Shown here piece by piece: positions 1 through 64,000 of a stretch of DNA of 64,000 nucleotides. The stretch lies in IMG/VR virus record IMGVR_UViG_3300047476_001180, positions 2,603 to 66,602 of that record; one strand, written 5' to 3'. The position numbers were made by a program, and so were the translations under genes. Source of the DNA: a virus. Position 1 is the stretch's first letter. Each line of letters starts with the position of its first letter. The notes under the pieces were generated by a model. That model saw nothing but the letters and a program-made list of their open reading frames with translations. It did no database searches and was not told the DNA's origin.

Positions 1-2
1 TT

Positions 3-1391
3 GCTATTTTAGCAAATAAAGAAGAACAGGCAAAGGAAATTCTTGAACGTATTAAGTTGGGTTATGAAGAACTTCCTAATTGGCTTAAAGCATGTGTTCC
101 TACATTTACTAACGAAAATATTAAGTTTGACAACGGTTCCAAGATATTCATATCAACCACATCCGAATCTGGTATTCGTGGTAAATCCGTAAACCTTTTA
201 TTTGTGGACGAATTTGCCCACTTACAATCACAGATTATAGAGCCATTCGTAAAATCCATAATGCCTACAATCTCATCTTCAAAAAGTGCAAAAATTGTCT
301 TAGTTAGTACGCCCAAAGGCGCACAAGGAAAATTTTATGAATTCTGGGATGGTGCAGTAAAAGGTTCGAACGGTTGGTATCCTGTTAAAATTCATTATTC
401 AGATGTTCCTGGAAGAGATGCAGATTGGGTAAAGCGAACTCTCGCATCTATTAACTTTGATAAAGATACCTGGAATCAAGAGTTTGAAATTCAATTCTTA
501 GAAACTGGAACGGCTGCCATCAATCAACAGGTTATTGAAAAATTGAAGGGTATGTGCTGCCCTGCCGAATTTTCGTTTGATAATGGCGATTATTATATTT
601 GGCAAGAACCAAGACCCGGAAGAATATATACTATCGGTGTCGATATTGCAGAAGGTGTAGGACAAGACTTCACAGTTATGCATGTACTAGATATTACCGA
701 TCCCCTTGATATTCAACATTGTGCAACTTATGCATCCAATAAAATTGCACCGTGGGTTTTTGCAGAAAAATTGAATCAAATTGCTCGTTCTTGGGGAAGA
801 CCTTTCCTGTGTATTGAACGAAATAAAGAAGGTGCAACTGTAATTGATGCATTACTAAATGTTCATAATTATGATAATATCGTAAATTATACAATGCAAA
901 ATGATAAACGCGGTGTTTATCAAAATCCTGGTATTTTCTGCCACCAAAACTCTAAATATGCAGGTATTCAGAATCTCAAATATTATGTTGAGCATAAACA
1001 ATCGGTATCTATATATGATCTTCAATCTGTCACAGAATTCGAGTCATTTATTCGTAAAGAAAATAAGACTTGGGGTGCTAAAAAGGGATACCATGATGAC
1101 CGTGTTATGGCGATGGTATGGGCACTAGTTATCCTTAAAAAAGATATTGCAGAGCGTTATTTAGATATTGAAGAATATGACGATTCAGGCGCACCTATAA
1201 AAATAAGCGATCCTAATCAATATTTGGTCGATAATTATTTTAAAAACGGATTAGATCGATCCAAACCTATACGTGATATTGGAGGAGGAAGAATTTATAA
1301 TGCAGTATTCAATTTCGGAACAGAAACGCCTATTGATATCAGAGAAAAATATGCACAGAATGTCACAGGGGGCGGGTGGGATTTCTTATAA
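3..1391 (+). CDS. terL: Terminase large subunit (T4 gp17-like), 5'-partial
   Basis: Frame is open from base 3 (AILANKEEQAKEILERIKLGYEELPNWL). Walker B LLFVDEFAH, coupling motif VSTPKG, nuclease IGVDIAEGVGQDFT and HDDRVMA. Confidence 0.96.
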   Translation, partial: AILANKEEQAKEILERIKLGYEELPNWLKACVPTFTNENIKFDNGSKIFISTTSESGIRGKSVNLLFVDEFAHLQSQIIEPFVKSIMPTISSSKSAKIVLVSTPKGAQGKFYEFWDGAVKGSNGWYPVKIHYSDVPGRDADWVKRTLASINFDKDTWNQEFEIQFLETGTAAINQQVIEKLKGMCCPAEFSFDNGDYYIWQEPRPGRIYTIGVDIAEGVGQDFTVMHVLDITDPLDIQHCATYASNKIAPWVFAEKLNQIARSWGRPFLCIERNKEGATVIDALLNVHNYDNIVNYTMQNDKRGVYQNPGIFCHQNSKYAGIQNLKYYVEHKQSVSIYDLQSVTEFESFIRKENKTWGAKKGYHDDRVMAMVWALVILKKDIAERYLDIEEYDDSGAPIKISDPNQYLVDNYFKNGLDRSKPIRDIGGGRIYNAVFNFGTETPIDIREKYAQNVTGGGWDFL

Positions 1392-1400
1392 ATAATACAA

Positions 1401-2039
1401 ATGGCGAATAATACACCGACTCCTCCAGATATATCATGTCCTGTTCCTGCGATTATATCTACAGGCCACTACACAGATACCCAATCCACTACTAATGTAT
1501 CTAGGAAAGATAAATTTAGGCTCATCATGGATATACCAAATATCCTAAAACCTTTACTTCGAAAGGAATCCAGATTTTGTCATGGGGGAAATTTAGAAAG
1601 ATTGCAGCTTAATATATGGGGGTTTGTTGTTCCTGAATTACAGATAAATAAAATAGAAGTTCCTTATTCTGGACAGACTATGAAGTTTTCTGGTTTATCT
1701 AGACCGTCAGCACCACCATTAAATATAAATTTTACAGTAGATAATAGGTTCGATAACTATTATATTTTATATAAATGGTTGGATATTCAGAATGATGATG
1801 AGAATTCACAATTTGATTACAAACAACTAGGAAGAGATTCAACAGGACGATTAACAGAGTATTCATCGACGTTTACCGTTTTAGCATTAGACGAATATGA
1901 AAATGCAGTAGCGAAGTGGGATTATATAAATGCTTTTCCTACAGTACTAGGCGGTATAAATGCCAGTTATAGAGATAGTGCAGAGTTAGAATCTAATTTC
2001 ACATTTGAGTTTAACTATATAAAAATGTCCCTTCTATAA
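1401..2039 (+). CDS. Tail tube-fold protein (T4 gp3 tail terminator / gp19 family)
   Basis: LNINFTVDNRFDNYYILYKW and NAFPTVLGGINASY...FTFEFNY patterns of gp3/gp19 proteins; lies next to the sheath gene. Confidence 0.7.
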   Translation: MANNTPTPPDISCPVPAIISTGHYTDTQSTTNVSRKDKFRLIMDIPNILKPLLRKESRFCHGGNLERLQLNIWGFVVPELQINKIEVPYSGQTMKFSGLSRPSAPPLNINFTVDNRFDNYYILYKWLDIQNDDENSQFDYKQLGRDSTGRLTEYSSTFTVLALDEYENAVAKWDYINAFPTVLGGINASYRDSAELESNFTFEFNYIKMSLL

Positions 2040-2079
2040 TTAATTAAGTTTTCACTTGAAAATTATAAGTATTACCTAT

Positions 2080-5000
2080 ATGGCAAATACAAAACTTAAT
2101 TCTATTTTAGAATCGCCTGGAGTTTCGATCCAAGAAAGAGATATATCCCCAACAACTACAAATGCAGTTGGAACAAATATATTTATTGTAGGATTCACTT
2201 CCCAAGGACCAACGGACGAACCGATGAGATTCTCCACACTCAACGAATTCGAAGAGGTATGTGGTTTACCCTCCACACCAGCAGAAAAATATTCACATAA
2301 TGCGGTAAAACAGATATTGACTACCACCAATGCGAGTGTGACATTCACTAGAATGCCTTATGGTTCTGGTGGTGGACTTGGCTATTCGGATTTGGTTAAT
2401 ACCTTAGTATTCCCTGTTATTGGACTTAGTGCAGTAGAAAAGAATGTATGCGACTACTACAGAAGCGTTGATGAAGAAACCTGCCGAGTAAATTTCCCTT
2501 GGCTCTATACTGACCATTTCGTATCCAGTTCCATTTGCTATGGATCATCAAATATGGAATGTCCTTTAAATTCTTCCGATGAAGACCCTGGATACCTTTA
2601 TATTCATGATCACCCATTTGAGTATAATTCCATATTAACCGGATTTAAATTTGTTGTTGATGCGGATAGTACTCAAGAACAACTTCGAGTTTTCCAACTT
2701 CGTCCAACTGTTAGTGGAACCACAACCACATATAGCGTTGTAACTTCTTTAAATCTTTCCTCTATCTATGCAAGTGTTGACGAAGACTCAACAAATCTCT
2801 CAAATGATTCTAAACGTCTTATAGTTAATATTTCATCATCCCCATATGCTCAAGCATACTCTATAACCAGTGGACTATTATCAGGTAGCACTGTAAGTGG
2901 TATTCAAGTTTCTGCGGGAGATGTGTTTGGAACATATTCTATTGCAAGCAATCCAGTTCTTAAATATTTCAATGCAAGCACTGATGTTGCAGGAAGTTAT
3001 AAAACAAATCTTACCACATTGTCCACAATTAGTGCAGGCGCAACATTCGCAGTAACTACTACTGCTATTGATGCATCTACACAGGATTTCTTAATCGAAT
3101 TCTGCGGTGTTCCAGTAGAAGCAGGACTATCCTGTGCAACTATTACTGCATTAGGTCTCACTATTCCTGAGAAGGATCGTTACGATTTCTATCCTGTAAG
3201 TGGTGATGCACAACTAAATGATGCAAACTTCTATGTTCTCGGTGAACCTATCTCTAAAACACTTAATGCAAGTGAGTATCAACTTATTGAAAATGAACAG
3301 TTCAACTGGAAATGTGGAGCATATGCTAATGCAGAAGCTCATTTAGACGTTGTTAATAATGATATTCGGGCAGGTATTATAGTTGTCAATAAATTAAAAA
3401 CTGCTCAACTAGAAGACTTTACCGGATTTTATCTTGCACTTAATGATAACCTCAACGTAAATCCTGCAACTGATTTTGATGATCTAACAGGTGTTTCTGG
3501 ATATTATAACGAAGTATGTCCAGGTGTTTCTGGCGAATGGGTAACTGTGCCAGAAGATCGTTGGAATTTCAAAATTTCTGAAACATTCAATGGAACAGCG
3601 GGATCTATCACTGAAATTGTTCATCAAAATGCTGGTGTAGAATTTGGTAAATCTGAATATAACGATTCCCTTATCCTTTCCCTATTCAAACTTCGTCCTA
3701 CACGTCTTACAGAGACAATTAACAAACTTGATCAAATTCGTGTTGAACAGTTTGTAGGTTCTCTAAATAGTGATCGTAAAGAAAATGATAGTTTTGGTGG
3801 TCCTGCACGCTCTTATTTCCTAGAAAACACCGTCAACAATTCTAGTAATTATCTTAAAGTTATGGTTAACCCATATCTTTCTAAAAATAATTGCTGGACA
3901 GATAGCTCTGGTAAACCACAAAAAACTGTTCGTATGTTCCGTGAAAAGACTGGCAATGTATTTGATAACTTCGATGCAGAGGCAACTCTTCGTGCATATG
4001 GAGATAAACTATACGGTGCAGGAACTTATACAGGATATTGCCGTGATGCACTATATGATCTTTGCTACAAAAAGGATATAGGAAATCTTCCTGCTAAACT
4101 TGAAAGAGCACTCAGAAATGTCGAAAACCCAATTGAATTCCCTATTGATATAACTATTGATAATGGTCTATCTACTATATGGGCAACTCGTCAGGCTGTT
4201 ACTACCGATTCTTGTGTTACAAGTCCTACCATCTGTTACAACTTTGATGATACATATTATGTAAATACTGATTCTCTAAGTCCTTATGACGGAACAGTTA
4301 TGAATAGTTCTCTGCAAGATGCATGGGAAGTCATATACAACATCTTTGACAGCTTTGCGAGATATACTCGTAAATCCGCTGGTGGTGTGCCACATGTTCA
4401 TATCCAAGATCCTCTTCGTCAAATATTTGTAAACGGTAAGGATTATAAGATTGTTCAGCGTCAAAAAGGTTTAACACTTGACCCATCAACAGGTCAACCT
4501 ACTGAAAAGTATGCAACCTTTGGACGTAACATTTATTCATACCTTAGAAATCTATACCAGGGTATTAATTCTTCTTATAGCATCTCTTATGCAAACTGGA
4601 TTAAATCATATGATTCTAATACTGATAGTTTCAATTGGTTTGGACCTTCTGCATTCGCTGCGGCACTTTATGCAAGAAATGACCGTGACCAATATCCTTG
4701 GGCTTCCCCGCTCGGATTATCTAATGGTATATTCGCAAATGTGAATGATCTTGCAATCAATCCTAATCAGAGAGAACGTGATCTTCTTTCCCGTATCGGA
4801 ATTAATCCGATTGTGAGAGAACCTTCAGGAACTTTTGCATATAATTCCACAACTCTCATGAAAGAGAGTTCTGCATTGAAAGAAATTTCAATACGTCGTG
4901 GTGCATTATGGCTTGCAAAGAGTATCCAAGGAAATCTTTCACAGTTCATCGGTCTTCCTAATAATGTTGTGACTAGAACACGAATTGTTAATACACTTCG

Positions 5001-5202
5001 TCCTATCCTTCAATACATGAAAGATAATGGTGGATTATATGATTATATCCTAGTATGCGATGACAGAAATAACACCCTTGAATCTGTTGATCAAGGTGTA
5101 TTAAATGTTGCAGTATATATCAAGCCGACCCGTCCAGTCAAGTACATCTTGGTAGATTTGGTTATAACAGGAAGTTCTGTAGATTTCAACGAGCTTATCT
5201 AA
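2080..5202 (+). CDS. Tail sheath protein (gp18-like) with large Cys-rich insertions
   Basis: N-terminal ESPGVSIQERD, GFTSQGPTDEP; C-terminal PWASPLG, GINPI, IRR, VCDDRNNT...VAVYIKPTRPVKYI. Start set at ATG 2080, downstream of an ATAAGTA box. Confidence 0.95.
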   Translation: MANTKLNSILESPGVSIQERDISPTTTNAVGTNIFIVGFTSQGPTDEPMRFSTLNEFEEVCGLPSTPAEKYSHNAVKQILTTTNASVTFTRMPYGSGGGLGYSDLVNTLVFPVIGLSAVEKNVCDYYRSVDEETCRVNFPWLYTDHFVSSSICYGSSNMECPLNSSDEDPGYLYIHDHPFEYNSILTGFKFVVDADSTQEQLRVFQLRPTVSGTTTTYSVVTSLNLSSIYASVDEDSTNLSNDSKRLIVNISSSPYAQAYSITSGLLSGSTVSGIQVSAGDVFGTYSIASNPVLKYFNASTDVAGSYKTNLTTLSTISAGATFAVTTTAIDASTQDFLIEFCGVPVEAGLSCATITALGLTIPEKDRYDFYPVSGDAQLNDANFYVLGEPISKTLNASEYQLIENEQFNWKCGAYANAEAHLDVVNNDIRAGIIVVNKLKTAQLEDFTGFYLALNDNLNVNPATDFDDLTGVSGYYNEVCPGVSGEWVTVPEDRWNFKISETFNGTAGSITEIVHQNAGVEFGKSEYNDSLILSLFKLRPTRLTETINKLDQIRVEQFVGSLNSDRKENDSFGGPARSYFLENTVNNSSNYLKVMVNPYLSKNNCWTDSSGKPQKTVRMFREKTGNVFDNFDAEATLRAYGDKLYGAGTYTGYCRDALYDLCYKKDIGNLPAKLERALRNVENPIEFPIDITIDNGLSTIWATRQAVTTDSCVTSPTICYNFDDTYYVNTDSLSPYDGTVMNSSLQDAWEVIYNIFDSFARYTRKSAGGVPHVHIQDPLRQIFVNGKDYKIVQRQKGLTLDPSTGQPTEKYATFGRNIYSYLRNLYQGINSSYSISYANWIKSYDSNTDSFNWFGPSAFAAALYARNDRDQYPWASPLGLSNGIFANVNDLAINPNQRERDLLSRIGINPIVREPSGTFAYNSTTLMKESSALKEISIRRGALWLAKSIQGNLSQFIGLPNNVVTRTRIVNTLRPILQYMKDNGGLYDYILVCDDRNNTLESVDQGVLNVAVYIKPTRPVKYILVDLVITGSSVDFNELI

Positions 5203-5216
5203 TTAAAGTTCTAAAC

Positions 5217-5249
5217 AAAAAACCCGCTAATTTCTTAGCGGGTTTTTTT
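5217..5249. terminator. Intrinsic terminator (bidirectional type) after the sheath gene
   Basis: AAAAAACCCGCTAA-tttc-TTAGCGGGTTTTTTT perfect hairpin flanked by A and T tracts. Confidence 0.9.
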
Positions 5250-5274
5250 ATTGTCTACTTTTATAAGTATCTAT

Positions 5275-5991
5275 ATGAATTTCAAAGAATTGACCGAACA
5301 TATAGTAGTCAAAGAGGCTTTGTTAAAGCGACGAGACTCTTTACATGATTATACTGCGTACTTAAAAGAAAGTGGATGGGAGTATATCGGATCGGGAGCT
5401 TATGGAGTTGTGTTTAGTAAACCTAGTAAAAATTATGTATTAAAGGTGTATAGAGATAAAGGATATGATAGTTTTTTACAATTTCTTGAAAAGGAAGCGA
5501 ATAATCCCCATTTGGTTAAAATAAAAAGAAAAATAATATCATCTAATAGTGAAGATTTTCTCGGAGTCGTCGCCCTTGAGAAATTAAAACCCATCGAGGA
5601 GACTAAATATAGATGGATTTCGCGATTAACTGCGGAATTTGGGCAGACATTATCTACATCGTCTATACACACTTCGTTCGAAAACGCTTTACAATCTTTT
5701 AGGGATACATATATAAATGAAAATGAAATCGGACGACAGAATCTTAAAACGAGACTGAATTTGCATCCGCGACTTAATGAATATGCCAGAAAAGAATACG
5801 GTATAAAAAGAAGATCGTTAGACCGCCTCGACTTCTTTATTGAAAACTATTTACCTATCGCAAAAACGTTATATAATTTAATGTTATATGTTAGGCGAAA
5901 TAATCTTGGCATGTATTTTGATATACATTTAGGTAATTTCATGATCAGACCTTCTACAAATGAGATAGTTATAACCGATCCGTTGGTTTAA
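5275..5991 (+). CDS. Protein-kinase-like fold protein
   Basis: Gly loop IGSGAYGVV, VLK lysine, catalytic DIHLGNFM, ITDP. Start set at ATG 5275 after an ATAAGTA box. Confidence 0.8.
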   Translation: MNFKELTEHIVVKEALLKRRDSLHDYTAYLKESGWEYIGSGAYGVVFSKPSKNYVLKVYRDKGYDSFLQFLEKEANNPHLVKIKRKIISSNSEDFLGVVALEKLKPIEETKYRWISRLTAEFGQTLSTSSIHTSFENALQSFRDTYINENEIGRQNLKTRLNLHPRLNEYARKEYGIKRRSLDRLDFFIENYLPIAKTLYNLMLYVRRNNLGMYFDIHLGNFMIRPSTNEIVITDPLV

Positions 5992-6515
5992 ACATCTACA
6001 ACAACCCCTTCTTTTATACTCTTCTCTGCTAGTTGCATTTCTCTGACAAATTTTAATGCTTCTTCGCGGCTTGCACCCGGCATAATTATATTAGTCTGAT
6101 TAAGTGTTGCACCTGCTGGTAGTGCATTTTTCTTATTCTCTAAGTCGCCGATTTGATAATCTACGAGTTTCTCCTTAACTGCGATTTCTTTATATTTAGT
6201 TTCTCGGAAATCTTTATTCTTCTCCTTATCAGTCAAGAGCTTCATTTTCATTTTGATGGCTTCTGCCTGTGATTTACTGACAGATGCATATGTTTCTAAA
6301 TAATCCTTATCGCCTGTAGATTCTACCAAACGTCTATTTTCTTCCAATACTTCACTATTCGCAGCAATAAGTTCATCAACAGCTTCAAGAGTTTCTCGAA
6401 GAATATCCTCTTCTACATATTCTTTATCTTTTGAGGGAGTTTTAGGAGGTGTAGTAGGTATATTTGCAACAGATAGTGCATTTAATACATCATCTAAAGA
6501 TTGGTCTGAATTCAT
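5988..6515 (-). CDS. Probable terminase small subunit (gp16-like)
   Basis: Helical coiled-coil protein ending NQTNIIMPGASREEALKF, resembling the C-terminus of T4-like TerS proteins; late box ATAAGTA-5nt-ATG. Confidence 0.5.
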   Translation of the reverse strand: MNSDQSLDDVLNALSVANIPTTPPKTPSKDKEYVEEDILRETLEAVDELIAANSEVLEENRRLVESTGDKDYLETYASVSKSQAEAIKMKMKLLTDKEKNKDFRETKYKEIAVKEKLVDYQIGDLENKKNALPAGATLNQTNIIMPGASREEALKFVREMQLAEKSIKEGVVVDV

Positions 6516-6529
6516 ATAAATACTTATGT

Positions 6530-6766
6530 ATGTTAAAAAATCTTTCAATCTTAATGTGTATTACACTAATAGGGTGTTCTTCCCCTAAACCACCTATTAC
6601 AGATTTTCCGGCTAACCCGCAATTAAAGCAATATACTGTTCCACCAGTTGTAAGAAAAATTGGAAACAACTATGAAGTTACTGGTGAATTAATATTGAAT
6701 TCTACGTTATTAACAGATTATTACAAGCGTATAGAAACTTGGAAAGTAAATAAGAATATACGATAA
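6530..6766 (+). CDS. Small lipoprotein, possible o-spanin
   Basis: MLKNLSILMCITLIG-C lipobox followed by Pro-rich SSPKPP; 78 aa. Confidence 0.55.
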   Translation: MLKNLSILMCITLIGCSSPKPPITDFPANPQLKQYTVPPVVRKIGNNYEVTGELILNSTLLTDYYKRIETWKVNKNIR

Positions 6767-7047
6767 TGAAAGATCTTGAAGAACTTTATATAGAAAATTA
6801 CCTTGTTCCGGTTAAAGGTGTAAACAGATTTCCATCTGGAGGAATTAGCATAAAAGAAAGAATTGAAAAGATTCAAGGCTTATTCAGTTCTCTAAAATTG
6901 GGGCTACAACAACTCAAACATGATTTTGAGCAAAAAGAAAGAGCCGATAATGGTTTTTCTGAAACTATCGATACTATTGATGGTGCGATAGATACGCCTC
7001 ATGCAATATTCGACTCAACTTTTTTTAAGAGTCGAGAGAGGTTTTAA
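6766..7047 (+). CDS. Hypothetical protein with CTS-like N-terminus (MKDLEELYIE)
   Basis: ORF coupled to the upstream gene (TAATG); N-terminus similar to 12674..12910. Confidence 0.6.
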   Translation: MKDLEELYIENYLVPVKGVNRFPSGGISIKERIEKIQGLFSSLKLGLQQLKHDFEQKERADNGFSETIDTIDGAIDTPHAIFDSTFFKSRERF

Positions 7048-7324
7048 GAATTGGTAAAGATTCGGGAAATACTAAATATCTATCATTTATATTTTCTTTA
7101 ACATAGATATCCACCATAATTTTTGTAGGATCACGAACAGGAGGATTATTTCGTTCATCACATATTACCACGTAGTCATGCGATGTTATTTTTGATAGTG
7201 CCTCGCTCAACACATCCACAACCATTTTACGGGTATTTGAATTGTTCGGAAATTCTTTCTCCTCAAACAGTTTTAACGAATTTCTAATAGTAGAGGAGAT
7301 AGCTGCTTTCATATTTTCTAACAT
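7025..7324 (-). CDS. Stand-alone tail-sheath C-terminal-domain paralog
   Basis: FPNNSNTRKMVVDVL...DYVVICDERNNPP...IMVDIYVK aligns by eye to the sheath LPNNVVTRTRIVNTL...DYILVCDDRNNTL...LNVAVYIK. Confidence 0.75.
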   Translation of the reverse strand: MLENMKAAISSTIRNSLKLFEEKEFPNNSNTRKMVVDVLSEALSKITSHDYVVICDERNNPPVRDPTKIMVDIYVKENINDRYLVFPESLPILKTSLDS

Positions 7325-7346
7325 ATTAGTAATTTATTATAAGGAA

Positions 7347-8834
7347 TTAAGGAACGCAAGTCCATACGTAAACTTTATTTCCACAATCCCATATTCTATC
7401 ATAGTTTAGGGATTGCATAATACTCCATTCATCATTATTAACTATATCCACCTCTGGGTATAGTTTTTTAATTCTATCCTTGGTGAAATTGGAACGATGC
7501 AGGCGTTTCAGATAATTTTTACGATGCATATAATAATATCTAGGAGATGCATCATGAGTATGGACAAACCCTAAAACGTCATATAAATTACCATCACTTA
7601 TTCTTTTATCCGCATATGATATTATAGATTTTGGATTGTAATTTTTAATGAAGTGTTGAAACAGTTTAGATGCTGCACCAACAACACATGTATTTAATTT
7701 AGAACAGAAACGTATCAATTCCCATTCAACCTCTTTATTATATCTAGGTGCGCCAAAGGTCATAAGAGAAACAAATTCGTCATCATGGTACAATCCTAGC
7801 TTTATTTTAGAATGATCCTTACCTTGTATATGATTATTATTAAGGAATGTATTTTTATCTTCTATGGATACCTCTTTTATTACACATTTCCGTGCATATA
7901 ATCTACTAGCAAGTCCTAGTTTATTCCGTATAATAGACTTACATATATCCTCTTTGTAGAAAATCTCATCCCCGAAAAATTGAAGAAGCTGTATTCCTTT
8001 ACTAGATGCTCTGGACGTTTTATCTAGATGATATTGTTTATCATGGTTTGTAATTAAATCTGAATGCCAGTAATTACCATTTATCTCTATTCCTAATTTA
8101 TGTGAAGGAATTAATATATCTATTTCTTTCCCTTCTAAAACAGTCCTATCACTCCTAGTAATTACTAAGCCCAATTCTTCGATGAATTTACCTAATTGAA
8201 TCTCATCCTTAGAAACTTTACAAATAGGACAGCCGTTTCCGATATTAGAATGGGAATACATCAATTGTTCAAAATCTCCGCCGCATGTATTACATCTAAT
8301 AATAACTCTATCGTGACTATGTACATTTTCTGGTATTTTAGAATAATCATATTCTCCTTTACCGTGTTTATTTTCACATAACTCTATTGTTTTTTCTAAG
8401 GAATTTCTCTTTAATTTGGCATGTAATTCTCTAGAACATTTAGGACATCCTTCTTTAGTTTTCTTATGATTACATGGAGTTTGAGAAAACTCTAAATCAT
8501 GAATAGGACAATATATAATACCTGGGATTTTATCCGTGACATATACGAATTTATCGTAATTATACTTATTATCGTGTAAGATATTCGCTTGTTTGACGAA
8601 CTCTTCTTTATTGGAACGGAATCTATTACCTACTAATGTATTTCTACATTTTCTGCATCCCTGTTTATCTAAATGGGCATTTGCTCTCTGTGTAAAATCA
8701 CCATGCTCGGGACAGGTGATAATGATATAATCCCGGAGTGTTTTATATTCAGTCTTATCGTAATTATATTTATTATCATGAACCGTGTTTGCCTTATCTT
8801 TAAAGGATTCAAGGGACATCTTTTTATTTGCCAT
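7347..8834 (-). CDS. Free-standing homing endonuclease-like protein (Zn-ribbon repeats + PD-(D/E)xK + Hef-like C-terminal domain)
   Basis: Three HxxKY(N/D)YxK...CxxH/C...H...GCxxC repeats, EIDILIP...IEINGNYWH, then FLNNNHIQG...WELIRF...YADKR...IWDCG. Own upstream TTGAAA-17-TAAATT. Confidence 0.8.
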   Translation of the reverse strand: MANKKMSLESFKDKANTVHDNKYNYDKTEYKTLRDYIIITCPEHGDFTQRANAHLDKQGCRKCRNTLVGNRFRSNKEEFVKQANILHDNKYNYDKFVYVTDKIPGIIYCPIHDLEFSQTPCNHKKTKEGCPKCSRELHAKLKRNSLEKTIELCENKHGKGEYDYSKIPENVHSHDRVIIRCNTCGGDFEQLMYSHSNIGNGCPICKVSKDEIQLGKFIEELGLVITRSDRTVLEGKEIDILIPSHKLGIEINGNYWHSDLITNHDKQYHLDKTSRASSKGIQLLQFFGDEIFYKEDICKSIIRNKLGLASRLYARKCVIKEVSIEDKNTFLNNNHIQGKDHSKIKLGLYHDDEFVSLMTFGAPRYNKEVEWELIRFCSKLNTCVVGAASKLFQHFIKNYNPKSIISYADKRISDGNLYDVLGFVHTHDASPRYYYMHRKNYLKRLHRSNFTKDRIKKLYPEVDIVNNDEWSIMQSLNYDRIWDCGNKVYVWTCVP

Positions 8835-8881
8835 TACATAATTTACACCACATAAATGGTCATTTCAACCGTTCTGTAAAT

Positions 8882-8912
8882 AAAAAACCCGCTAGTTTCC
8901 TAGCGGGTTTTT
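8882..8912. terminator. Intrinsic terminator after the major capsid gene
   Basis: AAAAAACCCGCTAG-tttc-CTAGCGGGTTTTT; almost identical to the 5217 hairpin. Confidence 0.9.
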
Positions 8913-8927
8913 CTTCCTATCTAAGGA

Positions 8928-10538
8928 TTAACTTAGGTAAGTGTAGTTAAGAGTGCTTGGGTTAGTAGCTGTTTGAGCAGTACCAGCAGTAGTAAGATGA
9001 CCGTTATTAAGATCGCGAGCGATGATTAAGTGGTAGAAATTACCGGAACCGAAGAGATGATCAATAACACCATATCTTGTCATCATACCCACGTTTGGAG
9101 TGAATGTATGAGGAGAAATAGTTCTTTGAACAAGAACAGGGATATAAGGACAGTAAACGATACCTGTATCCCAGAATTCAGAACCTTTATAACCTAGAAG
9201 AGCATACTCAACTGGTTCTGCACGGATACCGGCAAGATATTGAGCTTCTGTTCTAGTATCACGATAGATATTGAACTGACCTGCGAGAGTTCCGACGCGA
9301 GCTACACCATTTGGGTGAACTTGGATATTTGAAGAAATTTCAAATGCACGGAATTCAGGAAGCAACTGAAGGATTGTACAAACCTTTGGAGTTGCGATGA
9401 TGAAGTTTGCAGGACCACGACGGTTACGAATCGCAATACGATTTGCTTCCACCACGATTTTTGCATAGAAATCAACACCACGTTCTGCGAACCAACGTCC
9501 GTCAGCAAGTTGTGGTTTCCAGATAGAATATCCAGTACCAAATCCACTATTAAGTGAAACTTGGATCATACGGATAACCATTTCACGATCAATTTCCGCT
9601 TGAATTTCATAGGACATTGCATTGGTCATTTCTGAGTCAATGTCAATACCGTTCATATTCATAAGGTCTTGTTCGAGTTCCATAGACCAAGATGTTCCAA
9701 GACGACGAGTACCAGCTTCAACAGCTTGTTTCTCGATACGAAGGGACATTGTAGGAATATTGCTAGAAGCTTCGAAGTGGCTAAGAAGTTGAGCAACACC
9801 AGAGTCTTGTGGAGTGAAGTCGAAGACAGATCCAGAAGTAGAATTTGAAGTAGTGGAACCTGCACCAGAAAGACCAGCAGCAGAAATACCAGTGTGACCA
9901 GTGAAAAGTTTCTGATAACCAGCTTCATCATTAGAAGTACCAAGATGACCTGTTGGGAAAGTTTTGCCACCTACTGCACAACCCTTATCATTATAAGGAC
10001 TACATGCGAGAGGAGATTCGTCATAGAAATAACGAAGAGCAAATGCAAGACCTACAGGACCGCTCATAGGCTGAACACCGACGATTTCATGAGTAATTAA
10101 CTCAGGGAATGTACGACGAATCATAGGAATGAGTGTCTTTGGAAGACGTGCATCACCAGGAGCATAGAAATCTTGGTTTCCACCAGTTCCAGGACCATAT
10201 TGAGCACCATGAGCACCATTGTTAGCGGTAGCACCCCATACGGTGTCACTTCCACCAGCAACAAACGGAGTGTTAGCAGCACCACCCAATGAAGGAGCAC
10301 CATTCAATGGAGCTTCTTGAAGAAGTTGGCGAGGCATAAGACCGTTTTGACGGAGCCAGGTTTCTTGGTTTTCGCACATAAGTGCGGTTGCCAAACGTTT
10401 TTGATAGCCTTCGATAGGCTTAGTTTGTGAGTCGGTAAAGTCTAGGATTTTATTCCATTTACCGATGAGGGCACGCCCACGTTCTTTATTGATCATGGAG
10501 GGAGCCGAGTCTACGTAGTTTGAAGCTAGTGATTGCAT
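8928..10538 (-). CDS. Major capsid protein (T4 gp23-like)
   Basis: IPMIRRTFP, GVQPMSGPVGLAFALRY, ELEQDL, EIQAEIDRE, YCPYIP, TRYG; probable maturation site LLQE/A. Confidence 0.98.
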   Translation of the reverse strand: MQSLASNYVDSAPSMINKERGRALIGKWNKILDFTDSQTKPIEGYQKRLATALMCENQETWLRQNGLMPRQLLQEAPLNGAPSLGGAANTPFVAGGSDTVWGATANNGAHGAQYGPGTGGNQDFYAPGDARLPKTLIPMIRRTFPELITHEIVGVQPMSGPVGLAFALRYFYDESPLACSPYNDKGCAVGGKTFPTGHLGTSNDEAGYQKLFTGHTGISAAGLSGAGSTTSNSTSGSVFDFTPQDSGVAQLLSHFEASSNIPTMSLRIEKQAVEAGTRRLGTSWSMELEQDLMNMNGIDIDSEMTNAMSYEIQAEIDREMVIRMIQVSLNSGFGTGYSIWKPQLADGRWFAERGVDFYAKIVVEANRIAIRNRRGPANFIIATPKVCTILQLLPEFRAFEISSNIQVHPNGVARVGTLAGQFNIYRDTRTEAQYLAGIRAEPVEYALLGYKGSEFWDTGIVYCPYIPVLVQRTISPHTFTPNVGMMTRYGVIDHLFGSGNFYHLIIARDLNNGHLTTAGTAQTATNPSTLNYTYLS

Positions 10539-10562
10539 ATATTTTTATTTATTGTTTTGTTT

Positions 10563-11453
10563 TTATTTTCTGTATTTCATACCCTCAACATACATATCCA
10601 TTGGGTCATTTGAGATATTTGTACGTGATTGGTTATGTTCAGTGTTTTCTTTTATTATTTCATCGGCTACCCTTGTCCGATCAACGTTTAGATTTTTACC
10701 TTCATTGATTAATGCCGAACGTTTTTCCTGTTTTTGGGAACGTTTATACAAATCAAGGACATATTGGAAATTTTCTTTGATAAATTCTGGCGACTTTCCT
10801 TCTAAGCGACTGCGAACGAATTTCGCAACATTGCTAGGGAGATTGGAAACCTTTTTAGTGAGAATATTTTTACTCTCTTCCATGAGTTGGTATTTTTTAA
10901 GTTCGGCGTTCTCTTTTACAAGAGTGTCTACTTGTTTTTTACCATCCACTAAGGCTTCTTTTATATTATTCTTAATAAACTTTTCATCCACACCAAGAAT
11001 CTTACGAGCCTCTTCGATCTGTTTAAGTGCATATTGATTTCTTGCTGCTTCTGCGATATGTTCACGCGGGAGATTTTTTTCAATATACATGTCGATAAAT
11101 TCATCAACACTTTCTAGAATAAAGTCACGATGTTGAATCGCGGTTTCTTTTAGAATTTTTTCATGTTGTTCTTTAATCTGGTTAAGTTTATCGATGTGAT
11201 CCTTGTTGATATGTTCGACGACCTGTTTAATTTTTGCAGTGTGGTCCTTGTCGATATTCTCAAGAACGATTTTACTAGCACGTTCAAATCTTTCCAATTG
11301 TAATTTAAGTGCATTTTCTACTTCGAGTGCAGAACGCGCTTCAACTTTTGCATTAACCTTTTCTTCTACAAGAGAAGCAATATTTTTGAGTATATCTTCG
11401 GAGAGAATCTCAGAATCTACCTTTTCGAATATAGTTTTTAATTCGTTTATCAT
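10563..11453 (-). CDS. Prohead core scaffolding protein (gp22-like)
   Basis: Helical E/K-rich protein directly upstream of gp23, ending DPMDMYVEGM. Confidence 0.85.
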   Translation of the reverse strand: MINELKTIFEKVDSEILSEDILKNIASLVEEKVNAKVEARSALEVENALKLQLERFERASKIVLENIDKDHTAKIKQVVEHINKDHIDKLNQIKEQHEKILKETAIQHRDFILESVDEFIDMYIEKNLPREHIAEAARNQYALKQIEEARKILGVDEKFIKNNIKEALVDGKKQVDTLVKENAELKKYQLMEESKNILTKKVSNLPSNVAKFVRSRLEGKSPEFIKENFQYVLDLYKRSQKQEKRSALINEGKNLNVDRTRVADEIIKENTEHNQSRTNISNDPMDMYVEGMKYRK

Positions 11454-11472
11454 AATAGTTATTTATAGAAAA

Positions 11473-11640
11473 TTATTTATTTTCCTTGAAAGATTGCATA
11501 ACTTGTGTGTATTCGCGTCTAAAGGCATCCTTGACCTTCAAATCTATTATTTCCTTCAAATCTCGTCCAGCCGCCGCTCGGTTTTCGGTAGTTAAATTAT
11601 ATATCATCTTCTGTATTTTAGCCTGTGCTTCACTAGTCAT
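11473..11640 (-). CDS. Small prohead core-like protein (gp67/gp68-like position)
   Basis: 55-aa helical protein (MTSEAQAK...) upstream of the scaffold; GTAAATA box before ATG 11640. Confidence 0.5.
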   Translation of the reverse strand: MTSEAQAKIQKMIYNLTTENRAAAGRDLKEIIDLKVKDAFRREYTQVMQSFKENK

Positions 11641-11708
11641 AGTATCTATATTTACATTTTTTAAGATAATATTTGCGTATAGAGGCAATAAATGTTAACG
11701 TGTATAGT

Positions 11709-11972
11709 ATGAAACTAATAAAATATGGCAATCCTTCGTGTGGACCTTGTAAAATGTTGGCACCTATTATAAAAACTGTTATTGAAAATATAGATGGATT
11801 AGAGTATGAGGATATTAATACTTTTGACGTTTCTCCAGACGTACTGATAAATGATGGAATCCGTTCGGTTCCGACTCTAATTCTATTAAAGGATGATAAA
11901 GAAGTTTGGCGGCATGTTGGACTCTTATCAAAGGACGTAATAATCGAAAACATTAAAAAACATAATGTCTAA
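11709..11972 (+). CDS. Thioredoxin
   Basis: CGPC active site, cis-Pro motif IRSVPTLIL, HVG. Confidence 0.92.
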   Translation: MKLIKYGNPSCGPCKMLAPIIKTVIENIDGLEYEDINTFDVSPDVLINDGIRSVPTLILLKDDKEVWRHVGLLSKDVIIENIKKHNV

Positions 11973-12480
11973 AATAGCATATAATATACCAAGGAGAATG
12001 GCTCTCAATGCCACATATCAAGATCCTGAAAAACATGCATGGATTTCTATCCAAGAACCTGATGATGAACATATAGCCAGTAAATTGGACGCATGTCCCA
12101 ACTTAAAGTTAAAGTTCTGGGATGTTACCATACCTCTACAGGATTTGCTCGATCCCGAAGAATATTATTATCCTGCATCAGACGAAGATATTCGAGATAT
12201 TTTTCAGTTTTTGATGCTTCATAAAGATAAACATATTATAAGTAATTGTGCGGCAGGAGTTTCGCGTAGTGGTGCAATTTCTCGATTCTGTCATGAATTC
12301 TTAGGACATGAATGGGACCAAGAAAGTCGCAACAGGAGTTATGCACATATTGGACCGAATAAGTATATATTCGAAAAATTAGTAGAAGAGTGGAATAGGT
12401 ACCACCAACTGAATAATCAGTATGATCCTCCTAAACCAACACCACTTATAGTAAATGATAAACGTAGAAAGTTTGATTAA
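11965..12480 (+). CDS. Cys-dependent (PTP/dual-specificity-like) phosphatase
   Basis: CX5R loop NCAAGVSRS, ISI, FWD, PN motifs. Confidence 0.85.
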   Translation: MSKIAYNIPRRMALNATYQDPEKHAWISIQEPDDEHIASKLDACPNLKLKFWDVTIPLQDLLDPEEYYYPASDEDIRDIFQFLMLHKDKHIISNCAAGVSRSGAISRFCHEFLGHEWDQESRNRSYAHIGPNKYIFEKLVEEWNRYHQLNNQYDPPKPTPLIVNDKRRKFD

Positions 12481-12677
12481 TTTTCTACGTATTTTTTAAG
12501 CTTCTTATAATACAAAGGCTCTTCGTCAAGATGAGCCTTTGTTATTTTTGCTATGTCGGCTTTGTTTCCGTGAGTAACATCATTGTGTTCTTTTTCCACG
12601 TCCAATCCCGAATTAACTTCAGACTTACCATATTTCTTGGTAAGATTTTTTACAATTTTATCAAATTCCGAAGTCAT
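12477..12677 (-). CDS. Small DUF5661-like protein
   Basis: GLDVEKEH...IAKITKAHLDEEPLYYKKLK pattern. Confidence 0.65.
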   Translation of the reverse strand: MTSEFDKIVKNLTKKYGKSEVNSGLDVEKEHNDVTHGNKADIAKITKAHLDEEPLYYKKLKKYVEN

Positions 12678-12910
12678 AATCTTCCTTGATGTAGATTTAT
12701 TAATTCATCCACATATGACTTTATAAACCTTATTTCATTTAAAAGTTGTTTCTTATATTCCTTCTCGTATGCGCGATTTGCAATAGTTTCTAGAGTATGA
12801 ATATGGGGAAGCATAGCCTTTACAGTCTTCAATTCTTCGGACTCATGTCCAGAGGAGGTTGCATAAAATGCATTTTGCATATTTTCGTATATAGATTCTA
12901 AATCTTTCAT
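12674..12910 (-). CDS. Hypothetical protein (MKDLESIYE N-terminus)
   Basis: ORF packed between the protease and DUF5661-like genes. Confidence 0.65.
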   Translation of the reverse strand: MKDLESIYENMQNAFYATSSGHESEELKTVKAMLPHIHTLETIANRAYEKEYKKQLLNEIRFIKSYVDELINLHQGRL

Positions 12911-12911
12911 A

Positions 12912-13598
12912 TTATAACGATTTTAGGAATGTTGCTAAACTTTCGACAATATGTTTTTTGATATCGTCGCGATGATGGGAAGGATACTTGGATAATTTCT
13001 TTTCAAGTTTCTCATATGCTTCTGCAACATATCCGTCATCACCTATAATATAGGACTTGTTTTCGAGAATTCCATTAACAAATTCAGAATTTGCACTAGG
13101 CTCATAAACTGCATCCACTGAAACTATAAGAGGTGATTTAACGTAATGTGCATCTGAATTAGAAGACTCTTCTATACGTCCTAAACATTTTGTAGAAAGT
13201 CCGAAACGCATATTATGCTTAATCAAACCTTCGAGAATTTTACCAGACGGATTTGAAGTTATAACTTCAGATTTTCCTATATAATAATCAGGGTTATGTT
13301 TATCTCTCTCAAGTGATACTATTTTATGTGCAAGTCTTTCTAATTTAATATCGGGGTCGTTGGAGTGGTTCAATTCCCCTCCTGCGCGATGATTGTTGAC
13401 ATATTCTTTTATAAATTTATTAACCGCAGGAGCCATTTCAGATTCCTCGTACACCCTATTATTTTTATTACGACGATTAACCATTATATACTGTCCAGTA
13501 AAATATAATTTCTTTTCATTATCGCGTGATTCTTGGACTGTTTCATATTCCAGGTCATAGAATGGCTGTTCAACAATTAATTTTCTTGATAATATCAT
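12912..13598 (-). CDS. Prohead maturation protease (gp21-like)
   Basis: NKNNRVY, GELNH, GLSTKCLG, VDAVYEPSA motifs. Confidence 0.95.
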   Translation of the reverse strand: MILSRKLIVEQPFYDLEYETVQESRDNEKKLYFTGQYIMVNRRNKNNRVYEESEMAPAVNKFIKEYVNNHRAGGELNHSNDPDIKLERLAHKIVSLERDKHNPDYYIGKSEVITSNPSGKILEGLIKHNMRFGLSTKCLGRIEESSNSDAHYVKSPLIVSVDAVYEPSANSEFVNGILENKSYIIGDDGYVAEAYEKLEKKLSKYPSHHRDDIKKHIVESLATFLKSL

Positions 13599-13620
13599 AT
13601 ATGTTTATATTTATACTTAA

Positions 13621-14406
13621 TTATAGATAATCACCATATATACTATTTTTTGGTTGATCAAATTCAGATTTTGCAAAGGAATCCGCATCACCAGAACCCG
13701 TTCCCATTTCTTCAGGATTTACTCCACCTGATAATCTACCAAACTCTGCGGAGTCTCCCGATGTTTGATCTAGGAACTTCTCGGGAGTTACTCCGGGTTC
13801 ATAGCTATAGTCAAAACGTTTACAGGTCAATTTCCAATAAAAATGACGACCCATAAAATCTGTAGGATTTATTTTATCATCTTTATCAATAACTTCCCAA
13901 CACATCGCAGTCTGTCCTAATGGTCTATCACAGGACGAATTGTCTATTATAAATAAATCTCCTGCAAGAGGAAAGGTTACTCCCTTCGACGGTCCCCACA
14001 CTGCTTCAAAGTCTTGTATAGGGATATATATTATGAGTTCAGCATCACTCATTATACCAAACTTAGTTAAAAACGTAGTATAACTTTTAAAATCAACGAT
14101 GGCTTTTAGTTTTCGTGCATAATGGTAGCCACTAGTTGGATCTTCACCATATAAGAAATTATGTGTATTAAAATTATATTTTACTGGTTGATATGAAATA
14201 GTCTGACCGAATTGATTGACATAACTTCTAACTTGTTGGTGATGATTTGTAATCATCGTCGATTCTTGGTTGGCACATGTCGGAACATATGGATTATCTT
14301 GAACATTGTTCGGAGATATATTACCCACTGCATTCTCTTTATCATTTACAGGATTAAAAGAGAAATTTCTCTGAGGATTAAAAGGTGTTGAAATATTATA
14401 TGCCAC
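13621..14406 (-). CDS. Neck/head-closure protein (gp14-like)
   Basis: LYGEDP, KFGI, PLAGDL, WKLTCKRFDYSYE. GTG start at 14406 chosen from the ATAAGTA-5nt box. Confidence 0.85.
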   Translation of the reverse strand: MAYNISTPFNPQRNFSFNPVNDKENAVGNISPNNVQDNPYVPTCANQESTMITNHHQQVRSYVNQFGQTISYQPVKYNFNTHNFLYGEDPTSGYHYARKLKAIVDFKSYTTFLTKFGIMSDAELIIYIPIQDFEAVWGPSKGVTFPLAGDLFIIDNSSCDRPLGQTAMCWEVIDKDDKINPTDFMGRHFYWKLTCKRFDYSYEPGVTPEKFLDQTSGDSAEFGRLSGGVNPEEMGTGSGDADSFAKSEFDQPKNSIYGDYL

Positions 14407-14429
14407 CTCTTTACTTATAAATAGTAACA

Positions 14430-15686
14430 ATGAACGATTACAACTTCCATAATGAAATACAGAAAGCATTAAAAATGTTTGAATCTGCATTTGATGATGT
14501 ATCTATTCGCAGATATGAGGATGGGACGGGATTTACAAAAGATTGGATCAAATTAAATTTCTATTATGGTCCCAAGTCGAGATTATTAGCAGATCTTAAA
14601 GGCCAAACAGACACTATTAAATTTCCAGTTGCAGCAGTTATTCCAACAGCTATGGGACGTGATCCAGAACGAGTTAAAAATAAATTGGAGGAGGATTTGT
14701 ATAGAAAACCAGATGGGAGCTATGCTCGTTTAAAAAGAATTCCGTGGAATATAAATGTTGAACTTACTATAATGGCAAAGTATCAAACTGATATTGATCA
14801 GATAGTTCAAAACTTTGCTGTTCATAATGATCCTTACATAGTTTTTTCTTGGCAAGAACCACGAACAGGAAAAGAGGTTAGGACCGAAGTACTGTGGGAT
14901 AATAATGTGTCTATAGATTATCCAATTGACCTAGATCACACTAAACCCTATAGATTTATTGCAAAAGCCAATTTTACTATAAAAACGTGGCTATTCCGTT
15001 CGGATTTATCACCAGTAGCAAATATATGCAAAATAAACGCTGACTATATATTCACTGATAAATTCTACTGTAATTATGAAACATTAATAGAGAACACAAG
15101 TGCAAACCAGACAGATTCCTATACATTATCTGGTAGACCAGTTCTTAGATATGTTGCTCCGTATTTTATTAAAACAGGTGATACTCCTAATATAAAATTA
15201 CAAGGATATAATTTGGATTCAGTAGATAGTCTATATGTCAGTGCATCGAATGGAATGTATGACTTGACTGATTATGATCCATTATCATCTGGTTCAATAG
15301 CATTTAAAGGATTATTAATTGATCAATTTGAAAAATCACCTAATTCATTGACATTTGTATTACCCGCCCCTTCAGGATTAGGATTTATAGATATTATCGC
15401 TGTTAATGAATGTGGATGGGGGAAACTCACAGAGGATGCTAATAGATGTAGTCGAGTTGAGAATCCATATCCTATAACTAACCCAGAGCACTATAATTGG
15501 TGTGTATTACAGTTTCCTTATATAAACGGTCTTATTAGCACTAATGATCTAAATACGGATGTATTAGATAAATCTGCTCAAATTATAACACTTGAGGAAG
15601 AACCTGTATTAGATAGAGATACTATCTTACAAAAAATACGAGAACTCATGGAATTAGGCTCAATAACAGTTGACGATTTGAATTAG
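14430..15686 (+). CDS. Tail sheath terminator (gp15-like) with C-terminal Ig/IPT-like extension
   Basis: FHNEI, YGPK, PWNINVELTIMAKYQTDIDQIVQNF...P, FTIKTWLF; extension RPVLRYVAP...LQGYN...DIIAVNECG. Confidence 0.85.
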   Translation: MNDYNFHNEIQKALKMFESAFDDVSIRRYEDGTGFTKDWIKLNFYYGPKSRLLADLKGQTDTIKFPVAAVIPTAMGRDPERVKNKLEEDLYRKPDGSYARLKRIPWNINVELTIMAKYQTDIDQIVQNFAVHNDPYIVFSWQEPRTGKEVRTEVLWDNNVSIDYPIDLDHTKPYRFIAKANFTIKTWLFRSDLSPVANICKINADYIFTDKFYCNYETLIENTSANQTDSYTLSGRPVLRYVAPYFIKTGDTPNIKLQGYNLDSVDSLYVSASNGMYDLTDYDPLSSGSIAFKGLLIDQFEKSPNSLTFVLPAPSGLGFIDIIAVNECGWGKLTEDANRCSRVENPYPITNPEHYNWCVLQFPYINGLISTNDLNTDVLDKSAQIITLEEEPVLDRDTILQKIRELMELGSITVDDLN

Positions 15687-15697
15687 TGTCGTATACT
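15670..15697 (+). promoter_or_regulatory. Sigma70-like promoter of the AAA-VWA pair
   Basis: TTGACG-16nt-TATACT, 7 nt before ATG 15705. Confidence 0.75.
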
Positions 15698-15704
15698 GTA
15701 CGAT

Positions 15705-17303
15705 ATGCTCAAATTTAATAAATGTAAGTTAAATGATAAACTTCTTGATCAATGGATTCATGCCGATGTTAATGTTTTATTAATCGGAGAAAAAGGTGTC
15801 GGTAAATCAGCACAAATATTAAATGCATTCGATAGAAATAAATTGAAATATGCATATTTTTCTGGTGCCACACTTGATCCATGGATTCATCTCCTAGGAA
15901 TACCAAAAGCTAAAGTTCAACAAGATGGAAAAGAAAAAATGGAATTTATTCTACCTGAAAATCTTGATAATGATGTTCAGGCTATTTTCTGTGACGAGTG
16001 GAATAGAACTAATAAAGTAGTAAGAAATGCATTATTAGAACTTCAGCAGTTTAAGTCTATTAACGGTCGTAAGTTTCCTAATCTCAAAATAGTTTGGGGG
16101 GCTGTTAATCCTCCAAAAGATGATTCTGATGACAGTTCTGCCGATTATGATGTAGATGAATTAGATCCAGCGCAATTAGACCGTTTCCATATAATTGTAG
16201 AATTGCCGAATGAGCCTGATCTAACGTTCTTTAAAAAGAGATTCGGTGAGTATTATGGCAAAATACTAGTAGATTGGTGGAAAGAACAATCTGTAGAATC
16301 TAAGAAGATTTTGAGTCCTCGTAGGTTAGAGTATATAGGAGATTCTTTTAACAAAGGTCTCGATGTTAAATTTTTACTTCCTGCATCTGCCAATGCGGGG
16401 GTTTTGATAAAAAAACTTTCGTCGGATGAAAGTGAAGAGTTAATTCGAAAATTATTAGAGTCGCCAAACGACGAAGAAATGATAGAATTTGTTAAGAACG
16501 ATGATAAATTCTTAAAGTATAGAGGAAAATTAAAAGAATCTAAATATTGGAAATACTGGGAACATGCCAATCCCGAATTTGTGGTAAACGAAATAAAAAC
16601 AAACGAGAATTTTGCTAATTTTGCCATGTATAAAATCTGTAAAAATTCTAATTTTTATAAAGAGCAATTAGTAGAAATATCTAAGTCTGACCCCTCCAAC
16701 GAACTCCTAAGAATAATAAAAGTGTTAAAAGCGCAAAAGTATACTCCACCTGATGAATGTAATATTTCGCAATTGGTAGGGGATGGCATTAAATTCCCTG
16801 TAATACCTATATTACAGGCATCACAGCCAGACACCTTTTCTACTGATTATCGGTTTGCTCCGTTTGTTCCGATAACATCAACAAAATTTTCACCAGAATC
16901 TCTAGGATCTGGGAGCAATATCAATACGGCTGTTAGGAATATTTTACTAGATTTATTGCAAACTAACATTTACAGTGTTCCAATCAACAGAAGTAGTAGT
17001 TTTATTCTAGGATGCCTATCATCCATGCAAGCAGGAACTATACAAAAAAATAAAGCATTTATACCATTATTAGGTACTATGTGCATTTTGGTGAAAAAAC
17101 ACTTTGATGAGAATACACTCAAAAGGATAGCAGATATCATATTAAACAATAGAAGCAAAATATCGTCTAACCGAATAGAAGATTTTACTGAATATCTCTT
17201 AGGAAAACCCACAAATCTTTTTATGGGAGTTCCTGAAGAATTCCTACAAAAAATAAAAGATATCAAATCTATGATGAAAGCGTTTTCCGAAAGTAAGTTA
17301 TGA
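15705..17303 (+). CDS. MoxR/dynein-related AAA+ ATPase
   Basis: Walker A GEKGVGKS, Walker B IFCDEWNR, AVNP, LDPAQLDRF, sensor-2 SPR. Confidence 0.9.
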   Translation: MLKFNKCKLNDKLLDQWIHADVNVLLIGEKGVGKSAQILNAFDRNKLKYAYFSGATLDPWIHLLGIPKAKVQQDGKEKMEFILPENLDNDVQAIFCDEWNRTNKVVRNALLELQQFKSINGRKFPNLKIVWGAVNPPKDDSDDSSADYDVDELDPAQLDRFHIIVELPNEPDLTFFKKRFGEYYGKILVDWWKEQSVESKKILSPRRLEYIGDSFNKGLDVKFLLPASANAGVLIKKLSSDESEELIRKLLESPNDEEMIEFVKNDDKFLKYRGKLKESKYWKYWEHANPEFVVNEIKTNENFANFAMYKICKNSNFYKEQLVEISKSDPSNELLRIIKVLKAQKYTPPDECNISQLVGDGIKFPVIPILQASQPDTFSTDYRFAPFVPITSTKFSPESLGSGSNINTAVRNILLDLLQTNIYSVPINRSSSFILGCLSSMQAGTIQKNKAFIPLLGTMCILVKKHFDENTLKRIADIILNNRSKISSNRIEDFTEYLLGKPTNLFMGVPEEFLQKIKDIKSMMKAFSESKL

Positions 17304-18544
17304 ACATAGAAGATAAGCTAGAAATCGCCCAAAAACTCCAAAAACACCACTATCTATTTAGGAGTTTTTGGGATATCGGCAATCCTATAGTTGGAAAATT
17401 TGAAGATTTAGACACGGCGGCAATTACCTTTAATGAGCAGGGAGATTCTCTGAATTTACTAATAAATGAAGAATTTTGGCAATCTTTAAATGCTGATACT
17501 AGACTTTTCCTCATATGCCATGAGATGTTGCACGTTGTTCTACGGCATGGGTTTAGGTTTAAACATTATTTCAAAACCGAAGATTTTTCAACTATGAATA
17601 TTGCAGCGGATGTCGTTATAAACGAAATGCTTATTTCGGGATTTGGGTTTAATAGGTATGCACTAGATACTAAATTAGCTAATGAGGGATGCTGGATGAA
17701 TACAGTTTTTAAAAACGATAATAACATTCGTAGAGATGAAAGTACGGAATATTATTTCAATAAACTTAAGACCAATACTCCTTTACAGAATTTATATTCT
17801 ATAGACAAGCATTTAATACTAACTGATGAGCAACAAACAAATATTCAAAAACAGTTAGAAGATTCAGGTGTGTTAGACAATATTGATAATTCCTTTATAG
17901 ATAATATTCCAAAATCTTGCAAATCTGATGTTATAGCGGGTTACGGCTTAGGAAAGAATATTTCTATCAAGGCTCCTTTTAGAAGAAAGGCCAAGTGGGA
18001 AACCATTATTAAAAAATGGGAATCTTTTTATAAGAAGGAAGATATTCATCATTTTGAACGATGGGATCGAATAAATCCGAGATATTCCCATATATTATCC
18101 GATAATACACACCTTCCCTCTGAACATAGGGTATTAGATGAACATCTGGTTAAAGATAAAATCGATGTGTACTTTTTTCTGGATACATCAGGTTCTTGTA
18201 TAAATCTAGCTGATAGATTTTTTAAAGCCGCTAGAAGTCTAAATCCTAAAAAATTCAACATAAGATTGTTTTGTTTTGATACTGTTGTGAAAGAAACGAA
18301 TATTATTTCTAATAATATATACGGTGGTGGAGGTACAAATTTCGGTATAATAGAAAATAAAATTCAAAGTATAATGAAAACCGAGAACAAGAAATATCCC
18401 CATGCGGTATGGATTATTTCGGACGGATATGGTACTACTGTAGTTCCTGAAAAACCGGAAAAATGGTACTGGTTCTTATCCAGTGACTACCGAAACTACA
18501 TTCCTAAAAAATCTAAGGTTTATAAATTATCAGATTTTGAATAA
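17300..18544 (+). CDS. Metallopeptidase + VWA-like protein (DUF2201-type)
   Basis: HEMLH, NIAADVVIN, MIDAS DTSGS, GGGT, ISDG; overlaps the AAA stop (ATGA). Confidence 0.88.
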   Translation: MNIEDKLEIAQKLQKHHYLFRSFWDIGNPIVGKFEDLDTAAITFNEQGDSLNLLINEEFWQSLNADTRLFLICHEMLHVVLRHGFRFKHYFKTEDFSTMNIAADVVINEMLISGFGFNRYALDTKLANEGCWMNTVFKNDNNIRRDESTEYYFNKLKTNTPLQNLYSIDKHLILTDEQQTNIQKQLEDSGVLDNIDNSFIDNIPKSCKSDVIAGYGLGKNISIKAPFRRKAKWETIIKKWESFYKKEDIHHFERWDRINPRYSHILSDNTHLPSEHRVLDEHLVKDKIDVYFFLDTSGSCINLADRFFKAARSLNPKKFNIRLFCFDTVVKETNIISNNIYGGGGTNFGIIENKIQSIMKTENKKYPHAVWIISDGYGTTVVPEKPEKWYWFLSSDYRNYIPKKSKVYKLSDFE

Positions 18545-18748
18545 TTAGAACATTAAGCGATCATTCAAATCCTTGATATCCTTTTCGTCGTTAATAGGTT
18601 TTTCTATTATATGAGAAACCTCTTTTTTAACTTCTTCAACGTGTTTTATTTCTTTTTTTCGTTTAGATGTTTGAATCAGATTCTGTATAAATCCCCCAAA
18701 TGTTTGGACGATTTTAAAAAGATCGAATATCATAGTAAGGTATTTCAT
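18545..18748 (-). CDS. Small late protein with amphipathic N-terminus
   Basis: ORF with a TATAAATA box; hydrophobic N-terminal helix followed by a charged coil. Confidence 0.55.
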   Translation of the reverse strand: MKYLTMIFDLFKIVQTFGGFIQNLIQTSKRKKEIKHVEEVKKEVSHIIEKPINDEKDIKDLNDRLMF

Positions 18749-18753
18749 AATAG

Positions 18754-18777
18754 TATTTATAATCCAGATTATAAATA
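18754..18777. promoter_or_regulatory. Back-to-back T4-type late promoters forming a palindrome
   Basis: TATTTATAAT-ccag-ATTATAAATA between divergent genes starting at 18748(-) and 18783(+). Confidence 0.8.
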
Positions 18778-18782
18778 ACTAT

Positions 18783-21200
18783 GTGTCCTCTAATTGCCAA
18801 AAACTAACAGTTCGAACTGTAAACCATACCCACACAACATCTGACATTACCGATTTTGTAAGTGGTGTAAGTTCTATTGCACTTGATGTGTTAGACGATT
18901 ATAATACAGGTGTCGCAATAAGTGGAGAACCTTTGTTCGTATCATGGTCCAATTCATATAGTGCCAACTTGGTTAGTTCTTATAATACAGTCAACAGCAA
19001 TAGTGCAAATTGGAACTATCAGGGAACAGATATTAAAACATTGACCTCTGATTGGGAACAAGTAGAAACCGTTGTTAAAGCAAATTCGGGAATATGGTCT
19101 ACCGGAGGATCTGAAACAGATCCTATTTTTACTACATGGTTAGGAAACAGTGGTTCAAATTTAAATTCTTTATTTAATGTAGTCAAAAGTAATTCTTCTG
19201 TTCAGTGGAACTACCAAGGTACAGACCTAAAAACACTTTCCAGTAACTGGCAGTCAACCTATAATATAGTTCAGACTAATAGTTCCAATTGGGAGAACGA
19301 TCTGGATAATGCTGAAGTTAATACCTTTGTTAATTCAAACTCTTCTGACATAGTATTGATTAATACTACTGTTAAAAATAATTCTGCATTATGGATTTTA
19401 AGTGGTTCTTCAATTTCTGAAACTGATCCCATTTTTACTACATGGGCACAGAGCTATAGCTCTGTGATTATTAACACTAGTAATCTGACAATATCTAACA
19501 GTTCTAATTGGAATGCGGTATACACCACAGTTCAGACTAATAGTTCCAATTGGGAGAACGATCTGGATAATGCTGAAGTTAATACTTTTGTTAATTCAAA
19601 CTCTTCAGATATTACCTTAATAAACAACACAGTCAAGAATAACTCTGCACTATGGATTTTAAGTGGAAATACTATATCCTCAACGGAAACAGATCCTGTT
19701 TTCACTACATGGGCACAAACATATTCTAGTAACTATGAAGTGTCGTATAATAATTTAATATCAAACAGTGCAGCATATCTTTTCGTTCCAGATTTGAGTC
19801 TTTCTAGTAACTGGCAGTCAACCTATACCACAGTCCAAACTAATAGTTCTAATTGGGAAAATGATTCGGATAATACTGAAGTCAACACATTCGTCAACTC
19901 TAATTCTTCAGATATTGTATTGATAAACAATACGGTAAAGAATAATTCCGCACTATGGATTTTAAGCGGTTCTTCGACTTCTGAAATAGATCCTGTTTTT
20001 ACTGCATGGTTAAATTCTAGTGCATCAAATATACAAACACTATACAGTACTGTTAATTCCAACTCATCAATAACTTGGAACTATCAAGGTACAGACTTAA
20101 AAACACTTTCTAGCGACTGGCAATCGTCTTTCATCACAGTTCAAACTAATAGTTCCAATTGGGGAAATGGCGGGACTGATAATACTGAAGTTAATACTTT
20201 TGTCAATTCGAACTCTTCTGACATAGTATTGATTAATACTACTGTTAAAAATAATTCTGCACTATGGATTTTAAGTGGTGGAGTGGGTACCGAGTCAGAT
20301 CCTATTTTTACCACATGGCTAGAATCTAGTGCATTGAATATACAAACTTTATATAGTGCTGTTACTCTGAATTCTGCAACAAATTGGAACTATCAGGGCA
20401 CCGATTTAAAAACATTATCTAGTGAATGGGATAGTACCAAAACCACTGTTATGAATAATAGCACATTTTGGGGAATTGGTGATAATACTGAAGTTGACAC
20501 TTTCGTAAACACAAATTCTGCCGGATTGATATCCACAGATAATGTTGTGAAGAGTAATTCTTCTTTATGGATTCTATCAGGAATATCAATAGAATCTGAT
20601 CCTATTTTTACTACATGGGCACAAAGTTACAGTGGTGTATACACCACTGTAAATGCAAATAGTAGTTTATGGTCTGTGAGAGGTACTGATGAGGTGTGGA
20701 TAGATGCGGGCGCAATGGCACCCCAAATAGGTTCCCCCGCACAAGCATCTACGATATGTCTATCGTCTAATTATATAACCTTTGATTGTTATGATTTTGA
20801 TGCAGGTTCTGTTGAATATGTTCATTTTAAAATATCTCCTCCTCTTAATTGGAATCTAGGGAATTTTAAAACTCGATTCTATTGGACAAGTACTACAGGA
20901 ACTGTAACTACTTCCGCAGTATTTGCTATTCAGAGTATGGTAAAAAACGATCTCGAATCGATTGATCAATCTTGGGGAACAGCGGTTAGTGTGGTTGATC
21001 AACTAAACACTCTCAGTGCATTACATATTTCAGACATATCGAATACTATAACTTTCAGTGGAACACCTACCCAAAATAGTCTTGTCTATTTTAGAATATA
21101 TCGTGATGTTAATAATGTTAATGATAATCTTGCAACTGATGCAAGATTATTGGGAATAAAATTACAGTTCGGAACATTAAGTACTGTTACTGTATGGTAA
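18783..21200 (+). CDS. Repeat-rich fibre-like virion protein
   Basis: Recurring blocks E(T/S)DPIFTTW, WNYQGTDLKTLSS, TEVNTFVNSNSSDI, VKNNSALWILSG; globular C-terminal domain; GTG start after TATAAATA. Confidence 0.75.
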   Translation: MSSNCQKLTVRTVNHTHTTSDITDFVSGVSSIALDVLDDYNTGVAISGEPLFVSWSNSYSANLVSSYNTVNSNSANWNYQGTDIKTLTSDWEQVETVVKANSGIWSTGGSETDPIFTTWLGNSGSNLNSLFNVVKSNSSVQWNYQGTDLKTLSSNWQSTYNIVQTNSSNWENDLDNAEVNTFVNSNSSDIVLINTTVKNNSALWILSGSSISETDPIFTTWAQSYSSVIINTSNLTISNSSNWNAVYTTVQTNSSNWENDLDNAEVNTFVNSNSSDITLINNTVKNNSALWILSGNTISSTETDPVFTTWAQTYSSNYEVSYNNLISNSAAYLFVPDLSLSSNWQSTYTTVQTNSSNWENDSDNTEVNTFVNSNSSDIVLINNTVKNNSALWILSGSSTSEIDPVFTAWLNSSASNIQTLYSTVNSNSSITWNYQGTDLKTLSSDWQSSFITVQTNSSNWGNGGTDNTEVNTFVNSNSSDIVLINTTVKNNSALWILSGGVGTESDPIFTTWLESSALNIQTLYSAVTLNSATNWNYQGTDLKTLSSEWDSTKTTVMNNSTFWGIGDNTEVDTFVNTNSAGLISTDNVVKSNSSLWILSGISIESDPIFTTWAQSYSGVYTTVNANSSLWSVRGTDEVWIDAGAMAPQIGSPAQASTICLSSNYITFDCYDFDAGSVEYVHFKISPPLNWNLGNFKTRFYWTSTTGTVTTSAVFAIQSMVKNDLESIDQSWGTAVSVVDQLNTLSALHISDISNTITFSGTPTQNSLVYFRIYRDVNNVNDNLATDARLLGIKLQFGTLSTVTVW

Positions 21201-21229
21201 TATGCTTCACTTAATATATAAATATTCTT

Positions 21230-21871
21230 ATGGATTTTACAAACACTAAGGATATTTTAGAATTTATCGTCGCCGCAATAACTGTGGCTGGTTTTAGTAT
21301 ACCTATATATACCTATATGATAAAACCGTGCTGGCTAAGATTCGTATACAACCCTATCATGGGCCACATTTCTAAGATAGATAAAATGGCGGAGACGGTT
21401 AATATTATTAATACCGAAATATTACCAGTTATTCAATCTTTAAATAAAGAGTTCTCAAAAAACAGTGGTAAGTCTATTATGGATAGAATACTACGAATAG
21501 ACGATAATACTCGTTTGGCGGAATTGCGATCCAAGCTTATTGCATCAAATTTAGTAACCACAGGAATGGTTGAGTTTGATAAAACCGGGCAATTGGTATG
21601 GGCTAATAAAGCCTTTTTAAACATGACTGGCCTTGATTCTGAAAGTGTTAAGTCAAATTCATGGGTTATTAGCATAGAGGAGGATTTTCGGGATAAAGTG
21701 TGGGCATTGTGGCAAAATAGTATAAAGTATAATATACCCTTTGAATCCGAGTTCATAATAAAACACCAACAAACAGGCATAACTGAAGATGTTAAATGTA
21801 CTATATATCCCCACAAATCAGTGGATGGAACTATTCTAGGTTATCATGGGACTATTACCCAAACACATTAA
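21230..21871 (+). CDS. Membrane-anchored PAS-domain protein
   Basis: N-terminal TM helix, NSGKSIMDRI linker, PAS signature FDKTGQLVWANKAFLNMTG...W...FESEF. Confidence 0.8.
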   Translation: MDFTNTKDILEFIVAAITVAGFSIPIYTYMIKPCWLRFVYNPIMGHISKIDKMAETVNIINTEILPVIQSLNKEFSKNSGKSIMDRILRIDDNTRLAELRSKLIASNLVTTGMVEFDKTGQLVWANKAFLNMTGLDSESVKSNSWVISIEEDFRDKVWALWQNSIKYNIPFESEFIIKHQQTGITEDVKCTIYPHKSVDGTILGYHGTITQTH

Positions 21872-22167
21872 CCTTTACGTCTTCTTAAACGACGTTTGCG
21901 ATTAGCAGCAGCCCGTCTTGCTAGACGACAATCTTCATATTTCGAAGTGCCATATCTAGGATCATTCTTACATTTATCCAACGTAAGAGGTTCTCCACGA
22001 CGAAGATAATAAATTCTTTTATATCCAGCGGTGTAGGGATTTGGCGCACATCTACTAAACACATAACGAGGATTATCAGATAATTGTGGAAGTGTAGGCC
22101 CAGTACAACGAGGTTTTTTACCCTCATGTAATAGGTTGTAAACAAATTCGTCAAATTTCTCGGTCAT
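21868..22167 (-). CDS. Basic Cys-containing small late protein with CTS-like N-terminus
   Basis: MTEKFDEFVYNLLHE/G then four Cys and an Arg-rich tail; ATAAGTA box. Confidence 0.7.
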   Translation of the reverse strand: MTEKFDEFVYNLLHEGKKPRCTGPTLPQLSDNPRYVFSRCAPNPYTAGYKRIYYLRRGEPLTLDKCKNDPRYGTSKYEDCRLARRAAANRKRRLRRRKG

Positions 22168-22202
22168 ATGTTATACTTATTAAATTATTCAACTGTATAT
22201 AG

Positions 22203-24299
22203 TTATCCGATATAGAATCCCATAGGACTTGAATATCTATACTCATCACGAAGTTCTGCTAATAATTTTTCTGCCTTTGCCTCACCCTTTTCAACTAATT
22301 GAGCGCCTTCTAGTGTTGCACCACCATAAAGCGTAACACCACCAAAAGTTGAACGAATTCTTCCAAGAGTGATCATTGCAAGTGCAAGTACGTATTCTTT
22401 AATGAAATAAGTATTTAGCAAAGTTTCCACAGAAGGTTCGATATAAACCCCTAATACATAACATTGATTACCCCCTCTATTCACCTGATTATTGCAGCAA
22501 GAAGTTTCAAATCCAAATGTCGTACCAGCAGGTTCAGGAGTTATTTTTAAATACTGTGTTCTTGGATTAAATTGATAAGAAACATATCTTAGCATTTTCT
22601 TGGAGTGGTCAACAAAATCTCTTGCCATATGATATGTTAGTAAATCATAGCCTTGTTTGCCTAGGTTGTTTCTGCTACCCATTAAGTCATAACCAAATGT
22701 ACTTGCAAGAAGTGCATAATCAAAATTGAATAATAGATCACCACCGCCCCCGAAATATCCACCTTGTCCCGCATTATCTGCCGCAAACACCCCGAGAACT
22801 TTTCTTCTACGGTTAAGAACATCATCATATCCACCATCGATAACAGTGCTAACTACACCTACCTCGGTTACTGTAGAACAATTTTTAAACGATACATCGA
22901 CTTTAACCTTTTTAGGAGTCGGACGAACACATGCCGTATGGGCAGAATTGTAATAAGAAAACGTAAACCCGTTATTTGTCCATGCACAGTTTTGATCATA
23001 TAATATTTCTAGAGGTGGCTTAGAATCTTCGAAGAATTGAACTTTCTCAAGCGTCATAGGACCATTCGTAGAGAACGCTGTATTACATAGCGTAAAGGTG
23101 CCAAGAATGCCGTTGTTTGAGTCGAGAGGTATCGAACCATCAGTGGTGCATGAAGGCACGCCAAAAAGCCGTATATGCGTTGCATCTGATATATCTCTTG
23201 CTGATAGATCCCATACAATCCCGGTGCTTGCACTTATATATGGTGAAAATAATTCAAAATGATACGAAGAAGTAGTATCTGTAAATGTTGAAAGTAGTTC
23301 ACATTTACAGTTGCATTCTTCACAATAACTTGTATAGTATGCTGAGACAGCAGAAAAATTAGCAGCCGATAAAACAATATCAATACTAGAAATAATATCA
23401 GATGTTAAAATATATGTAACAGTAGGAGAAATTCCATATTGTGCTGTTAATGCATTACATGAACTTATCAAGGATGTATTACAATTAGGATATATATATC
23501 CTAAACCCTTTCCAATATTTACACATGCTTGAACAGGTGGTCCGAATAAAATATTATCTGAATAAAATGCAGACAAATCAAAGTAACTTATGGGTATGGC
23601 TGATAGAGCATTTCCTAATCCACTTAACGGAACGGCACTGAAATCGTATCCTATAATTTCGGCTGATATTGTAGAAAGAACATTTTCTAATATTGTAGAA
23701 TTCTCAAAATTAAAAACATGTGCAGATAAATTCGGATTACTAGATAATTGAAAGTATTGTGAACTTATCGGATTTATTGTAATACAATTGGCTGCACATA
23801 CATTTGTTGCATTCCACGGGTTTTCAGGATCGAAGTAGAGATAAGAATTCTGCCCACTAGTCCCCGAATATGCGACTGAAAGTGGGTCCAAAAAATTATA
23901 ATCAGTCGGATATTCAAAAGGCGTAACTGATAAATATGCAGTAGTAGTCTGTATATCTTCACAACTTAAATATGTTGCTGTCACTGTTTCTGTGGCAATG
24001 GTTTGGAAACATTGATTTGTATTACATGCAACTGGTAGAAGCTCATCCAGTTTAACTCCACATCCACGTTTATATAGATTGGAACAAAATACTAGATATT
24101 CTTCTTCTCGATTACCTTCAAATTCTGTAAAATCTTCAACAGCTTTATCTATGATATGCGCCCATTGAACATCAGTGAGTTCAATTGGAGTAGAAGGCCA
24201 GCCTAATAGAGACTTAGTTCTATAAACTAAGTCTGCATATGAGCTTATTCTACCATTTAATGCTGTGGAGCCGAATCCCTCGGGTATAATACTTGACAT
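22203..24299 (-). CDS. Neck protein (gp13-like) with large Cys-rich insertion
   Basis: LGWPSTPIELTDVQ...AVEDF N-terminus; FIKEYVLALAMITLGRIRSTFGGVTLYGGATL...GFYIG C-terminus. Confidence 0.9.
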   Translation of the reverse strand: MSSIIPEGFGSTALNGRISSYADLVYRTKSLLGWPSTPIELTDVQWAHIIDKAVEDFTEFEGNREEEYLVFCSNLYKRGCGVKLDELLPVACNTNQCFQTIATETVTATYLSCEDIQTTTAYLSVTPFEYPTDYNFLDPLSVAYSGTSGQNSYLYFDPENPWNATNVCAANCITINPISSQYFQLSSNPNLSAHVFNFENSTILENVLSTISAEIIGYDFSAVPLSGLGNALSAIPISYFDLSAFYSDNILFGPPVQACVNIGKGLGYIYPNCNTSLISSCNALTAQYGISPTVTYILTSDIISSIDIVLSAANFSAVSAYYTSYCEECNCKCELLSTFTDTTSSYHFELFSPYISASTGIVWDLSARDISDATHIRLFGVPSCTTDGSIPLDSNNGILGTFTLCNTAFSTNGPMTLEKVQFFEDSKPPLEILYDQNCAWTNNGFTFSYYNSAHTACVRPTPKKVKVDVSFKNCSTVTEVGVVSTVIDGGYDDVLNRRRKVLGVFAADNAGQGGYFGGGGDLLFNFDYALLASTFGYDLMGSRNNLGKQGYDLLTYHMARDFVDHSKKMLRYVSYQFNPRTQYLKITPEPAGTTFGFETSCCNNQVNRGGNQCYVLGVYIEPSVETLLNTYFIKEYVLALAMITLGRIRSTFGGVTLYGGATLEGAQLVEKGEAKAEKLLAELRDEYRYSSPMGFYIG

Positions 24300-24319
24300 A
24301 CTTCTATTTATTTATAATA

Positions 24320-26551
24320 CTACCCTTCCGGTGAAGGGGGTTTAGGAGGAGTATTTTCATCAGACTCTGCGGAATCTTCACTATCATTTTCCGAAGCATC
24401 TTCTTCACCTTCTAAGGGTTTTCCGAAACTTGGAAGATTTGTATCAGATTTTCCAGGACTAGGAAGGCTTGGACCACTACCACCGCCTGATGGCGGACCC
24501 ATTGCACCAATTCCTTCAGGCATTCCACCGCCCTCACCTGTTGCTGCTTGCATCTCTTCAAGAGCTTTTTCGCGGAAATCTGGACCATTTTGTTCAATTT
24601 GTGCAAGTTCCCAACGAAATGCAGCGTCTTTTAACAGGAATTCTCTATTAGCAAGAATTTCCTTATCATTCCATCCTAAATACAGTTTTTGAGCAAATGT
24701 TTTGGATATAAAATCATTCTGAGACATATTGTTAAAATTATCAAATTTTAATTGGAATAATTGTTGTTGTCTAAGTGCAAAAAATTGGCTAGGTTCTACA
24801 AATTTAATATCTAGATCCTCTTCACGAAGATCATATTGTTCCCACCAAGATTGCATATCAATTTTAGTATCTGATAATTCTTCTTGCTCTTCGCGAATAG
24901 TATCTAGGCGTTCTTTTATAAAATCTAATTTTTCGTTCAGCAACTTTACATTATAATCTTCTGATTCTGTTATAAGTCCTCCTTGCATTCTTTTTATAGT
25001 TTCATTATAAGAATCATACTCAGATAATAATACACTATATTGTGAATCATATTCTTTTTCCAATACACTTACCCTATCGTTTACAGTTTCCACTAAGAGA
25101 TCATAATAATCCCAGCACTTATTATTAAAATAATCATCTTTGAATACTTGTGAAACTTGGAACGAGTTCACTTTTCCATCTTTATCGGTTTTTATTACTT
25201 TATCAACGTTTAATTTTTTAGCAGATTCTAAGAGTTTTTTACCTCTTAGTTTAAGATGAACTACGAAACTTTTTTTAATAGCTGCTGCCCATAATTTTTG
25301 TAAATCTATAATATATTCAGCAAATCCTAATTCTTCTCGCGTAATACTTTCCCCGTCTGAAAAAGCAGTGTCTGAATTTAAACGAGATAGTGGTACTTTT
25401 AATGCTAGATAAAGCTTTTGAACAAAGAAATTTAATATTTCTAAATTATCAGGACTAGCACTTCCACCTCCCACGGATTCGACGGTAGACCCCTTACCAT
25501 CCCCATGTTTAGGAAACCAATAATTTTCTAACATACCTTGTGGATCATATGTGTTTTCCACCCGACCATCTTGTGTTACTGTTTTCTTTGACCAAAACTG
25601 AGACATAAGACGTTTCATGTATTGATCAGCCTTCGAAGGCTGCATATTTCCCACATCCACATTAAACACTAACCTCTCAGGGGCACGTACTAACATGTAT
25701 ATTATAGTAGCATCTTCTATGAGGGAGAGTTGGCGATAAGGTCTATTAGCATAAGAAAGAACTGGTAGTCTGTATTTTTTTCCATCTGCCCATTGATCAT
25801 TAGCTATATGCGTTATTTGCTTTTCGTTTAAAAATAGAATTTGGTGTTTGTGGTTGGAACCGTAGGACGCTTGAGCAGTAAATTTTCCCCACTGAAAAGG
25901 ATACATATCAGGTGATTTATTTCTCAAAAGGAAACAATCAATTAACTCATTATCAAGATCATAATAGAGGGGGTCACAGCGTTCAGCAGCAATTCTAGTT
26001 AACCCTATAATACCGAGTTCTGGCTTTTTTGTGGAAATTATATTTTCAAAAAATAATTCACCTTCTATAAGCCAGTCCCAAATCATTTTTCTACCCCTGT
26101 CTTCTAATTTCAAGACTTCTACGAAAGATAAAAATTCTTCTTCTATAAGAGATTGTACTTCTTCATTATGTTCTCCTCTAAGTTTTATTTTTAAGGTCTG
26201 ACCGCGTTCGTCTGTTTCAAAAAATTCATTACAAATCTCTCGCAATGCTCTCTCTACTTCTGAAAAGTTTGCCATGGAACGATAATCATCAATTCGTCTT
26301 TTTTTATCATCCGATGTAGAATTATACATCAACTGATGGTAATATAGATTAGATACCCTGGTTCCACCCATACCATTTTCCATCTCATTATCAAATCTAT
26401 TAACAACGGACAGTCTCTGTATTTTTTTATCTTTAGAAATGCTAGAGTTATCAAATATCTCGTATTTGGTATTGGTTTTTTGAAGTTCGTCATCTCCAAA
26501 CATACCTCTGATATATGGTAAAGATTTTAATAAACGATCAGTAGAATTCAT
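24320..26551 (-). CDS. Portal protein (gp20-like) with coiled-coil insertion
   Basis: YRSMA, LIEDATIIYMLVRAPERLVFNVDVGNM, MLENYWFP, LKVPLSRL, ITREELGF. Start at ATG 26551 after TATAAATA. Confidence 0.97.
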   Translation of the reverse strand: MNSTDRLLKSLPYIRGMFGDDELQKTNTKYEIFDNSSISKDKKIQRLSVVNRFDNEMENGMGGTRVSNLYYHQLMYNSTSDDKKRRIDDYRSMANFSEVERALREICNEFFETDERGQTLKIKLRGEHNEEVQSLIEEEFLSFVEVLKLEDRGRKMIWDWLIEGELFFENIISTKKPELGIIGLTRIAAERCDPLYYDLDNELIDCFLLRNKSPDMYPFQWGKFTAQASYGSNHKHQILFLNEKQITHIANDQWADGKKYRLPVLSYANRPYRQLSLIEDATIIYMLVRAPERLVFNVDVGNMQPSKADQYMKRLMSQFWSKKTVTQDGRVENTYDPQGMLENYWFPKHGDGKGSTVESVGGGSASPDNLEILNFFVQKLYLALKVPLSRLNSDTAFSDGESITREELGFAEYIIDLQKLWAAAIKKSFVVHLKLRGKKLLESAKKLNVDKVIKTDKDGKVNSFQVSQVFKDDYFNNKCWDYYDLLVETVNDRVSVLEKEYDSQYSVLLSEYDSYNETIKRMQGGLITESEDYNVKLLNEKLDFIKERLDTIREEQEELSDTKIDMQSWWEQYDLREEDLDIKFVEPSQFFALRQQQLFQLKFDNFNNMSQNDFISKTFAQKLYLGWNDKEILANREFLLKDAAFRWELAQIEQNGPDFREKALEEMQAATGEGGGMPEGIGAMGPPSGGGSGPSLPSPGKSDTNLPSFGKPLEGEEDASENDSEDSAESDENTPPKPPSPEG

Positions 26552-26588
26552 AACAATATTTATAAACAATATTAGATTTAATCAATTA

Positions 26589-29294
26589 CTATTGAAAAAT
26601 GATAGAATTTAATGAGGTATTAGCAGGTATCATATTCTTAATATTATTTTCTATATAAGTTTTTATATACTCCTGCATATTAGCATCAGATGAAAAATTC
26701 TTAACTACTATATTGAATTTATTAGATTTATAACCTTTATATCTGTTGATGTTGATTTTGTCTATATCTTCTATTATAGTCATCGGAGGAATATCAATAT
26801 TAATGAATATGCCGTCCCATGTTACATGAGACTGTCTGGATAATGCTTGAATATCAAAATCTGTTAAACATTTAGCATATACATTTAAATTAGATATTTG
26901 TCCGATTAAAAGATTCTTCTTGGCCATAGATTTTTCTAAACTTCTTGGACCTAGTTTCCCAGCATAGTCACCTATAATAAACGGGGATGATGGGGATTTA
27001 AATTCAATATGATACAATCCATCCAATTCCTGTTTGGTAGTTCGTATGCCATTTACATACATGCTTATTATTGTTTTTTTATTATCATGTTTCAGCGTGA
27101 ATGCCAGATGATTCCAAGTGTTGGTGCTTGGGAAATTCGAATGCACGACATGTGTATAAATATTATCACCGCATCTAAGTGCTAATTTTAAAGTCAGTGC
27201 TGGATTATTCTTTGATATAATCTCATTATCGATTTTATTGAATTTTCGTATGCTGTCGAAATTTGAAAAATTTCCATGTAAATCGAAAGTATATGAGGAA
27301 CAGATGCTATCCCCTATATTGTTTAGGGGAATGCGCTTAACAATATTTCCAGTTTCATCTATCACTATTATAGTAGTTTCTTCGTTAAAGATAATCCATA
27401 GATTAAAACCATTCATATTATTCGTAACGAAAGACATCTCTGTTGATGAATATTTTTTAAAATCTAAAGGCAATATAGTATCTATTATAACGTTGCCATA
27501 TATATCTATTTTTAATAAATTTTTACCGACTAAAAGCCATATGTTGTTGTCTATATCTACGGCCATGCTACTAGGTTTATCCACTAGATGTAATATCTTG
27601 CTATCATCAACATATATTGTTGCACCTATAACCTTAATTTCTCGATCATAGTTATCAAATAGTAAGAATTCTGCTGACGCAGATGTGATGATGTCATTTG
27701 AGTTAATATCGAAAGTCGTATCATATTGAGATATAGAAAAACTTGACAAAAGTATTCCAGTAGAATCGAAAGACGATATAATGTTCCCGCTACTATTCAG
27801 TATAGCGAATGAGTTATTTGAGTAATTACTCATTTTTGAAATGGATGAATCTTCTGGGAGAGATATTTGATAAGAGATGATATTATCGTTTTCTAATCTA
27901 TAGATTTTTTTGTTAAATGAATCGTAGAGCCATGCATTACCATTTAGATCTGTATTGATATATGTTATGTTAATAGCAGATACTGATAATGCATTTAATA
28001 TATCTTTTTCGAATATTTTAAAGCCTTTATAATTAACTGAAAAGCAATTACCTGATGCCGAAGGAATCGTCACATTATCCGCCGTATTCCCTAAGTTTAT
28101 ACCAATACCGTATCCATAACCATTATAAAAGTTACCAAATATTTGATAGTCTTGAAGATACGGAATATTTAACCAAGTAGAAAAAGTTAAGGAATTTTTT
28201 GATAGCATTGCATCACTAGGAATGATTACTCCAAAAGAGGTGCCATCCATATTAAATTGCGAGGAAGATCCGTCGAATGATGTCAAATATCCCGACGTTT
28301 CTTTTTGAGAAAAGACAGAATTCCAAGAAGTAAGATTTAAAATAGAACCTTCGATGTTAGATATATAGGTAGCATTTCTTGCTGGACCGTGGCGAATATA
28401 CTGAAATTTCTCTTTTGGAGATAACGTTTTATTTGAGGGTATGTCAACTATATAATTAAAATCTGCGCTTAGTGGATGTAGATAAGGTGTAATATTAGTG
28501 TCTGAAGTGTTAGGGTCGAACCACCTTTCCATCCAGATTTTATTGGAACTTACTTCATAAGATTGTGAAGATAGCCATAGTCCTAATAAGGTACCATTTT
28601 GAAGATTGTGAATGTTATCAGTCCCTTCGTCAGAATATTCTCCATACTCAGTCGAATCGAATATAATCATATCAGAATTCAAAGGACATGAACCACCAAT
28701 AGCGCCTTGTTGAATGAATGGTGATGCAGATATCGCCAATGAATCCACATTATAAGAGTTATATATTATATTGGTGGTATCTGGATCTATGGTTTTAGGT
28801 AGTGATGTTATTTTATACTGAATAAACGGTTTATTCTTTTTGTATATGCGTTGATAGGTTTTGAATGAATTATAACGACCAAATCCAAGATCATCGAATG
28901 TTTTAAGAGGGAGGATGTTTATATTATTATCTAATAATACAATATACTGATTAGTTATGTCTTCTTTTGTAGATGGAACCAAAGGAATACTGGAATCGTA
29001 ATTACATACGAATTGGTTATAGTTTCTGCCATATTCATAAGACGATAGATTGTATGTAGTCGAAATAAACGAAGACAGTGGCGCATATTCTGACAACATT
29101 AAGGTATAGTTGTTATCAGTTATAATGTTTTTCAGAGAGTTGGAGAATGATAATGTTTTATAATTTATTCCATCAACGGCTGATACTGTGTACATACCGT
29201 TCACACGCCTTTCGCTATTTACATAATTCGAGGTGACAGAATCGAATAATGTACTTAAAGGTAGTATAGAAATATCAGTGTTTACGGAGAACAT
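26589..29294 (-). CDS. Virion protein with LamG/concanavalin-like domain and beta-propeller-like repeats
   Basis: LTFSTWLN and WNHLAFT...MYVNG...FIIGD...GQISNLNVY LamG elements flank DLNGNAW / DIDNNIW repeats. Confidence 0.7.
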   Translation of the reverse strand: MFSVNTDISILPLSTLFDSVTSNYVNSERRVNGMYTVSAVDGINYKTLSFSNSLKNIITDNNYTLMLSEYAPLSSFISTTYNLSSYEYGRNYNQFVCNYDSSIPLVPSTKEDITNQYIVLLDNNINILPLKTFDDLGFGRYNSFKTYQRIYKKNKPFIQYKITSLPKTIDPDTTNIIYNSYNVDSLAISASPFIQQGAIGGSCPLNSDMIIFDSTEYGEYSDEGTDNIHNLQNGTLLGLWLSSQSYEVSSNKIWMERWFDPNTSDTNITPYLHPLSADFNYIVDIPSNKTLSPKEKFQYIRHGPARNATYISNIEGSILNLTSWNSVFSQKETSGYLTSFDGSSSQFNMDGTSFGVIIPSDAMLSKNSLTFSTWLNIPYLQDYQIFGNFYNGYGYGIGINLGNTADNVTIPSASGNCFSVNYKGFKIFEKDILNALSVSAINITYINTDLNGNAWLYDSFNKKIYRLENDNIISYQISLPEDSSISKMSNYSNNSFAILNSSGNIISSFDSTGILLSSFSISQYDTTFDINSNDIITSASAEFLLFDNYDREIKVIGATIYVDDSKILHLVDKPSSMAVDIDNNIWLLVGKNLLKIDIYGNVIIDTILPLDFKKYSSTEMSFVTNNMNGFNLWIIFNEETTIIVIDETGNIVKRIPLNNIGDSICSSYTFDLHGNFSNFDSIRKFNKIDNEIISKNNPALTLKLALRCGDNIYTHVVHSNFPSTNTWNHLAFTLKHDNKKTIISMYVNGIRTTKQELDGLYHIEFKSPSSPFIIGDYAGKLGPRSLEKSMAKKNLLIGQISNLNVYAKCLTDFDIQALSRQSHVTWDGIFINIDIPPMTIIEDIDKININRYKGYKSNKFNIVVKNFSSDANMQEYIKTYIENNIKNMIPANTSLNSIIFQ

Positions 29295-29299
29295 CTATA

Positions 29300-29959
29300 T
29301 TATTTATATTCCAATATTCCGTAATCATTTCCCATCTTATATATTAGCCCCTGTTCATTAAAACCAGTGAAATTTAGATCAGGAATTTCCAGCATATTGT
29401 AATTTGTTATATAACATTTGTTCGTATTTGTATTAAATTCTATCAAATTTAAATAATATTGTCCAGCACTTAATGTCTTAAATCCTACAGTTAATCCGTT
29501 TCCTTTTTTTATAAACGGTGTCTGCGTTGAAACGAATGTATAGTTATTAAAACCGTTCCAATCTGTTATATCAGTTTCAGAAGGAAATGTTTTTATCAAG
29601 GATTTGGTGTTGAGATTATAACTGTATATAATAGGTATAGTATAATCTGGACAGGATGATAAGCCTACTATGAAGACTATTTTCTTTGGGTCATCTAGTA
29701 AATAATCTACAACAGTATTTCCGTTGGATTTTAGAGGTGATGAATCGAAAGTGTTTCCGAAGTTAATAAGGATACCCTCACCTCCAGAAGAAAAAGAACT
29801 ATTTTCAAAATTATATTTAAATGGTTCAATTAATAAAATATTAAGATACTCTGTATCGTTTATGATTTTAGTGTTTAAAAATAAAGTGTCATAAAATATT
29901 TTAAAATCTTGAACTCCTTCGCCCGCATTTAAAAAAACAGAATCATAGATATTGTACAT
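29300..29959 (-). CDS. Hypothetical virion protein
   Basis: ORF in the baseplate gene run with GTAAGTA box. Confidence 0.7.
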   Translation of the reverse strand: MYNIYDSVFLNAGEGVQDFKIFYDTLFLNTKIINDTEYLNILLIEPFKYNFENSSFSSGGEGILINFGNTFDSSPLKSNGNTVVDYLLDDPKKIVFIVGLSSCPDYTIPIIYSYNLNTKSLIKTFPSETDITDWNGFNNYTFVSTQTPFIKKGNGLTVGFKTLSAGQYYLNLIEFNTNTNKCYITNYNMLEIPDLNFTGFNEQGLIYKMGNDYGILEYK

Positions 29960-29968
29960 ATTGTTTAC

Positions 29969-32900
29969 TTACAGAATAATAAAGTTACCATCCTCTGTGG
30001 TTATCATAATAGAATCCTCTGTGGTTAGATAAGTGAAATTGTTGGCGGAAGTGCCGAACGATATGTTTTTATATTTACTAAATACGGCACTCATACTTTC
30101 CATCATACTAGAAACCGTTCTATCAGTTCTTTTAATAAAAATATTTCCGTAATTAGATGGAGTGGTAGAGAAATTTATCGTCTCATCCATAACCAAATAA
30201 TAATTATTGCCGAATATATCACCATCCCAATTCCACACATCACCCGTTAAAGGTAATTGAGACACGAACCAATCATCCACACACTTATAATCTTTTTTAA
30301 ATTTTATAGAATCGGTAGGCCAATTATAAGTTTCCCACGGACTAAAATTCATATTATTCTGAAAAAGACCTAATAATTCTTCTGAGAAGATTGAATTATA
30401 TGGTGTTAGATTTTGATATTTTATATCTATAGTTCCATTTGTTTTTCCGAAAGTATTGTTTGCAACAAAATCATTGGAAGCTTTTGGACCAATGGAACCT
30501 TTTAAATAATTATCATATGAGAATGTCTGCAACGAACCTGACAATTCACGCATATTATATTGATCGCCATGCGTTTCAAACCTATTCATAGATATCATGG
30601 AAGGAATGTAAAATCCTAATTGATCCAACGACACCAAATCGGTGGATTCTTCGGTCACAAACACTGATCTATCATTGTTTATTATATTTCTCCATGGGTA
30701 TTCGGAAGATACTAGTAAGCCAGATACTACAGGAACATATTCACTACTAAGACCATTGGAGATGTCCACGACACTTATGGGCTGGACAAAATCCTTCTTG
30801 GCAATATATGTAATGAACACGGGAATTCCGCTCAATTCTGTATTAAATACCAGATTTGATTTTTCGTTTGTAGCGGTTATACCTGTTTTATTGGTTAAAC
30901 ATCTTCTGTAACAGTCCGAGTAAAAATTTGTATTACAATCCGTAACATTATTACCAGGAACGGTGCATCCGTTTTTTTCTGAATTCAAATATTTAAGAAT
31001 ATCACTATAAACATAAGGATCAACATTAATTTTATTCCATTGTTTTATAGGATTATATGTATCGAAAACGAGCGGCTGTTCCCATAAAAAACATGCGGAG
31101 TTGCAACCAAATTTGTACTCGATTATATCAAATTGGTTTAGAATTTTATTTAATGGTTTTGGTTGATATATTTGAAGATACTCATGAGTCGTGGTTGTCC
31201 TTGCATTATTATATTCACCCCAATAAGGAGTATTACCTTCTATAGGTATTTGTATTAAGAAATTTATAGAGGGGATTTGTGTGGTAGATGATATGTATGA
31301 GATACCTTCGTCCCTAGTATCTAATACCACAGATGCACCGCTTAAAGAAGATATATCTTCTCCGTTATATAACAACTTCGTTCGTTCTTCTGAAATTTCT
31401 AACTTATGATCATATGTGATGAAGTCGCCGAAATTTAGTACCATATCAGATATTTCACCTGTATCTTGCCATTCTCCATCAGAATCTTTAATAGCCTTCA
31501 TCCATACTGGTAAATTAGAAATAGTATCACAGCTTATACCTTTAAGATTAAATTTATTATACTTGTGATTTATTACAAAGTATGGCGATTCAAACGAACA
31601 GTTGTTAGTGGTCGCCCGATAATATATATAAGTGCTCCCTTTCTCTAAAATAAACGAAGATTGATTGGAAACGTTTTTCCAACTTCCTGGTCCCCAGCCG
31701 ATATATTGTTCGATAATAGTTGGATAAAACTTAGCACAATCTATACTATTTAAATATGGTTTACCATCAGATCCTTTCCATATACTTTTATTAAAATTAT
31801 TAGGAAATCCTGTATCTTTTACTATAAAGTCTGGTGTTATTTTAAAATGTTCTATGTCATTATAGTTATGACCAAATGGAGAATATTGCACAGCTTGACA
31901 TGAGCAAGTTTTCCATTTTTCGAATAGAGACCGGTTATCATCATTTAGATAATTTTTATCAACTATAGAAATGCTATGATCTTCAGATTTGTACGGACAT
32001 GCATCATCATGAGAGAATCCTGTGAAACCTTTAACATCATTTATATCAACAGATTCGCCAGTCCAAGTGAATCTTATATATTCTCCTGGATTACATCTAA
32101 ATGAAGTTCCTAATTGTGCTCCTCCACTTATAAACTCCCAACCAGTCGAAAAGGTTTTGAGAGAATCTATACATGAACATTCACTTCCTATATTGTATTT
32201 GAAATTTTTGAGTGCTGGGGAACGCAACCATGCACCTTCTATTTCTGGACCACATATTGTTGCGTTTTTTATTATCATGTCGGAGAACGGTAAGGTTTCC
32301 CCCGCCACTGCACCGCAGAAACATTCTCCTACGTCTAATGATGATAGTACTACGGGAGTTCCTACCGAATAGTCGAAGAATAATTCGGAAGAATCGTTAT
32401 AAGATTGAATAGGAAATAGTATATTATTTTTTCCTGGTGCTATTGGTAATTGTGTTTTCTTAAAATCAAATAACCAACCTACGACATGATCATTATATAT
32501 TTTTCGGTCAGATCCATCAGAACTTATTATCAACTTATCTGCATTTATATAGTCATTGCTTGCAAACCCAGCGGTTTTCCCTAGAGATAAATCCTGAATA
32601 TTAATCCCTTTTACGGTAGATACCGATGAGAATGTGTTCCAATACAATGTATTAATATCATTTTGACTATTTAAGAAATCTTCCTCACTTGGGTAAAATT
32701 CTTTAGGCTTGTTATTTGTATCCACTATACTAGGACCGGACCATTCTCCTCCGAATGCCGATGTCCCGAAATTACAAAATGGAAATTTAAATATCCTGCC
32801 ATCAGCAATAACACATGACATAACCCCCGTGGTTGTTGTATATAATGTATCTTGGAACCATGCACCTTCATTCGCTGCATTACCCACTGTCAAGAATAAT

Positions 32901-33865
32901 ACATCAGAATTGTTATAACTAGTGGAACCGAAAGAATTCCACACAATATCATTAATACTAACATCCCTAAACTTGCCATCAGGAATATCGAATACATTTT
33001 TTCCACTAAACCAATAGAAATAGTTATTTCCGACAGTAAATGATAAATCCGTGTTCCTTACATATTCTTTATAATTACCACCAGAGATATAATATATATC
33101 AGTACCTATGTATTTGTTATATGCTGCTTGTAGGGTCGCTTCTATTTTATCTGTTGTATTTTCACAGAAAACGCTTTGCATAGGATCTATAAGACCTGAT
33201 AGAGGCGAATCAAGTAAACTTGAACAGGTATCGTTGAATATACATGCAAATGGATTTAAATTTTCGCTAGCATAAAAAGGATCAATCGTATTATATAAAT
33301 CTTGAATTTCTATAGAGAAATTGTCCCTTATAGCTGAAAATTGAGGAGCCATTGTTATAAGAGGGTTTTCGTTGCCAAATGGTGCCTTGGTTCCTGTGAA
33401 CGATCCTGCTAATTTATTATATATAATAGTACTAAGCCCTGCCTCAGAACCCACTAAATTATATTCTATTTTTTTACGTTTTAACTCTTCTCTTTTAGAA
33501 ATATAATACAATGCTATATTTTTCAGTTTTTCGGCATATTTCGGTATGGCGATTTTGAGATCATCGACAGAATCAAAATCAATAGTGCTGTATCTGGAAA
33601 AATCTTCATCATTTTTAAATAAAATGCTTAATTTTTTAATTAAAGATATGTAGTCGGATTTTAGACGATTTGTTGCCAAAGATGATGACTTATCGACAGA
33701 TCCATAAAAAGAATCCACATAGTTTTTATATTGTTTATCTGCATCGTTAAAGGCTATACCGGTGTTTCTATTATACCAGTCCACAAACGATAATGGATAA
33801 GACTTATTTGAGTCTGATACATTATTATTTGGTTCGGCGATAGAATTTAGAGATACGGATATCAT
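29969..33865 (-). CDS. Large Cys-rich virion/baseplate-associated protein
   Basis: 1298 aa, directly downstream of gp6, TATAAATA box; C-terminal YLTTEDSIMITTEDGNFIIL motif seen at the ends of phage structural proteins. Confidence 0.7.
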   Translation of the reverse strand: MISVSLNSIAEPNNNVSDSNKSYPLSFVDWYNRNTGIAFNDADKQYKNYVDSFYGSVDKSSSLATNRLKSDYISLIKKLSILFKNDEDFSRYSTIDFDSVDDLKIAIPKYAEKLKNIALYYISKREELKRKKIEYNLVGSEAGLSTIIYNKLAGSFTGTKAPFGNENPLITMAPQFSAIRDNFSIEIQDLYNTIDPFYASENLNPFACIFNDTCSSLLDSPLSGLIDPMQSVFCENTTDKIEATLQAAYNKYIGTDIYYISGGNYKEYVRNTDLSFTVGNNYFYWFSGKNVFDIPDGKFRDVSINDIVWNSFGSTSYNNSDVLFLTVGNAANEGAWFQDTLYTTTTGVMSCVIADGRIFKFPFCNFGTSAFGGEWSGPSIVDTNNKPKEFYPSEEDFLNSQNDINTLYWNTFSSVSTVKGINIQDLSLGKTAGFASNDYINADKLIISSDGSDRKIYNDHVVGWLFDFKKTQLPIAPGKNNILFPIQSYNDSSELFFDYSVGTPVVLSSLDVGECFCGAVAGETLPFSDMIIKNATICGPEIEGAWLRSPALKNFKYNIGSECSCIDSLKTFSTGWEFISGGAQLGTSFRCNPGEYIRFTWTGESVDINDVKGFTGFSHDDACPYKSEDHSISIVDKNYLNDDNRSLFEKWKTCSCQAVQYSPFGHNYNDIEHFKITPDFIVKDTGFPNNFNKSIWKGSDGKPYLNSIDCAKFYPTIIEQYIGWGPGSWKNVSNQSSFILEKGSTYIYYRATTNNCSFESPYFVINHKYNKFNLKGISCDTISNLPVWMKAIKDSDGEWQDTGEISDMVLNFGDFITYDHKLEISEERTKLLYNGEDISSLSGASVVLDTRDEGISYISSTTQIPSINFLIQIPIEGNTPYWGEYNNARTTTTHEYLQIYQPKPLNKILNQFDIIEYKFGCNSACFLWEQPLVFDTYNPIKQWNKINVDPYVYSDILKYLNSEKNGCTVPGNNVTDCNTNFYSDCYRRCLTNKTGITATNEKSNLVFNTELSGIPVFITYIAKKDFVQPISVVDISNGLSSEYVPVVSGLLVSSEYPWRNIINNDRSVFVTEESTDLVSLDQLGFYIPSMISMNRFETHGDQYNMRELSGSLQTFSYDNYLKGSIGPKASNDFVANNTFGKTNGTIDIKYQNLTPYNSIFSEELLGLFQNNMNFSPWETYNWPTDSIKFKKDYKCVDDWFVSQLPLTGDVWNWDGDIFGNNYYLVMDETINFSTTPSNYGNIFIKRTDRTVSSMMESMSAVFSKYKNISFGTSANNFTYLTTEDSIMITTEDGNFIIL

Positions 33866-33873
33866 TCAACTAT

Positions 33874-35592
33874 TTATAGTATGACTATCCTATCTTTAAT
33901 GTTTTTATCGTTGAGATATGGGAATTGAAAGTCTTCCAACTGTTTTCTAGTACCGACATCCTCCACTGATATATCTGGGTATACCGGATTCCAACATATC
34001 ATATGTATTCCTTGACTACTCACATCATTATCCACAATGAAGACTTTATCTACCCCACTTATATCTAAAATAGAAGTCTCTAATTGAACTAAATTTATGA
34101 TATTGCCTAAAACATTATTACTAGGACTGAAAAATGAAGTAATAATATTCGAAACATCTTGAACTATACTCGTTTCGCTACGTCTATTATTTGGAATTGT
34201 TTTTATGCCTATTTTAGATGTTTTGGTCGGTAAATCGAATGCAAGATATACAGGGTCCATGGGTATAACATCAGAAGTCAATACCTTAGAGTTTTGTATA
34301 TTATCTATGATAGTATGTTTCTGCGTAGGTGTTAGACATATGTTTCCGTATTCGAACGATTTAGGAACGATGAACAAGTATATGTTATTAAAACCACATG
34401 AATCAGAAAACTCAACTTGGTTGAATAATGCACGGCTTTCGTATTGTGGTTTAGTTAAGCCTAAGTTATAAAAATATTTTATATAAGAATCAATATAATC
34501 TTTATTATTCTTAACTTTTATATCGTGTATTATATTTGAGAAATTAGATCGTATATAAGTCTCGTATGATTTATTCGTAGTTAGACTAAATTGTGAACGA
34601 AATACTGAGGGTGCATTCTTTCTAATAGATTCCACATCCTCGTGCTCATTAAATATCGTACTTGGATATTTGTTATTAAACGACAATTTAGAAAAATAAG
34701 AAGTGTTTAATAGAGATTCATTTTCTGTTAATATGTCATTTAAAATCTCAGAAAGTTGTGTAGTTAAAGATGGGTTTATTTTTTTATTATTAAGAGCGCC
34801 TGCACCAATCTCACCATCTTTACCATCTGTTGATAGATAATATATGGCAACAGAATCTGTGGATAATAATTTTTTACCATTTATATCATCCCCAAATTTT
34901 ATTTCATACCTTTTATTTTCATTAAATCTGACCTCGTAACATAGATCATTATAAGAATTCAAATACAATGATTGAGTACGTTTCCACTGTTTCCAATGCC
35001 CATCAGTTTTAACATATATATCAATATTAAAGTTATCAATAAGAGTATCATCGTCTACCGTTAATACTATTGTTTCATTAGAATTTCCTGATGGGGTTAT
35101 TAAGGGGTATTCTATGAATCGTCCCTGGTATAACGTCTCATTAGATTCTATACCACCTATTTCTTCTTGTATATTCGAAGTTTTGGTAAAACGGAGATCA
35201 GTGTTTAAACTGAATGATATTCCTGCAACATCTAAACTTGAATATCTCGGAATAGTGTAGAATCCTGGTGCAAAATCTCCTGCGGATAAAGAAAAATTAA
35301 CTGATGCTGTTTGATATCCTATAGGACTGTACCCTATTTCTTTAACGATACGATTCATGTTTTCGTATAAATTCGTTACAGAGAAAGATCCATTCACAGA
35401 TTGTTGATTGACATAATATAGAAGGAGAGAAAAGCTCATTGCAAATGCATCATTAATACCTGCAAGATTCGAGCCTTCGAAGTTTTGATCAGTGAATATT
35501 CCTGTCTGATTTAGACGTTCGCGTATTTTTTCTTTGATGGTAAGTCCGTCAAAGGCTACATAAGAATTTTTGGCAACAGGAAAATCAGTCAT
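33874..35592 (-). CDS. Baseplate wedge subunit (gp6-like)
   Basis: FTDQNFEGSN, IGYSP, YEIKFGDDINGK, YLSTDG, EDVESIRKNAP. Confidence 0.92.
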   Translation of the reverse strand: MTDFPVAKNSYVAFDGLTIKEKIRERLNQTGIFTDQNFEGSNLAGINDAFAMSFSLLLYYVNQQSVNGSFSVTNLYENMNRIVKEIGYSPIGYQTASVNFSLSAGDFAPGFYTIPRYSSLDVAGISFSLNTDLRFTKTSNIQEEIGGIESNETLYQGRFIEYPLITPSGNSNETIVLTVDDDTLIDNFNIDIYVKTDGHWKQWKRTQSLYLNSYNDLCYEVRFNENKRYEIKFGDDINGKKLLSTDSVAIYYLSTDGKDGEIGAGALNNKKINPSLTTQLSEILNDILTENESLLNTSYFSKLSFNNKYPSTIFNEHEDVESIRKNAPSVFRSQFSLTTNKSYETYIRSNFSNIIHDIKVKNNKDYIDSYIKYFYNLGLTKPQYESRALFNQVEFSDSCGFNNIYLFIVPKSFEYGNICLTPTQKHTIIDNIQNSKVLTSDVIPMDPVYLAFDLPTKTSKIGIKTIPNNRRSETSIVQDVSNIITSFFSPSNNVLGNIINLVQLETSILDISGVDKVFIVDNDVSSQGIHMICWNPVYPDISVEDVGTRKQLEDFQFPYLNDKNIKDRIVIL

Positions 35593-35600
35593 TTAACTAT

Positions 35601-36731
35601 TTATATATGATTATCATTCGACCATAAGATATGTCTATCATCCGTCTCATTATCCCATTCAATAGTTTTTATATTATTCTCTATACATATATCTATAATA
35701 CTTTGTATTCTTTTCGGCTTCTCTCCAATTTTATGGCAATATACTGTACCACGAAATGCGGTTATTCGGGACCACCCTCGTTTGAATAACTCGTTTATAA
35801 TAGAATCATATTTCTTAATTTTATTTGTATCTATTCCTTTAGTTTGGAGATATTTATCTGCCCAATCCCCATGACTGATGTGTATAGGAATATATTCTCC
35901 ATCAGGTTTCAACCAACCATATAAATGTCCCTGAGACTCTGTTAAAACTGTATTCACAAAATTTGTAAATGAATCACCTATTACATTTTTCTTTTTATAG
36001 TAATCCGGCATTATATTTAAATCCATATCACGAACTTGTTTAGTCGCCGCACTTACCTGTGGCACCTGTTCTTCTTCTAAACCAGAAACATTACCACGTT
36101 CCATATCATCTAGAGTTATGGTATATCTTTTTCCTGTATATGTGGAGATATGATATTCTACTTGTCCCGCCTTTTCATACGAATCGTCCTCATACATATC
36201 ACCTTCCTGTTCAAGTGCATCGTTTATACCTTTTGCAACGTTTTTAAGAGTGACGGCATTTAGTTTATTAACTTCTATATGAGTCCCTGCAACTCGAATC
36301 CAGTTCCAGTTTTTAATCGCATATTCGCGGGCATCCATAGATGATGAACCATATGCAGTAAAAACCAAATCCGATGCTTTATCTTCAGGAACGTTACAAT
36401 TTAATACTAGATATTTTATAATAGCTCTGGCAGGATCGTCTTCAATATCCCACCCCCACGAATCTCCAACTTCGTCCTTTATTATTTCAACAATCTGATC
36501 CTCTTTAATGGCAAACTCATCAGTGGTTACATCAAAGTCTAGATTAAACCATGCTAGAACTTCATTAATACAACGCTGAATAACATATTCTTCATGACCC
36601 ATATCACCAACATCACCATCAGCATATTGTGCATTACCGTGTTCGTCGAACCAATACTCTCCAGTTATTTTTGGAGCATCTTGGTTTTCTTTAATAATTT
36701 TTGATATAAAATTATCGAAGAGTTGTGTCAT
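35601..36731 (-). CDS. Two-domain hypothetical protein with CTS-like N-terminus
   Basis: MTQLFDNFISKIIKE; two related W..G...H...W(I/S)R domains joined by DSFTNFVNTVLTE/S. Confidence 0.75.
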   Translation of the reverse strand: MTQLFDNFISKIIKENQDAPKITGEYWFDEHGNAQYADGDVGDMGHEEYVIQRCINEVLAWFNLDFDVTTDEFAIKEDQIVEIIKDEVGDSWGWDIEDDPARAIIKYLVLNCNVPEDKASDLVFTAYGSSSMDAREYAIKNWNWIRVAGTHIEVNKLNAVTLKNVAKGINDALEQEGDMYEDDSYEKAGQVEYHISTYTGKRYTITLDDMERGNVSGLEEEQVPQVSAATKQVRDMDLNIMPDYYKKKNVIGDSFTNFVNTVLTESQGHLYGWLKPDGEYIPIHISHGDWADKYLQTKGIDTNKIKKYDSIINELFKRGWSRITAFRGTVYCHKIGEKPKRIQSIIDICIENNIKTIEWDNETDDRHILWSNDNHI

Positions 36732-37238
36732 TTAGTTATTTACAGTTCCTTTGGGTTGTTTCCCGTTGTTATATTCGTTCTCTAATTTAGAACCACGATC
36801 TAATTTTGGTTTTGCAACGAATTGATCATCAATAGGATGTTGCATAATATCAGAGGAAGATGTATGGGTTTTTAGAATAGAACATGGTACAGAGATAATA
36901 CCAGTATACAATCCGGGAACTTTATGATTTACAAGGTCTGCCTCTTCAGGATGGCTTGATGGAGATTCTGACAAATATCCAGAAGTTGTACGCAATGTTT
37001 TAAGTGCCGACACATACATTACCATTTTATCTGCCGCCATTTTATCAAGTTGGGCGAGATAAGTTGCGCCTTTTTTAGTTGTTAAATCTCTGCGAATATC
37101 TTGATTTTTAAGAGCTTCTGGGTCCAAAACCACAAAGCTTCCCGGATTTATCTTATTAGGATCACAACTTTCAACTATAGTTTGAAATATGGATTCTGGA
37201 TTATATTTTTCAAGAAGTTCTTCGATTTTATTAGTCAT
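36732..37238 (-). CDS. Hypothetical late protein
   Basis: ORF with GTAAATA box; N-terminus MTNKIEELLE. Confidence 0.7.
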   Translation of the reverse strand: MTNKIEELLEKYNPESIFQTIVESCDPNKINPGSFVVLDPEALKNQDIRRDLTTKKGATYLAQLDKMAADKMVMYVSALKTLRTTSGYLSESPSSHPEEADLVNHKVPGLYTGIISVPCSILKTHTSSSDIMQHPIDDQFVAKPKLDRGSKLENEYNNGKQPKGTVNN

Positions 37239-37270
37239 ATTAACTATTTACTTATTTTATAAATACTTAG

Positions 37271-37741
37271 ATGATAACCATTTCCAACCTTTCAAGTAAA
37301 AAATCGGGTAAATCTAATACCTATTCAGATTTAGATTTAAACTTCGAGGAGAAGAAAGTGTCGTCCAATATTCGAAATGATAATATAGTTGCAGGAAATG
37401 ATTTAGTTGTTTCGACAGATATAGAAGCCATTAAAAATTCTATAAGAAATATCCTGTTCCAGAAAAGACATCTAATTCCAGCAGTGGGAGTAAACCTTAA
37501 AAAATATATAGGTCAGCCCATATCAGAAATGCGAGCACAATCTATCGGGGATGATATTGAACGAGGAATAACATTATTCGAACCTAGAGTTAAAGTTGAG
37601 AAAATATTAGTTCGTTACAACATTGATCAGAGTACATACTTTATAGAACTTAGATTAAAACTTGTTAATTTTTCCGAATCATTAACTATTCTAAATGCCG
37701 CATTTAGTCAACAAGGCGAGTTCACATTTGTAAATAGGTAA
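37271..37741 (+). CDS. Baseplate wedge / sheath initiator (gp25-like)
   Basis: YSDLDLNF, DIEAIKNSIRNI, FEPRV. Confidence 0.92.
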   Translation: MITISNLSSKKSGKSNTYSDLDLNFEEKKVSSNIRNDNIVAGNDLVVSTDIEAIKNSIRNILFQKRHLIPAVGVNLKKYIGQPISEMRAQSIGDDIERGITLFEPRVKVEKILVRYNIDQSTYFIELRLKLVNFSESLTILNAAFSQQGEFTFVNR

Positions 37742-37743
37742 TA

Positions 37744-39618
37744 ATGATTCAAGTATCACCATTGTCCGGTATTCGAAATGTAACAGCCTTTACATTTCAG
37801 ATTTCTCCGTCTTCAGCAAATCCTGTAATTGATTGGGGAGATAATACTTTTTCATACACCAATACTGCAACACATGTATATTCTTCAATAGGATTGTATA
37901 ATGTAATTGGTGGGGAATGTTCTACAACTTCTGCATTTCAATTAAGCGTTTATGGTGGAGAATTCTTTACCGATAAATTATTAGTAACGAGTGATGCAAC
38001 ATCCTCGATAGTTTCTAATACACATTCCTTTGTTTTGAATTTATCATCCAGAAACGAAGTAAGTACGGTTGTTTTATATTCAAGTGGAAGCAATTCTATT
38101 CCTTATTCTGATCAAAGAGATTTTTGGTCACACCTTCAGCCTGAATGGTATTTTCAGAAAAATGGTGAATATGTTTCGGAGATATCTTTAACTGGTTCTC
38201 CTGTTTATTCGGGAATACACCTTCTAGGTTATTCAGCATCGTCTGCGGTGGATTATGTAGATGATATGCCTGGACATAGAGTTTTGTGGTTTACCGTTAA
38301 GCAAACTGATAAAACCGCCCCCATCAATTCTAGAGTATATTCTACAGTTTATCATGATGTATGTGCATCTGTCCCGGATAAACTATTTATAACGGCTGAT
38401 GGCATAAAAGACCTGAACCGTATACAGTGGTCAGATATTGATATTCCTTATATAATTAGCGTGGGAAGTACTAGTAATACTGCGACTAATATACTTCACT
38501 ATGTTTCAGGGAACATAACAGATATAGAATTCATATCTAATTGTTTTGGATTAGATTCCACGGACTTTTTAGCACCAGTATCTAGTATAAATTTAACCGA
38601 TGATTGTTTAAAAACTGGAGGTTATTTATTAACTAATTTCAGATTACCCACATCCGCCCTGCCAGATAAATTCATAGAAGATAATTCTGATGCATGTAAC
38701 ACTACCTATGATCGTAAAGAGTATAAACAAACGAGAAAAACTCCTAAAAATATAATTCTGTCTGCTACTGGAATTTTTAATTACAACGGTATAGAATATA
38801 CACTTTCTGGTGTCTCCGAGCCCTTTGATGTCTATGCATTTGAAAATCGACATGAGTTTTATCGTAAGGGAGAAGATAATAACATATACAAAATATTAAA
38901 AGAATCTTTACCGTTCGACATCAATCAATATACTAATTTTAATAGTTACTTGTCTGCTATTGCAGGAGAAGGTGATTCACTAGGAAAGGTTTATGATAGC
39001 ATATATAATTTTATTGGTAATCATTCAGACATTGATACGTGCTCTTTGAATACATTAAAAGATAAATCAATAATGTTGGATGATCCTTTAGATGACTTTG
39101 GCCTAGAGTTCCCCGAGGAACTTAAAAGACTATTTGAATTTTCTACAATTCCCTTGCAGAAATTAATAGGAAGTAGATGTGTATGCAATACTAATTTTGA
39201 AACATGTAACGGTTGTAAAAATAGTAATATTTGCACCATATGTAAATTTGATAAACGTAGTAATTTAGGAAATAAATTAAGTAACTCGGACTATATCTCA
39301 GCAGGAACCACTATAGTTTATAAAGAAAATGGTGGAACAATATTTAATTTTCATACTGTTGCAGAACAATCTTCAACAATCTTTAAACTACACACTTTAT
39401 CCGCTGAACCATTTTATTCTAGGGGTATAGATAATTATTGTTTTTATGAATGGAATAAATCCCCACAGAATAACCCGGTTAATAGTATAGTTAATTATCA
39501 AGACGAAAGAAATACACTAAATCCTGTTCTATCTTCTAATACTGATTGGTATGGAAATAATGGTGTGATTGAAGAGATGTTCAACTTTATATTAACTAAG
39601 AATCTCATAAATATCTAA
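37744..39618 (+). CDS. Virion protein with N-terminal PKD-like domain and Cys cluster
   Basis: IDWGDN...ATHVYSSIGLYNV; C-terminal CVC...CNGC...CTIC; follows gp25. Confidence 0.7.
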   Translation: MIQVSPLSGIRNVTAFTFQISPSSANPVIDWGDNTFSYTNTATHVYSSIGLYNVIGGECSTTSAFQLSVYGGEFFTDKLLVTSDATSSIVSNTHSFVLNLSSRNEVSTVVLYSSGSNSIPYSDQRDFWSHLQPEWYFQKNGEYVSEISLTGSPVYSGIHLLGYSASSAVDYVDDMPGHRVLWFTVKQTDKTAPINSRVYSTVYHDVCASVPDKLFITADGIKDLNRIQWSDIDIPYIISVGSTSNTATNILHYVSGNITDIEFISNCFGLDSTDFLAPVSSINLTDDCLKTGGYLLTNFRLPTSALPDKFIEDNSDACNTTYDRKEYKQTRKTPKNIILSATGIFNYNGIEYTLSGVSEPFDVYAFENRHEFYRKGEDNNIYKILKESLPFDINQYTNFNSYLSAIAGEGDSLGKVYDSIYNFIGNHSDIDTCSLNTLKDKSIMLDDPLDDFGLEFPEELKRLFEFSTIPLQKLIGSRCVCNTNFETCNGCKNSNICTICKFDKRSNLGNKLSNSDYISAGTTIVYKENGGTIFNFHTVAEQSSTIFKLHTLSAEPFYSRGIDNYCFYEWNKSPQNNPVNSIVNYQDERNTLNPVLSSNTDWYGNNGVIEEMFNFILTKNLINI

Positions 39619-42600
39619 ATGCTAGATTCGCACGTAGACGCTTTTTATAAAATTCTTTTAGAAAAGAATTACTCATATTTTATTCCTCAAGACAAAGAGC
39701 TTCTTCTTTATGATTTTTATATGTTAGTTCATATGAGTGCCTTGGATAAAGAAGGTAGGTTCGAACCAGGAGATAAAAAAGATCCATATGGACAATTGAC
39801 ACGAACTTCGACATTATCAATGGGTCTTTCCGAATCTACTAAATTCTCGTTTGAAGAGATTAAAAAACAAGTAATAGATTATTTACAACCAGAGCTTCTA
39901 GAATCTGCATTTTATGCTATATCTTGTGAAATTCGTCACGTATTTGATATAAATACAATACCTGAAATTGTATCTAAATTAAACGATAGTTCAGACTTTT
40001 TTCGCAATTTCCAATATAATTATCAAAAATTGAAGAGTATGCAAGCATTCAAACGTAATACCAGTGGAATGCAGGATATCTTCGATAAAAGACGTAGACA
40101 ATTTAATAAAAAATATGATATAGTTAAAAAAGAAAAAAACCCTTCAAATTTGCAGTATCAAATGTCCTATAAGGCAGTTAAGAAGACATTAAAATCCATT
40201 AATATGTCTGAGATAGATTTTATAAGATTAGCAGAAAGATCATTTAATGAACTTACATGGAATAGGAGTTATGGCGGAAAGGCATGGGCTAGTATATGTG
40301 ATGCTTTTCAAAAATTGTATTATGCAAAGCGTGAGGTGGACCAGATAATTTTTATAGATAACATGTATCATCAGCAACACAATACAGATACTGTGTTTAA
40401 TAAATTACAAAGTTATTATAAAAATGGTTACAGTTGGATACTATCTGCATTGAATTTTAAAGCAGATGTGAGAGATACTTGGGATCGTGTTGAACGTATT
40501 CGTAAAGTTACTGGAAATAAAATACGAAATGTTGATAAGATGTATATCGAGATGTTGAAAGCATCTGGTGATAAAACATGGCAACAATATTACAAAATAG
40601 AAAATAAGACTGATGAGCAGAAGAAGCTCGAAGATGAATGGCTAGATGATCTCGGTCTGACTGATAGTTCTTCTTCTTTACCCTCTAAATTAAAACAGAA
40701 GTATCATAATCTTGCAAAGGAAGGTATTATTAAATTCAATAATCATTTCAAAGATGGATATGTATATATGGGGACAGGAGACGACAAAGAAAAAAGTATT
40801 GAACAGGATTTGACGACAACTATACCCGATTTGATATCTAAATATGGATATCAAGGTCTTTACATAGAAGGCGCGAAGGGAAAGATGTCAGATGATGCGA
40901 TTTATTCAGGTACAGACGCAGATGGTGAGTATTTCTTAGATGTAGAAACTTGGGAAAAAATATTCGGATCATTACCTTCTAAAGATAAAGTCGCAACTAA
41001 AGACAATAGCTTAGAGAAATTTAAGGAAGAATTTATAAATTATGCAAAACACGGTATAAGAAAAATGTCAAATATTTTAGGTGATAGATACGTCTATATA
41101 GGTAAAGGATCGAACAAAAAAAGCATTAGAGAACAATTAACAACCCATTTTCCGCATTTACATAATAATATCACAGGTAATATTGGAAAAATGTTTTCTA
41201 CGGGTTCCATAAGTATGGGATATTCAGGCTCTACGCCTAATTCTGATTATGTGATGGATAAAACAGCATGGGAAAATATCTTTGGCCCTTTATCTGACAT
41301 CATAACTAAAAAAGATAAAGAGTTACTTGCGAAACTGGAAGATGATACCTCTAGAAAAACATTAGAAGACTTCAAGGAACTGGGGCCGAGTATATTTCCA
41401 AAAGAACCGAGCATCGTAAACGGTAATTTTATATATACGGGGAGAGGTAAGGATGTGAAAAACCTTTTAAATTCTATAAAGAATAATAATTTAGTGTCCC
41501 TCTTGAAAATCCATTATGCGACACGTTTTAAGGACTGGGCTGTTGATCCGATTTCATATAAAGATTTAGAGGATGATTACTATACTTGTATCGCATTGAG
41601 CGATTGGAACGATTTAGTACATATACTCAAGAACTCCCAAGTAGGTGATAAGAAACCGAAACCACCAGTTTCATTTGATAGAATTAAAGAATATGGAAAA
41701 ATATTATTCACTGTATCAACGGGTATACTAACTGGATCATATGTATATGTAGGTTTAGGAAAGGACTCAAAGAAATATATAACAACACTAAGTCCTAATT
41801 ATAAAACAGACAAAACTTATGTGGTATACCAGTCAGAACTAACAGGAAAGCTATGCGAATGGAAACCGGTAAAAACCATGGACAGTATAGAAGATAACTA
41901 TCATATTTGCGTAGACCACAAGTACTGGGAACTATATTTTAAAAATAAAGAATCTAATAAAAAAAGAGAACTACCCGAAACAATCGAATATTATAAGAAA
42001 CTTGCAAAAGAAGGTAAGAAGAAATTTAATGATTCACATGTGACTAATATGAATGTTGTATATGTCGGACACGGACAAGCCGTTAAAACCGCAATAGACC
42101 ATGGCATACTCCCATATGATACAGAAGATGATAAAAAAGCATATGGGAAATGGTTAACAGTGGGAAAATGGGAGCCATTAACGACTCTTTCTGATATTTC
42201 TTTTGCATATGATGTGTGGATGCTGAATCATCAATGGGTAGAATTGTTCGGTCCTATTGCAGATTTAAAAGATAAGATAGACAAGAAAAGAGTACCTGCA
42301 AGTGCCCGTGCAAAATTTAGAAAAATCGCAAAAGAATATTTAATGGCGGGTAAGTTCTATCATAATTATAAAAAACAACGTCTTATTTATATAGGCGATG
42401 GGGACATATTAAATGCTGATCCAGATATCCCTAAGATATTAACCTCTGAATATATATATGGTGCTAGTAAGGTGGATGACGATAATGAAATATATTTAAT
42501 GAATGGTATGAAAGGAGATAACGGAGGTATAAATTATTTTACCACTGAAGATAAGTGGGAAGAGTTGTTTGGTCCCCTTCCAAAAATAGAGGATAGTCAA

Positions 42601-42915
42601 TCACAGGTAGTTAGTGACGAATATAAAGAATATATGATTATGGCAGCAGAAAGCGGTTATGAATCAGATTATTTCGAACTGATAACGAAGCATGGCTATA
42701 TTTTTATCGGTAATAAAGGTCAAGAATACTTGAGGGAGATTTTAAAAAGGGGGGCTAAAATATATGCTCATAATCATAGCGGTCTTAAAGTACAACCGAG
42801 TGATATGTTTCAAATTTATGATGTATTTAAATATTCACACCAGAACCTTTTCATAAAAAAACGCGACTGGATAAAAATAACCGGAGAACTTCCCCCACCA
42901 AACCTTACATTCTAA
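39619..42915 (+). CDS. Large protein with ~7 tandem ~100-aa C-terminal repeats, CTS-like N-terminus
   Basis: Repeats Y(V/I)YxGxG ... WEx(I/L)FG(P/S)LP; N-terminal domain with YGGKAWASI. Confidence 0.8.
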   Translation: MLDSHVDAFYKILLEKNYSYFIPQDKELLLYDFYMLVHMSALDKEGRFEPGDKKDPYGQLTRTSTLSMGLSESTKFSFEEIKKQVIDYLQPELLESAFYAISCEIRHVFDINTIPEIVSKLNDSSDFFRNFQYNYQKLKSMQAFKRNTSGMQDIFDKRRRQFNKKYDIVKKEKNPSNLQYQMSYKAVKKTLKSINMSEIDFIRLAERSFNELTWNRSYGGKAWASICDAFQKLYYAKREVDQIIFIDNMYHQQHNTDTVFNKLQSYYKNGYSWILSALNFKADVRDTWDRVERIRKVTGNKIRNVDKMYIEMLKASGDKTWQQYYKIENKTDEQKKLEDEWLDDLGLTDSSSSLPSKLKQKYHNLAKEGIIKFNNHFKDGYVYMGTGDDKEKSIEQDLTTTIPDLISKYGYQGLYIEGAKGKMSDDAIYSGTDADGEYFLDVETWEKIFGSLPSKDKVATKDNSLEKFKEEFINYAKHGIRKMSNILGDRYVYIGKGSNKKSIREQLTTHFPHLHNNITGNIGKMFSTGSISMGYSGSTPNSDYVMDKTAWENIFGPLSDIITKKDKELLAKLEDDTSRKTLEDFKELGPSIFPKEPSIVNGNFIYTGRGKDVKNLLNSIKNNNLVSLLKIHYATRFKDWAVDPISYKDLEDDYYTCIALSDWNDLVHILKNSQVGDKKPKPPVSFDRIKEYGKILFTVSTGILTGSYVYVGLGKDSKKYITTLSPNYKTDKTYVVYQSELTGKLCEWKPVKTMDSIEDNYHICVDHKYWELYFKNKESNKKRELPETIEYYKKLAKEGKKKFNDSHVTNMNVVYVGHGQAVKTAIDHGILPYDTEDDKKAYGKWLTVGKWEPLTTLSDISFAYDVWMLNHQWVELFGPIADLKDKIDKKRVPASARAKFRKIAKEYLMAGKFYHNYKKQRLIYIGDGDILNADPDIPKILTSEYIYGASKVDDDNEIYLMNGMKGDNGGINYFTTEDKWEELFGPLPKIEDSQSQVVSDEYKEYMIMAAESGYESDYFELITKHGYIFIGNKGQEYLREILKRGAKIYAHNHSGLKVQPSDMFQIYDVFKYSHQNLFIKKRDWIKITGELPPPNLTF

Positions 42916-42930
42916 TTTATAAATATCAAT

Positions 42931-43323
42931 ATGACAAAATTATTCAATGAGTATGTGTCCAACATTTTAGAGAAATGTTGGAAAGGATATAAACAAAAAG
43001 GAATGAAGAAAAAGGGAAAAAGAATTGTTCCTAATTGTATCGAAGAATATCATATAACTGGCGAGGATTTTCAGAGAAAATTATCCCTTGCGGTTTCTGG
43101 TAAAAAAATAAAACTTAAACAATGGGGATTATTCACTGAAATAGATGCAAGTCGGAATGATATTCAAGAAATCTTGAAGAATCTCAAAAAGCAGGGAATT
43201 ATATCTTTTTATCAATATCCTGTGAATGATCCTGCAAAAATTCTTTTGTTTAAAAATGTTCAAGACGTAAAAAGATTATTGAGAGCCGATCCAAATGCAC
43301 TGCAAGGATTTGTGAATTATTAA
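42931..43323 (+). CDS. Small late protein with CWKGY...VPNC module
   Basis: MTKLFNEYVSNILE/KCWKGYKQKGMKKKGKRIVPNCIEE. Confidence 0.75.
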   Translation: MTKLFNEYVSNILEKCWKGYKQKGMKKKGKRIVPNCIEEYHITGEDFQRKLSLAVSGKKIKLKQWGLFTEIDASRNDIQEILKNLKKQGIISFYQYPVNDPAKILLFKNVQDVKRLLRADPNALQGFVNY

Positions 43324-43324
43324 T

Positions 43325-45316
43325 ATGAAATTTGAAGAACTCTATAACACACTATTATTAGAAAAAGATAATAGACCAAAAATATTAAAATTAGGAATAC
43401 CACAAAATGTAGCAGATTATCTACATAGTCTAAGTGATAAATATTCTTTATGGTTTGCGGATAAAATCGCACGTATGCCTGATTATCAAACTGCCCGTGA
43501 TAAATTTCGTTATGTGCATAGCCTTCAGACACAAATACAAGGAATTATAGATTGGATCAGAGGGGCACAAAATATTCCAATTAACAACTTTGATTGGAAT
43601 TCTGCACTCAATGCCTCCCGAGAATGGCACGAAAAACTTACCATATCCAATACGTCCCGCGAAACCAATACTATATTGAAAGAATATTCTGATGGTTATT
43701 ATTGGGTAGATTTAGAGAGTTCTTCTGATACTTGTGAAAAAGGTGCAATGGGTCATTGTGCAACGACTAGTAAAGGAGATACATTATACTCTCTTCGAAA
43801 ACATAATAGATCTACTAATGAAATTGAATCGTTTATAACTATTGCAGTTTCTCCCGATGAGGGAACTTGGTTTCAGTGTAAAGGAAGAAAGAACTCAAAA
43901 CCAAAAGAAGAATATCACAAATATATAGTAGATATATTTGTTACTAAAAATATTTTTAAATTTAAAACTGAGTATGATTCGAGTGCCGATTTTAAACCTG
44001 AAGACTTTGTGAAGTTCTTGGAGGAAAATCCAGATATATATGATAATACCAATGAACTTATAGAGAAGGTTAATGAGGATAAAATAGGATATGAAGATTT
44101 CGAAAAAATCCTAAAACGTTATGAAGAATCTTTTAAATATATTTTTATTACTCTACACGATGACGACTATGATGATAGCAATTCTATTTATACTAGTTAT
44201 TCTGCTAATATCGAAATTAAAAAGGATAGTACTGATCTCACTTTAGATTGTTTAGACGTTTCGACTAAGGCTGCAAAGGATTATTTAGGAAGAATTCTAG
44301 ATGTTAATGTATCAGATGTGGATGTTCAGGAAGGTTATCAAGATAAAAACATAATAAACATATCTATAATTTTAGAGGATGTTGATAATGCTTATAGTAT
44401 GGACGAAGAAGGTCTAGCATCTTTCGAGCGCCAGTGTGAATACTATGACCAGCTTAATGAAAAATTTGACTATGAAGAATTCATGTCAGAACAACTAGAA
44501 AAACTATTAACACTGGATGAATGTATAGAAAATTCATCAATCGAAATAAAGAAAGGTATAGAAAAATTATTTCCTCGAAAAGGTTATTACGAACAGACCA
44601 TTAGAATAGAACAGAAATATCCTAGTTACGATTTAAATTTGGAAATAGTAACGGATAAGAACTTTTATATAGATATCGATAGAGAAGCATATAGTAGTCA
44701 ATCACAGTTACGGTCTTATTATGAAGATACGATTGATATAGAAGCTATTGATAAATTTGAGTCTGCGGGCCTTAAAAAAACAAAAGACTCTGATGTATTA
44801 CTACTGTATATGTTTTGGGATTTTATAAAGAGAAATGTTTTAAAACAATATTCTCAAAACATGAGAATAAGATATTTTAAGTCTCAGAAAAGATTCTATA
44901 TTAGGTTTGTTTATGATTTTGATGAGGATTATGATGTTGATGAAGAATTATATCATGTAAAAAGATTCGTAGACTTTTTACCGCTTATGTCAAATGCATT
45001 TCGGAAATTTATAAATGATGTAATGAGACCGTTCATTGCAACAGTGAAACCCCTTACTATCAAAGACTTTACTTTTGAACCCGGAAACTATGACTCGGAT
45101 TATGTTCATATATACTTAAATGGATACTCCGTAGGTATTGATAATAAGGCTAATATTACTGATGAAAAATTAAAAAATATAATAGCCGATAGAGCAATGA
45201 AAGGAAGTTATGCATTTCTGGACGAAAATAAAGTAAGAAAATGGTTTAATGATAATTTAGATCCTGAGCCACAATTCTCTAGTATGTTTGAACAATATGT
45301 AAAAAATTTATTATGA
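43325..45316 (+). CDS. Hypothetical protein with PcfJ-like N-terminal domain
   Basis: WHE...EKGAMGHCA...LYSLR...QCKGRKNSKP; N-terminus MKFEELYNTLLLE. Confidence 0.7.
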   Translation: MKFEELYNTLLLEKDNRPKILKLGIPQNVADYLHSLSDKYSLWFADKIARMPDYQTARDKFRYVHSLQTQIQGIIDWIRGAQNIPINNFDWNSALNASREWHEKLTISNTSRETNTILKEYSDGYYWVDLESSSDTCEKGAMGHCATTSKGDTLYSLRKHNRSTNEIESFITIAVSPDEGTWFQCKGRKNSKPKEEYHKYIVDIFVTKNIFKFKTEYDSSADFKPEDFVKFLEENPDIYDNTNELIEKVNEDKIGYEDFEKILKRYEESFKYIFITLHDDDYDDSNSIYTSYSANIEIKKDSTDLTLDCLDVSTKAAKDYLGRILDVNVSDVDVQEGYQDKNIINISIILEDVDNAYSMDEEGLASFERQCEYYDQLNEKFDYEEFMSEQLEKLLTLDECIENSSIEIKKGIEKLFPRKGYYEQTIRIEQKYPSYDLNLEIVTDKNFYIDIDREAYSSQSQLRSYYEDTIDIEAIDKFESAGLKKTKDSDVLLLYMFWDFIKRNVLKQYSQNMRIRYFKSQKRFYIRFVYDFDEDYDVDEELYHVKRFVDFLPLMSNAFRKFINDVMRPFIATVKPLTIKDFTFEPGNYDSDYVHIYLNGYSVGIDNKANITDEKLKNIIADRAMKGSYAFLDENKVRKWFNDNLDPEPQFSSMFEQYVKNLL

Positions 45317-45990
45317 AATTTGAAGAACTCTATAAAATATACACGCTTTTAGAAAGTCCCAATGCGGTCGTCGATCCAAAGACGGGCAATAAAGTATATT
45401 ATTATAACAATGCCCAATCTTGGAGCGGATACTTAGTACAAACGAACCTGGAAGACTCGGTATATACGGGCTATATATTACACACGGATATTGCAGGAGT
45501 TGCAGGACACGAATATTTAAATTGGATTATCAAAGACGGGGCTAATCCCGAAGACGAATACCATAAATGGTTTAAAAGGCTTAAAACAAATATTCCAATT
45601 GATGATATGCGGAGTCTTTGGATGTCAAATCCGACCATTCAGTTTCGTTTGTGGATTCCTCAAAAGGTTATGTCTTTCTGGCGACCTTGGGGAAAATATT
45701 ATATTCCCGGTATAGAAAATGCATTAAAGGTTATGTTTCAAAAACCTGAAGAATATACCTATGAATTTGACGGGGCTACTGCAAACACTGAAAATGCCGA
45801 TTATGCATGTTATGATTATCAGGGATTATTGTCTGGTGAACGGCTTTCTGCTTTCGATGATCGATTAGCTAAACAGAGAGAAGATGAATGGGAAGAAGAT
45901 AAGAAATTACTTGCTCAAATTAAAATGGGTATGAAACCCGCTTTAAATAATAAACCCCGATCTATCTTTAATCAAGGCGAAGGGGATTAA
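45313..45990 (+). CDS. Hypothetical protein, paralog of the N-terminal domain of 46000..47022
   Basis: MKFEELYKIYTLLE/SP; H...RLW..KVMSFW pattern. Confidence 0.75.
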   Translation: MKFEELYKIYTLLESPNAVVDPKTGNKVYYYNNAQSWSGYLVQTNLEDSVYTGYILHTDIAGVAGHEYLNWIIKDGANPEDEYHKWFKRLKTNIPIDDMRSLWMSNPTIQFRLWIPQKVMSFWRPWGKYYIPGIENALKVMFQKPEEYTYEFDGATANTENADYACYDYQGLLSGERLSAFDDRLAKQREDEWEEDKKLLAQIKMGMKPALNNKPRSIFNQGEGD

Positions 45991-45999
45991 GTATATTTT

Positions 46000-47022
46000 A
46001 TGAATTTCCAAGAGTTATATAATTTGATACATGAATCACCTGATAATGCAGAGTTTTGGATTCCCACACAAGGTTTAAAAGATCACATTGAAGTCGATTA
46101 TGAGGCTGAAGAGGCTTATACATTTATCATATTTAAGGGGCAATTATTTTATGCATACACTTCCGATTATTATCACGGAGAGATGATGCATAACATTGCT
46201 GCCTATTTTTTAGGGGATACATATCTTCCTTCCGATATATATAAGATTGGAAAAATTTCTGACAAAGATTTGGAAAATTTTCAATTAAAAGAACAGAGAA
46301 TATGGAACCGGTCATCGCTATTATCTGCATATCCCGATGTTATCCAGGGTAGAAGTTGGTACGGGGATCGCGGAGGACTTATCTCTGTTTGGAATGATAT
46401 TAAATATATTACCCCCGAATATGTCCAACTTATCAAACAATTCATAAAAAAGATCTACGATAAGGATCAAGTCTATCTAGAAGCTGGACATGAAAATAGT
46501 ATTCTTATAGATACATTATTACATAATATAAAACCCGAAATCAAAAACAATTTCGATACCTCTGTTGTACATCTCGCCCCACCCGAAAAGAAAAGAGAAA
46601 TGCTTCTAAAAATGGGAGCAAAACCAAAAATTCCCTTGGACTTAAAACAAAGACAAGCAATAATGGGGGAGAGTTCTAAACGATCTATACCAATCGATTG
46701 GGACACCTTAAATTATGAATTTTCCGAAACAGTTAACAATGAATATAAACTAACTTTCTTTAATAAGAATGGTGCAGTAGGATACATAGAATGGGATATG
46801 GACGACGGAGAAGTTAGTAAAATATATGTAGGAGATATATACCGTCGGCAAGGAGTGGGAACATATATATGGGATGTTGCACAGGAATATGCAAAAGATA
46901 ACCGTTTAATACAACCCGAACATTCTTCCAAACGAACCCAAGAAGGAGATGCCTTTGCACAATCTATCGGAGGTTATATTCCGTCTCTACGAGACGATGT
47001 TGATGGCTGGAGTTCAAGATAA
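46000..47022 (+). CDS. Two-domain protein with C-terminal GNAT acetyltransferase
   Basis: GNAT motif A IYVGDIYRRQGVGT and TQEGDAF; N-terminus MNFQELYNLIHE/SPD. Confidence 0.8.
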   Translation: MNFQELYNLIHESPDNAEFWIPTQGLKDHIEVDYEAEEAYTFIIFKGQLFYAYTSDYYHGEMMHNIAAYFLGDTYLPSDIYKIGKISDKDLENFQLKEQRIWNRSSLLSAYPDVIQGRSWYGDRGGLISVWNDIKYITPEYVQLIKQFIKKIYDKDQVYLEAGHENSILIDTLLHNIKPEIKNNFDTSVVHLAPPEKKREMLLKMGAKPKIPLDLKQRQAIMGESSKRSIPIDWDTLNYEFSETVNNEYKLTFFNKNGAVGYIEWDMDDGEVSKIYVGDIYRRQGVGTYIWDVAQEYAKDNRLIQPEHSSKRTQEGDAFAQSIGGYIPSLRDDVDGWSSR

Positions 47023-47031
47023 ATATCTAAA

Positions 47032-47898
47032 ATGAATTTCCAAGAACTATATGATATCCTAATCAATGAAGATGCAATAGAGAATATTGATATCCAAGGG
47101 GATTGGAATGATAATAAACTTCATGGCTATGATAAAGCATCAATTAAGATGATGCAAAATCCTCTACAAGCTGAACGCATCAAATCTAAATGGTCAAAAC
47201 TCGAAACCCCTATCGATCTATATATCGTCAAAGGAAAAAATTTACACAAATTCTATGAATTAGGTAGAGTTGATTATTATTTTGTAAGAGATAAAATGGG
47301 ATTGAATATAAATCACAATGATGACCACATCACTCTTATCTTAACTAACAACAAAGGAGATGAAAAGATTCCGTTAACTCCTTGGACAATTGCTCATAGA
47401 TTCGGACATGCATTTGCAAAGGATACAGTTCAAAAACAAGGCTCTGATTATTTCTACAATCAAGTGAGAGGAACTGTGGAAAAATTATTTAAAGAGATTG
47501 CTCGTATCGTATATGGTCTTAAAACTCTAGATAGAAGAGTTTCTACTGGACCTTATTCTTCTATAATCACACCTGATAGAGAGTTGAAGAAACTCCTTGC
47601 CCAAGCATTGGGAACATTCAAATCTGCAAGAGACAACAATATAAGAAATTCAGAAGAATTTACTAACGAGCTTATTGCACAATATATTATCACCGGAAAG
47701 ATAGTATTAAATTCTGAATTACCGAAAATGTTAATTCGAAAATATGCATGGGGAAAACCTCAAGGGATTAACAAACAACAAATGACCATTGAATTGCAAC
47801 AAGAATTAGAGGATACTATCTATGAGTATCAAAATTCTCTGTTTTATGATATTGAATCACTTTTCACCTCGAATATCGGACACATATTTGTGATGTAA
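47032..47898 (+). CDS. Hypothetical protein with zincin-like HRxxH motif
   Basis: TPWTIAHRFGHA...EFTNELIAQY; N-terminus MNFQELYDILINE. Confidence 0.7.
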   Translation: MNFQELYDILINEDAIENIDIQGDWNDNKLHGYDKASIKMMQNPLQAERIKSKWSKLETPIDLYIVKGKNLHKFYELGRVDYYFVRDKMGLNINHNDDHITLILTNNKGDEKIPLTPWTIAHRFGHAFAKDTVQKQGSDYFYNQVRGTVEKLFKEIARIVYGLKTLDRRVSTGPYSSIITPDRELKKLLAQALGTFKSARDNNIRNSEEFTNELIAQYIITGKIVLNSELPKMLIRKYAWGKPQGINKQQMTIELQQELEDTIYEYQNSLFYDIESLFTSNIGHIFVM

Positions 47899-48392
47899 TT
47901 TATTCTCAAATTTGAGATTTTCCGTACATATACGTGTACGTACAAAAAATTATAAAAAAATTTTTAAAAACGACTTTAGGGAGAATTCTATAGAATTTTA
48001 AAAGGATGTAAAAGATTTTATAAGATTTTGAAATTTAGAAATGTTTTAAAGGCTGTTGCATTTGTGGGGGGTAGGGGTCTGGGCATAGGTATCCCTATTA
48101 GGGAATTTTCCACGAGTATTAATCTATTTTAAACATTTTACCTGGGTATTCCCATTTAAGGAAGCTTCCCAGCCCTTCACAGGGTCTAAGAAGCTTCCCT
48201 ACCCCAAACCACTAGGGAAATGTTCTATGCATTAGGAGTAATGCTGAAAGGTGGTAAGGGTTTGTCACCTATGATACCAGTCAATGACTTGACTGCATCT
48301 AGGATAGAATCGTAATGATGAGCATAGGCTATGGATGGGATGTTTAGGATGAACATATTTTAATCTATGCGCTCTGTATGAACCTCTAAGGG

Positions 48393-49463
48393 TTATGCAT
48401 ACTCCTTGACAAGCTTTTCGCCGTAGGCAACGGTTTCCCGGTAGGAATCTTCATCAGTCAGAAGCGTAAGGAAATCTTCCTTGTGCTTTGCAGCCATACC
48501 GAAATTCCCTACGCTCCAACGCTTGGACTTGTCAGCTTTTGACCCGCCCGCGCCGTCACCATGAGTAAAATACTCAGTGAAGCCGTTGAAGAGGTCATAG
48601 CGAGATTTCCCAGAGTTACCCATGCCTCGCACGGTAAGTGCCTTAATTTCTTCGGCTCGGTTGTAAGAACGAGTTGAAAGAGATTCAGCCCTTTCACCTA
48701 CTCGACCAGAGAGGAAACCAGCAGCGGCATAGGCAGCCTCCGTAGGAGATTCGAGAGTGAGAGTCTGGAGATAATCCATATTCTCCATGATTCTCTGCCT
48801 GCCGTACAGAACACTTTGGAAGTAAGCACCAAGATTTTCGATGCTGGCGGCAGCATTTTTCGTATGGGGGACCGCGACTTTCACAGCACCGTCATAGGCA
48901 CGGGACCAGCGGAAAGTGTTCATACATACCACACGAATCATGGAATCCCTCGCCTCGAACATCATCGTACCATCATGAGAGGTAAGAAAGTTCAAGTAGG
49001 AAGAAAACTTATCCCCGTTAGTGGCTTGATACTCGCCCCCGTTAAGATCTACAGAGATGTAGAACTTTTTGCAGTTGTCGAGAGTGCCGATGGTCGTAAT
49101 TTTTACGCCGAGACCCGCAATAGAACGAGTCATACAATCCCAAATTTCCTTATTGGAAATAGGACGGTAGGAATCTTTCGGAGTGTGGAGTGGATGAAAC
49201 GTGCGGAAATGCTCGGGCAAATCTTCGCGGTGGCGAAGGTCAGCTAAGACAGATTTGTAGTCATTCAGATGAATGATTTTCATTTCGGCCTCTCCGGCAT
49301 CATTTACCGTCTCGATCTCGACAGATGGCGTACCTGTCACGATAGGAAAAAAGCAGTTTTTAGCGGTTACTTCGTTGATTTCCGCCTCATGATGCGCTTT
49401 TCCGTGCCATTCCGTTCCTGCGATTGAAACGGTATAATCCAATTCATTAATTTCGTCAGCCAT
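48393..49463 (-). CDS. DUF932 (LGT_TIGR03299-like) family protein
   Basis: WHG, YRPISN, LTSHDGT, IRVVCMNT, HT, LFNGFTEYFTH motifs; start at MADEIN. Confidence 0.88.
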   Translation of the reverse strand: MADEINELDYTVSIAGTEWHGKAHHEAEINEVTAKNCFFPIVTGTPSVEIETVNDAGEAEMKIIHLNDYKSVLADLRHREDLPEHFRTFHPLHTPKDSYRPISNKEIWDCMTRSIAGLGVKITTIGTLDNCKKFYISVDLNGGEYQATNGDKFSSYLNFLTSHDGTMMFEARDSMIRVVCMNTFRWSRAYDGAVKVAVPHTKNAAASIENLGAYFQSVLYGRQRIMENMDYLQTLTLESPTEAAYAAAGFLSGRVGERAESLSTRSYNRAEEIKALTVRGMGNSGKSRYDLFNGFTEYFTHGDGAGGSKADKSKRWSVGNFGMAAKHKEDFLTLLTDEDSYRETVAYGEKLVKEYA

Positions 49464-49679
49464 AGTAGTATTTTTTGTAGTGTGGTTTGAGGTTTGACTC
49501 TGCATTTTTTCGGACTTGTCACCGGGGAAAGTTTCGTTTTGAATCTTTCCGTTGCATTAAACCTTTTTCAGCGGTCCAGCTCGACTGCTACGCAGTTTCA
49601 TCGCTATTTGTTTGCAGGGACAAGAGGCTTGTCGATCTTGCGGGGACTTGTTATCCCGCTCACGTCTCTTTCCACCGCC
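49464..49679 (-). ncRNA. Candidate structured RNA / long leader upstream of DUF932
   Basis: Follows TTGCAA-16-TAGAAT; outer helix GGCGGT/ACCGCT and hairpins GCGGG/CCCGC, GACAAG/CTTGTC, ACTGC/GCAGT, GGAAAG/CTTTCC. Confidence 0.5.
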
Positions 49680-49707
49680 ATTCTAATACATGGCCGAACC
49701 TTTGCAA
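49680..49707 (-). promoter_or_regulatory. Sigma70-like early promoter
   Basis: TTGCAA-16nt-TAGAAT on the minus strand. Confidence 0.75.
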
Positions 49708-49907
49708 GTGATTTCTGTTCTTTTTCGATTCTTTTTCTTTTTCCCTCATAAATGCCCTTTTAAACGCCTTCACCCTCTCCCCGGTATTCCGACACTTTCC
49801 AAGCATTTAAACGCCTAGAATGGCAAGCAATCCATAAGCCTTGCCAAGTACCGGGGATTCCTCTTTTTATCATTCCTCACTTTTCTTTTTCCATTTCATT
49901 TTTTCAC

Positions 49908-49935
49908 TTGCAAAGGTTCAAGTGCTGTTTATTAT
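49908..49935 (+). promoter_or_regulatory. Sigma70-like promoter (divergent copy)
   Basis: TTGCAA-16nt-TATTAT; shares TCACTTGCAAAGGTTC with the 49680 promoter. Confidence 0.65.
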
Positions 49936-49939
49936 GTTC

Positions 49940-50075
49940 CTGCCGCCCGTTATCGTGTTTTCCCTTGGAAACGTTTTAGGCGGTCAAGCTTTGACTAACT
50001 TTGACACAGTTGGTACTGTCTTGAGTCGAAACGTTCGCAAGGGTTTTAGTTGCCTCTGGCCAGAGCGAGACAGTT
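49940..50075 (+). ncRNA. Candidate structured small RNA
   Basis: GC-rich, no credible ORF, helices GCCGCC/GGCGGT, TTTGACT/AGTCGAA, ACAG/CTGT, CTCTG/CAGAG, followed by T-rich tracts. Confidence 0.45.
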
Positions 50076-50097
50076 TTTAGATTTAGATTCTTTTTTA

Positions 50098-50297
50098 TTT
50101 GACAGATGGGGTTTCCTCTCCACTGTATCCATACCGAAGGACGGCACATTTTCCCCTCCCAGCCGGTCAATTCTAAGTGAACCTGGGCTCGTTTTCTTAG
50201 GGCATTTACCTAAGAACCTAAGGAGATTTCTTAGGTATTCTTAAGTAGATTCACTTAGAATTTTGACGCTGCGAGGATAGGTAATCGTCGTTGTCTG
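50098..50297 (-). ncRNA. Candidate structured RNA or inverted-repeat DNA element
   Basis: Follows TTGACA-16-TAGATT; 13-bp perfect inverted repeat AATTCTAAGTGAA/TTCACTTAGAATT enclosing two CCTAAG/CTTAGG hairpins. Confidence 0.45.
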
Positions 50298-50302
50298 TTT
50301 TC

Positions 50303-50330
50303 AATCTAAACAGATTACCAATCTTGTCAA
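50303..50330 (-). promoter_or_regulatory. Sigma70-like early promoter
   Basis: TTGACA-16nt-TAGATT with no ORF directly downstream. Confidence 0.7.
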
Positions 50331-50371
50331 TTTCTTTTTTGACAAGATTGGTTTTTCTTTTTGATTTGATT

Positions 50372-50620
50372 CTAGCTTGTCATCCGGTGAGCACGTCCGA
50401 TCTTCTCAAAGATAACTTTGTAAGTAGGATGATTTTTGGCGATCTTCAGACAGATTCTTTTCAGTTCTCCATTATCTTGGAAGTGGGGGAGAAGAGCCTC
50501 CCGAAGTTGCAAGCCGAGTTCATGGATGGTGGCATCCTTTTTATTTGTGAATGGGACGTTGTCACTGGTGATGTACGTTGGAGTGGAACGAATGACGGGG
50601 AGTGTTGTTGCTTTTGGCAT
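50372..50620 (-). CDS. Hypothetical early protein
   Basis: Preceded by TTGACG-16-TACACT-gtaagtcct-ATG (50630..50657). Confidence 0.75.
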   Translation of the reverse strand: MPKATTLPVIRSTPTYITSDNVPFTNKKDATIHELGLQLREALLPHFQDNGELKRICLKIAKNHPTYKVIFEKIGRAHRMTS

Positions 50621-50761
50621 AGGACTTACAGTGTAGCGAAAGAGTGATGTTCGTCAACGAAAAAAAAAAAGAAAAAAACGTCGAAATAAAAAAAAAAGAA
50701 AAAACCCGCCCCGGTGAACTGAGACCTTTAGATAAAATAAAGACCAAAGCTTTAGACGAGA

Positions 50762-50914
50762 TTAATTTAAACCTTTAAGATCACGATATTCTTGGTTTGA
50801 CATGGTTCCAATAACAACTCCCTGCGGCTTGGGTTGAAGTTTTTTCCAATCCGTTGTTTTCATAGTATCGGCCCATGAACCTTTGAAAGATGTATCTGGT
50901 TTTTGTTTTGCCAT
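50762..50914 (-). CDS. Hypothetical early protein (50 aa, MAKQKP...)
   Basis: Preceded by TTGACT-15-TACCAT-agtcct-ATG. Confidence 0.65.
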   Translation of the reverse strand: MAKQKPDTSFKGSWADTMKTTDWKKLQPKPQGVVIGTMSNQEYRDLKGLN

Positions 50915-50951
50915 AGGACTATGGTAGCGAGATTCAGGGAGAGTCAAGTTT

Positions 50952-51407
50952 TTATTGAAACATGTTCAGATTGAATTCTTTTTCAATCTGATAAATTTCA
51001 CTTCTCAGTGCTTCAACCTTGTTCATTGCAGACTGGATTGCATCAGCAGAATAATCTGTTTTGAATGGAGAAAATCCATCCTCGCGGAGAATGATGACAC
51101 CATCATTAACCTTTCCGAAATAAAAATCGGTTTTCATAGTTTCATAGAAACCTCCACCAAAATTGACGGAAATATTCAGAATCAGCGAGCCGTAACTGTT
51201 ATTGATTTTAACAGATACATTTGAATTATTTCCAAAATTCGGAAGATTCAAGCTTTCTACAAGATCGGAAAACTTTTTACTCTTCATGCCAGTGGCGAGA
51301 TAGGCTTTCCCGGTGAATGAAGAAATCGCTTCGATTACTTTCGGGGCATACTCGTTCATTATGCCGTTGACTACATTGGTTCTGGTGACTTTGAGGAGGA
51401 GAGACAT
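50952..51407 (-). CDS. Hypothetical early protein
   Basis: 151-aa ORF starting in the repeated promoter module. Confidence 0.75.
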   Translation of the reverse strand: MSLLLKVTRTNVVNGIMNEYAPKVIEAISSFTGKAYLATGMKSKKFSDLVESLNLPNFGNNSNVSVKINNSYGSLILNISVNFGGGFYETMKTDFYFGKVNDGVIILREDGFSPFKTDYSADAIQSAMNKVEALRSEIYQIEKEFNLNMFQ

Positions 51408-51447
51408 GGGACTGATCTATAATGGATAAAATGAAAGTTGTAAAGTA

Positions 51448-52158
51448 CTATTTTGCGCTCAATGCACTCAGACGTTTGATTTCATGTTTAAGAAATTCAA
51501 TTCGGGTTTTTCTTCGTGCATCCCTTGCTTCGGGATAATTATTTGTGCCATCACGAAACAAAGACTTAACACGAAACAAAGACTTAACATCATCTTCTCT
51601 TTCAGGCATTGCAGCACCATGAAAATTTATTGCGAGAGTTTTAACTTCATTAGCATGTAGCCACCAAATGAATTGAAATTCAGAACTGGCATTGCAAAGG
51701 AAAGTGTTCGAATCATCTGTTTCGAATTCTTTTAAAATACGTTTCAGAGAGGTACGAGTCCAAAGACGTTTGAAGGAGGTGTTTCTCATGGGGACTGATC
51801 TATAAGGGATAAATGAAGGGTTGTAAAGTACTATTTTGCACTCATAATCAAGAAATTTCAAACGTATTTCTTTATAACCGTACACCGGGGAAGAGTCGAA
51901 AAGCATTCGATCTCGAACGTCTAATTCAAGATTTTCTTTTTTTACCAGTGTATTAGGAATCGTTACATTCGAATCCAAAAAGTTTTGTGCCATCTTTGTA
52001 ATTGCACTCTGCACCCCTTCATCCATCCACAAATCTTTAAATGCAGGACTGGCATTACAGAAAAATACACATATACTATTCTCGAATTCCTCTTTCAGTT
52101 GTTTCAGAAAAGGAACAGTCCAAAAGCATTCTTCAAAGGCGGTGAGATTAAGATTCAT
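51448..52158 (-). CDS. Fusion ORF of two paralogous ~110-aa domains (internal start at 51789)
   Basis: MNLNLTAFEECFWT... reads through the repeat into MRNTSFKRLWT...EFLKHEIKRLSALSAK. Confidence 0.75.
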   Translation of the reverse strand: MNLNLTAFEECFWTVPFLKQLKEEFENSICVFFCNASPAFKDLWMDEGVQSAITKMAQNFLDSNVTIPNTLVKKENLELDVRDRMLFDSSPVYGYKEIRLKFLDYECKIVLYNPSFIPYRSVPMRNTSFKRLWTRTSLKRILKEFETDDSNTFLCNASSEFQFIWWLHANEVKTLAINFHGAAMPEREDDVKSLFRVKSLFRDGTNNYPEARDARRKTRIEFLKHEIKRLSALSAK

Positions 52159-52190
52159 GGGGACTGATCTAAATGAAGGGTTGTAAAGTA

Positions 52191-52493
52191 CTATTTTGCA
52201 CTCAGACGCTTGATTTCGTGTTTAAGAAATTCAGTCCGAAGTTGAATTGCTTCTTGAAAATCCAGACCATATTCATGAAACAGTGAATCGGGTATCATTT
52301 TAGCCCGAATTCCTGAAAATTCAAATGAAAGTTTTGCAATTCGTTCCCGATGTTTGGGATTTTCCCAAATGGATTTAAATTCTCTGCTGCGAAGACAGAT
52401 GTAGGGGAAACCAGAGGTCGATCTTAGGTATTCTTTTAGAATACGGGTAACTGATGTTTTGGTCCAAATGCGTTCGAAAGAGGTGTTTTTCAT
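52191..52493 (-). CDS. Paralog of the 51448 family
   Basis: MKNTSFERIWT...EFLKHEIKRLSAK. Confidence 0.8.
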   Translation of the reverse strand: MKNTSFERIWTKTSVTRILKEYLRSTSGFPYICLRSREFKSIWENPKHRERIAKLSFEFSGIRAKMIPDSLFHEYGLDFQEAIQLRTEFLKHEIKRLSAK

Positions 52494-52538
52494 AGTGGGG
52501 ACTGATCTATAAGCGATAAAGTGAGGGCTGTCAATCAG

Positions 52539-52697
52539 TTATTTGAAAGTATCGATCATATTATCCAGCCATGCAAGCTGTTCTTTCTTAGTCTTTGTGA
52601 TGGAAAACCCGAATTTATAAAGTTCCCATTCATCATCCGACATTTCAGAAATTTTTGTTTTGAGATTTTGCAGGCATTCAATTCTGGTGAGCTTCAT
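52539..52697 (-). CDS. Hypothetical early protein (52 aa, MKLTRIECLQ...), below the ORF-track cutoff
   Basis: TTGACA-16-TATATT-cccga-ATG (52703..52730), open to TAA at 52539. Confidence 0.65.
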   Translation of the reverse strand: MKLTRIECLQNLKTKISEMSDDEWELYKFGFSITKTKKEQLAWLDNMIDTFK

Positions 52698-53443
52698 TCG
52701 GGAATATATCAGCTAATGATCACCTGTCAAGACCTTTATCAAAGGAAACACAAAAACCGAATCTGATTTGATTCGGGAACTATTATTGAAATGTCTTAAG
52801 TTCTTTTCTCATATCTCTAGTATCTTTCTGTTTTAAATCTAAATTTGCCTTCCTAAATCTTTTCATTCCTTCTGTTTTCGTATGCCCCCATTCCTATCTT
52901 AGTCGGAGTCCCAATGATGCGGCAAACTAAGATTTTCGACCCACGTGCCAAAGCGCCCGTCCAATTCATGAATATTTTTAGATTCAGAAGGTTTTTCCAC
53001 AGGGAGGACGAAAGCTTGAAAAGTTTCACGTCCTTTGAGGAAGGGATTTCCAAAAGGAATACAAGAAATATGTTTTCATAGATATTTCTTTCCAATATAA
53101 AAACCAATCGCAAAGCAAATAATACGAAAGATTAGAGTCTTTGATACCTGAAGGAAGTAATATTCGATAATCTGAAGACGTGTGGGAAGCATAAGGAAAT
53201 ATGGCGAGGGTTAAGGAAGTGTCAAGGGGAGGGGAATTTTAAAATTGTTGAAGGATTCAAATATTCACTTGAAGCGGAAGCGCGTGAGAAATATTGAAAG
53301 GGCTGATCTTATACGATTTTATACGTTTAGAAAGATTTTATTTTAATCTTCTTTTCCATCCATATCATATATAATGCAACAAGCAAATCATCTCTGCATC
53401 TTTATCAGCGATCCAATCCGCCCGCATTGCACGGAGTTGTTTT

Positions 53444-53758
53444 TTAAATTTCGCTAGGTTCATCGTTTTCAATAGCGGAGGTTTCGGCTTCTGTCAACTT
53501 ACAATATTTTTTCAGAAAGTTTTCCATGATTTCCCGTGCATCCCCCCAAAAATTCCAAGTGTTTAATAAAGGATGAATATTCTTGAATCGTTTCAGAACA
53601 TAAAAAACTTTCACTTTTGAAACGTTCGATACAATATTGAGGTGATTTTCATCAGGAACATTTGAAGAATTTTTGTATTTAGAAATGATGTCGGCAGCAA
53701 TATGTTTCGCCCATGGAATCATTTCAAGCGGCTTGTGTGCAAGGGAATAATGGCTCAT
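53444..53758 (-). CDS. Hypothetical early protein
   Basis: Preceded by TTGACA-17-TATAGA. Confidence 0.65.
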   Translation of the reverse strand: MSHYSLAHKPLEMIPWAKHIAADIISKYKNSSNVPDENHLNIVSNVSKVKVFYVLKRFKNIHPLLNTWNFWGDAREIMENFLKKYCKLTEAETSAIENDEPSEI

Positions 53759-53794
53759 AGTGGGAATGTTCTATAACTGATAAACCTTTTCCTG

Positions 53795-54037
53795 TCAATC
53801 ATTAAAGTATTCAGCACGCACAATATTGTAATCGGCAGAAATATTCAATTCTGTGAAAATCTTTGCAAATAGATCACCCGCCCATGAATTTACTGGCATT
53901 TTCTTTTTATGTTTGAAATTTTCTCGAATCTGCTGCCATGCTTGGACCATATCAGGATTTTTCATCATCGTGTACTGTGTGATGCGCTCGCGGCATACAA
54001 GGTCAAAACAAACATGGAGTGTGCGAATGGCATTCAT
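53795..54037 (-). CDS. Hypothetical early protein
   Basis: Preceded by TTGCAT-16-TATTAT (54046..54073). Confidence 0.7.
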   Translation of the reverse strand: MNAIRTLHVCFDLVCRERITQYTMMKNPDMVQAWQQIRENFKHKKKMPVNSWAGDLFAKIFTELNISADYNIVRAEYFND

Positions 54038-54085
54038 GGTGTTCTATAATATGCAGGATCATACTTTATGCAAGCGATAAAACGA

Positions 54086-54129
54086 AAAACCCGCTTGAAG
54101 TCCGCAAGGGAATTTTCAAACGGGTTTTT
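54086..54129. terminator. Probable intrinsic terminator
   Basis: AAAAACCCG-c-TTGAA...TTCAA-a-CGGGTTTTT; same outer arms as the late terminators. Confidence 0.6.
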
Positions 54130-54324
54130 CTACCTCCTCATACCACTCCATCAGGATATTTCCTAATGGTTCAATCCAATAGCCACCAGGGACATTACCG
54201 ACATCCATAAAGGATTTGTCATCAGGTTTTCCTGATTGAATTCAATAGCAAAATTTTTATTCATATTTTTTTTATAATTATTCCAAACATATTTTATATA
54301 TTTGCTCTAATATAATATATTAGA

Positions 54325-54353
54325 CGGGGGAGGAACCCCATTTTCCTCCCCCG
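54325..54353. terminator. Strong GC hairpin, possible terminator
   Basis: CGGGGGAGGAA-7nt-TTCCTCCCCCG; lacks a clean U-tract. Confidence 0.5.
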
Positions 54354-54551
54354 CACTATGCCTAACCACCTTTTCGAACGATTGCACCAAAAACTTTCAG
54401 ATGTGCATGAGCTTTTTTAATTGCTTCGTCCTGTTCCTCTTCTGCGAGTTTTGCACTTGCTGCCTCCATCACAGATGGACTAAAAACATCTGGATTGGTA
54501 GTAAGTTGTATGAGTCGGGTTTCATGGATAATCTTGGATTTGAATTGTTTT

Positions 54552-54627
54552 TGGTGTCCCCTGCTGGATTTGAACCAACGTTTAAAATTCAGAGAATTTT
54601 CGTCCTTGACCGCTAGACGAAGGGGAC
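54552..54627 (-). tRNA. tRNA with Glu-like body and atypical anticodon loop (UCUCUGA)
   Basis: GTCCCCT/AGGGGAC acceptor, GTCT/GGAC D stem, AAAAT/ATTTT anticodon stem, TTCAAAT T loop, encoded CCA. Confidence 0.85.
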
Positions 54628-54633
54628 AAATTT

Positions 54634-54792
54634 TTATGCTTTTGCCATCAGGTTTGCAGCTTTGTTAGCAAGACGGCGATGGAACTTGTTTCGGGTGTTC
54701 GGTTTAGCGAACCGGTAGTTGAAGAATTCGGCATCCAGGGTGCGAAGGGTTTTCATATCAGAGGCAGCGGCGAGACGAGAGAGGATGGACAT
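54634..54792 (-). CDS. Small basic protein (52 aa, MSILSRLAAA...)
   Basis: Open frame downstream of TTGCAC-16-TAAAGT (54842..54869), ending just before the tRNA. Confidence 0.6.
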   Translation of the reverse strand: MSILSRLAAASDMKTLRTLDAEFFNYRFAKPNTRNKFHRRLANKAANLMAKA

Positions 54793-54847
54793 ATATTTAG
54801 GGTTGCTTGGGTTTGTTATTTCGTTCTCTTGAACGTGTTGAACTTTA

Positions 54848-55243
54848 TCACTTATCTTGCATAGTGCAAGCGGTTTTTTCGTCTTTTTGTTCGTTGTTTA
54901 TTTTTGTTCCGAAAATGTCTTCGAGTGCAGAATGAATGACGCCAGGGGGATAACCAGTTGCATTTGAAAGAAAAACAATTCCATCTTTATTTCCAGCATT
55001 TGCTGCTTCGAAATGTTCTTCTAAGATGTGATTATCTTCCTCGTATAAACGAACAAGGCACTCATCTCCGTCAATTTCAAATCGGAAATTTACAAAGTAG
55101 TTCCATTGTATTGAATCCGAATTATCTTCATCACCTTCCTCATCACCCCACGAAGCATCGTACACCCCATGCTCTCCGCGAAAGATAACGCCAGATTGAA
55201 CGATTTCGATAAACTTTGCCCATGTGATTTTTCCAGGTTTCAT
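54848..55243 (-). CDS. Acidic hypothetical protein
   Basis: 131-aa ORF in the minus-strand run. Confidence 0.7.
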   Translation of the reverse strand: MKPGKITWAKFIEIVQSGVIFRGEHGVYDASWGDEEGDEDNSDSIQWNYFVNFRFEIDGDECLVRLYEEDNHILEEHFEAANAGNKDGIVFLSNATGYPPGVIHSALEDIFGTKINNEQKDEKTACTMQDK

Positions 55244-55399
55244 CTGAAGAATAGATATTTGAGTGCTGCGAGTTTGAAGGATAGACTTAACAAGACTGCA
55301 AACATAGCCAGAATGGCAAGACTTGCAAGGAGTAATTTAGCTTTCATCAAATTATTACAAACTGGTGATCGCCAAAAATAAAAACTGTACTCATGAGGT

Positions 55400-55801
55400 T
55401 TAAATTATTTTAGGAATGAAAGGATCATCAGAATCATCGTCAGAATTCTCAGAATCAGTAGAATCATCCTGAATAGATTCATTATCTGATGAATCCAGAC
55501 AATCGGGATTAGGAACTTTTAGACCTTTCTCTTCCAGATAGAGTTTAGCCTGTTCCTCACGGGAGAGAGATCTATCTTTCATATTCATCCTTTTCCGTCC
55601 GCTGAATGCAAGCCATGCTGCTTCATTCTCGCCTACTACATCAGGCTTATGTGATGTTGTAGAACGTGGCGCGGAGATCGTAGCAGAAGCGAGAGTAATG
55701 CCCCGAGACGCTAGCTGTGGCAGTAGTTGGTCCAATGCCGCCAATTGATCAGGAAGCGATTTAAAAAGAGATAGATTGATAGAGAGATTTGCAGTTGCCA
55801 T
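55400..55801 (-). CDS. Hypothetical protein with acidic C-terminal tail
   Basis: Ends ...DDSTDSENSDDDSDDPFIPKII; directly downstream of the RuvB-like gene. Confidence 0.75.
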   Translation of the reverse strand: MATANLSINLSLFKSLPDQLAALDQLLPQLASRGITLASATISAPRSTTSHKPDVVGENEAAWLAFSGRKRMNMKDRSLSREEQAKLYLEEKGLKVPNPDCLDSSDNESIQDDSTDSENSDDDSDDPFIPKII

Positions 55802-55815
55802 GATTGTTATTGATA

Positions 55816-56826
55816 TTAGAAGGTGAAACCCATTTCTTCGATTTTGTTTTTATATGCTTTGCCAGTCTTTGTCAATGCAAGATGACCGTTATTTTCAACT
55901 TTCATAACATTCATATTGCACGCATACGCAATAGCTTTTGTTAAAACACCCTCAAGGGCTGGCACCATTGCAGTAATTCGCATCTTGCTTACAGTAGAAT
56001 TACCCAATTTTGAAATCATTTCAACTTCAGCTTTATTGAAACCGAGCGGGAACATTTCCTGCTGTCGAAGTGCTTCTAAGACAATATCGCGGCTAATGGT
56101 CGTAGTTCCTTGTGAAATACAGAGGGGGAGAATGCTATCATTTAGAAGATTTACAATAGGGCGAGCCGTTCCCCTACCACATCCAGAGATCAGTGCAAGG
56201 ATTTTATCATCCTCCACAGTCAAATTGTACTTGGAAACCAAAAGTTTTGCAATTTGCAGAATTTCCTGATTATTGTAAAGAGATAGGTTGAAAGTCTGCC
56301 AGCGGCTTAGAATAGCAGGATCGACTTTTCCCGCTTGATTTGTCCCTAGGATAATCACTTTATTCGAACGATCCGGGACAAAGAAATTAGAACCAACTTG
56401 AATAGATGTTCCGATTTTAGAAGGATCACCCATCTTCATAAGAAAAGATTTCAGATAAAGATGGGAAACTTGATTAGGTTTCATTTCATGCACCTCATCA
56501 AGGAAAAGCACAAAACTAGCTTCAGACTCTAAACGAGCGAACCACTTGTCGAAATCAACTTTCAAACGAATTTCTTCTGGATTCTCCACGCGAATGAAAG
56601 GAACTTTGAGAATGCTAGCCAGTTCTCGACCATAGATTTCAGCAAGATTAGTTTTACCGAGCCCAGCTTCGCCAAGCAGCAACGGCCAAGTGAGCGCAAT
56701 TTTTTCTCCTGTCTCAACCATCCTCGCGGCATTGGAGAGACTGAGGGAAAATGCACTTTTAACGTTGTTTTGACCGACGACTCCGGCGAATGCTGGATGA
56801 AAAGGGGATTCAATAGGGTTTGGCAT
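55816..56826 (-). CDS. ruvB: RuvB-like AAA+ ATPase
   Basis: VVGQNNVK, Walker A GEAGLGKT, Walker B FLDEVH, LSRW, GRGTAR, PLGF, C-terminal winged-helix-like LTKTG. Start MPNPIES after promoter 56836..56863. Confidence 0.8.
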   Translation of the reverse strand: MPNPIESPFHPAFAGVVGQNNVKSAFSLSLSNAARMVETGEKIALTWPLLLGEAGLGKTNLAEIYGRELASILKVPFIRVENPEEIRLKVDFDKWFARLESEASFVLFLDEVHEMKPNQVSHLYLKSFLMKMGDPSKIGTSIQVGSNFFVPDRSNKVIILGTNQAGKVDPAILSRWQTFNLSLYNNQEILQIAKLLVSKYNLTVEDDKILALISGCGRGTARPIVNLLNDSILPLCISQGTTTISRDIVLEALRQQEMFPLGFNKAEVEMISKLGNSTVSKMRITAMVPALEGVLTKAIAYACNMNVMKVENNGHLALTKTGKAYKNKIEEMGFTF

Positions 56827-57032
56827 AGGACTTATATAGTGGCGAGATTTTAGACTTTTGCAAGGGGTTTTTGTTACTTTTTTATCAATCAATAAAAGTG
56901 AGGATCATATTAAAATCGGTATCATATCGTCTTGGGTGCCCGTATTCACTAAAAAATCTATTTACTTTCAGTTATAGAAATTATAATAGATTTTAATATT
57001 TAATTAGGCTTATTGTTGATTGTTATGAATGA

Positions 57033-57278
57033 TTAATTGTTATTAAATGAAATTTTATTAAAATCGATTTTAACAATGTACCAATAATTTCCGACAGCTT
57101 TAATTAGTTCGGTATTAAACGGCAAACGATTTGTTACATAATCGAAATAATGTTTTTCATCGCGAGCTAGTTCTTGTTCTTCTCGTAGTAAAGCTTCTTG
57201 CGGAGATAGATGAACAATTTTTTCTTTACATCCACTTAAAAAAATAATACCGGATAGTAATATGATTAAGATTTTCAT
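57033..57278 (-). CDS. Small lipoprotein
   Basis: MKILIILLSGIIFLSG-C lipobox. Confidence 0.7.
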   Translation of the reverse strand: MKILIILLSGIIFLSGCKEKIVHLSPQEALLREEQELARDEKHYFDYVTNRLPFNTELIKAVGNYWYIVKIDFNKISFNNN

Positions 57279-57292
57279 TTTCGAAAAATTGA

Positions 57293-57592
57293 TTATTTTT
57301 GTTGTTCTGGAAGAGGAGCAATCGTTACTATACCGTTAAACTGGTAACGAAATAAGAATCTTGTACCTTTGATTCGAACAACCTTCCAATCATTTGACAT
57401 CGTTTCCTCGATGATCGCGCCTTCTGGTAATCCACGCATGTCGATTGTAGGTTCATCGATATGTTTTTGGGTTTGTTCTTTTGCTGATGTGTTGATCACT
57501 AAAATCCATCCAAGGACTGTGCAAAATACAACTAACAGTACTACCTTCATCATATAGCAGTCCGATTCACTATCTGGTATGTTTTTTGGCAT
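57293..57592 (-). CDS. Membrane/secreted small protein
   Basis: Hydrophobic segment VVLLVVFCTVLGWILVI; the true start may be the internal MM. Confidence 0.65.
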   Translation of the reverse strand: MPKNIPDSESDCYMMKVVLLVVFCTVLGWILVINTSAKEQTQKHIDEPTIDMRGLPEGAIIEETMSNDWKVVRIKGTRFLFRYQFNGIVTIAPLPEQQK

Positions 57593-57620
57593 AATATTTT
57601 AAATTGGTGAATTTTTATTT

Positions 57621-57698
57621 TGGTAGGAGAGACAGGATTCGAACCTGCATTGATCCTTTACGGTACTACGCATTAGAAGTGCGTTCCGATACTCTCCC
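57621..57698 (-). tRNA. D-armless tRNA-like RNA, anticodon UCU (Arg), long variable region
   Basis: GGGAGAG/CTCTCCT acceptor, 7-nt connector TATCGGA, ACGCA-CTTCTAA-TGCGT, GCAGG-TTCGAAT-CCTGT, CCA. Confidence 0.8.
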
Positions 57699-57707
57699 GT
57701 AGAAATC

Positions 57708-57908
57708 TTACATAAAATAATCAACGGGATCATAGTCCAGTACAACTTCTGAGTTGTCAACAATAAGCATTGTGCCTTTGGGAAATTCTTTACAGGGGTT
57801 TGTTAATTCGACTTCCACAGAATGTGAATTAATGACCTTAATCCGTCCATTACCGTACCAGTGCCCGTCTAACTTAAAGGTAATTAGTTGATTATAGGAG
57901 AATTTCAT
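57708..57908 (-). CDS. Small hypothetical protein
   Basis: 66-aa beta-rich ORF in the gene run. Confidence 0.65.
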   Translation of the reverse strand: MKFSYNQLITFKLDGHWYGNGRIKVINSHSVEVELTNPCKEFPKGTMLIVDNSEVVLDYDPVDYFM

Positions 57909-57914
57909 GGTGAT

Positions 57915-58295
57915 TTATTTCGCGGCCTCTGATGATAAGCGAGGATATTCGTATGTCAAGCGTGTTTCTTTATCTTTCCACGTTTCACGATAAGTTTTAA
58001 AAGGTGTTTCAATCTTTGCAGTTTCCCAACCATCAAATTTATATCCAAAATAAACTTCGCGGGTGATTTTCATATCTTCGTCAAAGATTTGCGCATTTAA
58101 TCTCCGTCTAGTATGTTTCGAACTTCCCTGTTGGTGGAAAGAAATAACTGTTACAGGAACGTATTTAGATTCAATTAGAATCCTGTCAGGCTCTTTCATG
58201 CAAGGAGTTAAATTTATTAAAAAATACACGAAAATTGCAAAAGGAAATATAAAAATTCCGAGGATCGAAAAGAGAAATATATTATCGGTTTTCAT
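57915..58295 (-). CDS. Membrane-anchored hypothetical protein
   Basis: N-terminal TM segment. Confidence 0.7.
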   Translation of the reverse strand: MKTDNIFLFSILGIFIFPFAIFVYFLINLTPCMKEPDRILIESKYVPVTVISFHQQGSSKHTRRRLNAQIFDEDMKITREVYFGYKFDGWETAKIETPFKTYRETWKDKETRLTYEYPRLSSEAAK

Positions 58296-58301
58296 AAAAA
58301 T

Positions 58302-58499
58302 TCAAATTCGTGAAGGATAATCGCCGTCAACGGAAATACTCTTTTGAGAAAGTTGTACTCCGAGATTTAATAAAACATCCCGCAAAATACGAGAAATGTC
58401 ATCGCCTGATTGCCAACCACGAATAAGTTGTCCTTCATCGTCATAAATTGCATAACAATCTGATTCACTATCAGTTCCTAGTGTATAGTTCTTGGGCAT
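58302..58499 (-). CDS. Hypothetical protein (MPKNYTLGTDSESDCY...)
   Basis: ORF directly after a tRNA 3' end. Confidence 0.65.
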   Translation of the reverse strand: MPKNYTLGTDSESDCYAIYDDEGQLIRGWQSGDDISRILRDVLLNLGVQLSQKSISVDGDYPSRI

Positions 58500-58511
58500 A
58501 ACGTTTTAAAT

Positions 58512-58652
58512 TGGTGGCTCTGGTAAGGTTCACACTTACATCATCTTTGATCATGAGTCAAAGGCTTTCTTCTCATGGTGGAAGTTTGTTGACATCGGTT
58601 TGGATTTTCACCATTCCTTTCGTTTTGGTTGTCCTCTTTAAGCTACAGAGCG
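58512..58652 (-). tRNA. 141-nt tRNA-like RNA, anticodon CAU, with 72-nt D-loop
   Basis: GCTCTG/CAGAGC acceptor with C1:C72 mismatch, GCTT/AAGC D stem, TTTGA-CTCATGA-TCAAA, GTAAG-TGTGAAC-CTTAC, ACCA. Confidence 0.75.
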
Positions 58653-58848
58653 AATTATTATTTAACTGAAATAGAATAGTTCAGGGTCGATTCTCTATCA
58701 AACCATCCAGTCTTTTTAATCCTCAATACTTCAACAAAAATCCTGATACGTTCTTTAATTTCAAAAGATGCGCCATAAAAGGCACTACACGGGAAACGCT
58801 ATAGTGATCCTCGATGAAGTATCTATCAATAAGAACAAGTTTATTCAT

Positions 58849-59193
58849 TTATGCTTTAATGTTGTGCTCCTTTTCGAGCTTTTCGAGACAAGCTTTCACG
58901 CCATATTTACGGCAGAAACGGTCTTTCCAATAACAATTAGAAAGCACTTCGACTTTCATGTCATCTTTGATAAGAGTCATTTTAGTTGCACCACCGTACA
59001 ATTTAATACCATAATGTTCATACATACCAATTTCACACCGAAGATCAATATCAGGGACAAGCTCATCTTCATAATCTTTTCGGAAATGTTCAATTCTGAT
59101 ATGGTACCCCTGATCTTTGAGGGATTTCAGGGAAGCATCATTCTTTGGTGCTTTTTTCGAGACTTTTGCTTTGCGGAGTGTTGTTTGGTTCAT
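58849..59193 (-). CDS. Hypothetical phage protein
   Basis: GYHIRIEHFR...GGAT...C..KDRFCRKYG pattern; start set at MNQTT. Confidence 0.7.
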   Translation of the reverse strand: MNQTTLRKAKVSKKAPKNDASLKSLKDQGYHIRIEHFRKDYEDELVPDIDLRCEIGMYEHYGIKLYGGATKMTLIKDDMKVEVLSNCYWKDRFCRKYGVKACLEKLEKEHNIKA

Positions 59194-59282
59194 AGTTTTA
59201 ATGGTTTTGTAAGATAGAAAAGTCCTGTCAACGAACATACCAATATCATAAAATGGTTCGAATGGTTCGCGCGTTCTCATGA

Positions 59283-59483
59283 TTATACTTTGTCGTGGTG
59301 GTCTGTCAAATGCTTTTTGAGAAATTTATTAGTTTCACGAATAGGATTATTACTTTTCATATATGCATCCAGAATTCGATCACGTTCATCGAGAATACCC
59401 TCTTTATACCAAAAATCTTTAGTAAGTTTCATGGTAATTGAAACCAAAATCACTACAGGAAGAAAAATTGCAAGAAATAGCAT
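59283..59483 (-). CDS. Small single-TM protein
   Basis: Hydrophobic N-terminus. Confidence 0.65.
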   Translation of the reverse strand: MLFLAIFLPVVILVSITMKLTKDFWYKEGILDERDRILDAYMKSNNPIRETNKFLKKHLTDHHDKV

Positions 59484-59486
59484 ATA

Positions 59487-59741
59487 TTATTTACTTCCTA
59501 CGAGTTTATTCAAAAGGTCTTCAAATATAGTACCCTCAAGTCCTTCGATTGCATCAATAATAAATGACAAAAAAACTAAAGATATTGCTAACCAAGATAA
59601 AAATAACGCAAGACCTGGCATTAACCGCCATTTTGGAAGTTTGCGATATTTTACATATGCATTGTAAAATCTTACGAAGAGAATTGCCCCAACAACTCCA
59701 AAAAAATAAAAGAATAGTAAAGAGAAGAAAATGTTGATCAT
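59487..59741 (-). CDS. Two-TM membrane protein, paralog 3
   Basis: Y..G...A....R.YN...SWLA...KLV shared with the next two ORFs. Confidence 0.75.
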   Translation of the reverse strand: MINIFFSLLFFYFFGVVGAILFVRFYNAYVKYRKLPKWRLMPGLALFLSWLAISLVFLSFIIDAIEGLEGTIFEDLLNKLVGSK

Positions 59742-59744
59742 ATA

Positions 59745-59993
59745 TTATTTGCCTACGAGTTTATCGAAAAATCGAGAAATTTTATCCCAAATATCTGAAT
59801 TAACGACGTATGAGAAAATATCAGCAAGTATATTAATAATAACAATAACTACTGCAAGCCAAGAGAACCACACCAAGTCTCCCGATAACCTCGCCCAATA
59901 GTGTTTAAAATGATTATACATTCTAATCCACATGATAGCGGGAATCATTCCAATTAGATAGTATATTACAATAGTTAGTATGAAATCGATCAT
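59745..59993 (-). CDS. Two-TM membrane protein, paralog 2
   Basis: YLIGMIPAIMWIRMYN...FSWLA...FFDKLVGK. Confidence 0.75.
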   Translation of the reverse strand: MIDFILTIVIYYLIGMIPAIMWIRMYNHFKHYWARLSGDLVWFSWLAVVIVIINILADIFSYVVNSDIWDKISRFFDKLVGK

Positions 59994-59994
59994 G

Positions 59995-60231
59995 TTATTT
60001 ATATTTTACAAGTTTGTCGAAGAATTGTGAAATTTTCAAATTTTTATGAATTAGATATATAACATGTACTATCACACAGACAATACCGTATAGAACTGCT
60101 AACCAAGAAAAGTATAGTGCGTTCCCTGTTATTTTATCAAATCGGGATTGTGTAAATGTATTATGTAAACGAATCCACATAGCGGCACAAAGCATTCCAA
60201 CCAAATAAATTATTAGAAATTTAATGAGCAT
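59995..60231 (-). CDS. Two-TM membrane protein, paralog 1
   Basis: YLVGMLCAAMWIRLHN...FSWLA...FFDKLVKYK. Confidence 0.75.
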   Translation of the reverse strand: MLIKFLIIYLVGMLCAAMWIRLHNTFTQSRFDKITGNALYFSWLAVLYGIVCVIVHVIYLIHKNLKISQFFDKLVKYK

Positions 60232-60700
60232 AATTTTAGTCTCCTACAATGTTATTCCATTCTTCAGGGGTTAAGTCGGGCATACCATCGTCCAAAAGTC
60301 TGACAAAGTCAACATGACTTTTATGAATATATAGCTCACCAGCACCATCTTCATCAAGATAAACATATAGACTTGTTTTAAAATCACCTAGAAAAATAGT
60401 GCCTTTTTTATATGTACGATCCTCTTCGCATCCAGGAAACCAAACAATAGTAGTTATTTCTTTATTTAGACGAATTTGCGCGTTCAGCTAAATCAAATCG
60501 TAAAACATCGCCAGTAATAGGCTTTTCTCTGAGTTGTTTCGCGGCTTCTATGAATTCAGTTAGAACATCGGGATCAATAAATGGCAAAGGTTCTTTCTTT
60601 GCATTTTCTTTTTTATTACTCACTACAATCCGGCCAGATATGGGCCAATTATGATTATTTGAACATGGTGTTCAGGATAATAGCGAGATATATTCCTTTG

Positions 60701-60892
60701 TCAATGCGATTCACCAGAAATATCAACAAATATTTGTTTGGTAAATTTATTGCATAGAATAGCGGTTAATACAAATAATCCGAAAACGAAAATCCAACTA
60801 ATATCCATAATTTCCCATACTTTCAGAGTTAGAAGAAAAACATTCATTCCCCATGAAAAGAGTAATAAACAAAAGTATACGACAGATTTCAT
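60701..60892 (-). CDS. Small two-TM protein
   Basis: LTLKV...ISWIFVF pattern. Confidence 0.6.
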   Translation of the reverse strand: MKSVVYFCLLLFSWGMNVFLLTLKVWEIMDISWIFVFGLFVLTAILCNKFTKQIFVDISGESH

Positions 60893-60924
60893 AAGTTTAA
60901 GATCGTTCTATCGTTGTATAATAT

Positions 60925-61158
60925 TTAGAAGATTCTTTTCCACCAAGGAAGCGGAGGATCAGGAAGTAGCACGGCACATCTATAAGAATTTAAAAAATAT
61001 TCTAATGATTCCGTGCTTGAAATCTTAAATGCGCTTTCACTATCTTGTTGCCATGCGACTTTTCCAGCATGTGCTGATAGAATCTTCACCGCAAATGTTT
61101 CATATCCATAACGAATCATCCATCGGCTTCCTACTTTGGGGATAGTTGTAGTGTTCAT
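60925..61158 (-). CDS. Hypothetical early protein
   Basis: TTGACA-17-TACTAT-ccctc-ATG upstream; ends PWWKRIF. Confidence 0.7.
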   Translation of the reverse strand: MNTTTIPKVGSRWMIRYGYETFAVKILSAHAGKVAWQQDSESAFKISSTESLEYFLNSYRCAVLLPDPPLPWWKRIF

Positions 61159-61207
61159 GAGGGATAGTAAAGGGTTAAGAGGGGTTTGTCAAGGTTTTTG
61201 TATTTTT

Positions 61208-61915
61208 ATGAAAAACTTACAAAATACTTCGGATGATGAACTACAAGAAATAATAAATTCAAATAATTCTATTAGTGCAATTCTGCGCGCATTGGATATT
61301 AGCGAAACGTGCCCATATAACAGAAAATTACTAAAAGAGAGAATGAACAATTTAGATCTGTCGATCCATAAACAAAACAAAATACATACTAACCCATTCT
61401 CTCCGATTGTTTCTAATGCTATTCCAGATGAATTGTTTTTTTTGTAAACGAGATAGTAGAGTATCAGGAACTTCTATAAAAAATAGATTAATTCGTTATA
61501 AAGATTGGATCGAAGTCTGTTCATCTTGCGGATTAGGAGATTTATGGAATGGTACAAAACTATCACTACATGTAGATCATATCAATGGTGATGGCACTGA
61601 TAATAGAATAGAAAATCTCAGATTAATATATGTTCTTGTGGAAAACATATTCATAATCGGGCAAGTCGATGTGTTGTTTGCAACGGCAAAGTTAATCAAA
61701 GAATATCATGGCCTTCAAAAGAAACTATTCAAGATGAAGTCTGGAATTATTCTATTGTCGAATATGCCAAAAAGTTAAACGTTTCCGATAATGCATTACG
61801 CAAACATTGTCAAATAAATGGAATTAAAATACCTAATGCTGCCTATTCAAGGCATTTAGTTTTAGGTAATAAAGAAGAATGCGAAAGAATCAAAAAGCTA
61901 ATTCTTTCGCATTAA
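61208..61915 (+). pseudogene. HNH homing endonuclease, frameshifted (pseudogene or sequencing error)
   Basis: N-terminal HTH (SISAILRAL), CSSC...LHVDHINGDGTDNRIENLRLI in a second frame, CSC...CVVC...WPSKE...LNVSDNALRKHC in another frame; the expected CPNCH is missing. Confidence 0.8.
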
Positions 61916-61916
61916 A

Positions 61917-62009
61917 TGGTGCGTGTGGTAGGACTCGAACCTACAAAGGGGTTTCATCCCCATACCGAATTATGAGTTCGGGCCTTTCACCAATTCAGGT
62001 CACACACGC
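61917..62009 (-). tRNA. Type-II (long variable arm) tRNA with CAU anticodon
   Basis: GCGTGTG/CACACGC, CCGAA-CTCATAA-TTCGG, variable arm GGGG/CCCC, GTAGG-TTCGAGT-CCTAC, A73-CCA. Confidence 0.88.
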
Positions 62010-62023
62010 TTTTCTAAAATTTT

Positions 62024-62107
62024 TGGTACCGCACCCCGGACTCGAACCGGGAACCGATTAAGGAGCAGATTTTAAGTCTGCTGGGTTTACCATTTCCCCA
62101 GTGCGGC
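62024..62107 (-). tRNA. tRNA-Leu (UAA)
   Basis: GCCGCAC/GTGCGGT, GCAGA-CTTAAAA-TCTGC, long variable region, CCCGG-TTCGAGT-CCGGG, A73-CCA. Confidence 0.93.
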
Positions 62108-62142
62108 ATTTTTCTCTTTCCTTCTAACTACTTACCAATCTA

Positions 62143-62634
62143 TCACACTTTCTCAACCTCTGCAACCTCTTTCTTCATTTTCTGCTCTTCCTCTAAAAGT
62201 TTTTCATCAACCTTTGCAAGCACTTTCTCTTTACTCATTTTACGTTTCTTTCTTTGAGCACCTTTAATCTTTTTCTGATAATCTTGTAAAGATTTCAAAT
62301 ATTGTGCAAGTTCTTGTTGTTGTCCTTGAATACATTCTTGTGTATATGTGATTTGAGATTCGTAAAATAGAATATCATCATCAATCTGCCCTATGATGTA
62401 TTTTTCTAATTCGATATGGGCATCACTTCTGTTTACAAAGTACACACAATAATCTTCTCGTAAATATTCACCTTCATCGCTGATATAACTTATAGAAGTC
62501 TCGTCCACATCACCGTTTGCATCAAAGGAAAGCTTAATTTTAGCGATTTTAAATCCGACAACTTTTTGTCTAGGGTGATCGACATACCAGATAATTGTTC
62601 CTATGGGATATTTTGGCGTAAAATTTAGTGTCAT
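62143..62634 (-). CDS. Hypothetical protein with C-terminal coiled coil
   Basis: PKYPIGTIIW N-terminus; start set at MTLNF after a TTGCGA promoter-like element. Confidence 0.7.
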   Translation of the reverse strand: MTLNFTPKYPIGTIIWYVDHPRQKVVGFKIAKIKLSFDANGDVDETSISYISDEGEYLREDYCVYFVNRSDAHIELEKYIIGQIDDDILFYESQITYTQECIQGQQQELAQYLKSLQDYQKKIKGAQRKKRKMSKEKVLAKVDEKLLEEEQKMKKEVAEVEKV

Positions 62635-62921
62635 GGTATTATCTACTATCAAGTGTTTTCAACCTTCGCAACAGCTTTTTCAATACTCTTTAAAGAATGA
62701 TAAAATATAAACGATTCGAAACGTCATCTACTCGTCTCGTAAGACTTCGGACTATTTGAATATAGAGTTAGCCAAATACTTCTCCTATATTCTCGTATTT
62801 CTTATTATTTTATCACTCTTTAAAGAATATTTTATTAAATTTAGAGAACTGTTTCATCCTGCACGTCACAGTTTTTATGTGCAAACTCTAAATTTAATAA
62901 AATACTTCAAACATTATAAAT

Positions 62922-63296
62922 CTAGTCTGAATCCTGTTCCTCATCCAGTTGCAACCTAGAATCTTGGAGTATTTTGCAGTTCAAATTATTTCCCCGCGTC
63001 ACAGCCCCAGCGTTCTGCCCACTACCTCCGCACGCATCGCACGTTCGGTAGTATGGCCCTGATTGGATTTCGACTTGCCCGCTACCCCAGCATGTGCGGC
63101 AGCGGCGTCTTGCTTCATCGGCCTTCCACTTCTCACGCATTCGATCCACGGTATGGCAGATGTCGTTTAGCTCTGAGTCCAGCAGCGTGAGGTTGTGATT
63201 CTGGCTCATGTGCTCGAACAGCACCCAAAAGGCAGAACCAGTCATGGCACCCAACCCTGCGGGCTGGTGGTCGTCGTTTGTGTTTTCAATGCTCAT
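62922..63296 (-). CDS. Small protein with DnaJ-type CxxCxGxG zinc finger
   Basis: CRTCWGSG and CDACGGSG; GC-rich coding; ATG lies inside an attC-like hairpin. Confidence 0.65.
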   Translation of the reverse strand: MSIENTNDDHQPAGLGAMTGSAFWVLFEHMSQNHNLTLLDSELNDICHTVDRMREKWKADEARRRCRTCWGSGQVEIQSGPYYRTCDACGGSGQNAGAVTRGNNLNCKILQDSRLQLDEEQDSD

Positions 63297-63326
63297 TCGC
63301 AGCCCTCCGGGTTGGTGCATTCGATT
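62991..63326 (+). mobile_element. Integron-cassette-like fragment flanked by attC-like sequences
   Basis: GC-rich island; GTTCTGCC at 63012 and GGCAGAAC at 63231; imperfect hairpin 63244..63320 with unpaired single bases. Confidence 0.55.
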
Positions 63327-64000
63327 TTTTCCAAACGTATGCGTTCCATTTCGCGCGGTTTAATGATATAGTTCAGATAAAGTTGTCTGGATTGTTCCTC
63401 AGATATATGATAATATTCGGCACGAAGAAAGTGATGGAAATCATTATAACGTATCTTAAAAGGAACTTCAGGATGTTGGAAATTATACGTCCTGCGATTT
63501 CCAACATCGCAACAAACTTCTTCCTCCCTTACATTCCAAGTATTAATTGGATATTTATCGAGAACCTTTTTTAAGAATTCAAAGTTTCTGGCATTTCTCT
63601 CGATTATATGAGGTTGTCGTTCATAGGGGAGCTTCCACTTTTTCTTCAGTGGGTTTCTCTTTAAAGAAATTTAAAAATTTAAACATAGTTTTAATAAGTC
63701 TGTGTCGCAGAATGAGCCATTGCTTAGTTCACCGAGTTATCTCGCTCTCCCTCCATCTAAGGAGTCATTATCAAATATTTCAAATCAAGGGATTCTAGTA
63801 CAAATATAAGTCCAATGCGTTCCGTTTAACCATAGTAAATCGTGATATTTTCCATTAACAGATACTACAAGTGGAGCATTCGCATCGCGAGATTGCCATC
63901 TGGTTTTGTTTATAACAGTTTTGGATATTTTATTTGTTTCTGGTAATTTTAAATTTTGGGGTTGAAACAATTCTATTGCTTCGGCTTCTGAGATCGGAAA

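Follow-up and report, generated by a model that had tools for sequence, protein, structure and literature searches.

A tRNA-Met-derived element with a 72-nucleotide D-loop in an uncultured freshwater T4-like phage: a possible non-decoding stable RNA

Introduction

Can a phage tRNA gene that carries 72 nucleotides in the place of its D-loop still serve translation, or has it become the remnant of a tRNA or an RNA of another kind? This question is raised by a 141-nt locus on the minus strand of a viral DNA fragment (58512-58652; unless stated otherwise, positions are those of the window, i.e., the whole stretch of 64 kb that was analysed, out of the 66.6-kb IMG/VR record IMGVR_UViG_3300047476_001180). 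According to the CheckV estimate, the record covers 28% of a genome. A gp23-type major head protein (PHROG 138) is encoded on the same fragment, along with a baseplate wedge protein and an AAA ATPase. Freshwater metagenomes contain many relatives of the capsid protein, and the sequencing runs in which the stretch occurs bear the label freshwater or freshwater sediment. The source is therefore an uncultured freshwater T4-like myovirus. Its G+C content amounts to about 33-36%, with values up to 0.39-0.42 at 48001-56000 compared to about 0.33 in the structural module. A gene for a 495-aa HNH or homing-endonuclease-like protein (7347-8834, minus strand; PHROG 559, E 8e-121) adjoins the major head protein gene.

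Genomic Surroundings

Between 53 and 64 kb, the window features small minus-strand genes which are mostly only a few bases apart, with a normal tRNA-Arg(UCU) interspersed among them (54552-54627). Further members of this region are a tRNA-Arg(UCU)-like gene without D arm (57621/57624-57698, minus strand), a 93-nt tRNA(CAU) (61917-62009, minus strand) and a tRNA-Leu(UAA) (62024-62107). The element shares its strand with the tRNAs and fills a gap of 223 nt that separates the ORFs 58723-58848 and 58302-58499. All four other tRNA or tRNA-like genes on the contig end in an encoded ACCA, and the CCA of the element thus fits the local habit. The tRNA(CAU) at 61917-62009 carries an 18-nt variable-arm hairpin (GGGG-AUGAAA-CCCC), i.e., a class II-like shape which is unusual for Met or Ile, and a strong 16-bp terminator hairpin (61878-61913) lies 3' of it. 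Likewise, a 90-nt tRNA(UAU) with a long variable region is found near the tRNA-Met of the relative G019. Just upstream of the element's neighbourhood, three paralogous hydrophobic ORFs (84, 82 and 78 aa; C-termini FDKLVG(S)K) are arranged in tandem on the minus strand (59487-60231).

Architecture of the Element

Read from its 5' end, the element starts with the acceptor strand CGCUCUG (58646-58652), followed by U8 and A9 (58644-58645) and the 5' strand of the D stem, GCUU (58640-58643). The position of the D-loop is taken by the A-rich insert of 72 nt (58568-58639; 35 A, 15 C, 14 G and 8 U), which contains AAUGGU, the canonical D-loop core with its GG, at 58610-58615 (RNA 38-43) and the hexamer CAUGAG, complementary to bases 32-37 of the anticodon loop, at 58572-58577 (RNA 76-81). 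The 3' strand of the D stem, AAGC (58564-58567), is followed by C26 (58563), by the anticodon arm UUUGA-CUCAUGA-UCAAA (58546-58562, with CAU at 58553-58555 and G37 at 58552), by the variable region GAUGAU of 6 nt (58540-58545) and by the T arm GUAAG-UGUGAAC-CUUAC (58523-58539), in which G53-C61, U54, R57 and A58 are kept and G55 and U56 replace U55 and C56. The acceptor 3' strand CAGAGCC (58516-58522) and the discriminator A73 with the encoded CCA (58512-58515) complete the molecule. In the order 7/4/5/5, the cloverleaf stems comprise 20 Watson-Crick pairs and a single mismatch of C1 with C72, so that six Watson-Crick pairs remain in the acceptor. The CAU tRNA-like frame with four stems, CCA, 72-nt D-loop, UGUGAAC loop and mismatched base 1 had been proposed in an earlier, sequence-only reading, and all of it was confirmed from the sequence together with its coordinates.

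The same reading had expected that standard tRNA finders miss the element, which proved correct: ARAGORN made no call on it with or without the intron option, and a comparison with Rfam yielded no RF00005 match, neither at the gathering score nor at E<=10. A search of a 271-nt stretch against Rfam gave only an FMN match of 10.6 bits, which is noise, and the insert matched no family at all. Some 20 nt before the 5' end of the element, a weak sigma-70-like site (TTGATA-17-TATTCT, 58673-58701, minus strand; 9/12 matches) is a possible promoter candidate only, and such sites are no more frequent in the window than in shuffles.

Statistical Support for the tRNA Frame

A cloverleaf descriptor was applied which called for at least six of seven acceptor pairs, a D stem of four pairs, a D-loop of 7-100 nt, an anticodon stem of five pairs with U33, a variable region of 4-6 nt and a T stem of five pairs. 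With N+CCA added at the 3' end, the element was its sole match in the window, and none of 300 dinucleotide shuffles produced a match. When the CCA was omitted, the result was not significant (494 matches over 1425 shuffled windows, at least one in 412 shuffles). Since the CCA is part of a repeated 22-nt sequence (see below), 16 canonical tRNA positions chosen beforehand were scored as a separate test, namely U8, G10, Y11-R24, A14, R26, Y32, U33, R37, Y48, G53-C61, U54, U55, C56, R57, A58 and Y60. The element features 13 of these 16, the tRNA-Arg 15, and the sole other stem match in the real window (59365-59458) 4, while the 1168 stem-only chance matches from 1086 shuffled windows reached 11 at most. 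The frame of the element is a genuine tRNA derivative and not a product of chance.

Descent From an Elongator tRNA-Met Gene

When the loop was shortened in silico to 7-11 nt, about the canonical size of a D-loop, ARAGORN called a tRNA-Met(CAU) in 45 of 50 variants; it made no call with the insert present. A covariance model built on the element alone (R1) found ordinary tRNA-Met genes in two complete but distant relatives, G019 (147166-147238 of that genome; 41.1 bits) and G037 (48296-48368; 36.9 bits), whose capsid proteins share about 53-54% identity with that of this phage. Both genes were confirmed as tRNA-Met by ARAGORN. Outside the D-loop and the variable region, 39/60 and 34/60 frame positions are identical to the element, and the two relatives have in common with it the UAGCU start of the D stem, the CUCAU of the anticodon loop, the T stem GUA.G/C.UAC and A73. 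Where the stems differ, they do so on both sides (D stem GCUU/AAGC in the element versus GCUC/GAGC; T stem GUAAG/CUUAC versus GUAGG/CCUAC). The genes of the relatives feature an 8-nt D-loop AAUGGUUA, the anticodon loop CUCAUAA with A37 and the T arm GUAGG-UUCGAAU-CCUAC, whereas the element has the 72-nt loop, G37, UGUGAAC, C26 and the 1:72 mismatch.

Judged by these shared stems and bases, the element is a descendant of an elongator tRNA-Met gene. The core AAUGGU arose in only 374 of 50000 shuffled inserts, and because it stands in the middle of the insert, the D-loop looks as if it had been expanded on either side of the old core and not simply interrupted.

Capacity for Decoding and Initiation

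The changes that separate the element from its relatives affect bases of the elbow and of decoding, i.e., U55 to G, C56 to U, the purine at 26 to C and A37 to G. As far as is known, A37 is universal in tRNAs that read codons starting with A, and it is present in the tRNA-Met of both relatives, in contrast to the G37 of the element. Positions 55 and 56 of the T-loop are the partners of G18 and G19 in the elbow. On the strength of G37, the T-loop UGUGAAC and C26, the element does not look like a working methionine tRNA, and it is most likely a tRNA-shaped RNA in which decoding has been lost.

The sequence-only reading had further compared the mismatch at base 1 to that of initiator tRNAs. The C-C mismatch at 1:72 does exist, and the element has in common with bacterial initiator tRNA-fMet the unpaired 1:72, C1, G2:C71, C3:G70, CAU and A73. 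The likeness ends at other positions: initiator tRNAs are defined by a row of three G-C pairs at the foot of the anticodon stem and have A11:U24, whereas the element shows only one G-C pair there and C11:G24, and its C72 is part of the repeated leader. By these bases, the element is not an initiator tRNA. As C72 lies inside the repeated 22-nt leader, the 1:72 mismatch may be a recombination scar.

Predicted Fold of the Element and Its Insert

In the ensemble of nested folds, the acceptor (pair probability 0.97-1.0) and the T stem (0.83-0.95) form a stable predicted 12-bp minihelix ending in the encoded ACCA. The D stem and the anticodon stem reach probabilities of only 0.02 and 0.03, respectively. 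Instead, CAUGAG of the insert (RNA 76-81) is predicted to pair with CUCAUG of the anticodon loop (positions 32-37) at a probability of 0.94-0.96. A hexamer complementary to the anticodon loop occurred in 428 of 20000 shuffled inserts, and the pairing, noticed after the fact, is suggestive. Constraining the RNA to the cloverleaf yields -24.6 kcal/mol compared to a minimum free energy of -27.4, i.e., the cloverleaf is 2.8 kcal/mol worse. The whole RNA folds with a z-score of -1.65, and the fold of the insert is not significant (-7.7 kcal/mol, z -0.95). Copies of the insert were found neither in the window nor in 168 fetched loci by short-word BLAST.

An H-type pseudoknot inside the loop had been proposed from the letters. 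The interleaved segments do exist, with GACA at RNA 20-23, AUGGUG at 39-44, UGUC at 59-62 and CACCAU at 73-78. Nevertheless, such an arrangement is barely above chance (an interleaved pair of 4+6 bp in 9/1000 shuffled inserts, a 6-bp stem in 51/1000), and it is not favoured thermodynamically, each of its stems having a pair probability of at most 0.04. The pseudoknot is thus unsupported by the folding model.

The predicted pairing of insert and anticodon loop allows for a bolder and rather improbable idea, namely a self-masking mimic of tRNA-Met, whose anticodon would be hidden by the C-AUG-AG of the insert until a partner opens the pairing. The unusual G37 would lengthen the six-base pairing over C32-G37, and the acceptor, T arm and CCA end would stay tRNA-like. 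The partner could be a protein on the A-rich loop, an anticodon nuclease or a synthetase. If true, the phage would have used a tRNA frame to make a decoy or regulator that can be switched.

Repeated Leader and a Second Remodelled tRNA-Like Gene

A 22-nt leader, CACCAAUUUAAAANNUUAUGCC, at 58495-58516 (minus strand) overlaps C72-ACCA of the element and reaches the start codon of the downstream ORF. It has two matches in the window compared to 0.01 expected, the second copy being located at 57588-57609. The downstream ORF (58302-58499, minus strand; 65 aa) starts 12 nt past the CCA and is without a family in Pfam and PHROG; its N-terminus (MPKN..SESDCY) is paralogous to that of a 99-aa ORF at 57293-57592. 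The leader belongs to a longer repeat of about 65 nt with 86% identity (57554-57609 and 58452-58516, minus strand), which comprises the leader itself and the first 15 codons of both ORFs (99 and 65 aa), although the two are otherwise different.

Each copy of the repeat is directly preceded by a non-canonical tRNA-like gene. The gene preceding the 99-aa ORF is the tRNA-Arg(UCU)-like one. It lacks a D arm and combines a 7-bp acceptor with the canonical anticodon loop CUUCUAA, a variable region some 19 nt long and a T arm of canonical type; its encoded CCA is located 11 nt before the repeat. It scores 40.9 bits against the Rfam tRNA model and is missed by ARAGORN. Thus, two tRNA-like genes with a remodelled D region are each placed directly before the start of a paralogous ORF, and each has a tRNA with the same anticodon elsewhere on the contig. 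This arrangement fits a role of tRNA-like modules as processing points, with RNase P acting at the 5' side and a cut in the AU-rich trailer, and it is just as compatible with recombination at the 3' ends of tRNAs. The position of C72-ACCA within the repeated leader hints at recombination in a plastic region, and by its sequence the repeat of about 65 nt may be a joint of recombination or shuffling.

Search for Relatives and Transcripts

In the phage collection, no DNA match was obtained for the element or for the region 54000-63000, and nothing in viral_contigs matched the exact 28-nt 3' end of the element. The one match to a loop-only pattern lay inside a coding region, had unpaired stems and was rejected as chance, and a search with the leader pattern gave none. 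Neighbouring proteins were followed as well. For a 143-aa neighbour and the AAA ATPase, viral_contigs contains no close relatives; a profile of the ATPase led to two loci at 36-37% identity that carry no tRNA, and a 13.9-bit match at these loci was dismissed as noise. Four homologues of the 143-aa protein with 61-67% identity (P0127-P0130) occur on assembly contigs, and none in viral_contigs or genome_contigs. Proteins of close relatives (P0122/P0123, about 80% identity) are found on assembly contigs, too, and a single 54.5-kb contig from one relative encodes both P0123 and P0129 (81% and 61% protein identity).

The route via the capsid protein comprised at least 80 IMG/VR and at least 80 metagenome loci. 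Among those listed, the five closest IMG/VR records are without the element's region, and the closest metagenome contig (37.6 kb) stops before it. On 50 of 80 IMG/VR records (>10 kb), R1 produced matches with E<=1 in three, the best at 0.36 and none of them credible. A relaxed descriptor run on the tRNA regions of relatives returned only artefacts spanning adjacent tRNAs. Across these searches, no homologue of the element was found. The stretch is listed for four DNA runs from three studies, whose contigs are identical over it and show no variation, and no RNA run is among those listed. Judged by titles and the beginnings of abstracts, no literature was found that addresses phage tRNA genes with insertions in the D-loop or D arm.

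Interpretation and Alternatives

Taken together, the element might best be explained as a non-decoding, tRNA-processed and putatively stable RNA which resembles T4 RNAC in its architecture and possibly punctuates the downstream mRNA, a reading to which we assign a probability of about 0.45. The element would be transcribed together with the flanking minus-strand genes, RNase P would cleave at C1 (with U at -1), and a 3' cut within the AU-rich AUUUAAAA would be followed by trimming back to the CCA, as for bacterial tRNAs. The expected product is stable and about 141 nt long, and the same processing would release the mRNA of the 65-aa ORF, which starts 12 nt downstream. With its anticodon loop probably paired to CAUGAG, this RNA might, like T4 RNAC, act off the ribosome by mimicking a tRNA or by serving as a decoy or scaffold. 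Support for a stable RNA comes from the kept frame, the surviving D-loop core, the ACCA end in line with the other tRNA or tRNA-like genes, the 223-nt gap among closely spaced genes, the remodelled neighbour gene, the changes at G37 and in the T-loop, the pairing of loop and insert and the parallel to RNAC. The reading is weakened by the lack of a homologue, the identity of all DNA copies, the absence of a significant fold, the decay-like nature of the changes, the position of C72-ACCA in a repeated leader and the 2.8 kcal/mol by which the cloverleaf falls behind. Except for 1:72, all stem pairs are Watson-Crick (20 pairs), and the other deviations from the canonical positions are unpaired, three of them at contacts of the elbow or the D junction. 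By a rough estimate, five random changes over the 69 frame bases would spare the stems so well in a proportion of about 0.08. Because the stems are perfect and all other deviations sit at unpaired positions, we lean towards function.

The main competitor is a decaying tRNA-Met gene, inactivated by insertion into or expansion of its D-loop and drifting without function in a hyperplastic region. The loss of U55, C56, R26, A37 and the 1:72 pair would be expected of such a gene, as would an insert that is A-rich (35/72) and unstructured; no relative bearing the element emerged from the searches made, the repeated leader over C72-ACCA suggests recombination, and the other tRNA with a CAU anticodon (61917-62009) could make the element redundant. 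Still, decay would have to leave the stems intact apart from 1:72 and place the other changes off them, for which the rough estimate of 0.08 applies, and it would have to retain AAUGGU. Furthermore, since the neighbouring genes are only a few bases apart, 141 useless bases should have been lost from so tightly packed a region. We therefore regard decay as a serious but rather unlikely explanation. A working decoding tRNA, for Met or, after lysidine modification, for Ile, which tolerates a giant D-loop, appears more doubtful again. The acceptor, anticodon and T stems are intact, the GG-containing D-loop core is kept, and CAU, A73, G2:C71, C3:G70 and CCA are present, which we take to be the identity elements of MetRS. 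Against this stand G37 in place of the A37 of the relatives, the altered T-loop positions 55 and 56 and the predicted loss of the anticodon stem to pairing with the insert. No D-loop this large was found in the literature, judged by titles and the beginnings of abstracts, and we know of no tRNA with a D-loop of 72 nt.

The sequence-only reading had also considered a D-loop intron. In this case, removal of all or part of the 72 nt would leave a normal tRNA about 75 nt long. The recognition of 45 of 50 loop-trimmed variants as tRNA-Met by ARAGORN agrees with it, and yet the idea has very little in its favour otherwise: judged from the sequence, a bulge-helix-bulge cannot be drawn at the junctions, the insert has neither significant structure nor an Rfam intron family, and its 72 nt fall below the size of group I and II introns, which as self-splicing elements are far longer. 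RtcB, Rnl2 and a splicing endonuclease were not found on the 66.6-kb fragment, which says little as the fragment represents only 28% of the genome; a search of the fragment for Rnl1 (RNA_lig_T4_1) gave no match, and neither did its control, which makes this blank uninformative. Moreover, splicing would leave G37 and the T-loop unrepaired. Least credible of all is a small membrane protein read from the plus strand (ORF 58511-58669; 52 aa including a hydrophobic segment) to which the tRNA shape would be incidental. The frame is indeed open over 52 codons and its translation includes a hydrophobic run, whereas the tRNA frame is far beyond chance, the neighbouring genes are all on the minus strand and the protein has no match in Pfam or PHROG. 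Hydrophobic codons are to be expected from the T-rich antisense of an A-rich stretch by composition alone, and the ORF is probably a by-product of this strand.

Independently of its fate, the origin of the element can be read directly: it is an elongator tRNA-Met whose D-loop has been expanded and whose elbow and position 37 have been changed. If the non-decoding stable RNA is functional, the element would exemplify a way in which phages convert tRNA genes into non-decoding RNAs, and it offers a defined construct. Together with the D-armless tRNA-Arg-like gene 0.9 kb away, the element points to recurrent remodelling of the D arm in this phage. As the element is a single orphan sequence, the weight it can carry is limited.

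Comparison With Known Systems

Extra segments in the D-loop are also a feature of archaeal tRNA introns with bulge-helix-bulge junctions. The element shares the interruption of the D-loop with them and differs by the lack of such a junction structure and by its bacterial-virus context; as mentioned, no splicing endonuclease was found on the fragment. With tmRNA, the element has in common a tRNA-like module of acceptor and T arm that is interrupted by a large insertion, and a frame of 13 codons from AUG to UGA can be read in the insert. It differs from tmRNA in that it keeps an anticodon arm and has its insert in the D-loop, without supported pseudoknots, and neither ARAGORN nor Rfam reported a tmRNA on it.

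Two accounts of phage T4 describe RNAC and RNAD as tRNA-shaped RNAs from the tRNA cluster that have been without a known role for decades (PMC3014915; PMC9697503). The T4 gene rnaC (species 1 RNA, 139 nt, AF158101 70908-71046) was analysed here and features an acceptor-like stem with two U-U mismatches, a canonical T arm, a long and stable hairpin in the D region and a 10-bp hairpin in the position of the anticodon arm; its z-score is -4.57, compared to -1.65 for the whole element. There is no sequence relation between the two RNAs, and R1 has no match on rnaC; its sole match in the T4 tRNA-cluster locus lies off this gene and is weak (15 bits, E 0.18). Further differences concern the D region, which is a strong hairpin in RNAC (z -4.57) and an A-rich, unstructured insert in the element (z -0.95), as well as the T-loop and the middle arm, with UUCGAAU and a 10-bp non-anticodon hairpin in RNAC compared to an altered T-loop and an anticodon arm with a CAU loop in the element. 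The annotated gene of RNAC ends without an encoded CCA, whereas the element encodes one. Both, in turn, are located in the tRNA region of a T4-like phage and on the tRNA strand, both combine an acceptor with a T arm, both have a D region of about 70 nt replacing the D arm, and both are not called as tRNA by the finders. The likeness to T4 species 1 RNA that had been pointed out from the letters thus holds: among described RNAs, RNAC, whose large D-region hairpin is flanked by an acceptor-like stem and a canonical T arm, comes closest to the element in architecture.
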